In this document: positions 1 to 35,845 of the stretch, one piece after another
Numbering within the stretch: position 1 is the first letter of the stretch
Layout: each line of letters starts with the position of its first letter
Virus record (IMG/VR): IMGVR_UViG_3300017739_000038
Origin: a virus
Length of the DNA stretch: 35,845 bases
Reading direction: 5' to 3' (one strand)
The notes under the pieces: generated by a model
Told to the model about the DNA's origin: nothing
Seen by the model: the letters and a program-made list of their open reading frames with translations, nothing else
The model's database searches: none
Position numbers and translations under genes: made by a program

Positions 1-834
1 AATCCACATAAGTTTCCTATCTTTATTTATTGCAACCTTTATAAGAGTTGTTGGGTCAACAGAGAATCCAAAGTCTTGTCCAAATATATAATCAGCATCA
101 TTATTAAATGGTCCTATCTTCCAATTATTAAATACAACTCCTTCTGCTTTGTCTAACCATCCACCCATTATCTGATGATTATATCTATCTGGTCTTCTGC
201 GTCTAATGTCTTCTAATTGTAAAAGAAAAGAATCTGATAGGTTATCAATGTTATCTTTAAATGTTGTGTGTATATATGTAACATTATCTTTCCAGTTATT
301 AGTTCCTGGATTTACAGCTTTAGCTGCAAAGAATCTTTGATATAACCAATGTTCTTTTGTGGCTGGGTTCAATATCATTATAACCCTATTAGGTTTATTC
401 TTAGCTCTGACTGATTGGTCTATCTTATCAAAATCCTCCTCCTTAGTCATCTCTTCAGCTTCATCAAGTACCCATGTAGTTATGCCATTTATAGACTTCA
501 GAGCTGCTGTCTGATTACCTGCTGATGTACGAATGCCTTTGAATATTATAGAGCTTCCAGTGCTTGTGTTTAAGATTTCATCCTTAGTTATTCTAAAATG
601 CTCTACAATATTATATAATTGTAACTTTTCTAGGAACTCTGGAATAATCGAATTAGAAGCACTTATCATAGTGTACCTAGTGAATAGTATCTTATGACCC
701 TGTTCAAACGTTAGAAAGGCTAAAAAGGTGGTTATAGCGAATGATTTACCACTACCTCTACCTCCAGTAATTACAAAGTACCTTGTATCGTTACCAAGTG
801 AATTATATTTCTGATTCAGAACTGGCTTCTTCAT
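1..834 (-). CDS. terL: terminase large subunit, N-terminal ATPase part. The ORF runs off the window start and continues at 35722->35351 (401 aa when joined).
   Basis: Hand translation from the ATG at 834 gives MKKPVLNQKYNSLGNDTRYFVITGGRGSGKSFAITTFLAF... (Walker A GGRGSGKS) and ...GITTWVLDEAEEM (Walker B). 834 nt is exactly 278 codons, and the frame is continuous with ORF 35351..35731 across the end overlap. Confidence 0.9.
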   Translation of the reverse strand, partial: MKKPVLNQKYNSLGNDTRYFVITGGRGSGKSFAITTFLAFLTFEQGHKILFTRYTMISASNSIIPEFLEKLQLYNIVEHFRITKDEILNTSTGSSIIFKGIRTSAGNQTAALKSINGITTWVLDEAEEMTKEEDFDKIDQSVRAKNKPNRVIMILNPATKEHWLYQRFFAAKAVNPGTNNWKDNVTYIHTTFKDNIDNLSDSFLLQLEDIRRRRPDRYNHQIMGGWLDKAEGVVFNNWKIGPFNNDADYIFGQDFGFSVDPTTLIKVAINKDRKLMWI

Positions 835-1207
835 TGTCAAGCTCTATAGTTTTATTATCATCTTGAGTGCCTGTAAAAAGGTTCTTTATATTTATGTTTA
901 CCTTTTGTTGCTTCTCCTCTGGTGCATCAATAGGTTTTCCATACTTATATTCAAACAAAAGCTTAAGATGTGGAAACGATTGCTTTGCTTGTTCTGCTAA
1001 TGATTCCCAAGCTTCTTCTTCGCTTCCAAATACTTTTGACATTGCGTTGAGTGCATAGATTCCAATTCTGTTTCGCTTGGCATTGTTAATAGCAGCAGAA
1101 GATGTGGGTCGTACAACAGGCACGTTTCTAACGCCCTGTTTTCGTCCATTGTTTCTTCGTCCATCATTTTCTTTGACATATTTATATTGTTTAGGTTTTC
1201 TTCCCAT
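803..1207 (-). CDS. putative terminase small subunit (134 aa)
   Basis: ATG at 1207. The N-terminus is basic (GRKPKQYKY..GRRNNGRKQG). The gene ends 32 nt inside terL, the position normally held by terS. LLFEYKYGKP resembles small-terminase motifs. No firm family call. Confidence 0.45.
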   Translation of the reverse strand: MGRKPKQYKYVKENDGRRNNGRKQGVRNVPVVRPTSSAAINNAKRNRIGIYALNAMSKVFGSEEEAWESLAEQAKQSFPHLKLLFEYKYGKPIDAPEEKQQKVNINIKNLFTGTQDDNKTIELDNEEASSESEI

Positions 1208-1481
1208 GTTTTATATATATATAACTGATAGCATCCCAAATTGCATCATTTATCTCTTTCTTACTATATACTTTTGTTCCCATTTTTTTAATCCCATCCT
1301 TCTCAACAATAATTTTAAATTGATGACAAAGAGGAATACAATCCCCAACAGGCTCCCTATAAATCCTATAACCATTGTCAAGGCACCACCTAGCATAGCT
1401 TTGATTGTATCTATTATTATACGGTGGTAAACTCCATTTTTTTTTATATGCATCAATCTCTTTGGCTGACCTTTTTCTCAT
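1191..1481 (-). CDS. hypothetical protein (96 aa)
   Basis: ATG start. It overlaps both neighbours in the same-strand gene chain. No motif recognised. Confidence 0.55.
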   Translation of the reverse strand: MRKRSAKEIDAYKKKWSLPPYNNRYNQSYARWCLDNGYRIYREPVGDCIPLCHQFKIIVEKDGIKKMGTKVYSKKEINDAIWDAISYIYIKHGKKT

Positions 1482-1851
1482 CTAACATCCTCTCTACTTT
1501 TCTTTTTAACTTAAAGTATTTGTTCTTCCAATATGTATCTGGATTATTTGTATATGATTTATCCAGAACATAATTCTTATAGTCATTCATTATCTCTATG
1601 TAAGTTGCATAAAAATTATCTTTATAGAACTTCATAGTCTCAAAATTCTTTAAGCCTACATTTACTGATGCGTGGTCCTTGTTTACTTCTTTGCCTATTC
1701 TTTCTAAAGTATGATGTGTTAAATCTCTGGCAATTCTGTAGTAAATAACTCTACCATAAACATACTCTCTTTTACGTAACTTACTTCTTACATCTGTATC
1801 TAAATGTCTGTTTACTTTTTCTGCTATTGATTCTAATGTTATCTTATTCAT
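1453..1851 (-). CDS. DnaA domain-IV-like helix-turn-helix DNA-binding protein (132 aa)
   Basis: RKREYVYGRVIYYRIARDLTHHTLERIGKEVNKDHASVNVGLKNFE matches the DnaA C-terminal DNA-binding domain pattern (R..aR.iamYl.r.lt..sl..IG....dHstV). Confidence 0.6.
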   Translation of the reverse strand: MNKITLESIAEKVNRHLDTDVRSKLRKREYVYGRVIYYRIARDLTHHTLERIGKEVNKDHASVNVGLKNFETMKFYKDNFYATYIEIMNDYKNYVLDKSYTNNPDTYWKNKYFKLKRKVERMLDEKKVSQRD

Positions 1852-2128
1852 ATAAATCTTTTAAATCTAATATCTCTTTTTGTATCTCACTATAGTTTTT
1901 ATGCTCACTAAATTCTATTGCCCTGTTTATACCTGCACAATATTCATACATTTCTTTTTCTTCATAATTAGGTATTTCTGCAATTATCTCTTGTATAGAT
2001 ATACCCATAAGAATATCTATAAGAGTTAAATAGTAAGCGTATTCTATCTTAATATCATATTCATTATATTGTACCTCTTCTAACAAATTCATTTGGGTCC
2101 TTGCTTTTTCTGATGAAATATTCTTCAT
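1844..2128 (-). CDS. hypothetical protein (94 aa)
   Basis: ATG at 2128, in the gene chain. It overlaps the 3' end of the upstream exonuclease gene by 65 nt; an internal ATG at 2092 is possible. Confidence 0.5.
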   Translation of the reverse strand: MKNISSEKARTQMNLLEEVQYNEYDIKIEYAYYLTLIDILMGISIQEIIAEIPNYEEKEMYEYCAGINRAIEFSEHKNYSEIQKEILDLKDLYE

Positions 2129-2849
2129 AAATATTACAAACTTTTTTTAATTTATGACCAGCCTTCTGCATTGATTCTTCACTAACATCATATATTCCTA
2201 TTTCACCTGTTCCTTTCTCTATAACTAGAAAAGTAAACTTCTGTACATTGTAAAGCTGTTTATATATATAACACTGCATATCATAATGCCATGTGTTTTT
2301 AGCAGTCCAAACCCAACCATCTAACTTGCTAGTAGTCTTTAAATCAATTACATGATTGTCTTTTAGGTAATCTGCTTTACCACGAAATGGATAACCAAAT
2401 ATATTTCCTATCATGGGTATTTCAGCTTTACCTCCTCTTAACAATTCACTTGCTTCTAAATTCTTATGTAGGTGTTTTAACAATGTAGTTAACGCATTAT
2501 ATTCTTTTGTAAGCATAACTTCTTTATGTGGGTTCTCTGACACAAACTCTTTATACTTGTTTGTTGTTCTGGTAGATGAATCAATAAATAAATAATGGTC
2601 ATCTATCTTATGCTCCTCAAGTGCCATCATGTGAAACAAACGTCCTTCTCTAAGTGCAGCAACATTGTTGTTGTTTTCACGCAAAGAGTTTTCATATTGT
2701 TTTGGTGATACAAGTAACTTTTTAGCTGATGATGATGATAAAGCTGCTTCTGACAAATAGCCATAATAAAATTTATCGTCATACATTCTAGATACTAAAT
2801 CTTGTATGTTCCATTGTGTTCCGTCTAGTAAAGTTATTTTCTGATTCAT
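2064..2849 (-). CDS. PD-(D/E)XK exonuclease (Exo VIII / YqaJ-like recombination nuclease), 261 aa from the ATG
   Basis: RGKADYL...VIDLKTT...YDMQCYIYKQL gives a D...(D/E)xK...Y..Q..Y nuclease core. It sits in the same module as Erf. The track start at 2876 is a TTG; the first ATG is at 2849 (MNQKITLL). Confidence 0.65.
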   Translation of the reverse strand: MNQKITLLDGTQWNIQDLVSRMYDDKFYYGYLSEAALSSSSAKKLLVSPKQYENSLRENNNNVAALREGRLFHMMALEEHKIDDHYLFIDSSTRTTNKYKEFVSENPHKEVMLTKEYNALTTLLKHLHKNLEASELLRGGKAEIPMIGNIFGYPFRGKADYLKDNHVIDLKTTSKLDGWVWTAKNTWHYDMQCYIYKQLYNVQKFTFLVIEKGTGEIGIYDVSEESMQKAGHKLKKVCNIYEEYFIRKSKDPNEFVRRGTI

Positions 2850-2876
2850 TATTAAGTCTAATATTATTAAGTCCAA

Positions 2877-3134
2877 TTATTTACTCTCAAGTAGCTTTTG
2901 CAGGTTAGCTAATGCTCTCCATGCAATCTTAGCATCATGATACAAACCGTCTTCGTCTAATGTACCTGCTTCAAGTAAATGTCTTGCTAGTGCATCTAGC
3001 TCATCATTAGACTTATCTCTATCCCAATGCAAAGGTTGACCAGGATTATGTTGTTCGTTTCCTAAGTAACTGACTTTAGATATATATTTTATAGCCAGAG
3101 GAAAATAATTAAGAACACCTGAATATACAGGCAT
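2877..3134 (-). CDS. DUF5664-like protein (dATP/dGTP pyrophosphohydrolase-like), 85 aa from the ATG
   Basis: FPLAIKYISKVSYLGNEQHNPGQPLHW...ELDALARHLLEAG..DEDGLYHDAKIAWRALANLQKLLE fits the pattern P.a...va.v..G..KY...W...dA..RH....D.e.G..H.a. The track start at 3170 is a TTG that overlaps the upstream TGA. Confidence 0.5.
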   Translation of the reverse strand: MPVYSGVLNYFPLAIKYISKVSYLGNEQHNPGQPLHWDRDKSNDELDALARHLLEAGTLDEDGLYHDAKIAWRALANLQKLLESK

Positions 3135-3166
3135 TTCTTTTCTAATCTGATGTTTGCTTTTCTTTC

Positions 3167-3577
3167 TCAAAATTTACACTTTTTACATTTCCAATACTCT
3201 CCTAGTTTATTTAACGTATAAACTAAATCTACTGATTTGTCAAGCTGTTTCCATTTACCTACTCTATCCCAAATATAAGTTACTTTACATTTATCTAAAG
3301 GTACATCTTTTTTATCATCTTCAAAATCATGAGATACTTTTAGTATTGCAGCATCCTTGCCTAGATTTGCACACCAAGAATTTGCCAGACGCTCCAGGAG
3401 TAATCTTTGACCTGTAGGAATATAAGAATCTTTATACTTGACCTCCATTAAAATTAAATACTTATTGTCAAACTCTAAGACAGCGTCTATGTCAGAGGGA
3501 TGCATCTTACCGTTTTGAACACCAGTAAAATCTAAAACCTGTCTTACTCTATCGCTATTTTTTATTAGGCTTTTCAT
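3167..3577 (-). CDS. hypothetical protein with a possible PD-(D/E)XK nuclease core (136 aa)
   Basis: HPSDIDAVLEFDNKYLILMEVKYK is a D...ExK-like arrangement. ATG at 3577. Confidence 0.35.
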   Translation of the reverse strand: MKSLIKNSDRVRQVLDFTGVQNGKMHPSDIDAVLEFDNKYLILMEVKYKDSYIPTGQRLLLERLANSWCANLGKDAAILKVSHDFEDDKKDVPLDKCKVTYIWDRVGKWKQLDKSVDLVYTLNKLGEYWKCKKCKF

Positions 3578-3998
3578 ATTTATTAAATACTTCTTTTAGT
3601 TTATTTAGTTTACTTGCAAAACAACTTCCACAATTTGTTCCTTCTTCTTTAACATTAAATACATAATTATATATGTTTAACAAATCAGTTTGCTGTGCAG
3701 CAGTAACAGTGTTAGTGTTTCTACTAAAGAAAGCATTTAAATAATTATATTGTCCTTCTGATAAACAATTAGGTTTATTATAAGGAAACATCTTATTTAA
3801 TATCTCCTTACGCTTATCACATCCACAATCTTTACCTAGTGCATCAAAGACCGTGTCAACTACTTTTTTAATTCCAGTAGCTTTAGTTATTTTTTCTACA
3901 GTATCACCTAGCCCAATAGATTGCTTTTCATATTTAGCAACCCATTGCTTATATGCCTTAGTTCTTTTGTCTGTAGGTTTTGGTGGTATTTTAGTCAT
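3555..3998 (-). CDS. conserved-looking phage protein with CxC and CxxC pairs (147 aa)
   Basis: GLGDTVEKITKATGIKKVVD...GKDCGCDKRKEILN...GTNCGSCFASK. The start overlaps the sigma-factor gene stop by 8 nt. Confidence 0.55.
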   Translation of the reverse strand: MTKIPPKPTDKRTKAYKQWVAKYEKQSIGLGDTVEKITKATGIKKVVDTVFDALGKDCGCDKRKEILNKMFPYNKPNCLSEGQYNYLNAFFSRNTNTVTAAQQTDLLNIYNYVFNVKEEGTNCGSCFASKLNKLKEVFNKYEKPNKK

Positions 3999-4560
3999 TG
4001 TTATAATTTATTAAGTGAAAGTCTCCGTTTAAATAATCCTCAAAGTCTTCACCAAACTTTGATTGTATCATATCTTTATAATTTTTACAACTATTGAATA
4101 TAGATGTAACACTTATATTAGTTTCTTTAGCCAATTTTCTCATGCTTATATCTGTCTCATAGTAAATCTTAAATAGTTTTCTATCGTACCAATGCTCCCA
4201 GTTTTCTACTTCAGATTTTATTTTACCTATTATTTTCTCTTCAGCAGAATGTTTTGCATAATTATAATTATCTGATTCACCATCAACAATTTCATAAGTG
4301 ACCTCATAATCATCTAATCTAATTATCTTATGTTTACCTTTAGCTTTAGAATAATCTGTCCAAAGATTCTTAAGAGTTACATATACATAAAACTTATTAA
4401 CTTCAGTTTCATTATACATAATTTTCTTTACGTCTTTGATGTATTTATTAAATCTCAAATAAAGCTCATGCACAAAATCTTCTACCAGATGTCTTGGTAT
4501 TCCAATAGACAATCCCATTGCTATCCAAGTACTATGATTTTTAGATAATAACTCAAGCAT
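3991..4560 (-). CDS. sigma-70 family (ECF-like) RNA polymerase sigma factor (189 aa)
   Basis: The region-2-like segment is VEDFVHELYLRF...FYVYVTLKNLWTDYSK. The region-4-like HTH is DISMRKLAKETNISVTSIFNSCKNYKDMI. Confidence 0.65.
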   Translation of the reverse strand: MLELLSKNHSTWIAMGLSIGIPRHLVEDFVHELYLRFNKYIKDVKKIMYNETEVNKFYVYVTLKNLWTDYSKAKGKHKIIRLDDYEVTYEIVDGESDNYNYAKHSAEEKIIGKIKSEVENWEHWYDRKLFKIYYETDISMRKLAKETNISVTSIFNSCKNYKDMIQSKFGEDFEDYLNGDFHLINYNND

Positions 4561-4705
4561 CCTTAAAGATAAAAATATTTATCCAAAATATACCTAAACT
4601 AAACCTTATTAATTCTACTGTAGAATCAACGTTAGGTATTTCTATGTCATCAACATAATCAATACCTATCATAAAACCTTTTATAAACTCAAATTGTATA
4701 TTCAT
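4553..4705 (-). CDS. small hypothetical protein (50 aa, hydrophobic C-terminus)
   Basis: Hand translation: MNIQFEFIKGFMIGIDYVDDIEIPNVDSTVELIRFSLGIFWINIFIFKDA. There is a TAATG overlap with the rusA stop and an 8-nt overlap with the sigma gene start. Confidence 0.5.
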   Translation of the reverse strand: MNIQFEFIKGFMIGIDYVDDIEIPNVDSTVELIRFSLGIFWINIFIFKDA

Positions 4706-5115
4706 TAGTATTCAAATTGTACTTTAATTTTGTCTTCTGGTCCAAAATATTTAACCATGTTTTTTATCTCTACTATGTTCTGGTCTTGCTCATATACCAA
4801 ACCCTCTAAAGCATCAAAAAATGCTTTGTTAAGATTGTCATGCAAGTCAGGCATTGTTGTTTTTGGAACTCTAGGTAATCTTCTTTTTTTTGCAAGACTC
4901 TTAGGGTACGCATAAACATACTCTATATAATTTACTACAATAGGGCAACCAGAAGTAATAATATTAAACTCCTCTGGTAGCTGCTCACTAGCCAATGTTC
5001 TAACATATTTTTGATAATCTACCACCTTTTTAGGTTTATACTTTATTCCATTTCTACCAAATTTAACTGATTGATGTGGCATTGGTCTTAAATTAAACTC
5101 AAATGTTAATATCAT
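4705..5115 (-). CDS. rusA: RusA-family Holliday junction resolvase (136 aa)
   Basis: ...KPKKVVDYQKYV...PDLHDNLNKAFFDALEGLVYEQDQNIVEI matches the RusA catalytic region (PD.DNl.K...Dal.g....DD.qv). Confidence 0.7.
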   Translation of the reverse strand: MILTFEFNLRPMPHQSVKFGRNGIKYKPKKVVDYQKYVRTLASEQLPEEFNIITSGCPIVVNYIEYVYAYPKSLAKKRRLPRVPKTTMPDLHDNLNKAFFDALEGLVYEQDQNIVEIKNMVKYFGPEDKIKVQFEY

Positions 5116-5948
5116 ATGTTTAAAAATGGTTCTGTATTTATGTTAGACGGTATTGAGTCTTGTATATAAGGCAAACCGTCTGACTCTACTCTAAAAGCAA
5201 ATGGGTCAAAAGGATAACCTCTGGACCTTCTGCATTTAACAACAGCTAAATCTCTATCATCATGTGACAAATTTAAGGTTATTTGTGTTTCTGTTTTCTT
5301 TTCCATGAAAGAACCTAAATGACCAGTAGCTTTATCACTATTAAAATTAGAATGTATGACAGTAATAATATGGATGTTTAGGTCTTGTGTCCATTTCATC
5401 AGATGCTGTATCAACTTATTAGATTGAACTAAATCATTGCTATCTAAAATTAAATCTGCTATACCGTCTATAATTACAAGACCAGGATTACTTACATTGT
5501 ATAAATGCCAGTTAATAAAATCTAATCTTTCAAATGCAGAGTATTCTCTGAGTGCATAAGTTTGATAGTCTGATACATCATCACACATTCTAACAACTCT
5601 GTTGAATGTTCTTTGAGCATGAAATCTTCCTTGCTCTGTATCATAATGAATTAACTTCTTTTTCTTTCTTACACCCATTAGGTCTTTAGTATATTTCTTG
5701 TCGCAAGATAAATATGATGCTGCTAGTAAAGAAACTAAAAATGTCTTTTTGCTTTTAGGTGCAGCAGATATAAAACTAAAGTTGCCATAAGTTCCTATGG
5801 GAAGTGGGATAGGATTGTTTCCACCTGTTGTACCCTTCGAGATAGCGATTGGAGGATACTCAATCTTTTCGAGTGGGTCAACATAACTTTGTTGTAATAT
5901 CTTTTGGTATCTTTCTTCATAGTCTAGTTTTGTTTGTGTTATTTTCAT
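5112..5948 (-). CDS. RecA-fold (DnaB-C / AAA_25-like) ATPase, probable replicative helicase or loader (278 aa from the ATG)
   Basis: Deviant Walker A is SAAPKSKKTFLVSLL. Walker B is GLVIIDGIADL, followed by NIHIITVIHSN. The track start at 5954 is a TTG; the ATG is at 5948. Confidence 0.55.
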   Translation of the reverse strand: MKITQTKLDYEERYQKILQQSYVDPLEKIEYPPIAISKGTTGGNNPIPLPIGTYGNFSFISAAPKSKKTFLVSLLAASYLSCDKKYTKDLMGVRKKKKLIHYDTEQGRFHAQRTFNRVVRMCDDVSDYQTYALREYSAFERLDFINWHLYNVSNPGLVIIDGIADLILDSNDLVQSNKLIQHLMKWTQDLNIHIITVIHSNFNSDKATGHLGSFMEKKTETQITLNLSHDDRDLAVVKCRRSRGYPFDPFAFRVESDGLPYIQDSIPSNINTEPFLNI

Positions 5949-6237
5949 GTTCAAGTTTAGTTTTTAGCAGTTGATTAACTAAATGTTTAATGCTTTGTGA
6001 AACCTCTCCAGGTTTCTTCATTTTATTTTTATTAGATATATCATGTGCAAACACACTAACATCTAATCTGTCATAATAAAAATCAGCATCAGTGTTAAGT
6101 ATAGTTTCTATTTTTCTTAACATCTGCCACTCTACAAATAAGGAACTGATTTTTTCTAAATTGTCCTCATTTAATTCAAAGGCTTGATATACAAACCAAG
6201 CACACATTCTTTCTAATAATATATATTCTTTACTCAT
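5917..6237 (-). CDS. hypothetical protein (106 aa from the ATG at 6237)
   Basis: MSKEYILLERMCAWFVYQAF... The ATG lies 4 nt after the U-tract of the terminator at 6241-6264. The longer track ORF would read through that hairpin. Confidence 0.5.
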   Translation of the reverse strand: MSKEYILLERMCAWFVYQAFELNEDNLEKISSLFVEWQMLRKIETILNTDADFYYDRLDVSVFAHDISNKNKMKKPGEVSQSIKHLVNQLLKTKLEHENNTNKTRL

Positions 6238-6240
6238 AAT

Positions 6241-6264
6241 AAAAAAGGGGACCGAAGTCCCCTC
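6241..6264 (-). terminator. rho-independent terminator (minus sense)
   Basis: Minus strand reads GAGGGGAC-TTCG-GTCCCC followed by TTTTTT: a perfect 6-bp GC stem with a UUCG tetraloop and a U6 tail. Confidence 0.75.
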
Positions 6265-6280
6265 AACCATGAACACAAAC

Positions 6281-6544
6281 TTAGAAAGGTAAGCTTTCGT
6301 CCTGCGTAGCTGCTGCTGTAGATTGCTCTAATTTTTCAGCTACAGTTATTTTACCGTCAGTCCAAAAGATTCTGCCGTTACCAATATAATTTCTTGGTTT
6401 GCCAGATTCCCTTTCTTCTTTTGTCTGTTCTTCGTACATTTTTACGTTTTGACCATACTCATTGGTATCGTCATTTATAGATAGTGTATAATTTTTATAT
6501 GTACCATCTTTTGTTTTAATACTTATTGTACCTAATGAACTCAT
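6281..6544 (-). CDS. small putative ssDNA-binding protein with an SSB-like acidic C-terminal tip (87 aa from the ATG)
   Basis: The protein ends ...AAATQDESLPF (compare the bacterial SSB tail D-D-D-I-P-F). It lies directly downstream of erf. The track start at 6562 is a TTG; the ATG is at 6544. Confidence 0.45.
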   Translation of the reverse strand: MSSLGTISIKTKDGTYKNYTLSINDDTNEYGQNVKMYEEQTKEERESGKPRNYIGNGRIFWTDGKITVAEKLEQSTAAATQDESLPF

Positions 6545-6548
6545 ATAT

Positions 6549-7106
6549 TTAATTTGTGGCAAGTAATGCCATTTCTGTTTCTTTTGTTATTCTGTATTTT
6601 TTCATAATATCAGTAATGTCCCCACCGTCTTTTATATACTTAGAAGCTTTAACAAAAGCTTGTGTGTTTGATGATAAAAGAGGTTTATTGTTGTCTTTCT
6701 CTGACGCATTATGTTGATTAGTAGCGTCTGAGTCTTTGGTATCATCTAATAAAAATAGATTACCAATCGCATATTTCTTAGCATAAGATGAAGCTGCACC
6801 TGTTCTTTGTGGATGCTGCATACCTTTTGCGTTGAAATCTAAAACTGCTTGTGCAGATGATTCTATCTGCATATTAGGTTCCTCACAATCTATCAACTTT
6901 GCAGTTGCTTCAATATATGGAAACTCACCTACGATTTTTAATTTATCGTGCATCTTTAATACGCATTTCTGTTTCTTAAGATGTGGTTTAAGTGCTTCAA
7001 GAATATCTTCTGCACTTCTATACTTATAGCCACCAAATTTATTTAATTGATTTTTTGGTGCCTTAAGTTCTGTAGTAATTTTAAGTAATTTCTCTGTTAT
7101 ATTCAT
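6549..7106 (-). CDS. erf: Erf-family single-strand annealing protein (185 aa)
   Basis: KFGGYKYRSAEDILEALKPHLKK...QRTGAASSYAKKYAIGNLFLLDDTKDSD matches the ERF signature (f.Y..le.i...v.p.l....Q..Gsa.tYa.RY.l...l...dD). Confidence 0.8.
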   Translation of the reverse strand: MNITEKLLKITTELKAPKNQLNKFGGYKYRSAEDILEALKPHLKKQKCVLKMHDKLKIVGEFPYIEATAKLIDCEEPNMQIESSAQAVLDFNAKGMQHPQRTGAASSYAKKYAIGNLFLLDDTKDSDATNQHNASEKDNNKPLLSSNTQAFVKASKYIKDGGDITDIMKKYRITKETEMALLATN

Positions 7107-7138
7107 AATAAAAGTTTGCTAAATATAACAAAATTTTA

Positions 7139-7498
7139 TCAATATAACCAAATAGCAGGTTTTTTTTGGTCGTCATTATCTACATGAATAAATGTTTTTG
7201 CTATGCCAAACCTTCTAAAACCAACCATTGACAAGCCTTCTATTATCTTTAATCTTTTATTAACATTTGTACAATGTATATCAGCAGCTCTGCCAATTAA
7301 ATGACTTGATGTAGATAAACCACCAACCTTCCTATTGTGTTGAGGTGTTCTATAACCAGAGTTAATTTTAAACTGCACACCAGCTATGTCTCTAGCTTCG
7401 TCTAAACAATCTAAAAACTCCCAGTCCATAAACTTTTCACCACTACCAGGATAATCTGGAGAATCAAACTCTTCTAACTTAAAATATCTTAATTCCAT
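7139..7498 (-). CDS. peptidase M15 (VanY / D-Ala-D-Ala carboxypeptidase-like) endolysin (119 aa)
   Basis: INSGYRTPQHNRKVGGLSTSSHLIGRAADI...FIHVD carries the zinc-ligand pattern H..G.A.D...H.D. Confidence 0.8.
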   Translation of the reverse strand: MELRYFKLEEFDSPDYPGSGEKFMDWEFLDCLDEARDIAGVQFKINSGYRTPQHNRKVGGLSTSSHLIGRAADIHCTNVNKRLKIIEGLSMVGFRRFGIAKTFIHVDNDDQKKPAIWLY

Positions 7499-7610
7499 TT
7501 TTTTTATATATTTGCATTTACGTAGCAGTAAATCTACGATAAAAATTACTAAACTTCAATAGAGATATTGTTGGAACAGATAATTAGAATTTTGTTTTTC
7601 TTGTAGGGAC

Positions 7611-7654
7611 TTTTTCTTTTCTTTCTTTTTGTCCTTTTTCTTTCTTTTCTTTTA
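7611..7654. repeat. 44-nt polypyrimidine (plus) / polypurine (minus) tract
   Basis: tttttcttttctttctttttgtcctttttctttcttttctttta has one G interruption. On the minus strand it reads AAAGAAAAGAAAG... immediately after the stop of the 45-aa basic ORF. Confidence 0.9.
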
Positions 7655-7792
7655 TTATATTCTACCTTGACCTCTATACTTTTTCTTATAGGCATTCTGA
7701 TTCCTACTAGCATTCTTTGAATGAACACCAGGTCTCTTCTTTTTCTTAGGAGGAATATAAATATATACCTTAGGTCTTTTTACCTTAGGCAT
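7655..7792 (-). CDS. micro-ORF encoding a highly basic 45-aa peptide
   Basis: Hand translation: MPKVKRPKVYIYIPPKKKKRPGVHSKNASRNQNAYKKKYRGQGRI. ATG start, located between the holin and endolysin genes. Confidence 0.35.
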   Translation of the reverse strand: MPKVKRPKVYIYIPPKKKKRPGVHSKNASRNQNAYKKKYRGQGRI

Positions 7793-7823
7793 TATCTACA
7801 AATGCAAAAATCGCAGTTACAAT

Positions 7824-7880
7824 TCATCTCTTTTTCTTTTTAGTTTTTCTACGTTTCTTTTTATAATGTGTACCAGGCAT
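7824..7880 (-). CDS. micro-ORF encoding an 18-aa poly-basic peptide
   Basis: Hand translation: MPGTHYKKKRRKTKKKKR. The ATG lies 1 nt after the holin stop. The N-terminus resembles that of the 59-aa ORF at 18239..18418. Confidence 0.25.
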   Translation of the reverse strand: MPGTHYKKKRRKTKKKKR

Positions 7881-7881
7881 A

Positions 7882-8256
7882 TTAATTAGATTTATTATTT
7901 AGTTTTTCAAATGTTCTCATACCACCAAGTCCCAACATACCTACAAGAACTGTAATTAAATGTTCCATTTGTAAAGCAGGAGGTGCTGTCTCAGGACCAA
8001 CCCACCATATAAATAAATCTCTTAACACAAAATTATATGCAAGTGCAAAACCACATACCCAACCGATAAACGGTCTCCAACCTGCAACAAATATTGTTCT
8101 ATGTTGAGCTTCTATTTTATTTATTTCTCCTTGTAACTCTATAAGCTTCTGAGGGTCTATCTCTTTACCTTTAATAAGCTCTCTTATCTCTAACCCTAAA
8201 CCACTCAAATCATCTTTTTTACTAAGTCCAAGTATTCTTAATATTGTTTTTAACAT
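7882..8256 (-). CDS. putative holin (124 aa)
   Basis: A soluble coiled N-terminal part is followed by hydrophobic segments (TIFVAGWRPFIGWVCGFALAYNFVL, HLITVLVGMLGLGGM). It resembles the 3-TM holin family seen in GTA and phage lysis cassettes. It is adjacent to the endolysin. Confidence 0.5.
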   Translation of the reverse strand: MLKTILRILGLSKKDDLSGLGLEIRELIKGKEIDPQKLIELQGEINKIEAQHRTIFVAGWRPFIGWVCGFALAYNFVLRDLFIWWVGPETAPPALQMEHLITVLVGMLGLGGMRTFEKLNNKSN

Positions 8257-8287
8257 ACTGTGTTTAATGACGTACTATGTTTAAGAT

Positions 8288-8389
8288 TTACTTAAACAAT
8301 AATTTACTAATTATATGATTCCATTTTGATTTAAACCACTCGTTAAAGTTTTTAAATTGTATCGCTAACCACTCAAATATTCTTACCAT
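8288..8389 (-). CDS. small ORF (33 aa)
   Basis: Hand translation: MVRIFEWLAIQFKNFNEWFKSKWNHIISKLLFK. The ATG lies 3 nt after the preceding stop, within the lysis cassette. Confidence 0.35.
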   Translation of the reverse strand: MVRIFEWLAIQFKNFNEWFKSKWNHIISKLLFK

Positions 8390-8392
8390 ATT

Positions 8393-8536
8393 TTATTTTT
8401 TTAATAATTGTGTTATTTTAATTATTGTATAAACCAACGTAGCTATTATTAGAAGTCCTTGTAAATATTCATTTATCTTTGCGATTGTTATTATATAAAC
8501 ACTAATTCCTAATATTGTTGGTTCAAATCCGTTCAT
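8393..8536 (-). CDS. small membrane protein (47 aa, two hydrophobic helices), lysis-cassette accessory
   Basis: Hand translation: MNGFEPTILGISVYIITIAKINEYLQGLLIIATLVYTIIKITQLLKK. The ATG lies 3 nt after the fibre gene stop. Confidence 0.5.
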   Translation of the reverse strand: MNGFEPTILGISVYIITIAKINEYLQGLLIIATLVYTIIKITQLLKK

Positions 8537-8539
8537 TTT

Positions 8540-11533
8540 TTAATGTATTTTTTCTGCCCAATATATATATGTATCGCCATTGTCATTTACTCCTTGTTGA
8601 CTACCCATTGTCCAACCATCACTATCAAAACTTGATACTGTATTTGATTCTGTATCTATTGCAGATGTTAAATTAAAGAACAATGTTTTACCTGATAATC
8701 CTGATTGACTATTGAATACTCTCCAGGCATTACTACCATTTATTTGTTTAATCATAAGAAAATCTGGTTGAAATCCAAGACCAGTAATACTTTGTGTGCT
8801 TCCATTTCCTGTGTATGTACCAAATTTTCTTTTACCTGATACTGAATGAAAACAATATGCTATATAGTTGTCTGCTCTATCGCCTACACCACTATCATTA
8901 CCGACATTTATCACCGAAGATGTAGGTGCTGCTCCAAATATTGAACTTAAAGTATCCTCTGCATTAGATGATTCTAATCTTAAATATTGATTAGTATTAG
9001 ATAAATCTTTATGATAAACAAACCAACTTGGAGTACTCCATTCATAATCTTTTATAATTACAAATTCAGGTGCGGAGCTTAAGCCGTGACCAATAGTTTT
9101 TGCAGAACCATTAGCTGTTCCTTGATATTTCACAACACTGAAACCTGCACTTTGATTTGCATTTGCTAAAGATGTAAGATTACCATTATTATTTACAAGC
9201 CAAGTTCTACCTGCTCTCCAAGCAAAAGAGATATTAGTTTGACCGTTGGTATTACCTGTTTCATTACCAAAAGTAAATCCATCAAAAGCAAATGATTGTA
9301 AAGTAGCACCATTTTGTACTGCTTGACTTGTCTCTGTTGAATCTAATTTATTTCCTGCACCTCTAACAGAATCAAACCAAGAGAAAGAACCAGTTGCACT
9401 TGTAGCTTTTGTAATAACTAAATCAGGTCTAAAATCAAATCCATCTATGTAATGATTCGCACTTCCATTTCCTGTATAAGATTTGATATTAAAATTATAT
9501 TGCGTAGTATTATCTTGTGTAACATTTTTCTTCATTGCCCAATAAATATAGCTTTGACCACTACCATTTGTCATACCACTTGTTGATGGTACTTTAAAAC
9601 CATTTGTTTCACTAAACATTCCGTGGTTACTAAATGATTGTTGTGCTTGTGTTTGGTTAAAAGCATTAAGCGTCATACCTAAATCATAAGAGCTAAATAC
9701 TGCCCAATCCTCCCCAGTTGCATTTGTCTTTTTTACTACAACAAAATCAGGTGTAAATCCTGTTGTAATAGTTTGTAAAGAACCTGTACCTGTATAACTA
9801 CCAAAACTACTAAAGCCACTTATGTCTGTAAAACAATAAGCCATACAAGTTTGTCCACTTGCATTTATATCAGAATGATTACCAATATATATTACTGTAG
9901 ATGTTGGATTTCCATCATAAAATGATGATTGAGTTCCTACTGCACCATTTTGATTTAGATACATATATTTATCACCACCACCATAACTTGTGTGCCAAGT
10001 TACCCATTCACCATTTGAAGTTGCACTTTTGTAAATTACAAATTTTGGTGCTGCACTCAAACCGTGACCAAGTGTACCTGCACTCCCAGTACCAGTCCAT
10101 TGTACAATACTAAATCCTGCTGCTGCATTTGCAGAAACAGTTGTTGTAATTGAACCATTTGAGTTTGATACTGTATTCTCTGCTGCTTTTATAAACCAAC
10201 CATTATAAGTTTCATTTAAATAATCAGAATTACTTGGTGAAAAATTACCATAGAACTCTGTATTTTTTGCATTATAAGCACTCGGTCCATAGCTGCCACT
10301 TTCTTGGTCATCAACTCTATTAGTTGCTAACCATTTACCTACACCTCTGACTATATCAAACCAACCCCAATGATGAGCTTCACCTTTTGCTCTTGTTATT
10401 ACAAGACCTGCTCTAAAGTTGTTCATTATGTTTTTAGCATAATCTGAACCACCCCAATTTTCAGCAGTAAAACTTTCTGCTATTGTTGGTGTTTCATCTG
10501 CTGCATCTCCTCCTATTGCCAAATATAAATAAGTATTACCATTTGCATTTATATCTGAATTTGAATTATTAGCACCATCAAAATAAAACTCAGTACTATT
10601 AAAAGTTACATATTCTGCTGTATCATCATATTCAGCATCTGGTATATTAGCCCTTATTGATTTATCAGTACCTCGTTTAGAATCAAATATTCTCCAATCT
10701 CCTGTATTTGAAGTATTTTTGATTATAATAAACGATGCTTTAAATCCAATAGTTTGATTATTACCTTGACTTCCACTACCAGTATATGTACCAATTTTTT
10801 GGTAACCTTCTATATTTCTAAAACAATAAGCAATAAAATTATCTCCTGATTTATTTACTGAATTATCCCCACCTATACCAAACACAGTATCGTTACCTGC
10901 TTGTGCAGTTGTAGAATCATTTGTTACAGCTGGTCCTCCTACAAATACTGTCCTTGCATTATCACCAAGTTGTGGTGTTTGTATAATCCATTTATCGTTG
11001 TGGTCTCTATCCTTTATAATTACTAAATCACATTTTGCAGAAAGACCGTGACCAACAGTCCTTGCAGAATTACCATCACCTACATATTTAACTATTGAAA
11101 AACCTGCTGCATCATTAGCTTGTACTGTACTTGTAATTGTACCATTTGTATTACTACTTGTATTACCTCCGTTTGCGTGGAAACACCAGGCAACATAACT
11201 TTGACCATTACTGTTATAATTAGTATTTCCATCATTAAAACTAAACCCACTTGAATCAAATGAAAAAACACCTCTGTTTTCTTCAGCATCAACAGCACTT
11301 GACGAAAGTTCTTTTAAAGAACCTCTTGAACTATCAGACCATATATGCTCTCTTGATTGTCCTCTATCCTTTATCCAAACAAGGTCTGGTGAAAAATTTA
11401 GTCCACCAACTGATTGACTTCCCCCATTACCTGTATATAATATAGTATTAAAATGATTTGATGGTGTTATAGCACCACCCCCACCACCTGTGTCAGTTGC
11501 ACCTGCACCAATAAGTCGTTTATTTACACTCAT
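8540..11533 (-). CDS. large tail-fibre-like structural protein built from nine tandem ~110-aa modules (997 aa)
   Basis: Two module types alternate. One carries F.PD[LF]V.IK....W..DS.RG.....Y[VI]AWCF. The other carries GFS[IV]V.Y.G.G....GHGLS..P.F[VI]IK...W......IAYCF. Confidence 0.6.
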   Translation of the reverse strand: MSVNKRLIGAGATDTGGGGGAITPSNHFNTILYTGNGGSQSVGGLNFSPDLVWIKDRGQSREHIWSDSSRGSLKELSSSAVDAEENRGVFSFDSSGFSFNDGNTNYNSNGQSYVAWCFHANGGNTSSNTNGTITSTVQANDAAGFSIVKYVGDGNSARTVGHGLSAKCDLVIIKDRDHNDKWIIQTPQLGDNARTVFVGGPAVTNDSTTAQAGNDTVFGIGGDNSVNKSGDNFIAYCFRNIEGYQKIGTYTGSGSQGNNQTIGFKASFIIIKNTSNTGDWRIFDSKRGTDKSIRANIPDAEYDDTAEYVTFNSTEFYFDGANNSNSDINANGNTYLYLAIGGDAADETPTIAESFTAENWGGSDYAKNIMNNFRAGLVITRAKGEAHHWGWFDIVRGVGKWLATNRVDDQESGSYGPSAYNAKNTEFYGNFSPSNSDYLNETYNGWFIKAAENTVSNSNGSITTTVSANAAAGFSIVQWTGTGSAGTLGHGLSAAPKFVIYKSATSNGEWVTWHTSYGGGDKYMYLNQNGAVGTQSSFYDGNPTSTVIYIGNHSDINASGQTCMAYCFTDISGFSSFGSYTGTGSLQTITTGFTPDFVVVKKTNATGEDWAVFSSYDLGMTLNAFNQTQAQQSFSNHGMFSETNGFKVPSTSGMTNGSGQSYIYWAMKKNVTQDNTTQYNFNIKSYTGNGSANHYIDGFDFRPDLVITKATSATGSFSWFDSVRGAGNKLDSTETSQAVQNGATLQSFAFDGFTFGNETGNTNGQTNISFAWRAGRTWLVNNNGNLTSLANANQSAGFSVVKYQGTANGSAKTIGHGLSSAPEFVIIKDYEWSTPSWFVYHKDLSNTNQYLRLESSNAEDTLSSIFGAAPTSSVINVGNDSGVGDRADNYIAYCFHSVSGKRKFGTYTGNGSTQSITGLGFQPDFLMIKQINGSNAWRVFNSQSGLSGKTLFFNLTSAIDTESNTVSSFDSDGWTMGSQQGVNDNGDTYIYWAEKIH

Positions 11534-11536
11534 TGA

Positions 11537-12025
11537 TTAAATGTTTGGGAAATCGTATGTAATTACATTTGCCTTTTTTGTAATTGCATTAATTTCAGAT
11601 TCTACATTTTGTGATTGCACTCTAAGATTTTCTCTTGCTTCACTAATATCACTTGGCACTTCTGTTCCATTGTCAATATTTCTTATCACATACCAATCTG
11701 TTTTTGCAAGTTCACTTCCAATCCTATTTTTATAATTTGCAATCGCTTGTTCTTTTAATTCACTTAATGATTTAGACCAAGTTTTGTTAGATATATCTTT
11801 TTTAAATACTGTTTCCTCTGTATCCCAATATACCTCACCTAAATTATGTATTCTTTCATCATAAGAATCATCTACAATAACATCAAAAAGACCATTGTTT
11901 TGCATTTCTTCTTCAGACCAATCTTTTATGTTTAAATGTAAACCTGTTGAAGTTCTTAGTTTTGTAGGTAGTGAATTATAAAAAGTAATTGTACCCTCGT
12001 TATTTACTGCTAATCCTATTTTCAT
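11537..12025 (-). CDS. DUF4376-like tail fibre assembly or chaperone-domain protein (162 aa)
   Basis: The C-terminal part AKTDWYVIRNIDNGTEVPSDISEARENLR matches the tdW.v.R..e.g..ip.e....R..lR pattern of that domain. TAATG junction with the upstream gene. Confidence 0.45.
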   Translation of the reverse strand: MKIGLAVNNEGTITFYNSLPTKLRTSTGLHLNIKDWSEEEMQNNGLFDVIVDDSYDERIHNLGEVYWDTEETVFKKDISNKTWSKSLSELKEQAIANYKNRIGSELAKTDWYVIRNIDNGTEVPSDISEARENLRVQSQNVESEINAITKKANVITYDFPNI

Positions 12026-12789
12026 TATGAAGCTATTTTATTAATTGTTGCGAATTGTTCTGTTGAACCATTTGTAGATACAATACTAACTAGATGTTCA
12101 CCTGAACCATCATATGTACTTGCACCATTTAATTCTTTTACACTTGTTGGTAATGTTAATTGATAGTTACCATCTATTACAAGGTTTATTTGCATACCTG
12201 TTGATACATTTGCAAATGTTAATGTTGTGTCTCCTGATAATGTTTTTGTAAATACTTGACCTGCACTCCAATCAACACTCGTTCCTGAACCTAATGCAAC
12301 GATTGTTTTAAAACTTGCACCCAGCATACCGTGACTAACTGAACTTGTATCACCTGTTCCTACAAGTGTACCTGTTGCAGTAGGTAATGTAAGCACTGCT
12401 GAACTTGCAGATGCGTGTGGTTGTGCTTTTATTGTTTGAAAGTGTGCATTAGAACTTTCACAATACATTCTAATTTCAGCTACACTTCCTGTTCCTGTTC
12501 TCATTTGTATTGAGCCGTCTGCTATAGTAATACCACCTGAAGAACCATTACCTCCTATGTTTAAGGAGCCACCACTAAAATCTGCTTTTGCATTTGTTAC
12601 AGCGTCATTAGCAATAGTTAAAGAACCAGATGATACAGTTGCATCACCTGATATTGCTAATGTTGAACCGTTACCAAATAGAGCATATATTTCGTCTATG
12701 TTCGAGTTTGTCGATTGCATTGCAGTTCTTAATGGGTCACCAGTACCATCATTAGCTGAACTACCTACGTTTATTGCTGTTTTTGCCAT
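12025..12789 (-). CDS. tail fibre protein (254 aa)
   Basis: The N-terminus MAKTAINVGSSANDGTGDPLRTAMQSTNSNIDEIYALFG is the widespread phage fibre N-terminal motif (G..aNDGtGD.lR.a..k.N.N...ly). Confidence 0.65.
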   Translation of the reverse strand: MAKTAINVGSSANDGTGDPLRTAMQSTNSNIDEIYALFGNGSTLAISGDATVSSGSLTIANDAVTNAKADFSGGSLNIGGNGSSGGITIADGSIQMRTGTGSVAEIRMYCESSNAHFQTIKAQPHASASSAVLTLPTATGTLVGTGDTSSVSHGMLGASFKTIVALGSGTSVDWSAGQVFTKTLSGDTTLTFANVSTGMQINLVIDGNYQLTLPTSVKELNGASTYDGSGEHLVSIVSTNGSTEQFATINKIAS

Positions 12790-12801
12790 AATTTATAATT
12801 T

Positions 12802-12969
12802 TTAATATACTGTTTTATCTGCCGTTATACTTGTGTCATCTACCAATTCTTTTGTTGTATCTGCCGTTAAGAAAGAACCGTCTGCATCAAACGGATAAAT
12901 GCTTCCCCAACCATTCGTTTCATTTGTGTTTCCAAAGTTACTTACTTCATATATTGTACCGAATGACAT
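12802..12969 (-). CDS. small structural-module protein (55 aa)
   Basis: Hand translation: MSFGTIYEVSNFGNTNETNGWGSIYPFDADGSFLTADTTKELVDDTSITADKTVY. ATG start; non-repetitive, protein-like composition. Confidence 0.5.
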   Translation of the reverse strand: MSFGTIYEVSNFGNTNETNGWGSIYPFDADGSFLTADTTKELVDDTSITADKTVY

Positions 12970-13044
12970 CTTTTATCTTTTTTAAATAACTACTTAATTT
13001 AAATTCGTTTTCTTTCTTAGGCTTATAGTTTTGCTTTTTTTTTA

Positions 13045-13542
13045 TCATAGCACCCAGTTAGTAAAATTAACATCTCTGAACGGATACATACCGTCATCTT
13101 GACTTGCTGTATAATTTGCATAAAGATTACTGTTATTGTCCATATAATCAATAAATCTTTTTGCATAAAAATCTGCTGTTTCTTGTGCATGTTTTGTTAA
13201 TTGTGTAATCTCTGATTGAGATGCTGATGTAGCATTTTCGCTATTATGTTTATAGATTCCACCATTGCTAATCTGATATGCAGCATAAGGCATATAAGTT
13301 GCTTGTGTGTACCAAATAAGCATAGGTTTTATGTATGTATTTACTAAAGTTGCGTTATTTACAGATAAATTGTTGTTTATAACGCCAAGCTGTAGCTCAT
13401 CATATAATTTTGTGCCTAAATAATTTTGTATAATAGTATCTTGAGCTACTTCTACAAACTGTATAAGTTTATCAGTATCTACATTTCCATCTATTATAGA
13501 TTTTCTCTTTAATTCGTCAAGTGTGATAAATAATGCTTTCAT
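13045..13542 (-). CDS. putative head-tail connector / head completion protein (165 aa)
   Basis: It lies immediately downstream of the portal with a 4-nt overlap. FVEVAQDTIIQNYLGTKLYDEL...TYIKPMLIWYT resembles gp6-like connector families. Confidence 0.4.
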   Translation of the reverse strand: MKALFITLDELKRKSIIDGNVDTDKLIQFVEVAQDTIIQNYLGTKLYDELQLGVINNNLSVNNATLVNTYIKPMLIWYTQATYMPYAAYQISNGGIYKHNSENATSASQSEITQLTKHAQETADFYAKRFIDYMDNNSNLYANYTASQDDGMYPFRDVNFTNWVL

Positions 13543-15272
13543 TTTTTATAATTTGGATGATGTCCTCTGTTTGGCATATCTTTAGGAGCTATAGTTACTT
13601 CACTTGGGTTGTTAGGCTCTTTCATACCGTCATTTATTGCTTTAGATTCACTAATTAAGTTATCTTCAGACACTTTTTTCTTATAAACCTTCATTTCCCA
13701 ATAATGTTGACAATTTACACCACCTTTATACTTAAATAAACTATAATTTTGACCTTTATGACCTAATTCTTTGTTTACACCTCTAAAAGACATCAATGTT
13801 ATATCTTCTTTTCTAAATACTAACTTTCTTTCAGTTAAAATCTCCATTCTTTGACAGAATCTTCTGCTAGTAGGTGATTTTTTGATTGGACCATAAGAAT
13901 ATCTGATTTTATAACCACTATTGTCTTGTGAAGAGACCTTATTAGGTTTAGCATCAGACTCATTAGGCATTGAAAGCGTAGTAAAGTCAAACTTTTTTTC
14001 TGTATCTTCTACTTTTTCAGTATGAACAAGTTCCCAGTCATCTTCATCTATTTTTTCAGCATAATCTTCTAGTTGAGATAACAAATCATCACCTTCTTCA
14101 TCAGTAAAATCAACTTTTTCCTCACTAGACAACTTTTCACCTGTTTCTTCTTCTCTTTTTATCTTAGTTTCAATATTTTCTAGTTCTGTGAACTCTATTG
14201 GTTGTAGAGTAACAAAGTATAAATTTAAGTTTATACCATTAAAAGCTAAAAGCTCATTAAAAGCATTTATAAGTAATGTTTGAAACGGTCTAATAACAAT
14301 ATTGTCCATTAAAACACTTGCTGTTCTTAGTTCTTCTGCATTGTTTCCAAAACCTGTATTATCTTTTATACCAAGAAGTATTGGAGATACAACACCGTGA
14401 CCAATCATTATTTTCTCTCTAGATTCTTTAGCTAAAAACTCATATTGTGCGTGTGCATCAGGCAAGTTTATAGGTTCTACATTTGCTTGTGCTTCACTAT
14501 CCTCGTTAAAACACAATATAAATTTACCTGCATTAGAAGACCCACTAAATTTATCATATATTTTAGATTCTATGATTTGTTGAGCTTCGTCAGAAGGAAT
14601 ACCATTGTTAAAGTTTAACAACATAGAAGGCTGTAAGCCGTTTTGTATATTGTTTATATGATAATTAGAAACCTCTTCTTCTAAAGAACAATACTGTAAA
14701 CAACCTTGATAATCTACAGGAGCATAATAATAAAATCCTGCTTTGTATGGTTTTACACAAAATATTTCTACTGTTTCACTTTTTCTACCAAACTTATATG
14801 CAGGTATTCTTTTAGGTTTGTCTGATGGTTTTATATCTTCCCATTTTGGATGATAATAAAAAGCTTGTATCTTTCCGTCTTTTGCTTTTTCTGCTCTAAG
14901 AGTCTCTGTAGGAAAATGATGTAAATTCATTATCTTGGTTTTACTTTTATTATAAACAACTTGTATAGCTGCTTGACCAAGTAACTTTAAATCACTTACT
15001 ATTCTTCTTACATCTTTATCTTTTATAATTTCTTCCATTTGACCAAACTGCGTTGAGTTTGTCTCTGAATCAGTAGCATTTAAACCTCTACCATAAATTA
15101 AATCAGATATTCCGTTTATACATCTTGAATTTGTTGGACTACCTAAATATCTTTCTATTAGTTCGCCAAAATAATTGTTGTCATCACCATATTCTATCCA
15201 ATCGTTTTTAGGTGATTCTTTTATACTAGGTACTTCATACCCTGATAGATTTAATATTTTTATCTTGTTCAT
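13539..15272 (-). CDS. portal protein with a C-terminal MuF-like (SPP1 gp7-type) extension (577 aa)
   Basis: The portal core-like segment is SNAGKFILCFNEDSEAQANVEPINLPDAHAQYEFLAKESREKIMIGHGVVSPILLGIKD...RTASVLMDNIVIRPFQ. An acidic linker follows, then TSRRFCQRME...KGGVNCQHYW. Confidence 0.6.
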   Translation of the reverse strand: MNKIKILNLSGYEVPSIKESPKNDWIEYGDDNNYFGELIERYLGSPTNSRCINGISDLIYGRGLNATDSETNSTQFGQMEEIIKDKDVRRIVSDLKLLGQAAIQVVYNKSKTKIMNLHHFPTETLRAEKAKDGKIQAFYYHPKWEDIKPSDKPKRIPAYKFGRKSETVEIFCVKPYKAGFYYYAPVDYQGCLQYCSLEEEVSNYHINNIQNGLQPSMLLNFNNGIPSDEAQQIIESKIYDKFSGSSNAGKFILCFNEDSEAQANVEPINLPDAHAQYEFLAKESREKIMIGHGVVSPILLGIKDNTGFGNNAEELRTASVLMDNIVIRPFQTLLINAFNELLAFNGINLNLYFVTLQPIEFTELENIETKIKREEETGEKLSSEEKVDFTDEEGDDLLSQLEDYAEKIDEDDWELVHTEKVEDTEKKFDFTTLSMPNESDAKPNKVSSQDNSGYKIRYSYGPIKKSPTSRRFCQRMEILTERKLVFRKEDITLMSFRGVNKELGHKGQNYSLFKYKGGVNCQHYWEMKVYKKKVSEDNLISESKAINDGMKEPNNPSEVTIAPKDMPNRGHHPNYKK

Positions 15273-15634
15273 ATAATTATATATTTTTGAGCAACTTCAC
15301 TTGGGTCTTCATATTGATTATATTTATTACTGTTTAAAGTATGGTCTGTTGTATTATCAGTTTGTGAAGTACAATATGCTTTACCTCTAAATAACAATGT
15401 GGTGCCTTGTTTTAATTCAAATGAATAACTGCTTTCTTCTGTTAAAATAGTAAATGCTATAGACATTTGCAAGAAATTACCATTTGTTGAAAGAGATGAA
15501 GTTATACTATTTATTGTTTGAGTTTTTCTCGTACCATCTTCTAATATAACCATAGACAAGTCACTAGCAACTGTATATGCTCTAGGTATAATGCTAATTG
15601 TTTGTGAATTTGTAGTTGGCGATAATGTTATCAT
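15269..15634 (-). CDS. hypothetical virion-module protein (121 aa)
   Basis: ATG start with a 4-nt overlap with the portal start region. No family recognised. Confidence 0.5.
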   Translation of the reverse strand: MITLSPTTNSQTISIIPRAYTVASDLSMVILEDGTRKTQTINSITSSLSTNGNFLQMSIAFTILTEESSYSFELKQGTTLLFRGKAYCTSQTDNTTDHTLNSNKYNQYEDPSEVAQKYIII

Positions 15635-15666
15635 ATTTATATAACCTACTAAGTCTATTATTGTTC

Positions 15667-15695
15667 AAAAAAAAAGAGGACCTATAGTCCCCTCT
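15667..15695 (-). terminator. rho-independent terminator (minus sense)
   Basis: Minus strand reads AGAGGGGAC-TATAG-GTCCTCT (2-nt bulge) followed by a T9-10 run, about 25 nt after the stop of 15720..16268. Confidence 0.7.
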
Positions 15696-15719
15696 TTTAT
15701 GTTTAAGAACCTACCCTGT

Positions 15720-16268
15720 TTAAGAGTTAGTACCTTGTGTTACAGTTACTGTTCCAGTCATTCCTGCGAATGGGTCTGCTGCTGTAGCACCCTCTAAGAA
15801 ATTAGCTGGTTTTGTTTCCATACCAGTAAGCGTTAAAGTATATCCAGATAAATCTCCCATAGCTGCACCAGTTACAATAGTACCACCTGATACATCTGAA
15901 CCGTGTTCTGCACCCATTAGAAATGCGTTGTTATTGTAATCTTGAACAATTACATGAGGTCTTCCGAAAGCTAATAACTTTAATTCTTTGTGGTCTTGAA
16001 CAGTTAATTTATGTAATGTCAAGTTTAAAGTTTGCTCAAAGAATGTTGTACCATTTTCTCTTGAACTGTTGATTGTTTGTTCAAAAGATGAGTTACCTTT
16101 TACTTCGTACTCAAAGACTGTTACCGTACCTAAATCTTCAACTACATCTGTATCTGTTGAGTCATAAGCAATAGTTATATCGCCAAAGTCAGCGAAATAG
16201 ACAGCTTTTATACCACCTACAACATCTTTACAAGGTTCTTTTCTTCCTTTTGTTAAATCACAAGCCAT
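15720..16268 (-). CDS. abundant structural protein, putative major tail (tube) protein (182 aa)
   Basis: The gene is bracketed by two strong terminators and lies directly after the capsid gene. N-terminus is MACDLTKGRKEPCKDVVGGIKAVYFADFGD. The call rests on position and general resemblance only. Confidence 0.4.
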   Translation of the reverse strand: MACDLTKGRKEPCKDVVGGIKAVYFADFGDITIAYDSTDTDVVEDLGTVTVFEYEVKGNSSFEQTINSSRENGTTFFEQTLNLTLHKLTVQDHKELKLLAFGRPHVIVQDYNNNAFLMGAEHGSDVSGGTIVTGAAMGDLSGYTLTLTGMETKPANFLEGATAADPFAGMTGTVTVTQGTNS

Positions 16269-16284
16269 AATTATTTATTTTTAT

Positions 16285-16316
16285 AAAAAAAGGCAGGTAG
16301 TAAATTTCCACCTACC
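16285..16316 (-). terminator. rho-independent terminator (minus sense) after the capsid gene
   Basis: Minus RNA folds as GGUAGGUGG-AAAUUUA-CUACCUGCC (9 bp including 2 G-U pairs) followed by U7. The plus-sense version has a C-A mismatch. Confidence 0.7.
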
Positions 16317-16341
16317 TTTTTTATGTTATACAATTTATTTA

Positions 16342-17265
16342 TTAAGAGTAAAGAACAATATCACTACCGATTGCGTGTTGAATACCAGCAGTAAATCTCA
16401 TTACAACTCTTACGTTCTGGCTACCATCAATGTCAGCCATATCAATTACTTTAACTTCGTTTTGGTCGTTTAATAAACCTGTACCAAAGAATAAGTTTGA
16501 TTTTTGTGCAGCTACAGCAGTGTTAGAAGCAAGACCTGATGCTAATACTACGTTGATGCCATCATACGTTAAAGCTCCACCGTTAAACCATTGTGTACCT
16601 TTGTTGTCAGTACCAGCAGCTCCTACGTTACTTGCAAATCCACCTAAAGCTCTTACATAAGCTCTGTAGATGTTACTTGATACGTATATGAATAAATCCT
16701 CTGAGCCATATATAGCTGATGGAATTACATCTACAATTTTACCTAGCTCTGCTACTACGTTTGTTGAAGTAACTGCACCTGCACCTACGTCAACTACGTC
16801 TGCGTCTGCTAATAATGTAGTTTTGAATCCGTCAAATTCACCAGCGTTAGCGTTTGTACCGTTCCAAATGTTTTGCTCCATTTTTTGTGCTACTTTATCT
16901 GCTGCGTGAGCAATTAAAAAGTCTGCAAAAGAAGGAGGTAGATTGTCATAAGCAGAGAATCCCATTGATACTGCTTCCCAATCATTTCTGAAATCTTTCT
17001 TACATAACTGTAGGTTTACTTGAAACTCTTCAGGTTGTAAAATTCTTTCAGTTAAAGTTAATGTAGATGTAGGGTCAAAGTCACAAGTTGCGTCTTTTAC
17101 TAAATCAGTAGTAGCTACTTTCTTCATTACTTCTTTAAATTTAATATTTGGCTTGATAGTAATTAAGTTTTCAGCCAAAGTTTTCCCAGATAGTAAAGCA
17201 GCAGATACATAAGTTCCTGCAAATTCACCAGCATAGGTTGTTGTTATATTAGTTGTTGTTGCCAT
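16342..17265 (-). CDS. major capsid protein (307 aa)
   Basis: The gene lies downstream of the protease and scaffold and is followed by a terminator. Size and sequence (MATTTNITTTYAGEFAGTYVSAALLSGKTL...) are typical of HK97-fold capsid proteins of AT-rich phages. Confidence 0.6.
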   Translation of the reverse strand: MATTTNITTTYAGEFAGTYVSAALLSGKTLAENLITIKPNIKFKEVMKKVATTDLVKDATCDFDPTSTLTLTERILQPEEFQVNLQLCKKDFRNDWEAVSMGFSAYDNLPPSFADFLIAHAADKVAQKMEQNIWNGTNANAGEFDGFKTTLLADADVVDVGAGAVTSTNVVAELGKIVDVIPSAIYGSEDLFIYVSSNIYRAYVRALGGFASNVGAAGTDNKGTQWFNGGALTYDGINVVLASGLASNTAVAAQKSNLFFGTGLLNDQNEVKVIDMADIDGSQNVRVVMRFTAGIQHAIGSDIVLYS

Positions 17266-17287
17266 TTTTATTAATTATTAATTATTA

Positions 17288-17698
17288 TTATAGTTCTCCG
17301 ACTGTTATTGATGAAGCTGCATTACCGTTTCCAAATAGGAAAAAGCTTGTACCATCAGAAGAAATCTCAATGAAATCTCCAATGCTTTCTGCATCATCTT
17401 CAAATGTTACTCTATCTGTTGCATCAGACTCAACTATTGCACCGTTTACAATTACACCACCATTTAGAGTATCTCTATTATCTGCTGGAGTTTGTACTAC
17501 AGTATCAGTTGAAAAAGCTGCTGCTACGATAAACTTAACGTTAAATCCTGCAAAAGGAGCAGGTAATGTTACAGTGTAACCTGTACCACTAATTAAATAT
17601 GTACGACCTGAGTCGGCTGCTGTTAATGTTGTAGCTGCCGTTAAGGTCTCCATTTTAGGAAATATCCTAGTTACATCATTTGATATTGTTGTTGCCAT
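17288..17698 (-). CDS. hypothetical capsid-module protein (136 aa; decoration or accessory?)
   Basis: Located between the scaffold and the capsid gene. No firm motif. Confidence 0.4.
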   Translation of the reverse strand: MATTISNDVTRIFPKMETLTAATTLTAADSGRTYLISGTGYTVTLPAPFAGFNVKFIVAAAFSTDTVVQTPADNRDTLNGGVIVNGAIVESDATDRVTFEDDAESIGDFIEISSDGTSFFLFGNGNAASSITVGEL

Positions 17699-17709
17699 TT
17701 TAAATTAAT

Positions 17710-18189
17710 TTATTTATTAGTTATTCTTTGTAATACTCTTGAATAAGTAGTATTTTGATTATTGTTAGAAAATATATTTCCAACTTTAGTACCTACTTCA
17801 TTCTCAGGTGAATGAGAAATAGCTTCAGCAGGTTCATCAGCAGATAGTTCTTCTGGAACTTCAGCTTTTACTTCTTCTTTAGCTTCCATCATACCTTTTA
17901 ATTTCTCTACCATAGACTTAAGTTCTGCGACTTCGTCTTTAGTAGCGTACTCTACAGGACCTTTTTCGTATTCTTTATGGTCAGGAGTATGAGTCATCTC
18001 ATCCTCTTCTTGTAGTTCTTCAGCTTCCTGTACAGGAGCTTCTTGCTTAACTTCCTCACTAGCTTCTACAATAGTTTCAGCTTGAGGAGCTTCTTCTTTT
18101 AATTCTACGTCATTGAAGTTTTCTTCTTCCTTCTCTGTTGTAGATAAAAGAACATCTTTTATTTTAGTTACAATTTCACTTGCTTTCAT
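17710..18189 (-). CDS. putative scaffolding protein (159 aa)
   Basis: Very acidic, helix-prone sequence (EEAPQAETIVEASEEVKQEAPVQEAEELQEEDE...), located between the protease and capsid genes. Confidence 0.5.
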   Translation of the reverse strand: MKASEIVTKIKDVLLSTTEKEEENFNDVELKEEAPQAETIVEASEEVKQEAPVQEAEELQEEDEMTHTPDHKEYEKGPVEYATKDEVAELKSMVEKLKGMMEAKEEVKAEVPEELSADEPAEAISHSPENEVGTKVGNIFSNNNQNTTYSRVLQRITNK

Positions 18190-18238
18190 AAGATTCTTAT
18201 TTATAATTATTACTGATTAATTTATTTCTGTTGTATTT

Positions 18239-18418
18239 TTATACTTTTCCAATTCCTTGAGCTTCAAGGGTTCCATCACAACAATCTTTGTGATAGGTTC
18301 TACCGTCTGGGCATAAACAACCCCTGCTTGAAGATTTAGGGCTTGATTTACTAACAGTAGCATTTTTTCTTCTTTTTCTATTTGGTTTTTTATCTCTACT
18401 TGGGTAATATCCTGGCAT
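18239..18418 (-). CDS. small basic, Cys-containing protein (59 aa)
   Basis: Hand translation: MPGYYPSRDKKPNRKRRKNATVSKSSPKSSSRGCLCPDGRTYHKDCCDGTLEAQGIGKV. ATG start, one codon below the track cutoff. Confidence 0.5.
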   Translation of the reverse strand: MPGYYPSRDKKPNRKRRKNATVSKSSPKSSSRGCLCPDGRTYHKDCCDGTLEAQGIGKV

Positions 18419-18432
18419 AATTATATATTTAG

Positions 18433-19947
18433 TTATTTACTTGATTTTGGATGTTTAGATGGTAAAATGTCATTGTCAGTAGTGTACTTTGCATTTTGTG
18501 GTCTTCCATTCTTCACTAAATACAAAAACGCATTGACTCGTGCAAATGCCCATTGTGAAGGACTATTTACTCTAGGAGAGCTACTCCTGTTAAATGCACC
18601 AAGACCTCTTTGGAAGACCGAAGCTAACATACCAACTGTAACACCATAACCTAATTTTTGTTTATATCTTTTGTTAAAGTCATCAGCTTTGTTCTGTAAT
18701 GTTTTTCTATCTTTCGCAGAAACCTTTGCTCCTGTTTTACCTTTTGCTGTACCCCTAGCTGTACCCTTACCTTTTGGGTTTCTATTAGGCGTATCTGATT
18801 TAGGTGCTTTTGGTGATTTTCTTATACCACCTTTTGGTCCAACCTCTGCAAGTGCGTGTTGCTTACAAGGCATATACCAAGTCTGATTTTCAAACTCGTG
18901 TTCGTGTATTCCTTCACATCCAATGTCACCTGCTATTTTTTCTGCTTGTTCTTTTGAAGCATAAGCAAGTCTATCCATTATAATTGCAAAGTCATCATTT
19001 ACTTTTTCAGAATATAAATCTACAGATAGTTCATCTAATCCTTTAAGTTTTGATTCTGTCCAGTTAAACATAGACTTACCACCCCATAATAAATATGATA
19101 TAGTTCCACAAGCTTCATTGTCTCCTGCCTTGTAATAAGTTTCTGCTCTAGATAAATAAGAGTATATGCGTTTAAGAGTAGGCAAAGTAAATTTTTCTCC
19201 TCTTTCTAATTGTCTTGCTCTAGTTTTACCAACAGCAGTAGCACATTTATTATTGACTTCTTTATTGTATTTTATACCTCTTACAGCATTATTTCTTGCA
19301 GCTTCTGGATAACCACCATAAGATTCTAATTCTACTTCTTCTGTTAATGAAGCTAAAACTTCTTTTAATTCATATTCTGCATTTAATTCATTTATCTTTT
19401 CTTCTATGCTTTCTTTAGGTCTTTCAAGTCCATCAGCAAAGTATCCTTCTATAGAAAATCCCTTAACCTCACCATCTTTTACAGCTTTCCATACTTTATC
19501 ATTTAATACTTTCATAGATACCATCCAAGTACCTTTTGGTAAATCAAATCCATAAGCAGCAGCTTTATCTTTTTTTGGGTCTTCTATAAGCCAAGATTCT
19601 ACAACAGACATATCTTTTAAATCAATAGAATGTTCAAATGTAGAGTTCTGATGTTTGTTTTTTATAAAGAATAGCTCTGATGCTTTTCTAACTGTATCTT
19701 CCGAGAAATATATATAATAATTATTTTCATCATCATCAGCACCTTTTCTAAATATCTTTTTATTAGGAATTAGTGCAGGTCCCATTAGTATTCTTTTCTC
19801 TGCATCAACTTCTGCAAGTCTTACTTCATTGTGTTCTTTAAGTGCTATAAAATCTTCTTCTATAGCTGGATTTTCAACTATTGATATTGCTTGAATACCA
19901 CTAATCTCATTTTCTTCATCTATAATTAATTCTATGATTTTTTCCAT
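18433..19947 (-). CDS. multidomain head-maturation protein: XkdF-like (Peptidase_S78_2-type) N-domain plus three further conserved phage modules (504 aa)
   Basis: The N-domain is GIQAISIVENPAIEEDF...GPALIPNK...VESWLIED...GTWMVSMKV..VKGFSIEGYF. Middle segments are YPEAARNNAVRGIKYN...GKTRARQL...LWGG and GCEGIHEHEFENQTWYMPCKQH. The C-terminal segment is GVTVGMLASVFQRGLGAFNRSSSPRV.SPSQWAFARVNAFL. Confidence 0.6.
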   Translation of the reverse strand: MEKIIELIIDEENEISGIQAISIVENPAIEEDFIALKEHNEVRLAEVDAEKRILMGPALIPNKKIFRKGADDDENNYYIYFSEDTVRKASELFFIKNKHQNSTFEHSIDLKDMSVVESWLIEDPKKDKAAAYGFDLPKGTWMVSMKVLNDKVWKAVKDGEVKGFSIEGYFADGLERPKESIEEKINELNAEYELKEVLASLTEEVELESYGGYPEAARNNAVRGIKYNKEVNNKCATAVGKTRARQLERGEKFTLPTLKRIYSYLSRAETYYKAGDNEACGTISYLLWGGKSMFNWTESKLKGLDELSVDLYSEKVNDDFAIIMDRLAYASKEQAEKIAGDIGCEGIHEHEFENQTWYMPCKQHALAEVGPKGGIRKSPKAPKSDTPNRNPKGKGTARGTAKGKTGAKVSAKDRKTLQNKADDFNKRYKQKLGYGVTVGMLASVFQRGLGAFNRSSSPRVNSPSQWAFARVNAFLYLVKNGRPQNAKYTTDNDILPSKHPKSSK

Positions 19948-19981
19948 ATCTAAATAACCTTATTGAGTTTATTTTGTTTTA

Positions 19982-22093
19982 TTATCCTAATGATGCTCCT
20001 TCTATTGTACTGCGTTCAAGCTCTTGTGCAGTTGTAACGTCTGACGCCACAACAAAAGCTTTCACTGGTTTGTCATCAGCACCAGCAATAGTTTGAGCAA
20101 GTTGACTTGTTTGTGTTGCACCTACTACGTTGAAGGCTGGAGCTGCCACAGGACTTGACTCTCCTCCAACCCCAATATTTGATGATGGAACTAAATTTGC
20201 TATAGCATTTTTTGCAGCTCTTCTTGCTTTTACTATTGCAGCTATCATTCCAACTATAGATGCACCATAAGCTATTGGACCAGCTATAGCTCCTAAATCT
20301 TTTATAAATCTTGGCAATGTTCCAATACTAGAAGATGTGTCTTTTGCAGCTTCAACTCCAATATCTACTTGAGCTTTTTGTGCAGACATAGTTAATAATT
20401 GTGCGTCTAACAAGGCTCTCTGTTTAAACATTTTTAAATCAAATAGAGCTTTAGCTATACCTAAAGTTTGTTGTAAAGTAAACATATCTCTTTCTGCTTT
20501 GATTTTTCTTTTCTCAGCAGCTATTTCTCTTGACTCTATTTCTTTTAATCTTCTATCTTTTTCTTGTTGTGTTAAAGAGTCGTTTTGCAACACTAAGTCT
20601 TTTTCTCTGTTTATTCTGTCTATGTTTGCTTGATGAAATTCTTGTTGTATATCATTTATGGAAGTTAAAACTGTTGTCATTGAAGAAAATAATTGACCCA
20701 TTGTTTGCTTCATTGTATTTAATTCTTTTATTTGATTTCTTAAATTAAAAAGAATTGTGTCTTGCATTTTTTTAGTAGCATCTTCATTGCTTTTCTGTAA
20801 ATTATCTACTAATCTTTCATAAGTGTCATAAGCATCTTCCATTACATCTGAAACCCTATCTTTTTCTTCTTCAGCTAATTCATCAAATAAGGCATTAACT
20901 TCTAATTGAAATTGTTTTAATATTAACATTCTTGCTTTTGCTTTTTCTTCTTCAGTTCCTTTTGCAAGTTGTATTTCTTTTAAAGCTCTATCTCTTGCAA
21001 CTTCTAACAATTCTTTATCGCTTTGAGCAGTTAGTTTGTTTATAGCGTCTGTTGTTTTCTTTATTATTTTCGCAACATCACTTTCTTTCTTAGTATCTTC
21101 ACCTGTTATTAAAGTTAAATACGGACTATTCATTATAATTTCATCACCTTCTTCTCCTATGTCTTCTACAACAGAATTTGCAATACTTAATTGTGTTTGT
21201 AAAACTGATATTCTATTTTCTAATTGTTGTCTTAATGTTGCAACTGGGTTTCTTCTACCAACAAGGCTAAGGTCTCCTTGAAATATTCCTTTTACCATTG
21301 CTCCACCAGCTTGAAGTGTTCTACCTATTCCTGTTTTTTCATCAAGTTTTTTTAATTCTTCTTCTGCTGTTAATAATTGAAGTGTAATATTTTCTATATT
21401 TTCTTTTGATTGTTTAGCTTCTTCTCTGTCAATTCCTAATAATCTTTCTTTAACTTTAATAAACTCTTCAACTTTACCAATAGTAGGGTCATACCCTTCT
21501 TTTATCAGTGTTTGTAATGCAATTTGATAAGATAAACTATCTTCAGAAAGCCTAGATATTGTGTTTGCTGCTTGTCTTAAATTTGTAATTAAAGTAGAGT
21601 CTTTAGCGAATTGTTTTGCAAAATCATCAAGTGTTCCTCCAAGCTCTCTTGCTTTTAAATCTGCTTTTTCTATTTGTTGTATAATAATTTGAAATACAAG
21701 TATAATACCTAAAGGACCCATTATCTGTTTACCAAGCATTTGAAAAGCTCTACCAACTCTTCTTATACCTGTAACGTTATCATCAACTTTAGAAACAAGA
21801 GTAATAAATAAAGTAGATAATTGAGAAAGGTTGTTAGCCATACCTCTTATACCATAGTTAGAATCTGAAATAGTACGACCAAGCTCTGTTAATGTTGCAC
21901 CAGCAAGACCAGCATTACCAACCATACCTTCTCTGCCAGATAGAGTATTGTTAAACTCTTTGTTTGATGCAGTGGCTCTTTGTAGTTCTGTGTTAAACTT
22001 TTTAACAGACTTTTCTACGCCATTTATTTTACGAATAGCACCTTTTTCTGTAAACTCTATAGAAAATATTAATTTATTAATTTTCTCTGCCAT
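19982..22093 (-). CDS. tail tape measure protein (703 aa)
   Basis: Long coiled-coil-prone sequence. There is a Gly/Ala-rich hydrophobic block near the N-terminus (MVGNAGLAGATLTELG) and another near the C-terminus (GAIAGPIAYGASIVGMIAAIVKARRAAK). Confidence 0.65.
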   Translation of the reverse strand: MAEKINKLIFSIEFTEKGAIRKINGVEKSVKKFNTELQRATASNKEFNNTLSGREGMVGNAGLAGATLTELGRTISDSNYGIRGMANNLSQLSTLFITLVSKVDDNVTGIRRVGRAFQMLGKQIMGPLGIILVFQIIIQQIEKADLKARELGGTLDDFAKQFAKDSTLITNLRQAANTISRLSEDSLSYQIALQTLIKEGYDPTIGKVEEFIKVKERLLGIDREEAKQSKENIENITLQLLTAEEELKKLDEKTGIGRTLQAGGAMVKGIFQGDLSLVGRRNPVATLRQQLENRISVLQTQLSIANSVVEDIGEEGDEIIMNSPYLTLITGEDTKKESDVAKIIKKTTDAINKLTAQSDKELLEVARDRALKEIQLAKGTEEEKAKARMLILKQFQLEVNALFDELAEEEKDRVSDVMEDAYDTYERLVDNLQKSNEDATKKMQDTILFNLRNQIKELNTMKQTMGQLFSSMTTVLTSINDIQQEFHQANIDRINREKDLVLQNDSLTQQEKDRRLKEIESREIAAEKRKIKAERDMFTLQQTLGIAKALFDLKMFKQRALLDAQLLTMSAQKAQVDIGVEAAKDTSSSIGTLPRFIKDLGAIAGPIAYGASIVGMIAAIVKARRAAKNAIANLVPSSNIGVGGESSPVAAPAFNVVGATQTSQLAQTIAGADDKPVKAFVVASDVTTAQELERSTIEGASLG

Positions 22094-22229
22094 ATATATT
22101 GCGTTTAATAGTTTCTTTCATTTCTTTCCATGTAGTAGGAGATTTGTACTTACCTTTTGCTACATCTATATAATAACTAACTCCGTAAAAATTATCTGTC
22201 TTTAGTGTTTCTATTAATAGTTTTATCAT
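22077..22229 (-). CDS. small hypothetical protein (50 aa)
   Basis: Hand translation: MIKLLIETLKTDNFYGVSYYIDVAKGKYKSPTTWKEMKETIKRNIYGREN. TAATG junction with the 981-aa gene and a 17-nt overlap with the TMP start. Confidence 0.45.
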   Translation of the reverse strand: MIKLLIETLKTDNFYGVSYYIDVAKGKYKSPTTWKEMKETIKRNIYGREN

Positions 22230-25174
22230 TATTCGTCTGTTTGGTCTGATGTTACAATTCCACTATCTGCATATATATCTGTTGCATCTACTGTTAGAGT
22301 TCCTGTTACTGGAGGTGTTACTGGTGAATCAGTTGTTAAACAATCTGCATTATATATTAAATTATTTTCTCCACCCATATAACCGTGATTATAACATTCG
22401 TAACTTATAGTGCCAAAATCACCACCTACAGTTATAGTTACCGTACCATAATAATATGTATAAGTGTTTCCATCTAATCCTGATTTAGAACCACCTGAAT
22501 TTGTTCCTGTATATGATAATTTATCTTCTTTACCAAAGTTATGAAAAGCAATAGGATGAGCAGAAGGCACATCATTCATAACATAAGTGCTTTGTCCCAT
22601 TTGATAAGCACCATATTTGTTGTCAAATATATATATGTTACCAGCAGAAGTTACTTCTACTTTTAAATTAAATGTATTGTTGAGACAAGAAAAAGATGTA
22701 ACGTTATAATATCTTTGTAATTCTAAATTAGATTTACCGTTTTGTAAATTAACATCTATTTTATTTATACTGTAAGTTTTATCTGATATTCTTATTTTAT
22801 CTGCCAAAGAATATTTTGATATAAAAGCATTAGTAAGATTTGCTTTTACCTTAACAATTCTTGATTTAACATCAAACAAATGTCTAATGTAATTTAAATA
22901 ATATAGATTAAATAAATTATTAACGTTACTTGATGTGCCGTCAACAGCTCCTCTATACTCATCTATTTCTTCTCCAAAATGATTTGATTGAGAAGTATCT
23001 ATACTTATTGAGTTTAGTGGTATATAATATGTAGTTATGTTACCGTAATAAACAGTCACATTACTTGAGTTTGTATATGTATATGGTATAGCTTCACCTG
23101 ATGTTTCTCTATGAGGATAAAACAACAAGGGTTTACTAAAATGTGGATTATATTTTTCTGCTTGAAAAGATTTGTCACTTGCTGTAGTATTTCTATTTGG
23201 ACTGCTTCTTTTTATACTATAACCTACTTGTATTTTTGTAGCTGCTCCAGCAGCATCAAACAATCTTTCAAATTTCATATGTGCAAAAGGTGGTATGACT
23301 TCATATTTCTTTTCACCTCTTGACTCATTGTATGACCAACTTTCACCTCCCCACTCTATACCATTTGCACTTTTATGTTGCTCTGCAAGTATAGCTTCAG
23401 TATCTTCATATTTAAATTCTATTTTAGAATAAGGCAACATTCTATGAACAGAACTTTGTGATATATCAATTTTGTTTGTTATATCTAATTCTGATTTAGA
23501 TGATGCGTAATAAGAATCATAAGTCATAACTCTTATTCTTTTCATATTAGATTGTGTAGTCGTATATGATGAATTTTCTGTGCCTTCTATAAAACAGACT
23601 AAATTAAACATTTTAAATAATCCAGATAAAAAGTCTGTTATTGACATATCAGGCATATTAAACCTCATATCAAATTGACTTTTGTTTACATTTAAAGCAC
23701 CACCACCTATAATTACATCACTAAAATCTTCACTGTCTCTATCTCCTCTAATTACAAACTTTGCTTCAAATCCAGTCATTGATATTCCTGTAGGTGAAAA
23801 TATAGTAAATTGATAATCACCGTCTTGTTCTACGTTAAAATCAAACTGTTTAGAAACTCCAGCAGAAGGTTGAAATGTTTTTACTATTTCTCCATTTCTT
23901 ATTATTTTTAAACCATATTTGTTAGTGCTATCAGAAGTAGTAGTTGTTAATCTTAATTCTACGTTGTCTATATTAGCTGCTGATACATTTCTAATTATAA
24001 TTGTATCTGCTGATTGTGTGCCTGTCAAACCTGAAGAATTTACAGAATTTATATATAGTATATCATTAGGATTAGTAGCACCTGAATATAAGGATGTGCT
24101 AGAACTTACTATGTTGAATGTGTTAATTGTTAATTCTTTTTCTCCTTGACTAAATTGTGTATTATCTTTTTTGTCTTTATTCAGCCACATATATAAATCA
24201 TAATAATTTTTATTTGTCGCATTTAAGAAATCATTAGAAAATTCTATGTTTGTTAAGTTTGGGTCACTATTTATCTTTTGTTCTATTGCTCTAAGAATTA
24301 AATGTACTCTAATAGCTGGTTTGAGATATTCATACTTTAAACCGTTAGTATTGCTTCCATAATCACTTGCATTATAATATAAATTACCGTCAGATAGTGG
24401 ACCATAAAAATTAGTGTTATTAGAATAATATAATCTTTCTGATGTAGAAATTAGTGGAACAACTATTGGTTGTTCATAAAATAACTTTGTAGTTATTGCA
24501 TTACCAGCAGCAGGTGCTGTGTTAAATATTATATCTCCTGATGTATAAGAATACGAAAAGTTAGATGTAGATACTTCACTTCCTGCATTAAATAATTTAA
24601 AATCTGTATTTAGTTGTGGATATGGACTATATAATATTCTAAATCTTTTCGTAATCCCATCCCCTGTTCCTATGGTAAAAACATCTGAATCTGTATAGTC
24701 TTTTTGTGTAGTTAAGTAATGATAAAAAGATTCACCACCTCCATCAAAATATGTATCATCAATGTTAAATCTCTGTAAGTAATTTAAATCTGTTAGCTTT
24801 AGATTATTAAACAATTCTTTAAGTAATCTAAGACCACCGTAAAAAGTAATTTTATACGTATTAGGTTTATTATATTTAAGAGTAACACTATCTAAAGTTA
24901 TGTATCCATCTTTATATGGTCTATCATTTATTTCTATTCTTGCTGATTTACTTTCTCTTGCGTCAAAACCTCCATCAATAATGTCGTAATTGTAATAATG
25001 TTTAAATACTTTATTGTTTCTTGCAGTAGCAGGTAATGAAAAGTTTCTACTAAAATCAGTAAACAATTTATCAGGAGACCTAAAATCTTTTATAGAACTT
25101 ACTATGTTTATTGAACCATCCTGAAAAACATCAACCTGTTCATTTTCTATATAGAGTTGTATCTTTTGATTCAT
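22229..25174 (-). CDS. large tail / baseplate structural protein with a cupredoxin-like C-terminal module (981 aa)
   Basis: The N-terminus MNQKIQLYIENEQVDVFQDGSINIVSSIKDFRSPDKLFTDFSRNFSLPATARNNKVF is typical of distal-tail or fibre proteins. The C-terminal H...C..H..M pattern is described in findings. Confidence 0.55.
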   Translation of the reverse strand: MNQKIQLYIENEQVDVFQDGSINIVSSIKDFRSPDKLFTDFSRNFSLPATARNNKVFKHYYNYDIIDGGFDARESKSARIEINDRPYKDGYITLDSVTLKYNKPNTYKITFYGGLRLLKELFNNLKLTDLNYLQRFNIDDTYFDGGGESFYHYLTTQKDYTDSDVFTIGTGDGITKRFRILYSPYPQLNTDFKLFNAGSEVSTSNFSYSYTSGDIIFNTAPAAGNAITTKLFYEQPIVVPLISTSERLYYSNNTNFYGPLSDGNLYYNASDYGSNTNGLKYEYLKPAIRVHLILRAIEQKINSDPNLTNIEFSNDFLNATNKNYYDLYMWLNKDKKDNTQFSQGEKELTINTFNIVSSSTSLYSGATNPNDILYINSVNSSGLTGTQSADTIIIRNVSAANIDNVELRLTTTTSDSTNKYGLKIIRNGEIVKTFQPSAGVSKQFDFNVEQDGDYQFTIFSPTGISMTGFEAKFVIRGDRDSEDFSDVIIGGGALNVNKSQFDMRFNMPDMSITDFLSGLFKMFNLVCFIEGTENSSYTTTQSNMKRIRVMTYDSYYASSKSELDITNKIDISQSSVHRMLPYSKIEFKYEDTEAILAEQHKSANGIEWGGESWSYNESRGEKKYEVIPPFAHMKFERLFDAAGAATKIQVGYSIKRSSPNRNTTASDKSFQAEKYNPHFSKPLLFYPHRETSGEAIPYTYTNSSNVTVYYGNITTYYIPLNSISIDTSQSNHFGEEIDEYRGAVDGTSSNVNNLFNLYYLNYIRHLFDVKSRIVKVKANLTNAFISKYSLADKIRISDKTYSINKIDVNLQNGKSNLELQRYYNVTSFSCLNNTFNLKVEVTSAGNIYIFDNKYGAYQMGQSTYVMNDVPSAHPIAFHNFGKEDKLSYTGTNSGGSKSGLDGNTYTYYYGTVTITVGGDFGTISYECYNHGYMGGENNLIYNADCLTTDSPVTPPVTGTLTVDATDIYADSGIVTSDQTDE

Positions 25175-26247
25175 TATCTAATATTGTTGATTCCATCAAA
25201 TGCAAATTCAAATTGAACAGTGTAGTTTACTAATTTATCGTTAAGACTTGTTTTATATGTAAAGCTTGAATCTTTTACAATTACAGGCAATGTTTTGTTG
25301 TTATCTCTAATCCAAATGTTTTCTGATTGAAATAGCTCTCTTATAGTTTCGTTATATTCATCTCTTAAAAACCCTGTATTTAAAGTTAATGTTTTTGTTG
25401 TAAGTACATCTTGAACTACATTAGAAGGTGTGTATGTATTATAAGTAGCTGAACTTGTTGTTGATGTAAGTGTGCTTGTTACATAATTATCTTTTTTTAC
25501 ATTTAAAGCATCTGTTCTTTTTTTGTTAAAGTATATGTCTTGTATTGCACCAAATTTATTTATAAAAGATACTTTGTAATTTGTGTATTTAGTGTTACAA
25601 ACAAAGCTTGGGTATATTGTTTCTTTTGCAGTTGACGTTACAGAAGAATAACCAGTAGCAGAAGTGTTACTAGAAATTATTTCTATTTTACTTGCTTGTA
25701 TTGCTGACTCTACATACTTTATGTAATCTGTTGAGTTTTCTGTAGTAGGAACTTGGTTGTATGGTGTAAATGATTGACTTCCTGCTACACCTTCAACACC
25801 TGTTGCGTCTATTGTGTAATAAATTACATTAGTAACACCGTTTGGTCCAATATATATAGGTATATAATATTTTATGTTTTTTGGTATATATAAGTATTCG
25901 TTTAATATAAGTTTTGATGAACTCAATGAATTATTGTAACCGTCTTCAAAATAAGTATAACCTTTAGTTGCTAAGCCATAAGCTGTCGTTGAAGAAGGTG
26001 TATCTAAATCACTATATGTATTTGTTTTTACATAATACCACCAACAAGTTGTAGATATAGCACTGTAATCATTATCAAAAGTTACATCAATAAAATCTTG
26101 CACTAATTCTGATATTTCAAATCTAACAGTGTTATTAGAGTCAGGATTAGATTTTGTAATTGTATATTGAGCTTGTGTAGGTCTGTTTGTATTAAACTGA
26201 CCAGTCCAACAATATAGGTTTAGTGTAGAACTTGATAGTGTTGCCAT
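25174..26247 (-). CDS. virion structural protein (357 aa)
   Basis: TAATG-coupled between two giant structural genes. The conserved-looking C-terminal part is LNTGFLRDEYNETIRELFQSENIWI...PVIV...YKTSLNDKLVNYTVQFEFAFDGINNIR. Confidence 0.5.
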   Translation of the reverse strand: MATLSSSTLNLYCWTGQFNTNRPTQAQYTITKSNPDSNNTVRFEISELVQDFIDVTFDNDYSAISTTCWWYYVKTNTYSDLDTPSSTTAYGLATKGYTYFEDGYNNSLSSSKLILNEYLYIPKNIKYYIPIYIGPNGVTNVIYYTIDATGVEGVAGSQSFTPYNQVPTTENSTDYIKYVESAIQASKIEIISSNTSATGYSSVTSTAKETIYPSFVCNTKYTNYKVSFINKFGAIQDIYFNKKRTDALNVKKDNYVTSTLTSTTSSATYNTYTPSNVVQDVLTTKTLTLNTGFLRDEYNETIRELFQSENIWIRDNNKTLPVIVKDSSFTYKTSLNDKLVNYTVQFEFAFDGINNIR

Positions 26248-26287
26248 TTATGTCTTTTTCTATATAACTTAATTAATAAAATTAGTA

Positions 26288-29200
26288 TCAATATATATTA
26301 ACACTTGAACAAGAACCAAAGTCATAAACTGCACCTGGTCTAATTCCTGCTGTTGACATTCCAGTATAACCTATTCTAAAATAGTTTCTGTTTTCGTTTA
26401 TTCTAAAATTAGTTTCTGTTGTAGGTGCATATAGTGTACTTAAACTAGGGTCAGAATATAAATATGTGTTATCTCCAAAAGTCCCTACATAATAAACATT
26501 TACATCATAAGTGTTAAGAGTATTACAAGCTGCTGTTGAATTTAATGCAGAAGTTAATGATATTCTCATAACCTTTATACTAGATGGTCTTGTTGGTGTT
26601 ACAGTCGGTGGAACATAATTTGCAGCAGTACAATCTCTATATGTTACTAAATCTTCTACGTTAATAACAGTAGCATCACTTGAAGCTTGAGGGTTAAAAT
26701 AACTTAATCCTTCAAACTTAATAACGTCTGGAAAACTATAGCCACTTGTTCCTGTACCAACAACTAATGTTTGACTTGTATCTGTACATAATTGATACAC
26801 TCTTTTATTAGTAAGCCCAGTAGAAGATGGTGTTGTTCCACCTAAACAAGTTGCACAATCATTAAAAAATTGTGCATTAGAAGGATATTCTCCTGCTGCT
26901 TCATTATAAGCATCATTACCAGAAATAGCTAAACTTTTACAAGTATTTGTAGCATTACCAACTCTAAATACTAGTTCTAATTCAGAGTCAGAAACAATAT
27001 ACTCTAAAGTTCCTTCTGGCACTCCACATAATCTATAAGCACCATAAAACTTATTTGGGTCTATCAGTTGTTCAACTACTTCCTCTGTAGATTCTTCTTC
27101 TATTTGATTTACACAAGTGTCACAATCACCAAAAGGTTGTAATCTTGCTATATAATTTTCTTTTTCAGCACTTTCTACTATATAAGTACCATTAGGCATA
27201 GCAAAAGTGTCTTCATATTGAGTTACTATTGTATAACAACCCTCTCCACCAGTTTGACCAAAATCTTTTAAGTGTAATATTGTATCTACATTATAACTAA
27301 AATCTTTAAACACAAAATATTCAGTTGCACCAGCACTAGTTTGATTAGAACATCTTGTTAATGCTAATTTTTGTATTGTTCCAGAAGTAGGGTCAACAGG
27401 GTCAGTACAACTATTATTGCCACAAGGACCTAAAGTATAAGTTGAAGAACTTCCTGATATTTCTCTAATACTTCCATTAGAACCATCTGTACTATTAGAA
27501 TATGTTCGACTAGTTGTAGCTAGGGTTTGACCAGTTGCATCTTCAAAGAAAGCAGTAGCTAAACAAAATTCATTAGCACCATTTCTATCTGCATATAGAG
27601 TAATAGGCGTACCACTACAAGCTGCTTTACTTGGTAATAATGATGAACTAAATTTTGCAGAATATTGTGTTCTATTTTCCCATATAATTTGTAAATCACT
27701 TGTATCGCTTGTACCACTAACACTACAATTATATATCTTAGTTCCTGTTGTTGTTTGTGTCTCACCTCCACCTCCTGATTCATTTATAACTAATTGTTGA
27801 CTTGTAGCACCACTTATATCAGATAGAGTACCACCTGAATCTGCTTTACTCCATTGATAAGATGGATTTGTTATATTTTGTGATGAAGCTGTTAATACTG
27901 TTCTTTGACTAACGTATGCTTTACCTTGATTGTTACCATCTGATGTTGACATACTTAACGATACAGAAGGAGTTGTGTTTGATTGAGATGTAGTTCCACC
28001 CTCTTGTCCAGTTTCTATACTTTGATTACAAGGCGTAACATCAACTGCAAATCCACCAGCTATATCGTCACCATATATTTTACAATAAAAATCGGCAGGG
28101 TTGCCATCAGAACCTGTTAGTATTATTTTATACCAATTACCTGTTCCACCAAATGGGTTAGATATATGACCAGCACCTGACCTGTTTGTATATAAAGTAG
28201 CACCACTACCATCAACGTTATTACCTACAATAGAACCAACATAGTAAACTGGTATATCCGCAACTAAAGCACAAACATCACTACCATCAGTTCCAGGGTT
28301 GGTTACATAATCAGAAGATACTAACGCTTCGTTAACTTCTGTTTCTATAATGCTACCACCACAATCAGTTGTTGAGTTACAAGTAACAAGGTTTGATAAT
28401 CTACCATCACAAGTAGCACCTATCCTACCTACTTTGACATCACTTCCTACAACAAAATTATAGTATTGTCCAGAGCTTGAGTATGGTATTGTAAGTGCTT
28501 CATTTTTAAATAAGAAAACACCATTTGCTAATTCTGTTCCACCTGTCAAAGACCTAAAATAAGCTGTTTCTCTATTTGTTTCAGCACAAGCACAATTAGG
28601 CGTACCTTTACCAGTAACTGAAACTTGTACTTCTTGTGGAGTTCCAGCAGTTACAGAGTCAAGTATTGTTACAGATTTTACAGAATCGTTTGGTGCTGTA
28701 TTTGTTATGCCGTCTAATGTAATAGTAAATGTTTCACTTCCTTCAGCAGAACCATCTAATTTAGCTTCAAAGTCTAATTCAGCACCATTATTAAAAACTT
28801 GAAATGCTCCAGTTAAACTACCTCTAACTAAATCGGAAGCACTAACACCTGTAATAGTAAAAGGAACCAATGTGTTGTCTGGAACATTTGATGTGTATAA
28901 GCTTATTTTAAAAGGACATCCTTCAATAGTTTCAGTGGTGCTTCTACCCAAAACATACCTTGCAGATTCAGATACTGTACCTGTTAGTGTTGAAGCTAAA
29001 GTTACGTTAGCTTCACCAAATGTACCACTAAAACTAGCAGGAGTTGCTGTAAGTGCTGGACTTGATGTATAATCATTAGCATGAGCCAAAGCTATTGAAA
29101 AACTGTATGAGTCTCCATTTCTACCTTTTACTTCAAATACTTGTGTTTTTGTTTTATTTATTTCAGGTGTTGTTTGTGCTTGTATAGATGATGATTGAGT

Positions 29201-29656
29201 TACAAACCCTGTATAACCTATTGATGATATAGATGGTAAAATGTCGTTTGTTATTGTAAGTCTTGCATAGTATTGAGTTGCAGTTGCCCAAGACACTATA
29301 AATGCAGTAGCAGTAATTGTGTTACCGTCTGAGTCTGTTGTACTACATCCATAAGATATTTCTTGATTTGCTACACCTCCACCTAAGGTAACAGTTATAT
29401 CTATATCTGCTGTTGTACCTGATGCACCAGTACCTGTCCAAGTATAAGTTCCTGAACTTGTAAAGTTGACTGGTATAGCTCTAAGTGTTATAGCAGAACC
29501 AGAAGTTCCTTGACCTGGACTGTCTGATGTAGTTAAATCTGCGTTAACTTGTACTATCTTTAATTGGTATGTATCAGTATCTGAAGTAGTAACCACTTCG
29601 CTACCTGCACCAATTACATAATAAGGACTTCTGCTGTTTATTTTATTGACTGCCAT
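26288..29656 (-). CDS. giant Cys-rich virion protein (1122 aa)
   Basis: Ser/Thr/Gly-rich with Ig or Calx-beta-like stretches (VPFTITGVSASDLVRGSL...SETFTITLDG...SVTILD). I count about 27 cysteines, often paired (CAC, CDTC, CATC, CGNNSC). Confidence 0.5.
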   Translation of the reverse strand: MAVNKINSRSPYYVIGAGSEVVTTSDTDTYQLKIVQVNADLTTSDSPGQGTSGSAITLRAIPVNFTSSGTYTWTGTGASGTTADIDITVTLGGGVANQEISYGCSTTDSDGNTITATAFIVSWATATQYYARLTITNDILPSISSIGYTGFVTQSSSIQAQTTPEINKTKTQVFEVKGRNGDSYSFSIALAHANDYTSSPALTATPASFSGTFGEANVTLASTLTGTVSESARYVLGRSTTETIEGCPFKISLYTSNVPDNTLVPFTITGVSASDLVRGSLTGAFQVFNNGAELDFEAKLDGSAEGSETFTITLDGITNTAPNDSVKSVTILDSVTAGTPQEVQVSVTGKGTPNCACAETNRETAYFRSLTGGTELANGVFLFKNEALTIPYSSSGQYYNFVVGSDVKVGRIGATCDGRLSNLVTCNSTTDCGGSIIETEVNEALVSSDYVTNPGTDGSDVCALVADIPVYYVGSIVGNNVDGSGATLYTNRSGAGHISNPFGGTGNWYKIILTGSDGNPADFYCKIYGDDIAGGFAVDVTPCNQSIETGQEGGTTSQSNTTPSVSLSMSTSDGNNQGKAYVSQRTVLTASSQNITNPSYQWSKADSGGTLSDISGATSQQLVINESGGGGETQTTTGTKIYNCSVSGTSDTSDLQIIWENRTQYSAKFSSSLLPSKAACSGTPITLYADRNGANEFCLATAFFEDATGQTLATTSRTYSNSTDGSNGSIREISGSSSTYTLGPCGNNSCTDPVDPTSGTIQKLALTRCSNQTSAGATEYFVFKDFSYNVDTILHLKDFGQTGGEGCYTIVTQYEDTFAMPNGTYIVESAEKENYIARLQPFGDCDTCVNQIEEESTEEVVEQLIDPNKFYGAYRLCGVPEGTLEYIVSDSELELVFRVGNATNTCKSLAISGNDAYNEAAGEYPSNAQFFNDCATCLGGTTPSSTGLTNKRVYQLCTDTSQTLVVGTGTSGYSFPDVIKFEGLSYFNPQASSDATVINVEDLVTYRDCTAANYVPPTVTPTRPSSIKVMRISLTSALNSTAACNTLNTYDVNVYYVGTFGDNTYLYSDPSLSTLYAPTTETNFRINENRNYFRIGYTGMSTAGIRPGAVYDFGSCSSVNIY

Positions 29657-30083
29657 TGATTATATCATTTAAATCTTCTAAATAACTCTGTTCTATATCT
29701 TTTGTTAAAATAGGTAATATGTTTCCAATCACTTCATCTAAAAAGTTTGTTCCTTTATATCCTTTAATTCCAATAGATTGTGCCATTCTGTAAGCTGCTT
29801 TTTTTTGTTTACTTTCGCTCATCTCATTTGCTAAACCTTTTACCTTCATCCATTCAAGTATTGGTCTATAAGGTGGTGGTGTTTTACCTGGACTTCTACC
29901 ATAGTTAACCCAATACCAATAATAATTAGAAAATATGCTTATATTGTTTTTTGTGTATTCACCTCTAAAGCTTCTTTGTAAATCTCCTGTAGCATTACTA
30001 CCGTCAGTACTAAGACGGTCTTTTAGTTGGCTAACGATTTTCTGCGTATATTGTTCTAATAAAGCGTCTGTTCTTTTTCCCAT
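29643..30083 (-). CDS. HK97 gp10-like head-tail joining protein (146 aa from the ATG)
   Basis: ATGDLQRSFRGEY...SNYYWYWVNYGRSPG matches the gp10-family pattern (TG.Lr.S......yA.yvEyG). The track start at 30089 is a TTG. The ATG at 30083 forms a TAATG junction. Confidence 0.5.
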   Translation of the reverse strand: MGKRTDALLEQYTQKIVSQLKDRLSTDGSNATGDLQRSFRGEYTKNNISIFSNYYWYWVNYGRSPGKTPPPYRPILEWMKVKGLANEMSESKQKKAAYRMAQSIGIKGYKGTNFLDEVIGNILPILTKDIEQSYLEDLNDIINGSQ

Positions 30084-30544
30084 TAGCAAAGTGATAATTC
30101 GTTAGTAGGCACTTCTATACTTATAGTAACACCCCAACCAGCTAATTGATTCTCAAAGTTGTCTTGAAATGGTTCTGCTACTATGTCTGATGTTACTTGA
30201 AAGTTATCTGAGAAAGCATTTCCTCTTCTCATCTCTTGTTGTATGTCATTTACCACTTGTAATTGTGTGTTTAAAATATCTTGCAAGTTATCATTGCCAA
30301 ACATCATATCTTCTGTTTGTTTCTCTTTTGTTACATCTACTATGTCTAAACATAATATTCTTATATTAGCAGAAAGTATATGGTCACTAAAAGTTACATT
30401 ACCAAAAAACACATGAGCCAAAGGAAATATAGTTGTTTTGTTTAAGTCAACTTCTGTTAAGTCACCGAAGGTGACAGTTTTCGTAATTCCGTTTGCTCTA
30501 AGTATTTCTTTTACTTTGTCTAATATTGTATAAACTTGTCTCAT
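30083..30544 (-). CDS. putative neck / tail-completion protein (153 aa)
   Basis: Call rests on position next to the gp10-like gene and on N-terminal resemblance to tail-completion families (VYTILDKVKEILRANGITKTVTFGD....KTTIFPLAHVFFG). Confidence 0.35.
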   Translation of the reverse strand: MRQVYTILDKVKEILRANGITKTVTFGDLTEVDLNKTTIFPLAHVFFGNVTFSDHILSANIRILCLDIVDVTKEKQTEDMMFGNDNLQDILNTQLQVVNDIQQEMRRGNAFSDNFQVTSDIVAEPFQDNFENQLAGWGVTISIEVPTNELSLC

Positions 30545-30802
30545 TTTATATTTTGTTTTATCATTTTACTTTCTAATTCGTTTTTCTCCCTTTCAAATTC
30601 TAACCAGGTTAAACATTGAGAAATGGGGAGTTTTGTAATTTCTTCAAATTTTCTGACATCTCCTGAAGCAAGTGCGTAAATTGATTGATACCAACCCCAT
30701 TTTGCTCCAAACGACTCTTGAAGTCCGAGTCCTCTTTCAGTTGATTCGTTAAAGAGTCCATCAAATGTTTTGATAATTCTGTCCCTAAAGTGTAAAAAAA
30801 AA
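30541..30802 (-). other. -1 frame extension reachable only by a slip at the U9 run. The predicted trans-frame product is 178 aa (0 frame) plus 84 aa.
   Basis: The -1 frame has no stop from 30858 down to 30544 (105 codons checked triplet by triplet) and no ATG until 7 codons before its end. Its TGA (30541-30543) overlaps the ATG of the next gene. Confidence 0.4.
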
Positions 30803-31328
30803 CCGTAGCTCCTAATGCTACTTGTATAGGAGAATCTTTCATAACTTCTGAATATTTCTCAGAGCCTTCATAATCTTCAACTAAATAAAATTGATTCTTT
30901 TCGTGTGTGACTGGTCTATATAATACTGCCATAGCTTTGTGCATTTGTTGCCAATCACTAATATATTTTTCTAAATCTACAAACTCTCCCATAGATATAT
31001 CTTCTAATTTAGGAATAAATCCAAATGTTACTTTATTACCGTCTGGGTCTATCATATCAAATTTGTTTTGCAATTTATTGTCCACATTAAACAACTCGTT
31101 GATGTGATTTATTACTGATGTAAATTCTGTCATTGGTAATTGATATGCTTCTTTTAAGTTTACGTTGCAAAAACATTCTAACAGCTTAAGATTAGAAAAC
31201 TCCACTTCTTCTTGAGTTGGTTCTTCTTTTTTAGTTAAATGCTCTACATCATTTATATACTTTTGATATTGACCTAACTTTATATCACTCAAAGATGTAG
31301 GGATGTTTAGTGTGACCGTGTTACTCAT
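30609..31328 (-). CDS. first gene of the virion module, hypothetical (239 aa in the 0 frame), with an internal slippery run
   Basis: ATG at 31328. The product is acidic and helical. It contains ACG GTT TTT TTT TAC at 30794-30802. Confidence 0.6.
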   Translation of the reverse strand: MSNTVTLNIPTSLSDIKLGQYQKYINDVEHLTKKEEPTQEEVEFSNLKLLECFCNVNLKEAYQLPMTEFTSVINHINELFNVDNKLQNKFDMIDPDGNKVTFGFIPKLEDISMGEFVDLEKYISDWQQMHKAMAVLYRPVTHEKNQFYLVEDYEGSEKYSEVMKDSPIQVALGATVFFYTLGTELSKHLMDSLTNQLKEDSDFKSRLEQNGVGINQFTHLLQEMSENLKKLQNSPFLNV

Positions 31329-31533
31329 ATTATTATAACCATTTATTATTATTATGTAGTAAAGATATAAAAATAAAACACTTTTGCATTTATTAGTTAT
31401 ATTATCGAAGATTAAGAATTACAAACAATTTGAAATCTTCTCTGATAAATAATAAGTTAGGTTTAGGATAATTATATTCTTTTTATTAATTTAGCTTATG
31501 TAAGTATTTTTCATATTATAAAGTTTTGTTTAA

Positions 31534-31560
31534 AGCTCTGATTGTTTTCAGGGCTTTTTT
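31534..31560 (+). terminator. plus-sense rho-independent terminator in an otherwise minus-strand genome
   Basis: AGCTCTGA-ttgttt-TCAGGGCT forms 8 bp with one G-U, followed by a T5-6 run on the plus strand. In minus-sense RNA the wobble becomes a C-A mismatch and there is no U tail. Confidence 0.45.
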
Positions 31561-31794
31561 CATATCTGCTTGAATTTCCTTAAGTGGAGAAACAATACCC
31601 CTACTGACTCTATTTACGTCAATCTCTCATATTATCTCAATACAGAAGATTTAAACCACTGAAAAGAGTTTCAGCAATGCGTAGAATTTAAAAGTATTTT
31701 TAATCCCTTAAACCTCCTGTATTTTGATAATCAGCCAAATAGAAAATAATTTAATTTTATAATTGACTGGCTAAATATAAACTAAACTAATAAT

Positions 31795-31938
31795 TTAATA
31801 ACGCTCATTTAAGAACGTTTCTAGCTCGGAATAACTAACAGTATTCCAGTCTTTATTATTGTCCCTTAAATCGTCTAAAACTAAGTAAGGTTCTATAAAA
31901 TAATCTCCACAAAGAGATATAAAAGTTTGCTGTGTCAT
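31795..31938 (-). CDS. small hypothetical protein (47 aa)
   Basis: Hand translation: MTQQTFISLCGDYFIEPYLVLDDLRDNNKDWNTVSYSELETFLNERY. ATG start; non-repetitive composition. Confidence 0.45.
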   Translation of the reverse strand: MTQQTFISLCGDYFIEPYLVLDDLRDNNKDWNTVSYSELETFLNERY

Positions 31939-31970
31939 GTTGTTTATTTTAGTTATAATATAATCCAGTG

Positions 31971-32013
31971 AAAAAAGAAATATAAAAACGCCACCACCAG
32001 AATAAAAGGCGTT
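31971..32013 (-). terminator. weak candidate terminator (minus sense)
   Basis: AACGCC-(14-nt loop)-GGCGTT is followed on the minus strand by TTTTATATTTCTTTTTT, downstream of 32072..32380. Confidence 0.3.
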
Positions 32014-32071
32014 ATCTTTTCTATTATTATAATTAATCTATCTAACATCTTAAATATTTTATGTTTCATAA

Positions 32072-32380
32072 TTAATGTTTTATTGTTAATTCGTGGTTAT
32101 CTACTTTATAATTAATAAAATTCTCTACCTTTACCTCATCAAGTTTGTAATCATATAAAGCTCTTTTAATTAAGTAGCCATCCAGATAAAATCTGTACTC
32201 ATGTAAATTAGGTTTTATCTCTTTATGTGTTGTCTTAGTATTAAAGAATTTATAACTCCTTTGTCTGCTAGTTCCAACGTAACAATTAAGCTCTCCATGC
32301 TCTCTTATTCCGTAACTTTTATTTCCTTGCTTGTAAGCACAGGAATTAATAATGTTATATATTGGGTATTGCCTAGCCAT
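32072..32380 (-). CDS. hypothetical protein (102 aa from the ATG)
   Basis: MARQYPIYNIINSCAYKQGNKSYGIREHGELNCYVG... The ATG at 32380 forms a TAATG junction with the upstream gene. The longer track ORF would overlap that gene by 52 nt. Confidence 0.55.
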   Translation of the reverse strand: MARQYPIYNIINSCAYKQGNKSYGIREHGELNCYVGTSRQRSYKFFNTKTTHKEIKPNLHEYRFYLDGYLIKRALYDYKLDEVKVENFINYKVDNHELTIKH

Positions 32381-32589
32381 TATTTCCAGTAATTTAAATA
32401 AAAGTCCTGCTTTAATTCTTTGCCAACGCACAATTCAAAATCTTTGAAGGTACCCATTGTTAAATCTCTAGCCCATTTATGGTAAGTTAATTCCCTCTTT
32501 ACTGAGTCATATAGATTTTTATGAGTCTTTTTGTTTTTGTCAAATGCCAACTTAACTTCTGGCTTTAAAGTATTATATAAATTTTTCAT
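32380..32589 (-). CDS. hypothetical protein (69 aa)
   Basis: ATG at 32589, overlapped by the TGA of the upstream 45-aa ORF (ATGA). Confidence 0.55.
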   Translation of the reverse strand: MKNLYNTLKPEVKLAFDKNKKTHKNLYDSVKRELTYHKWARDLTMGTFKDFELCVGKELKQDFYLNYWK

Positions 32590-32723
32590 ATCGTATTTAA
32601 TTTAGTTTTATAATTTGTTTTTGCATTAACAGAATAAAAAGTCATTTTCTTTTCTGTTGTTGTTGCTTGTAAATTTAGCTTCTTTTGAAGCTTCTTATTG
32701 TTTAGTATATATTTAATCTTCAT
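32586..32723 (-). CDS. small basic hypothetical protein (45 aa)
   Basis: Hand translation: MKIKYILNNKKLQKKLNLQATTTEKKMTFYSVNAKTNYKTKLNTI. ATGA overlap with the next gene. It is the first ORF after the repeat-rich intergenic region. Confidence 0.4.
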   Translation of the reverse strand: MKIKYILNNKKLQKKLNLQATTTEKKMTFYSVNAKTNYKTKLNTI

Positions 32724-32772
32724 ATTGTTTAATTTGATATTGCTAAACTAGATATTTAACCAATACAAAAGT

Positions 32773-32801
32773 GTTAAAGAAAAGTTAAAGAAATGTTAAA
32801 G
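32773..32801. repeat. three GTTAAAG units at exact 11-bp phasing (CTTTAAC on the minus strand)
   Basis: gttaaag occurs at 32773, 32784 and 32795, about 50-80 nt upstream (minus sense) of the ATG at 32723. Confidence 0.85.
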
Positions 32802-32922
32802 CGTGGGAAGGCTTATGTATAAAGGGCTGACAGCGATTTGCTCACTTCTCAACTTTTTAATACTAGGATACCAAAAATAAATTAAAGTAGCTTAAAACGT
32901 CTCTAAATAGCCTTAGAAGATG

Positions 32923-32941
32923 TTAACAAAACTTTAACATT
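32923..32941 (+). repeat. 19-bp direct repeat, copy 1 (ttaacaaaactttaacatt)
   Basis: Identical to 33043..33061. It contains the TTAAC/CTTTAAC half-sites 11 bp apart, in the orientation opposite to the 32773 array. Confidence 0.9.
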
Positions 32942-33042
32942 ATTTACTTTGATTTGATAAATCTATTTATTAATCTTGCAACTTTTTCACACAAAACAGA
33001 CCATGCAAAATAATTTTATTACTTCCAAATATTTTGGGTACT

Positions 33043-33061
33043 TTAACAAAACTTTAACATT
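33043..33061 (+). repeat. 19-bp direct repeat, copy 2
   Basis: Identical to 32923..32941. Here the full CTTTAAC-AAAA-CTTTAAC lies at 33041-33058. Confidence 0.9.
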
Positions 33062-33083
33062 TGGGTATTTTGCAGGATTTCAA

Positions 33084-33318
33084 CCTACTGCGTTTAAGAA
33101 CCTACTGCGTTTAATGATTAACCCTACTGCGTTTAAGAAAACGCAACAGGTAGAAGCAAACTATTAAAACCAATCATGAAAAATGAAAAATCTCCTACCT
33201 ACTGCGTTTAAGAGTAATAAAAAAAGCAGATGGACGAATCAGGCATTACGTTTTTATATCGTCTTTCTAATGTTAGTCCTTTCATACTAACTGCCTGACC
33301 ACCTACTATGTTTAAGAA
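33084..33318 (+). repeat. cluster of five direct copies of the 17-nt motif CCTACTGCGTTTAAKRA
   Basis: The copies are 33084-33100, 33101-33117, 33123-33139, 33198-33214 (all with an exact 15-nt core) and 33302-33318 (cctactatgtttaagaa, 2 mismatches; it overlaps the stop of 33312..33554). Confidence 0.9.
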
Positions 33319-33554
33319 TTAACTTCTTTACTTATTATCTCACAAAACTCATCAAATATCTTATTAGATATGTCTTCGTACTCTTCAGCACTTAAAGTTC
33401 TGTCTGAATCCAAGTCAAACAAAGTCATCCTATCATCCTTAGAAGTGCTTAACTTATAAATTGTATAATCAACAAAGTCAAGAGAATCTAAGAAGTCAGA
33501 AGCCCAAGAATAAATAATATGCTTCTTTTTGTATTCTATGTCTTTTTTATTCAT
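33312..33554 (-). CDS. hypothetical acidic protein (80 aa from the ATG)
   Basis: MNKKDIEYKKKHIIYSWASDFLDSLDF... The track start at 33590 is a TTG. The ATG at 33554 lies 4 nt after the stop of the 39-aa ORF. Confidence 0.5.
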   Translation of the reverse strand: MNKKDIEYKKKHIIYSWASDFLDSLDFVDYTIYKLSTSKDDRMTLFDLDSDRTLSAEEYEDISNKIFDEFCEIISKEVNS

Positions 33555-33558
33555 ATTA

Positions 33559-33678
33559 TTATGCTTTATTATATTTATGCCATTTATCAATTATAGGTTC
33601 GTCTGTGCTATAATCAATATAAAAAACATAATCATCTATTTCAACGTACATTACGTGTTTTCTAATATCTAATTTCAT
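33559..33678 (-). CDS. small hypothetical protein (39 aa)
   Basis: Hand translation: MKLDIRKHVMYVEIDDYVFYIDYSTDEPIIDKWHKYNKA. TAATG junction with the 446-aa gene. Confidence 0.4.
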   Translation of the reverse strand: MKLDIRKHVMYVEIDDYVFYIDYSTDEPIIDKWHKYNKA

Positions 33679-35018
33679 TACCAAGCTGTTAAGGTTAACT
33701 CTGAAATATCATAGGAATCCAGAACTTCTGTTGGAAACTTCCATTTCCAGTTATCAACTTTATAGCTTTGATTTAGATTATCATAAGCAATCTTATCAAA
33801 ATTAACCTCCTCATGAATACTAAAATCTAATATACCAAACTCTAAAACATTTTCTTGATATCCCTGTAAAAAGTCTAAATACAATCTAGGGTCAACTAAC
33901 TTATCAATGTACATTGGAACATATATTGCTTTAGCGTCTTTGATTTTACCAGTCATTAACTTATCATCAGATATATAAAACATTTTTTTTATCCAGATTC
34001 TAAGCTTTACCTTACTTTCTAATCTTTTCAATACATCAATTTGATTTACTCCATGAATAGTATCTGTATTGTTAGGATAAAACTTTCTACACTTATTCAT
34101 CTTAGAAGTATCATATCCCCACTCAATCATCTTTTCAGTAGTATCTGTATTTAAAGGTTTGATTATAGTAGAATCTACATTGTTATATAACCATTGCCTA
34201 TAATTAATCCTCCTTTGTCTCTTCAGTTCATTAAGCTCATCTCTAAGCTCTGAAGTCTCTGGAAAATATGTTACATTAACTTTGTCATGAAACTCATTTG
34301 TCATAACCATAAAATTAGAAGTGTTGAGTAAAAGTCTTTGATATAGAGCAAAATCATTTGCAATATTTATATAGTCAATTTTGTTATACTCATCATTATA
34401 ATGCGTATGAAATCTTCTACCAAGCTCTAATTTATAAACATAGTATTTTCCTTTATTACTATCTTCAGAATCATGTGTAAAATAAACTTGATATTTAATA
34501 AAAGCTCCCAAATCTTCTGAAAGCTCTCTAATATCTCTGTATATGTTTTTAGCAAAAGTTTCAGACATACCACAGATATTTTTATCAAGATACCTAACTC
34601 TTATTTTACTCTCATAAGTATCTTTATCAAAAAGATAAAAATATAAGTGAAATGAATCTTGAGAAAAGCCATTAGTATAAAAATCCTCAAAGATTTCATA
34701 GGTTATTTCACTACCAGATTTTGCTTCAATTATTGGTAGTAACTCTTCTCTTTCAGAATCTGAAAAATTAACAACTACATTTCTAATAGAATCATATTCT
34801 AAAATATCTGGACACCTCCAGAACTTTTTGAACCTAGTATCCCATACTAAAACATTATCCTCTAAAGTGTTTAACTCACTTAAATAAGCTTTATAAAGTT
34901 TTTTAATATCCTTTTTTTGCCTATTTAATTCTAGCTTATTAATCTTATTAATGCTAGTTTCTGCGTTAGATATTTGTTTATCTAACTCTTTGTATTTGTG
35001 TTCGTAATTATTATTCAT
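33678..35018 (-). CDS. large ORFan protein (446 aa from the ATG)
   Basis: A long open frame in a stop-rich AT genome. No motif recognised. The track start at 35039 is a TTG lying inside a TAGGTTTG box. The first ATG at 35018 gives MNNNYEHKYKELDK... Confidence 0.7.
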   Translation of the reverse strand: MNNNYEHKYKELDKQISNAETSINKINKLELNRQKKDIKKLYKAYLSELNTLEDNVLVWDTRFKKFWRCPDILEYDSIRNVVVNFSDSEREELLPIIEAKSGSEITYEIFEDFYTNGFSQDSFHLYFYLFDKDTYESKIRVRYLDKNICGMSETFAKNIYRDIRELSEDLGAFIKYQVYFTHDSEDSNKGKYYVYKLELGRRFHTHYNDEYNKIDYINIANDFALYQRLLLNTSNFMVMTNEFHDKVNVTYFPETSELRDELNELKRQRRINYRQWLYNNVDSTIIKPLNTDTTEKMIEWGYDTSKMNKCRKFYPNNTDTIHGVNQIDVLKRLESKVKLRIWIKKMFYISDDKLMTGKIKDAKAIYVPMYIDKLVDPRLYLDFLQGYQENVLEFGILDFSIHEEVNFDKIAYDNLNQSYKVDNWKWKFPTEVLDSYDISELTLTAW

Positions 35019-35036
35019 ATTATAAAAATTATGGTG

Positions 35037-35044
35037 CAAACCTA
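35037..35044 (-). promoter_or_regulatory. candidate Bacteroidota-type -7 promoter box (TAGGTTTG)
   Basis: Exact TAnnTTTG on the minus strand, 19 nt upstream of the ATG at 35018, with no clear TTTG -33 partner. The 8-mer is expected tens of times by chance in this genome. Confidence 0.25.
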
Positions 35045-35077
35045 AGTAAAAAGTTTATAACATTAATAATAAATTAT

Positions 35078-35099
35078 GTTAAAATTTTGTTAAAATTTC
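35078..35099. repeat. tandem 11-bp repeat GTTAAAATTT(T/C) x2
   Basis: gttaaaatttt is at 35078-35088 and gttaaaatttc at 35089-35099. It has the same TTTAAC half-site, 11-bp phase and orientation as the 32773 array, and lies upstream of the 446-aa gene. Confidence 0.85.
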
Positions 35100-35137
35100 A
35101 CTACCTTTGTATTTATGAATATGCCAAGCAAAATAAC

Positions 35138-35350
35138 CCTACTGCGTTTAAGAGTCAGAACTAAACAAACCTTACTGCGTTTAATGACTAAGGAAGCTTG
35201 GATGGAAATGTACTTAATTATCTGTTTAGCTTTTGCTTTTGTTACACTAACATTTTTATTTGTGTATGCAATCACATTTCTTTATGTTGAAGTAGCCCAC
35301 CCTATACCTATTGCGTTTAATGATTATATAATACCTACTGCGTTTAATGA
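35138..35350 (+). repeat. cluster of four direct copies of the 17-nt motif in a 2+2 arrangement
   Basis: The copies are 35138-35154 (exact), 35171-35187 (cttactgcgtttaatga), 35307-35323 (cctattgcgtttaatga) and 35334-35350 (exact). The last copy abuts the terL TAG stop at 35351-35353. Confidence 0.9.
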
Positions 35351-35845
35351 CTACCTTATTACATAAACGCCTTTATTTGCGTTGGCGAGGAAATACTGTG
35401 CTGAGTATCGAAGTGCGTCTAACTGATGGTTCCATTTATCAACAGGTTTTTCGTTCCTCTCATGCCAAACATAATTATTTAGCTCTTTTATCAGCTCTAC
35501 ACTATCAGCATCAATTATTAAATCATAGTCCTGAACCAGAGCAATCCCTGTCAGAATAGACCCACTGCGTTTAATGGTCGGCTTTAGGTTACAGTATTCT
35601 TGTAGCTCTGAGATAAGTCTAGGTTCTGCATTGTCACATACAATTATACTATCTTCTGCATAACGCCTATTGAGTTCTCCTATCTCTTTAGTAGATAAAC
35701 CTGGTTTAGCATACATAGTTTTAATCCACATAAGTTTCCTATCTTTATTTATTGCAACCTTTATAAGAGTTGTTGGGTCAACAGAGAATCCAAAGTCTTG
35801 TCCAAATATATAATCAGCATCATTATTAAATGGTCCTATCTTCCA
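35351..35845 (-). CDS. terL: terminase large subunit, C-terminal nuclease part. 35351..35722 is unique; 35723..35845 duplicates bases 1..123.
   Basis: ...IVCDNAEPRLISELQEYCNLKPTIKRSGSILTGIALVQDYDLIIDADSVELIKELNNYVWHE...DALRYS. It is in frame with 1..834 across the overlap. Confidence 0.9.
   Translation of the reverse strand, partial: WKIGPFNNDADYIFGQDFGFSVDPTTLIKVAINKDRKLMWIKTMYAKPGLSTKEIGELNRRYAEDSIIVCDNAEPRLISELQEYCNLKPTIKRSGSILTGIALVQDYDLIIDADSVELIKELNNYVWHERNEKPVDKWNHQLDALRYSAQYFLANANKGVYVIR
35723..35845. repeat. 123-bp end overlap identical to bases 1..123 (circular or permuted assembly closure)
   Basis: Direct comparison: aatccacataagtttcctatc...tggtcctatcttcca is present at both ends. 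Confidence 0.95.

Follow-up and report, generated by a model that had tools for sequence, protein, structure and literature searches.

In a marine Flavobacteriia phage, the gene that opens the virion-morphogenesis block (gene X) probably carries a programmed −1 recoding site, a reading to which we assign a probability of roughly 80%. The argument for it comes from the layout of the gene, the conservation of that layout among relatives, selection on both reading frames, and the lack of an independent start for the second frame. We propose that most ribosomes would stay in frame on GUU UUU UUU UAC and produce a 239-aa protein, and that some would slip back one base, with tRNA-Phe re-pairing on the UUU codons of U_UUU_UUU, to produce a 262-aa protein. 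The last 84 residues of the longer product, recognizable by a KWGWY motif, would pack against the N-terminal part shared by both forms, and their translation would end where the −1 stop meets the start of the next gene as ATGA. The slip itself is most likely ribosomal; on a run of nine T's (T9), RNA polymerase slippage that adds one U would lead to the same 262-aa protein and may raise its yield. That slipping occurs, how efficient it is, and which isoform is the more abundant, we infer from the sequence. Obtaining two proteins from one gene in this way has precedents; the protein family in which we propose it here is unstudied.

The stretch of DNA analyzed (the window) is the 35,845-nucleotide IMG/VR record IMGVR_UViG_3300017739_000038. 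The 0-frame ORF of gene X lies on the minus strand at 30609..31328, with its stop TAA at 30611..30609, and its 239-aa product comprises the shared N-terminal residues 1-178 followed by a 61-residue 0-frame tail. The slip site is a T9 run on the coding strand (30794..30802, minus strand; A9 on the plus strand at 30794-30802) within ACG GTT TTT TTT TAC. Read in the 0-frame register, GT[T TTT TTT] TAC places the heptamer T_TTT_TTT (U_UUU_UUU in the mRNA) at 30801..30795 as a canonical X_XXY_YYZ motif. The −1 frame runs through the site without a stop, staying open for 105 codons on the minus strand (30544..30858), and translating 30861..30541 gives a single stop, with 105 sense codons and then TGA. 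Decoding in this frame would resume at TTA (30795..30793), and the resulting −1 tail (30541..30795, minus strand) has 84 codons (LHFRDR...KWGWY...KQNIK) followed by TGA. The trans-frame product would therefore have 262 aa, with residues 1-178 (ending ...GATVFF) joined to LHFRDR...KQNIK. The two tails overlap in a dual-coding stretch of ~183 nt (30609..30794, minus strand). The 0-frame product stops 64 nt short of the next gene, a 153-aa ORF on the minus strand (30083..30544; phrog_30964, function unknown in PHROG) whose ATG (30544..30542) overlaps the −1 TGA (30543..30541) as ATGA.

This arrangement had been picked out by a sequence-only reading of the window, which described a U_UUU_UUU heptamer in the right register inside the gene, a −1 frame open from 30858 to 30544, a −1 TGA that overlaps the ATG of the next gene and so fills the 64-nt gap, and a 0-frame tail open for 61 codons, all of which are present in the sequence. 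Its estimate that the −1 frame opens about 20 codons before the run becomes 21 when measured. It had also stated that this frame holds no ATG until 7 codons before its end, which is its sole ATG; beyond that, the search for an ORF of at least 40 aa starting with ATG, GTG, or TTG in the window's −1 frame found none, leaving no usable start. The homopolymer taken alone is not improbable in a genome of 31% GC, where we roughly estimate ~0.3 T9 runs per strand and where the window holds four runs of nine; it is conservation that lifts the run in gene X beyond chance.

Conservation was assessed across 199 related loci, made up of a first sample of 83 (70 of them unique) and a second of 116. All 199 encode the KWGWY C-terminal domain in the −1 frame, at 29-86% amino-acid identity. 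The motif at the homologous codons is T9 or T10 in 180 loci, A_AAT_TTT in 16, and T4 or T6 in 3, with a U_UUU tetramer among the motifs of the short-run relatives, so that other slippery motifs stand in where the long run is missing. In the first sample, every one of the 83 loci combines T9 or longer with a −1 KWGWY; 70 of these are unique, and identity ranges over 29-86%. There the −1 tail spans 78-89 codons and the 0-frame tail 55-79, or 25 in Nonlabens phages P12024S/L. The second sample has the −1 layout throughout (116/116), with T9 in 86, T10 in 11, A_AAT_TTT in 16, and T4/T6 in 3. Overall, the 0-frame overlap past the slip site is 61 codons in the window and 55-84 in most relatives, and the P12024S/L clade alone has 21-30. 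Members of the A_AAT_TTT clade (59-97% identity) hold the heptamer constant while the flanking codons vary, and six phase-0 loci, in which the T9 run sits in a different codon phase, still keep at least nine T's. The ATGA overlap recurs in 47 of the 70 unique relatives. Identity to relatives averages 0.56 over the −1 tail and 0.51 over the N-terminal part, and the −1 frame is conserved from the slip site onward (L.FR.R). The question posed at the outset, whether relatives keep both frames open and conserve the U-run, can thus be answered in two parts: the second frame is retained in all 199 loci; the run persists as T9 or T10 in 180, with A_AAT_TTT in its place in 16 and T4/T6 in 3. In public data the family numbers ~3000 cluster representatives at an E value of ≤0.001. 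Its isolate members in a protein search of GenBank phages are the Inhavirus Nonlabens phages P12024S/L alone (~30% identity in the gene X protein); a DNA search of GenBank phages gave no match.

The sequence-only reading had left a choice between programmed frameshifting and a homopolymer error, in which case T9 would be a sequencing or assembly artifact and the true gene a single 262-aa ORF with T10. Single-ORF relatives do occur, accounting for 11 of the 120 best matches in the word index and ~15 of 150 cluster representatives, and the three that were checked have T10. However, each of these three T10 entries sits on a single contig, one of them labelled 2.23x coverage, and cluster representatives, if we assume that they are the longest members, over-count rare long variants. 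A near-identical 239-aa T9 allele (P0001) recurs on at least nine contigs from four sources. A −1 shift is needed in 199 of 199 independently assembled relatives, and selection maintains the open 0-frame tail. On these sequence comparisons a homopolymer error is effectively refuted, and programmed −1 frameshifting is favored over it by the retention in 199 relatives of a slip run or its substitute, a start-less −1 ORF, and the −1 domain, together with the swap to A_AAT_TTT in one clade. The T10 single-ORF variants, if real, would lack the 0-frame isoform.

Length variation of this kind might instead reflect phase variation at the DNA level, with T9 and T10 interconverting by replication slippage so that each genome encodes one isoform. 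Long homopolymers mutate fast, and both T10 and T8 variants occur among database entries. Yet lineages whose motif is A_AAT_TTT or a short T run would be unable to phase-vary but carry both frames, an in-frame T10 fusion occurs in none of 196 IMG/VR loci, and keeping an assembly gene off in part of each burst would presumably be costly. We consider phase variation very unlikely.

Selection on the two frames was evaluated with a synonymous-site test, which replaced a comparison of raw codon-position diversity because the latter is confounded by codon degeneracy. The ratio of observed to expected synonymous differences was 0.99 in the single-coding N-terminal part; within the dual-coding stretch it was 0.69 for the −1 frame and 0.43 for the 0 frame. 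When synonymous codons of the window's −1 tail were resampled, a 0 frame open for at least 61 codons arose by chance in 0.4% of trials; the same resampling over relatives gave a median of 0.6% (P ~0.006), with a simulated median open length of 6 codons. Judged by these comparisons, the 61-codon 0-frame tail is held open by selection.

The predicted structures treat the two tails differently. The AlphaFold2 (AF2) model of the 239-aa form is confident over its N-terminal part and has a pLDDT of 34-56 in the tail (residues 180-239). The 262-aa fusion reaches a pLDDT of 82.8 and a pTM of 0.79, its tail helices score about 73-90, and a helix spanning residues 168-188 passes through the slip site; as modeled, the 262-aa form is a single confident folding unit. 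This bears on the idea that the locus contains two separate genes, the small downstream protein being started on its own. GenBank annotates P12024S/L in that way, with two hypothetical proteins of 175 aa and 55 aa, and P12024L does have an ATG six codons before KWGWY. Nevertheless, 68 of the 70 unique relatives have no ATG before KWGWY and 61 of 70 have no GTG or TTG there, the window's −1 frame offers no start that would give at least 40 aa, −1 conservation begins at the slip site, and the AF2 fusion forms a single unit in which one helix crosses the junction. Two independently started genes are therefore highly improbable.

Granted that the frames are joined, the shift could occur during transcription. 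In T9 lineages, RNA polymerase would stutter on nine template A's and add one U to some mRNAs, from which the 262-aa protein would be made by normal translation. The RNA:DNA hybrid in transcription is about nine long (PMC5009743), which matches a run of at least nine T's in the window and in 180 of 199 relatives, including the six loci in another codon phase and 12 with T10. Homopolymeric U7 is prone to transcriptional slippage and indels, and transcriptional slippage is offered as one possible reason that U7 and A7 are under-represented in Escherichia coli genes (PMC4066793). No ribosomal stimulator was detected in the window's clade, which also leaves room for the polymerase. On the other hand, the run is dispensable: 19 relatives keep the two-frame layout with A_AAT_TTT (16) or T4/T6 (3), motifs too short for polymerase slippage, so the family as a whole does not depend on it and it is ruled out as the family-wide mechanism. 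The two extra T's can be explained by codons (xTT for Val, Leu, or Ile, and TTA or TTG for Leu in the −1 frame), and no conserved upstream stimulatory hairpin accompanies the run. Transcriptional slippage as the main source of the 262-aa protein in T9 lineages is thus unlikely, and it may contribute in the window's genome. A_AAT_TTT, by comparison, is too short for RNA polymerase slippage yet is a canonical X_XXY_YYZ heptamer, which supports slipping by the ribosome; from the sequences, we favor ribosomal −1 frameshifting on Phe codons as the probable mechanism for the gene X family.

Sites of −1 frameshifting commonly, though not obligatorily, carry a stimulatory element, be it a structure lying 5-9 nt downstream or an element that precedes the site. 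In the window's clade none was found. For the T9 clades, the RNAalifold consensus downstream of the site was empty and the per-sequence mean z was −0.3; a search for a long-range duplex gave a mean z of −0.37 (−7.4 kcal/mol and z of +1.2 in the window), and Rfam had no match over 30300-31900. An upstream hairpin returned by a terminator scan (GTAGC..GCTAC followed by GG and T9; 30821..30805) was rejected as a stimulator since it is not conserved (mean z −0.09). The A_AAT_TTT clade has a candidate 13-bp stem 3-4 nt past the heptamer, with one covarying pair.

The function of gene X was approached through homology and gene order. PHROG family phrog_32199 (function unknown) matches residues 7-196 with an E value of 1e-16. 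Sequence-profile searches of Pfam, NCBIfam, and the PDB gave no match, the best Foldseek hit against the PDB had an E value of 0.7, and the BFVD and PHROG matches are all uncharacterized phage proteins. A weak similarity to phrog_166, labelled "tail protein," was seen in 8 of 45 family members (best E value 5e-4), and a literature search on the gene X family or phrog_166 returned nothing. In the window, gene X is followed by genes of 153, 148, 1122, 357, and 981 aa and then by a 703-aa gene, called tape-measure-like from composition only, and relatives have the same order; gene X thus stands at the head of the morphogenesis block, with five genes, among them three large ones, before the tape-measure-like gene, which agrees with the earlier description of it as first in the virion module and not adjacent to the tape measure. 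Gene X as the small terminase was considered and rejected: it has no fold match, and the small ORF overlapping the TerL start in P12024L is the likelier candidate.

Whether gene X might be a two-isoform assembly factor in the manner of lambda G/GT, with the shared part binding one partner and the tails recruiting or releasing another, is a further question. By analogy, a displaced G/GT counterpart would bind the tape-measure-like protein through its shared part and the tail tube protein through its −1 tail. Gene X is the sole conserved frameshifted gene in the morphogenesis block, and the 703-aa gene has no small ORF pair upstream. The weak phrog_166 matches point the same way, and the lack of a solved-structure match would fit a protein absent from virions. 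Against this stand the three large genes before the tape-measure-like gene, an order shared by relatives, the compositional nature of the tape-measure call, the distance of the slip site from the 0-frame stop (61 codons rather than a few), and the lack of likeness to tail-assembly-chaperone families in Pfam or PHROG. We regard a role of the G/GT kind as possible and somewhat doubtful, and given its distance from the tape-measure-like gene and the lack of any match to known chaperone families or structures, a chaperone identity stays a candidate only.

We tentatively entertain, as a less likely possibility, a broader scenario in which the ancestral full-length fold is reachable by frameshift alone and the second tail has been overprinted on ~183 nt under selection across thousands of marine phage genes. 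Gene X would then encode a non-chaperone, two-headed morphogenesis protein whose isoform ratio in T9 lineages is set jointly by ribosome and RNA polymerase. If so, few DNA phages would be expected to conserve a dual-coding region of such length, and sister clades with T9 and A_AAT_TTT would offer a natural way to separate the two slippage mechanisms.

More immediately, gene callers and the GenBank records of P12024S/L split or truncate gene X, so with ~3000 cluster representatives in public data the KWGWY domain is missed widely in marine Flavobacteriia phages, a group whose structural genes are almost all unannotated. Recoding conserved this deeply suggests that the isoforms are presumably made in a fixed ratio and points to an assembly step worth study. 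Bacteroidota hosts use Shine-Dalgarno pairing little. The occurrence of T9, A_AAT_TTT, and a tetramer at one homologous site, next to a long selected overlap, provides a natural comparative series for slip strength, stimulators, and polymerase slippage in Bacteroidota.

Among known systems, gene X is closest in expression logic to lambda G/GT and P2 E/E+E', in which a −1 shift at a slippery heptamer likewise lets one gene of the morphogenesis block specify two proteins that share their N-terminal part; for gene X, the two products are predicted at the sequence level. Lambda G ends a few codons after its slip site, and its heptamer is G_GGA_AAG. Gene X has T9 instead, and its 0 frame is kept open for 55-84 codons past the slip (61 in the window), with only the P12024S/L clade shorter at 21-30. 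The suggestion that a long dual-open region is a hallmark of the G/GT type therefore does not hold, and the 61-codon overlap is better seen as an unusual feature of gene X. As in lambda, no start belongs to the trans-frame ORF itself, and very divergent phages retain the G/GT arrangement although not its sequence (PMC5009743). Unlike lambda G, gene X does not lie between the tail tube and tape-measure genes and resembles no known chaperone family in sequence or fold (Pfam Phage_TAC_*, PHROG, structures), so the original G/GT comparison extends to expression logic and no further.

The slip site itself recalls others. Like U_UUU_UUA of HIV-1 gag-pol and other slippery heptamers on Phe codons, it would allow tandem tRNA-Phe re-pairing on a U-rich heptamer, and the alternative A_AAU_UUU is also a standard X_XXY_YYZ motif; it differs in its Bacteroidota host, its fully homopolymeric nine U's, and the lack of a downstream hairpin or pseudoknot in the window's clade. 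The transcriptional slippage sites of Thermus dnaX, Shigella mxiE and spa13, and some IS elements (A9/T9) share with gene X a nine-base A/T run within the gene and a trans-frame C-terminal extension that an assembly machine requires (PMC5009743), whereas relatives of gene X keep the layout with A_AAT_TTT, T4, or T6 and have no conserved upstream hairpin. Finally, T7 gene 10A/10B and E. coli dnaX gamma/tau also derive two isoforms, presumably both used, from one gene through a −1 shift, but there the shift adds or removes a short tail, while in gene X it would exchange tails of 61 and 84 residues over ~183 nt.

Gene X on the minus strand (ORF 31328..30609, 239 aa) reads ...GCT ACG GTT TTT TTT TAC ACT... 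in its 0 frame, and the T9 run within it (plus-strand A9 at 30794-30802) holds a canonical X_XXY_YYZ heptamer, T_TTT_TTT (30801..30795, minus strand), in 0-frame register. Translation of 30861..30541 in the -1 frame gives one stop, then 105 sense codons, then TGA. This frame opens 21 codons upstream of the run and has its sole ATG seven codons before its end, and no ORF of at least 40 aa starting with ATG, GTG or TTG was found in it in the window. Its TGA overlaps the start codon of the downstream gene (30544..30083) as ATGA. The 0-frame tail has 61 codons. A -1 slip would yield a translated product of 262 aa, ...GATVFF-LHFRDRIIK...KWGWY...KQNIK (hyphen at the slip junction). The sequence-only reading had described the in-register heptamer, the start-less 105-codon frame and the ATGA overlap, and was right in every statement. 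In a 31% GC genome with four runs of 9, the T9 alone is unremarkable; the choice between a signal and a homopolymer error was decided by the relatives.

A GenBank phage search with X returned no match besides the Nonlabens (Persicivirga) phages P12024S and P12024L of the genus Inhavirus (29.6% identity), where the match is split over two annotated hypothetical proteins, one of 175 aa and one of 55 aa. The homologous codons in P12024L are CTT TTT TTT TAT, again a T9 in the register seen in the window, and the open -1 frame encodes ...FF-LSFRERL...KWGWY.... Records of the gene in P12024L (L083, JQ823123.1, 23946-24640) and P12024S (L002, JQ823122.1, 23136-23830) lack a ribosomal-slippage feature, and their two-protein annotation probably needs correction. 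In a first IMG/VR sample, 276 relatives were confirmed by tblastn, and 80 of these were analyzed with P12024S/L and the window. In all 83 loci the C-terminal domain lies in the -1 frame and the homologous spot carries T9 or longer. Most of the runs are T9 in phase 1; six are T9 in phase 0, and a single T10 stems from an A-to-T substitution. Tail lengths are 78-89 codons in the -1 frame and 55-79 in the 0 frame, the latter being 25 in P12024S/L. The two-frame layout was likewise kept in all 116 loci of a second sample seeded from divergent members. Both frames are thus kept in 199/199 loci and T9 or longer in 180/199.

Single-ORF "fused" proteins of the X family are present in databases. Three were traced, each to a T10 on a single contig, one labeled 2.23x coverage; in these relatives of 256-261 aa (L084:847-856, L085:2012-2021, L086:925-934), the T10 could stem from homopolymer error or from natural variation in length. 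Shortened entries of ~180 aa (P0037, P0106), judged only from their protein ends, look like T8-type cases with a run one base shorter. We assume that cluster representatives are probably the longest members, in which case they would enrich such rare variants. In the single ORFs P0126, P0144, P0156 and P0253, the 0-frame tail runs for ~3-50 residues before -1-frame-type sequence (the KWGWY motif or C-terminal helices), which may reflect either natural lineages whose frames were fused through an indel farther downstream or errors of assembly. Because relatives keep the layout, a near-identical allele of the window's X protein recurs on 9 contigs (NCBI, JGI, Logan and ENA), and the traced fused entries sit on single contigs, a homopolymer error in the window is excluded for practical purposes, bearing out the programmed -1 frameshift that had been proposed beside it.

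Two separate genes, the arrangement annotated in GenBank, are ruled out by missing starts, by the pattern of conservation and by structure prediction. Ahead of KWGWY, the -1 ORF contains no ATG in 68/70 unique relatives and no GTG or TTG in 61/70, and -1-frame conservation begins directly at the slip site (L-x-F-R-x-R). AlphaFold2 predicts the 262-aa trans-frame protein with confidence as a single unit (mean pLDDT, 82.8; pTM, 0.79), with a helix (residues 168-188) unbroken across the slip junction, a disordered linker (196-211) and well-predicted C-terminal helices. In 47/70 relatives the downstream ATG shares bases with the -1 stop, making the -1 frame the one built into the coupling of the operon.

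Both frames of the overlap are under selection. When the amino acid sequence of each -1 tail was fixed and synonymous codons were resampled, a 0 frame as long as observed arose in only ~0.6% of trials, or 0.4% with the window's own tail, and the simulated median was 6 codons; the 25-codon tails of P12024S/L were not significant (P about 0.24-0.26). At residues identical between divergent pairs, the ratio of observed synonymous differences to the codon-usage expectation was 0.99 for the 0 frame of the single-coding N part, 0.69 and 0.43 for the -1 and 0 frames of the overlap, and 0.82 for the -1 frame of the -1-only stretch. These ratios indicate that the dominant constraint is the -1 frame and the weaker, added one the 0 frame. 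The 0-frame tail is predicted to be helical with low confidence (pLDDT, 34-56), and the linker region is poorly conserved in either frame. One possibility is that this tail might avoid late-operon polarity by keeping ribosomes on the mRNA as far as the next gene.

The junction ...VFF-L... is expected from either a ribosomal -1 slip or insertion of one U by RNA polymerase. Polymerase slippage would fit the run of at least nine T's kept in those 180 relatives irrespective of phase, as would the negative outcome of searches for conserved RNA structure downstream of the slip site, upstream of it and at long range, and of an Rfam search. In the literature, U7/A7 is avoided in genes, with transcriptional slippage a possible reason (PMC4066793), and A9/T9 slippage sites are documented both in genes of secretion systems and in IS elements (PMC5009743), which also counts in its favor. 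We nevertheless consider it unlikely as the main route on the T9 of this genome, and as a family mechanism it is opposed by lineages without the run. At the homologous codons, a clade of 16 loci (L101, L105-L118 and L144, e.g., L101:1671-1795; mutual identity, 59-97%) reads GTA/GCA/ATA AAT TTT ATA/ATT, a canonical A_AAT_TTT heptamer without a long run. In two more lineages the motif is just xCT TTT ATG, and in another it is GTT TTT TCT. The -1 domain is kept in all of them. Also arguing against polymerase slippage across the family, the A_AAT_TTT clade has a 13-bp long-range stem, ACCGUUUAGGGA paired with UCUCUAAACGGU, which starts 3-4 nt past the heptamer, involves pairing with the codons just ahead of RWGWY and closes ~75 nt. 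One pair covaries (AU 6, GC 3, GU 2) and the others are invariant. This stem, missing from the window, is a candidate frameshift stimulator. All slip motifs have in common a U followed by a Phe UUU codon, a site at which tRNA-Phe could re-pair. Judged from these motifs, ribosomal -1 frameshifting is favored family-wide, with polymerase slippage a possible contributor on T9. In the window, a terminator-like 5-bp hairpin (30805-30821, minus strand; GTAGC-ATTAGGA-GCTAC) is followed by GG and the T9. It could in principle act as a transcription pause or terminator, or as a stimulator of polymerase slippage; its pairing is not conserved in relatives.

On the minus strand, X is followed by genes of 153 aa, 148 aa (weak Neck1/tail-completion match), 1122 aa (26288-29656; Ser-, Thr-, Gly- and Cys-rich, without a family match), 357 aa, 981 aa, 703 aa (helical, tape-measure-like from composition alone) and 504 aa (18433-19947; XkdF-type protease), then by genes including a capsid-like one of 307 aa, after these by the portal, and after more genes by tail fibres. 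The order is repeated in relatives, with the large terminase (TerL) upstream. In the related loci L205 and L206, the counterpart of the 148-aa gene (~175-198 aa) is directly followed by a gene of ~350-409 aa, so the large 1122-aa gene is an extra of the window genome. The 504-aa protein combines the XkdF-type serine protease domain (PF14550), DUF3721 and DUF5824 in a single chain, whereas L206 encodes the protease in a gene of its own (205 aa). Between terminase and X lies an N-, Y- and K-rich ORF of 453 aa (33678-35039, minus strand), with no PHROG, Pfam or NCBIfam match; since X directly follows the terminase in P12024L, this ORF and the surrounding small ORFs look like a lineage-specific insertion. 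The ~460-nt non-coding gap upstream of X (31329-31794) is probably the late-operon boundary and promoter region; within it, a G+C-containing hairpin of 10 bp (31532-31557) was scored as a terminator for the plus strand.

The two ends of the window, 1-123 and 35723-35845, form an exact direct repeat of 123 nt. Joining them lets a PBSX-type large terminase of 445 aa, similar to that of P12024L, read over the junction on the minus strand, and the 126-aa "ORF" at 35351..35731 is merely its C-terminal piece. The window is thus a complete phage genome of ~35.7 kb, assembled as a circle.

Sequence searches of Pfam, NCBIfam and PDB with X gave no match; PHROGs matches were limited to phrog_32199 and phrog_38404, neither with an assigned function. 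Foldseek against PDB reached a best E value of 0.7, and BFVD returned only uncharacterized phage proteins, some of them single ORFs of 258-267 aa at ~25% identity. The family comprises 3007 cluster representatives at an E value of 0.001 or below; 8 of 45 diverse members gave weak, recurrent matches to phrog_166 "tail protein" (best E value, 5e-4). In expression logic X resembles lambda G/GT, the comparison drawn by the sequence-only reading, but three tests of belonging to that type came out negative: position, a slip site near the 3' end, and homology. A chaperone role remains a reasonable guess, though less likely than not. It is textbook knowledge that phage morphogenesis genes can carry programmed -1 frameshifts. 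The one in X appears unreported, by literature search, and unannotated, being split into two genes in GenBank. It differs from the paradigm in its position in the gene block, in an overlap of 55-84 codons whose dual coding is under selection, in a trans-frame product that is the well-folded form, and in a family that alternates T9, A_AAT_TTT and tetramer motifs at a single homologous site.

Follow-up and report, generated by a model that had tools for sequence, protein, structure and literature searches.

A strand-specific 17-nt repeat at gene ends in marine Flavobacteriia phages is a candidate transcription-boundary element

The genome of an uncultured virus (IMG/VR record IMGVR_UViG_3300017739_000038) contains several direct copies of a 17-nt motif, which raises the question of what these repeats do and what reads them. 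The whole 35,845-nt stretch, referred to here as the window, was analyzed. On its + strand, exact copies of CCTACTGCGTTTAAGA begin at 33084, 33123, and 33198 and copies with two mismatches at 33101 and 33302; these five, all on the + strand and spaced by 17, 22, 75, and 104 nt, form cluster A. All five had been listed in a preliminary description of the locus together with the spacings of 17 and 22, and they were recovered here. A second group, cluster B, has copies starting at 35138, 35171, 35307, 35334, and 35561, on the same strand as those of cluster A, as the preliminary description had stated for the cluster close to terL. The window therefore holds ten strong copies (five at 33084-33318 and five at 35138-35576). 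When up to three mismatches were allowed, 15 matches were obtained compared with 0.19 expected by chance, and none of 100 shuffled sequences reached 15. The copies are not chance occurrences, as had been proposed. The earlier count of nine strong copies confined to intergenic DNA was right in that strong repeats exist, but one copy (35561) lies inside terL. Both of the clusters described earlier are real, but degenerate copies are also present at 8254-8286, at the holin ATG, and at 15694-15725, next to a terminator.

Bases 1-123 of the window are identical to bases 35723-35845, so that the true genome length is approximately 35.7 kb. The window is thus a complete circular phage genome of this size, and the phage genome is probably circularly permuted. 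The terL gene is a - strand gene that crosses the circular junction (832..1 joined to 35722..35351), with its stop codon at 35351-35353. The gene between clusters A and B (33678..35039, 453 aa), which had been taken for terL, has no family match, and small ORFs are found at this place in relatives. Since essentially every real gene of the window is on the - strand, the relevant reading of the motif is the reverse complement of the one described earlier, namely, 5'-TTCTTAAACGCAGTAGG-3' as read along the - strand of the window, which is the coding strand; the strand used in the preliminary description was the wrong one. The features of the window that bear on the motif are listed in Table 1.

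Table 1. Motif copies and adjacent features in the window. Strand is given relative to the window; boxes and promoters are putative.
Feature	Position	Strand	Remark
Cluster A, first copy in the direction of transcription	33302..33318	-	Variant TTCTTAAACATAGTAGG; TAA is the stop codon of ORF 33312..33590
Cluster A, copy with exact core	33198..33214	-	Motif match
Cluster A, three back-to-back copies (+ strand starts 33123, 33101, 33084)	33084..33139	-	Motif match
Inverted partial copy	33139..33153	-	12-bp hairpin with copy 33123, including G.U pairs; no U-run
Cluster B1, two copies directly after the terL stop	35307..35350	-	Copies start at 35307 and 35334
Cluster B2, two copies that precede the promoter cassette of the 453-aa gene	35138..35187	-	Copies start at 35138 and 35171
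Copy within terL, codons I-K-R-S-G, ~220 nt before the stop	35561..35576	-	Motif match
Degenerate copy TCTTAAACAGGGTAGG with the stop codon of the capsid-side gene 15720..16268, then a partial copy	15680..15725	-	
Two degenerate copies 17 nt apart	8254..8286	-	Second copy ends in the holin ATG (holin 7882..8256)
Two TTTAACA repeats, 11-bp period, ~32 nt upstream of the -7 box	35076..35094	-	Downstream of cluster B
Putative Bacteroidetes-type -7 box TAGGTTTG	35039..35046	-	~20 nt before the ATG at 35018
Three phased TTTAAC(A/T) repeats	32775..32800	-	Downstream of cluster A
Putative -7-like box TAGTTTAG	32743-32750	-	Followed by the ATG at 32723
Two phased TTAACA pairs in the opposite orientation	32923-32941, 33043-33061	+	
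Putative -7-like box TAATCTTG	32972-32979	+	Follows the 32923-32941 pair; presumed promoter

Among cultured phages, Nonlabens (Persicivirga) phage P12024S is closest to the window phage, with 33% identity in the portal protein, and from this relationship the host is assigned to the Flavobacteriaceae. P12024S (L121) does not contain the 17-nt motif; a different recurrent motif precedes its ATGs. This element, AAAACAAAA-N-TTYCGTTAATAnnnnATG, recurs directly before start codons (139-181, 2991-3033, 5372-5414, 21245-21285, 23945-23970, 25185-25205, and 26762-26804), and from its sequence (AAC ... CGTT) it looks like an ECF-sigma-type promoter for the sigma-70-region-2 protein gp33. Two further observations were made in the window. 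The product of gene 2877..3170 (- strand) is small, contains the N-terminal domain found in dATP/dGTP diphosphohydrolases (PF18909), and is among the best conserved proteins of the group (median identity of 68%); no PurZ-like gene was seen. A non-coding stretch of 466 nt (31329-31794) has a terminator-like hairpin on the + (antisense) strand at 31532-31566 and no Rfam hit, and it may encode a small antisense RNA.

Two details of cluster A that had been pointed out earlier were confirmed. The copy at 33302 overlaps the stop codon of a - strand ORF, which is 33312..33590 in our calls, and the TAA of this stop belongs to the TTAA of the motif. The inverted half copy at 33139-33153 exists and pairs with copy 33123, with a folding energy of -14.5 kcal/mol (z = -4.1) for the - strand RNA and -10.6 for the + strand. 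At the capsid-side pair, the 3' end of the partial copy runs into an intrinsic terminator hairpin with a U-run (15704-15680). Where units are 17 nt apart, as in 33084-33139, each contains TAA and TAG in one frame, and three such units therefore give stops in all three sense frames; the units of the two other motif types described below likewise retain TAA or TAG. A CRISPR-like array was rejected because the spacings are irregular (17-104 nt), and pairing of adjacent copies via their GGG and CCC ends was rejected because just 17 of 61 copies of the CC variant follow a GGG copy.

Antisense ORFs are present at both clusters. The + strand ORF 33004..33167 (54 aa) reads through three copies, which gives PTAFK repeats, and it has its own TTAACA pair and -7-like box (32923-32979); it may be a gene or only an antisense transcript. 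Between B1 and B2, a small + strand ORF (35115/35202..35366) encodes a hydrophobic single-helix peptide, and at the corresponding place L148 and L157, which carry different motif types (I and II, respectively), have non-homologous but equally hydrophobic antisense ORFs of 29-32 aa. The peptide could be a small membrane protein or a toxin-like peptide.

Relatives were retrieved from IMG/VR by an exact search for two core copies 5-35 nt apart. Tandem core pairs were found in more than 120 contigs, which is a lower bound, and many of these contigs were 31-37 kb long. Among the matches listed and the window, 581 exact-core copies were counted, and within every locus all of them were on one strand. 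This strand carried 697 kb of ORFs of at least 100 aa, compared with 32 kb on the other strand (same matches and window; ORFs in relatives were called mechanically). The copies thus have the orientation that is typical of the stoperators discussed below, with 581 of 581 on the coding strand and none antisense in the loci found via TerL. In the matches listed and the window, 83% of the exact-core copies were intergenic against a non-coding background of 18%. Exact-core copies begin 0-60 nt past the preceding stop codon, and none is less than 40 nt from the next ATG. Conservation covers the block a-Y-Y-c-TTAAACGCAGT-R-G-G-t, and a second box was not seen in its vicinity; a variant with ATA for GCA at its center occurs 60 times in the relatives.

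Between one and six copies make up an array; the most frequent spacings are 17 and 21 nt, and 19, 23, and 25 nt are also common. Single copies make up 72 of the 212 unique clusters, and most copies sit in arrays of 2-6. The position of the arrays, for which conservation in relatives had been proposed as a check, is conserved: the first array is always at the terL stop, with its first copy at +7 from this stop in nearly all relatives, and further arrays follow 1.2-3 kb or more away and elsewhere in the genome. Copies were also found within replication genes of the relatives, and the copy number differs between near-identical genomes.

The loci found via TerL were sorted by motif type. Type I has the motif of the window, TTCTTAAACGCAGTAGG. 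Type II genomes, whose TerL is 82-84% identical, have no type I copies; in place of these, TTCAACATAATGGGG or TTCAATACGATGGGG arrays are found both immediately at the terL stop and ~2.2 kb downstream, and a repeat search also gave a weaker (~80%) match at the corresponding site inside terL. Type III genomes (TerL 57-61% identical) have units of AATTCAATAGGG or CAATTCAAAAGGGGG. The type II and III arrays are directly after the terL stop and 1.7-2.5 kb downstream, and two genomes (L155 and L182) are intermediate or of mixed type. As units of types II and III occupy matching sites, the position and architecture are conserved while the sequence drifts in concert; the unit has kept its place as its sequence co-evolved.

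The copy inside terL allowed the level of selection to be seen. Its codons ATT AAA CGC AGT GGG were invariant in all 19 of the 19 unique terL 3' ends that encode I-K-R-S-G; at the equally conserved residues beside the copy, synonymous sites vary freely. In relatives with I-K-R-K-G, the Arg codon was AGA, CGC, AGG, or CGT and the Ile codon was ATA or ATT. Selection at the terL copy acts on the nucleic acid.

No known element was recovered. Rfam gave no hit at the gathering score or at E values up to 1, no tRNA or tmRNA was found, and neither the region nor an idealized array had DNA similarity to phage records in GenBank and INPHARED. In the literature, the motif string appeared only in unrelated primers, and no published description was found. 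A scan of genome collections gave 17 matches, with the full unit only in L131, a Flavobacteriaceae MAG (CALTAJ010000002.1, 1.13-Mb contig) with two perfect tandem 17-mers (3541-3576) in a bacterial chromosome. The neighboring genes encode an excisionase-like HTH protein and a tyrosine integrase, and the vicinity is free of phage genes; the locus may represent an integrative element or a satellite that makes use of the phage's signal, or else a leftover of recombination. Matches in L045 (2021-2096, a GVMAG contig) and L002 (5821-5906) were excluded from the family because their tandem repeats include the 11-nt core but not the rest of the unit; their contexts are unrelated (GC-rich or giant virus), and we regard them as chance pattern matches.

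Many relatives have 2-4 TTAACA repeats with an 11-bp period downstream of the arrays, followed by a TAnnTTTG box ~30 nt past the repeats and an ATG ~20 nt past the box. We take TAnnTTTG to be the Bacteroidetes -7 promoter consensus, and the boxes in the window were assigned on this assumption. The TTAACA repeats presumably resemble OmpR/PhoB-type sites, such as the TT(A/T/C)ACA repeats of B. subtilis PhoP and the cyanobacterial Pho boxes. Of 165 arrays, 76 had a phased TTAACR pair within 300 nt on the downstream side and none had one on the upstream side; the window has four phased TTAACA pairs, each of them adjoining cluster A or B. At the place of the TTAACA repeats, TGTAYATAAGT repeats are present in type II relatives. 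In addition, a palindrome, TTATTTAGA-N4-TTCTAAATAA, was seen between arrays and promoters in L003, L018, L025, L029, L032, L048, and others, and its form suggests a typical dimeric operator.

This arrangement raises the possibility that the arrays are duplex-DNA activator or operator sites for the promoter just downstream, with no stopping role for the upstream unit; a regulator on the arrays would then turn the two TTAACA/-7-box promoters on or off. The one-sided placement of the cassettes in relatives, and their restriction in the window to clusters A and B, agree with this explanation. A monomer that has two DNA-binding domains would also be suited to a 17-bp asymmetric site with two conserved ends, and looping of the DNA could make use of the in-gene copy located 220 bp upstream. 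However, the distance from the array to the -7 box is highly variable (~60 to >200 nt), the capsid-side pair has a terminator and no cassette, and the holin pair ends in the ATG. Where there is a terminator, it is situated between the array and the promoter and has the last copy as one of its arms, which ties the array to the upstream unit. We therefore consider activator sites possible but rather unlikely. The array itself is not the core promoter, because the -7 box is a distinct element located between array and ATG, and exact-core copies never come within 40 nt of the ATG.

The link with terminators was examined across the arrays. In 23 of the 192 unique arrays, the last copy served as the 5' arm of a hairpin with a T-run behind it, compared with a mean of 4.2 and a maximum of 9 in shuffled sequences; such arms occur in all three motif types and in most of the type III loci examined. 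Terminator-like hairpins followed 19 of 197 arrays and preceded 5, and a strong terminator precedes the array in a few relatives (L073 and L093). Only approximately 12% of the arrays overall have a recognizable terminator; clusters A and B of the window have no recognizable one, and the window's own case is at 15725-15680. The usual order is the stop codon, the array, sometimes a terminator, the TTAACA repeats, the -7 box, and the next gene. This order of stop, array, terminator, and promoter connects the array with the end of the transcription unit that precedes it.

Origin iterons, which the preliminary description had offered along with partition sites, operator sites, and a repeated RNA element, were considered next to handcuffing or copy-control sites for a phage initiator. 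The 17-nt unit, its head-to-tail arrangement, the spacing of 17-23 nt, and the multiple clusters match classical iterons (RK2 17-mers, P1 incC/incA, and lambda ori), and genes for a DnaB-like AAA_25 helicase and a DnaA-domain-IV-like protein (1453..1851) are present in the phage. The first 9 nt of the unit (TTAAACGCA) share 6 of 9 positions with what we take to be the DnaA box (TTATCCACA), which was also counted in favor of iterons. P1 incC/incA, RK2 oriV, and P4 ori/crr are examples of such sites in more than one cluster. Unlike iterons, the units here have no adjacent initiator gene and occur at gene ends and in genes, co-oriented and linked to terminators and promoters. No match to a Rep-type initiator was obtained with Pfam or PHROGs in the scanned ORFs, including the neighbors of the clusters, and ParA and ParB were also not found; the genes between the clusters are variable cargo. 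An origin or partition role fits poorly because the copies are dispersed (in terL, after the capsid-side gene, and at the holin start), an origin would not need strict co-orientation with genes at dispersed sites, and the GC skew of the window shows no switch. Origin and copy-control functions are thus improbable; of the options offered earlier, operator sites and a repeated RNA element survive.

The DnaA-domain-IV-like protein had also been proposed as a binding candidate, together with the TerS-like protein. Candidate readers were sought among the proteins encoded within 10 kb upstream of terL and were compared across the motif types, and neither these two nor the other phage proteins compared tracked the type. 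The DnaA-domain-IV-like proteins are 25-40% identical and have differing recognition helices among genomes with an identical motif, and some type I proteins closely resemble that of type II; this weakens the candidate and also counts against iterons. A different repeat follows one subgroup of these proteins: tandem 9-bp GACAnnnnn repeats (GACAAACTT and GACACATCC) lie between the array and the TTAACA repeats in L008, L009, L015, L060, L086, L096, L099, and L114, that is, in 8 of 17 loci with the K(N/D)HAT-type DnaA-IV helix and in 0 of 95 others. From this distribution, the GACAnnnnn repeats may be the real sites of the DnaA-domain-IV-like protein.

A TerS that binds the repeats would make the arrays around the terL end a pac region where packaging starts. 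Oligomeric TerS proteins typically bind repeated sites, the first array is at the terL stop in all three types, type I has a further copy inside terL, and the Flavobacteriaceae island with an integrase carries two perfect copies, as would be possible for a satellite that hijacks a helper signal. Against this, the structured core of TerS does not follow the motif type, which weakens TerS as a candidate reader. The TerS core of L172 (type III) is close to that of the window, that of L194 (type I) is nearer to the type II variant than to the window's, and type I TerS proteins form at least seven clusters at 70% identity. Known pac sites lie in or before terS, and the genomes here have several arrays, some at least 3 kb from terL, with pairs in the structural and lysis regions. 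A role in packaging is accordingly weakened and ranks as very unlikely.

Across type I loci, the median identities were 41% for TerS, 38% for gp96, and 31% for the DnaA-domain-IV-like protein, and the 14-nt core was unchanged. A core that stays constant over such divergent proteins (31-41% identical) is awkward for any phage-encoded reader. The gene of gp96 (1191..1481) was present in 75 of 76 type I loci and in 0 of 7 type II loci, which are close kin of each other, so that these presence and absence counts are not independent events. The case for gp96 was weakened by its absence from type I L194 and some type III loci. Its structural model is weak (pLDDT 65), with likeness to dsRBD, SRP9/14, and T7 gp1.2 only at E values of 0.04 or worse. 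A 189-aa helix-turn-helix protein with a weak Fis/TyrR-type HTH match does not discriminate between the types, and no homologues of the L131 island proteins were found in the phage loci; neither is supported as the reader. No repressor with a helix-turn-helix and a stoperator domain was found in the ORFs tested (Pfam, PHROGs, and PDB sequence search). The earlier proposal of a dedicated sequence-specific reader nevertheless holds and is strengthened by the comparative data; candidates for the putative reader include host factors, RNAs, and phage proteins whose genes lie elsewhere.

It was also considered that no dedicated reader exists and that the units are short homologies or remnants of mobile cassettes, homogenized via the Erf and exonuclease that the window phage has, which mark junctions where exchange is tolerated. 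The arrays flank the most variable cargo, the copy number changes among near-identical genomes, mixed genomes (L155 and L182) exist, and no protein tracks the motif type. Such remnants would hardly be expected to show absolute strand specificity that includes the in-gene copies, a coding copy frozen at synonymous sites across diverged terL genes, or precise placement relative to stop codons, terminators, and promoters. Of the explanations weighed, recombination remnants are the least probable. A comparable arrangement is found in the PeSL cassettes of T4-type phages, in which an early promoter and a stem-loop flank variable ORFs. These are likewise repeated regulatory cassettes that bracket hypervariable small genes and probably favor module shuffling, but they consist of a promoter and a hairpin, not of 17-mer arrays.

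The closest documented precedent for the reading of boundaries comes from Cluster A mycobacteriophages, whose stoperators are asymmetric 13-bp sites in the direction of transcription; under a monomeric repressor they halt elongation, and this function is lost on inversion (PMC9283540). The units here resemble the stoperators of L5 gp71 and TipsytheTRex in being asymmetric sites of 13-17 bp, present many times per genome and mostly in short intergenic gaps, with an orientation that strictly follows transcription and a motif that changes among related phages (PMC9283540). In contrast to stoperators, which are single sites, the units here form tandem arrays of 2-6 copies at 17-21 nt, and some serve as terminator arms. 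The window phage, which has a Bacteroidetes host, also differs in having no repressor with an HTH and a stoperator domain, and no integrase or other sign of lysogeny was found in its tested ORFs (Pfam, PHROGs, and PDB sequence search).

Repeated signals on the sense strand are also known from RNA. The (G/U)AG repeats bound by TRAP, the UAG repeats bound by HutP, and lambda nut are upstream of or overlap a terminator arm, and translation initiation is in addition inhibited by TRAP, a parallel to the copy over the holin ATG. With 15-21 nt, the units here are longer than triplets, the arrays are at the 3' ends of transcription units and not in leaders, and most of them have no detectable terminator. 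Lambda nut consists of boxA and a boxB hairpin in the RNA downstream of an early promoter, whereas the unit here has no conserved hairpin and the arrays are upstream of the cassettes. Against what we take to be the boxA consensus, the unit matches at 7 of 11 positions. A possible likeness of GCAGTAG to the GCGGTAG of the ops element was considered, as were possible likenesses to phage nick-site consensus sequences and to segments of 16S rRNA.

The copies are strand specific, selection acts on their nucleotides, and they stand in a recurrent order with stop codons, terminators, and promoters across relatives. The absolute co-orientation, the placement at stop codons, the terminator link, the downstream promoter cassette, and the holin and capsid-side pairs argue for a directional boundary process, which would most simply be transcriptional read-through. 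Our favored explanation, which we hold tentatively and at somewhat less than even confidence, is an orientation-dependent cis-acting transcription-boundary element, with a DNA version and an RNA version that are about equally probable. The unit would mark the downstream end of transcription units in this family of marine Flavobacteriia phages. A trans-acting factor would read the copies on the sense strand, either as oriented duplex DNA or as nascent RNA, and would control the amount of read-through by RNA polymerase between successive modules; translation may also be affected at the holin start codon, which a copy overlaps.

The RNA version of the boundary element is favored by the reuse of the last copy as a terminator arm, which a bound factor would mask, and by the copy over the holin ATG. 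In a specific form of this version, the arrays would be a nascent-RNA switch: a factor of the phage or the host would bind the tandem units and mask the last copy, and with it the terminator arm, to permit late read-through, and the holin copies would time lysis. This specific form is a rather doubtful possibility. If true, it would represent antitermination by repeat arrays combined with translation control in Bacteroidetes phages, with the motif 'alleles' I-III evolving in concert.

Marine Bacteroidetes are of major importance for ocean carbon turnover, and the scheduling of gene expression in their phages is hardly known. The element provides a recognizable landmark of unit boundaries and adjacent promoters in hundreds of uncultured genomes, and its motif offers a handle for finding the regulator. 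The three co-evolving sequence types at fixed positions constitute a natural experiment on how the specificity of a cis-element and its reader changes, and, if the element acts in RNA, it would represent a new antitermination logic.

Follow-up and report, generated by a model that had tools for sequence, protein, structure and literature searches.

Direct-repeat arrays beside the large terminase gene of a marine Flavobacteriia phage family: a candidate packaging site also found in satellite-like elements

What role is played by a set of short direct repeats that touches the stop codon of a phage terminase gene? The question is raised by the window, i.e. the whole stretch of 35,845 nucleotides analysed here (IMG/VR virus record IMGVR_UViG_3300017739_000038), in which such repeats follow terL. 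The original prediction, made from these letters, favoured a pac or TerS-binding site of P1-like design, with two pairs of repeats flanking a core in which the DNA would be cut, and named iterons, operators and 3'-UTR RNA elements as alternatives.

The repeat arrays of the window

The window represents an uncultured phage whose genome was assembled as a circle of about 35.7 kb: an exact direct repeat of 123 bp occupies positions 1-123 and 35723-35845, inside terL, which reads across the junction. This terminal repeat is an overlap of the circular contig assembly and not a biological terminal repeat; the circularity foreseen by the original prediction stands for the assembly, but an overlap is no proof of a permuted virion genome. 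The contig ends were also considered as physical termini and discarded, being scattered and accounted for by assembly breaks at repeats. The only convincing plus-strand gene is the small antisense ORF of Table 1; the genes are otherwise on the minus strand and encode, in order of transcription, ERF, AAA_25, RusA, a sub-threshold ECF-sigma-like protein, an exonuclease, a DnaA-domain-IV-like HTH protein, a terS-like protein of 134 aa and a PBSX-family terL. After terL come array A, the 446/453-aa gene, the 92-aa gene, array B and a conserved noncoding block, followed by small genes, structural genes, holin and endolysin. The terL product matches TIGR01547 (E = 6e-41), and its family is associated with headful packaging. 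No RNA polymerase, DNA polymerase, integrase or tRNA was found in the genome of the window, and no family or defence model matched the 453-aa protein. The nearest isolates are the Nonlabens phages P12024S/L, with 51% terL identity in a protein search; isolated phages gave no match in a DNA-level search and only distant ones at the protein level, and P12024S has no comparable arrays.

Two minor features of the gene complement may be recorded. A conserved protein of 189 aa (3991-4560, minus strand) aligns over nearly its full length with an ECF sigma-70 superfamily model, at an E value of 1.7e-5 that falls under the curated cutoff, and may be a phage sigma factor. Two tiny minus-strand ORFs between the tail-fibre gene and the holin gene, at 8389-8532 and 8293-8391, encode respectively a transmembrane peptide of 47 aa and a peptide of 33 aa, which may be extra lysis components.

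On the gene strand the motif reads TYM-TTAAACGCAGTAGG-KT, a strand-specific unit of about 14-19 nt with TTAAACGCAGTAGG as its core. It was found at all five positions given by the original prediction, that is, at the four copies of array A, which are located exactly as claimed (on the plus strand) and share a single orientation, and at the near-copy in the 3' region of terL. The geometry was likewise confirmed: copies 2 and 3, and thus the two pairs, are separated by 119 bp, and the array begins 1 nt past the terL stop codon (CTA at 35351-35353 on the plus strand), which its last copy touches. The idea of one site did not survive, as there is a second array about 2 kb away (array B) and weak copies occur elsewhere, at further gene junctions, in the direction of transcription. 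There are copies that run into a stop codon or adjoin a start codon; for instance, the array B copy at 33302 overlaps the stop codon of the 92-aa gene, and the ATG of the holin gene lies inside the second copy of the degenerate pair that precedes it. Array B also holds a degenerate inverted copy at about 33137-33153.

The strong copies in the window number 10 (arrays A and B plus the copy in terL). The expected enrichment over shuffled controls was found, with 16 matches at up to 3 mismatches versus 0.24 expected from shuffles, and 9 matches to the 13-nt core versus 0.08 expected; these counts rule out chance. A PWM derived from 528 non-redundant motif copies gave 18 matches on the gene strand and 1 on the other, the expectation being 0.4 for either strand.

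The copy inside terL bears on the level at which the motif is conserved. The peptide PTIKR(S/K)GSIL is kept in all terL proteins; class-A phages encode it with ATT AAA CGC AGT GGG, which is the motif copy, and class-B phages and locus L056 with ATA AAA AGA/AGG AAA GGT, where there is no motif. Since CGC is a rare codon (3 of the 331 Arg codons, or 0.9%, in the genome of the window) and this spelling occurs in class-A phages only, the motif is kept at the DNA level even inside terL. The earlier statement that conservation is at the level of DNA and not of protein was correct, and is strengthened by this codon evidence. As a side observation, a deep clade carries a motif copy in a SET-domain-like gene just upstream of terS (L064:7971, L108:2572, L104:8928), and this copy, as does the one in terL, encodes ...TIKRS...

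The arrays could also act in RNA, as protein-binding or processing sites in a 3'-UTR or 5'-UTR, or as promoters of a sigma-like factor. The co-orientation of the copies with transcription (18 to 1), their contacts with stop and start codons and the presence of the ECF-sigma-like protein would agree with this. However, co-orientation is uninformative where every gene is on one strand, tandem arrays of up to 12 copies are unexpected for promoters, and in two of the satellite-like elements described below (L178 and L226) the genes of the element and the pair have opposite directions. A bipartite ECF-type promoter was excluded because nothing lies at a fixed distance downstream of the last copies. 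The scans for tRNAs and Rfam families found nothing, and array A shows no RNA structure (z = +1.3), so that the 3'-UTR element offered as an alternative by the original prediction finds no backing; the fold of array B (z = −2.1) is owed solely to the degenerate inverted copy. We therefore regard an action at the RNA or promoter level as extremely improbable.

The core between the two pairs of array A does not behave as a cleavage region. Across loci this stretch measures 119-136 bp and encodes a small hydrophobic antisense peptide, whose DNA has diverged while its transmembrane character is kept (L001-L056); L005, L024 and L026-28 lack the ORF and have plain tandem copies. On these grounds the core is a facultative membrane-peptide cassette sitting in the array, not a conserved cleavage region, and the P1-like arrangement of 2+2 repeats around a cut core has to be given up: the ORF is dispensable, and many relatives have tandem copies instead. 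We also note that the core peptide of the relatives exists in two or three unrelated versions, e.g. MTKYPNRMYFESIGLGILFTLSSFFFVYMFTWVVIAIRF. Some likeness to the pac site of P1, a headful phage, does exist, in that short direct repeats form two clusters adjoining the terminase genes. The P1 site, however, consists of 6-bp Dam sites (TGATCA/G), 4+3 around a fixed cut region inside pacA, whereas the unit here is 14-19 nt without GATC. Nor is the 2+2 layout conserved, its core being a facultative antisense gene, and the arrays are found past terL and again 2 kb away.

Table 1. Location of the arrays, of neighbouring and candidate reader genes in the window, and layout of two elements carrying the motif pair
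Feature	Position	Strand	Remarks
terL, 3' part	35351..35845, continuing over the circular junction to 834..1	-	PBSX-family large terminase
Motif copy within terL	35561..35577	-	about 220 nt ahead of the stop codon
Array A	35138-35154, 35171-35187, 35307-35323, 35334-35350	-	4 copies; gene strand TCATTAAACGCAGTAGG and similar
Small antisense ORF	35184..35366	+	MTKEAWMEMYLIICLAFAFVTLTFLFVYAITFLYVEV...; fills the 119-bp core; hydrophobic, about 54-60 aa
Promoter-like composite below array A	35037..35094	-	doubled TTTAACA at 35094-35077, 11-nt period; -7 box TAGGTTTG at 35044-35037
446/453-aa protein gene	35018/35039..33678	-	between the arrays; no family match
92-aa protein gene	33590..33312	-	between the arrays; no family match
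Array B	33084..33318	-	5 copies; plus-strand starts 33084, 33101, 33123, 33198, 33302
Conserved noncoding block past array B	32724..33083	-	
Degenerate motif pair	8251..8287	-	TTAAACATAGTACG + TTAAACACAGTATG; between a tiny ORF and the holin gene
DnaA-domain-IV-like HTH protein	1453..1851	-	considered as reader, judged unlikely
134-aa terS-like protein	803..1207	-	candidate reader; basic N-terminal arm, three helices, acidic tail
Element L178	1.13-Mb Flavobacteriaceae contig		host genes, TTCTTAAACGCAGTGGGTTCTTAAACGCAGTAGGTT, 139-aa HTH, tyrosine integrase, truncated tRNA fragment, host genes
Element L176	Bacteroidetes single-cell genome		tRNA-Val, motif x2, three small genes, recombinase-like protein

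Arrays and the accessory region in related phages

Arrays of a single orientation downstream of terL occur in more than 170 related viral contigs and in at least 75 metagenome contigs. The search of IMG/VR with terL gave 58 loci, in about 25 of which an array immediately follows the terL stop codon (7 nt), frequently with the same 2+2 layout; across relatives the start of array A falls 0-7 nt past the stop, and a second array lies 1.2-3 kb beyond the first in the terL-selected relatives. A scan of IMG/VR with the motif alone added 116 stretches, 115 loci of which were analysed. Wherever terL is present in these (8 of the 115 are short and without it), the arrays are downstream of a terL homologue of 56-90% identity, and none is inverted. 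The metagenome scan returned at least 120 further contigs, at least 75 of them with terL. The motif was predicted to recur in intergenic regions of related phages, and it is indeed present in hundreds of contigs of uncultured marine Flavobacteriia phages. The family is abundant in marine viromes and has no cultured member; a literature search found nothing on these repeats.

The number of copies per array varies from 2 to 12, and their spacing from 17 to 27 nt (modes at 17, 19, 21, 23, 25 and 27, the modal value being 21), with no helical phasing. In all loci the spacing is almost always odd, which may be an effect of shared ancestry. Relatives with a terL identity of 82-84% have TTCAACATAATAGGG arrays of up to 9-10 copies in the same slot, more distant relatives have AATTCAATAGGG arrays there, and all variant motifs fit the general form TTMAAY-NN-AR-TAGG. 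The 14-nt core is invariant down to a terL identity of 56%, and the edges of its information content are sharp. At the holin junction (the equivalent of 8251..8287) a deep clade carries stronger motif pairs. In class-C relatives the array is 1.2-1.6 kb from terL; separately, these phages contain extra arrays of the unrelated short motifs TATACTAAGTATAATA, ACTATGTATCATGATA and CAATTCAAAAGGGGGTA (L043:9086-9205, L037:10653-10790, L037:8878-8980), so that short direct-repeat arrays are a general feature of the accessory region.

The stretch from terL to a conserved structural gene for a 239-aa protein is hypervariable among relatives, and throughout the family arrays are found on its terL-proximal border as well as within it. 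Seven relatives align with the window across terS-terL and the first copies of the array up to 35302-35333; beyond this point, homology is limited to matches of array to array and to conserved blocks further downstream. Even close relatives have different genes between and beside the arrays, and one cassette, the W32380 homologue, stands before array B in some phages and after it in others. The arrays are thus the mosaic breakpoints, i.e. the recombination joints, of the hypervariable accessory region. Being the only sequence common to otherwise unrelated cargo, they would be used as linkers; the phage encodes ERF, an exonuclease and RusA, and this system would be the one that joins cassettes at the arrays and makes the accessory region mosaic. 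A pair of otherwise identical loci, L016:5307-5460 and L017:7203-7380, differs by exactly one 19-nt unit, so that arrays grow and shrink by slippage or unequal recombination.

Whatever their primary function, the arrays are accessory-region joints similar to the PeSLs of T4-type phages, mobile regulatory cassettes made of an early promoter and a stem-loop (PMC2839356, PMC4122927). Both systems place a short conserved motif on either side of variable ORFs within a hyperplastic region, and both have their recombination breakpoints at that motif and promoter elements in association with it (PMC2839356, PMC4122927). The motif described here differs in being neither promoter nor hairpin, a separate promoter-like element following about half of the arrays, and tandem arrays, a codon-constrained terL copy and sharing with satellites are features of this system. 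One may ask whether the arrays are nothing but linkers, with no dedicated binding protein, that persist through cassette exchange among co-infecting relatives, as has been proposed for PeSLs. The coincidence of homology breakpoints with the arrays, the movement of the W32380-homologue cassette, the recombination genes and the single-unit difference between L016 and L017 all fit such a view. We consider it very unlikely all the same, because an invariant core with sharp edges points to sequence-specific recognition, the terL copy is constrained in its codons, and unrelated satellites have captured just a pair of copies, which indicates a function in trans.

Promoters in the window look of Bacteroidetes type (TAnnTTTG). 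The -7 box TAGGTTTG lies 26 nt ahead of the ATG of the 446/453-aa gene, and the conserved noncoding block past array B contains two inverted TTAACAAAACTTTAACAT elements (plus strand, 33042-33060 and 32922-32941), a -7 box TATTTTTG (32879) and a triple CTTTAAC repeat (32800-32772). Among 175 non-redundant arrays of the family, 53% have their start between −12 and +15 nt from the upstream stop codon, about 92 are followed by a doubled TTAACA(T) and 102 by a -7 box within 220 nt, and the next ORF begins at a median of 176 nt downstream. Three further observations belong here. TTTAACA, repeated at an 11-nt period ahead of -7 boxes of Bacteroidetes type, is throughout the family the k-mer with the highest enrichment past the arrays, and is probably the site of a different regulator. 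In several relatives (e.g. L004, L008) a perfect palindrome, ATTTAGAAT-N-ATTCTAAAT, absent from the window, stands between array B and the TTAACA element and resembles the operator of a dimeric repressor. The noncoding gap of 466 nt at 31329-31794, notable at 31532-31557 on the plus strand and at 31599-31609, is upstream of the 239-aa structural gene and kept in relatives; it contains a half-motif CCCTACTGAC and a terminator-like hairpin of the plus strand, and may mean antisense transcription or a small RNA.

These promoter-like elements raise the possibility of an operator or insulator, i.e. that a phage DNA-binding protein coats the arrays, blocks read-through from the replication-terS-terL operon, and silences or times the accessory promoters; satellites would then use the site to sense infection by the helper phage. 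The largest noncoding regulatory regions of the genome begin with the arrays, which have the gene-end and promoter statistics given above; no intrinsic terminator was found 3' of terL, some relatives have the palindromic operator past array B, small HTH proteins are encoded by the phage besides the sigma-like protein, weak copies at other gene junctions follow the direction of transcription, and in element L226 the motif lies in an intergenic region upstream of an operon. On the other hand, the arrays hug the upstream gene at 100-250 nt from the promoters, operators do not need a strict single orientation, regulation hardly accounts for the codon-constrained terL copy, the pair in L178 and L190 is at the end of the element with no gene to regulate, and no candidate regulator tracks the motif class. 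On balance, we find a regulatory role unlikely.

Motif pairs in satellite-like elements

The motif links the phages to small integrative elements in the genomes of Flavobacteriaceae and other Bacteroidota, of which at least 4 (L176, L178, L190 and L226) are satellite-like and carry a pair of copies with phage-type flanks. None of 185,579 species genomes contains the exact two-copy pattern; a degenerate two-copy pattern gave 4 matches in the genome scan versus about 0.1 expected by our own estimate. L226, L190 and L178 share a module of about 200 nt, formed by the motif pair and GTCCATTCGTGTAAAGTGTAA. The element in L178 measures about 2.6 kb and has kept the pair without any replication genes, that in L190 stops about 80 nt past the pair, and L226 has more genes past the module, one of them TerS-like by position. 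By BLAST, no proteins are common to the phage and these elements, and the 453-aa phage protein is unrelated to the recombinase of L176; as the pair is carried by elements without any protein in common with the phage, its recognition must take place in trans. IMG/VR yielded no close relatives of the satellite recombinases. Arm-type integrase sites were considered and rejected, as the recombinases of the pair-bearing elements are unrelated and none is encoded by the phages.

Homologues of the L178 integrase occur in elements that encode int, HTH_17, an AAA_25/DnaB_C helicase, DUF6371, small ORFs and a DUF5681 TerS-like gene, and these L185-type elements have no motif. Their DUF6371 protein (L179-L188) shows Zn-finger and Toprim-like motifs. 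It can be observed that L179-L188 (e.g. L185:5001-10461) are PICI/VEIME-like integrative satellites of marine Flavobacteriia, about 5.5 kb long and flanked by host genes. In L190 and L178 the motif module is found at the end of the element where relatives carry their own TerS gene.

Two direct-repeat arrays that flank a block of genes also call to mind iterons, by which an initiator would bind the repeats beside AT-rich DNA and recruit the RepA-like AAA_25 helicase, with the second array acting in handcuffing as in P1 or F. The likeness to P1 incC/incA, F and RSF1010 comprises the direct repeats of 17-22 nt (17-21 nt here, at the modal spacing of 21), arrays on both sides of genes as incC/incA around repA in P1, neighbouring DNA of 16-24% GC, and the RepA-like AAA_25 and DnaA-IV-like HTH proteins of the phage. 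Moreover, the first 9 nt of the motif agree with a DnaA box at 6 of 9 positions, as read from sequence, and the primase-like DUF6371 gene of L226 and L190 is closely followed by the module, which has the position of a SaPI-type origin. Unlike in P1 and F, however, the cargo between the arrays is variable and no Rep gene, a candidate that was discarded for this reason, and there is no adjacent cognate initiator. Copy number ranges widely and the spacing lacks phasing, the arrays occupy the most variable part of the genome, host DnaA boxes were neither found nor enriched, and the DnaA-IV-like helix is hypervariable though the motif is invariant. L185-type satellites have the same replication genes without the motif, and conversely the L178 pair persists without replication genes. 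An origin function appears quite improbable.

The capture of helper packaging sites is known from other satellites. VEIMEs are small marine satellites that are packaged as concatemers in full-size helper capsids, and the identity of the helper phages, most of which are unidentified for marine satellites, was named as an open problem in the VEIME study (PMC9618062). VEIMEs (PMC9618062), P4 and cos-type SaPIs/PICIs resemble the elements described here in being small and integrative and in carrying int, xis-like, primase/helicase and TerS-like genes, and some have a helper cis-site in place of, or besides, their own TerS. The difference is that packaging and the link to a phage are here deduced from the shared motif only, and that L226 bears both the motif and a TerS-like gene. 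It is conceivable, though we hold it with some doubt, that the motif is the packaging-initiation signal of widespread virulent phages of marine Flavobacteriia, captured for encapsidation by VEIME-like satellites of the same hosts. If true, helper phages would for the first time be assigned to marine satellites from sequence, and the pac architecture would be an unusual one, in which arrays of variable copy number past terL double as recombination joints of the accessory region. The shared cis-site in any case makes the pairing of helper and satellite testable, and connects the phage family with hosts among the Bacteroidota.

Terminase recognition and candidate reader proteins

These observations can be considered in the light of known packaging systems. 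We tentatively favour a cis-acting array that is read in trans by a phage protein, most likely as a terminase recognition (pac) site, and that also serves as a recombination linker. Of the original prediction, what stands is a terminase-linked element of one orientation, conserved in DNA, with pac or TerS binding still the single most likely role, if short of an even expectation; what falls is the P1-like design with a single site. A packaging role fits best with the linkage to terL, the constrained copy inside it, the headful-type terminase and the capture by satellites. As is general for headful pac sites, the site adjoins the terminase genes and is inherited together with them, as seen in array A, in the terL copy and in the homology that runs through the first copies. 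According to the mechanism that we propose, the small-terminase-like protein, or a TerS-TerL complex, would assemble cooperatively on the arrays of concatemeric DNA and start headful packaging in one direction, and satellites bearing the motif pair would become packageable by this phage family.

Multiple binding sites for the small terminase, serving as a nucleation platform, are known from the pacL/pacR boxes of SPP1, R1-R3 of lambda cosB and the gp16 pac site of T4, and the pac/pseudo-pac synapsis model of T4 gp16 involves two related sites a few kb apart. These sites, however, are in or upstream of terS, and the arrays of the present family, known from sequence, are far more variable in copy number. 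Known pac sites in general are usually in or upstream of terS and not past terL, which counts against a pac site here. So do the distance of the class-C array from terL, the presence of two arrays 2 kb apart, the use of an identical motif by at least 10 terS clusters, the coexistence in L226 of the motif with the element's own TerS-like gene, and the promoter-like elements that regularly follow the arrays and would equally fit a regulatory role. In particular, packaging poorly explains the second array, the weak copies at gene junctions and the regularity of the promoter-like elements downstream.

As to the protein that reads the motif, for which the arrays provide a DNA probe as well as a mark of genome mosaicism, the DnaA-domain-IV-like HTH protein had been proposed as a binder together with the terS-like protein. 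Its recognition helix varies (HASV, HTNV, HSSV, HATV, HAVT, HACV...) among phages with the same motif, and just 2 columns of the family are conserved at 95% or more; an early correlation of HASV/HATV with motif class dissolved with more data, and this candidate was dropped. A Cys-rich protein of 96 aa was also rejected, since it is missing in L056 and in class B.

The 134-aa protein shows a weak similarity to DUF5681, its AlphaFold model is poor, and it has no relative in the PDB; gene position and the DUF5681 match point weakly to a putative terS. The class-A motif is shared by terS clusters down to about 38% identity. Class B has a terS cluster of its own and yet an HTH cluster in common with class A; one terS column alone separates class A from class B, and in L056 class-A arrays are paired with a class-B-like terS.
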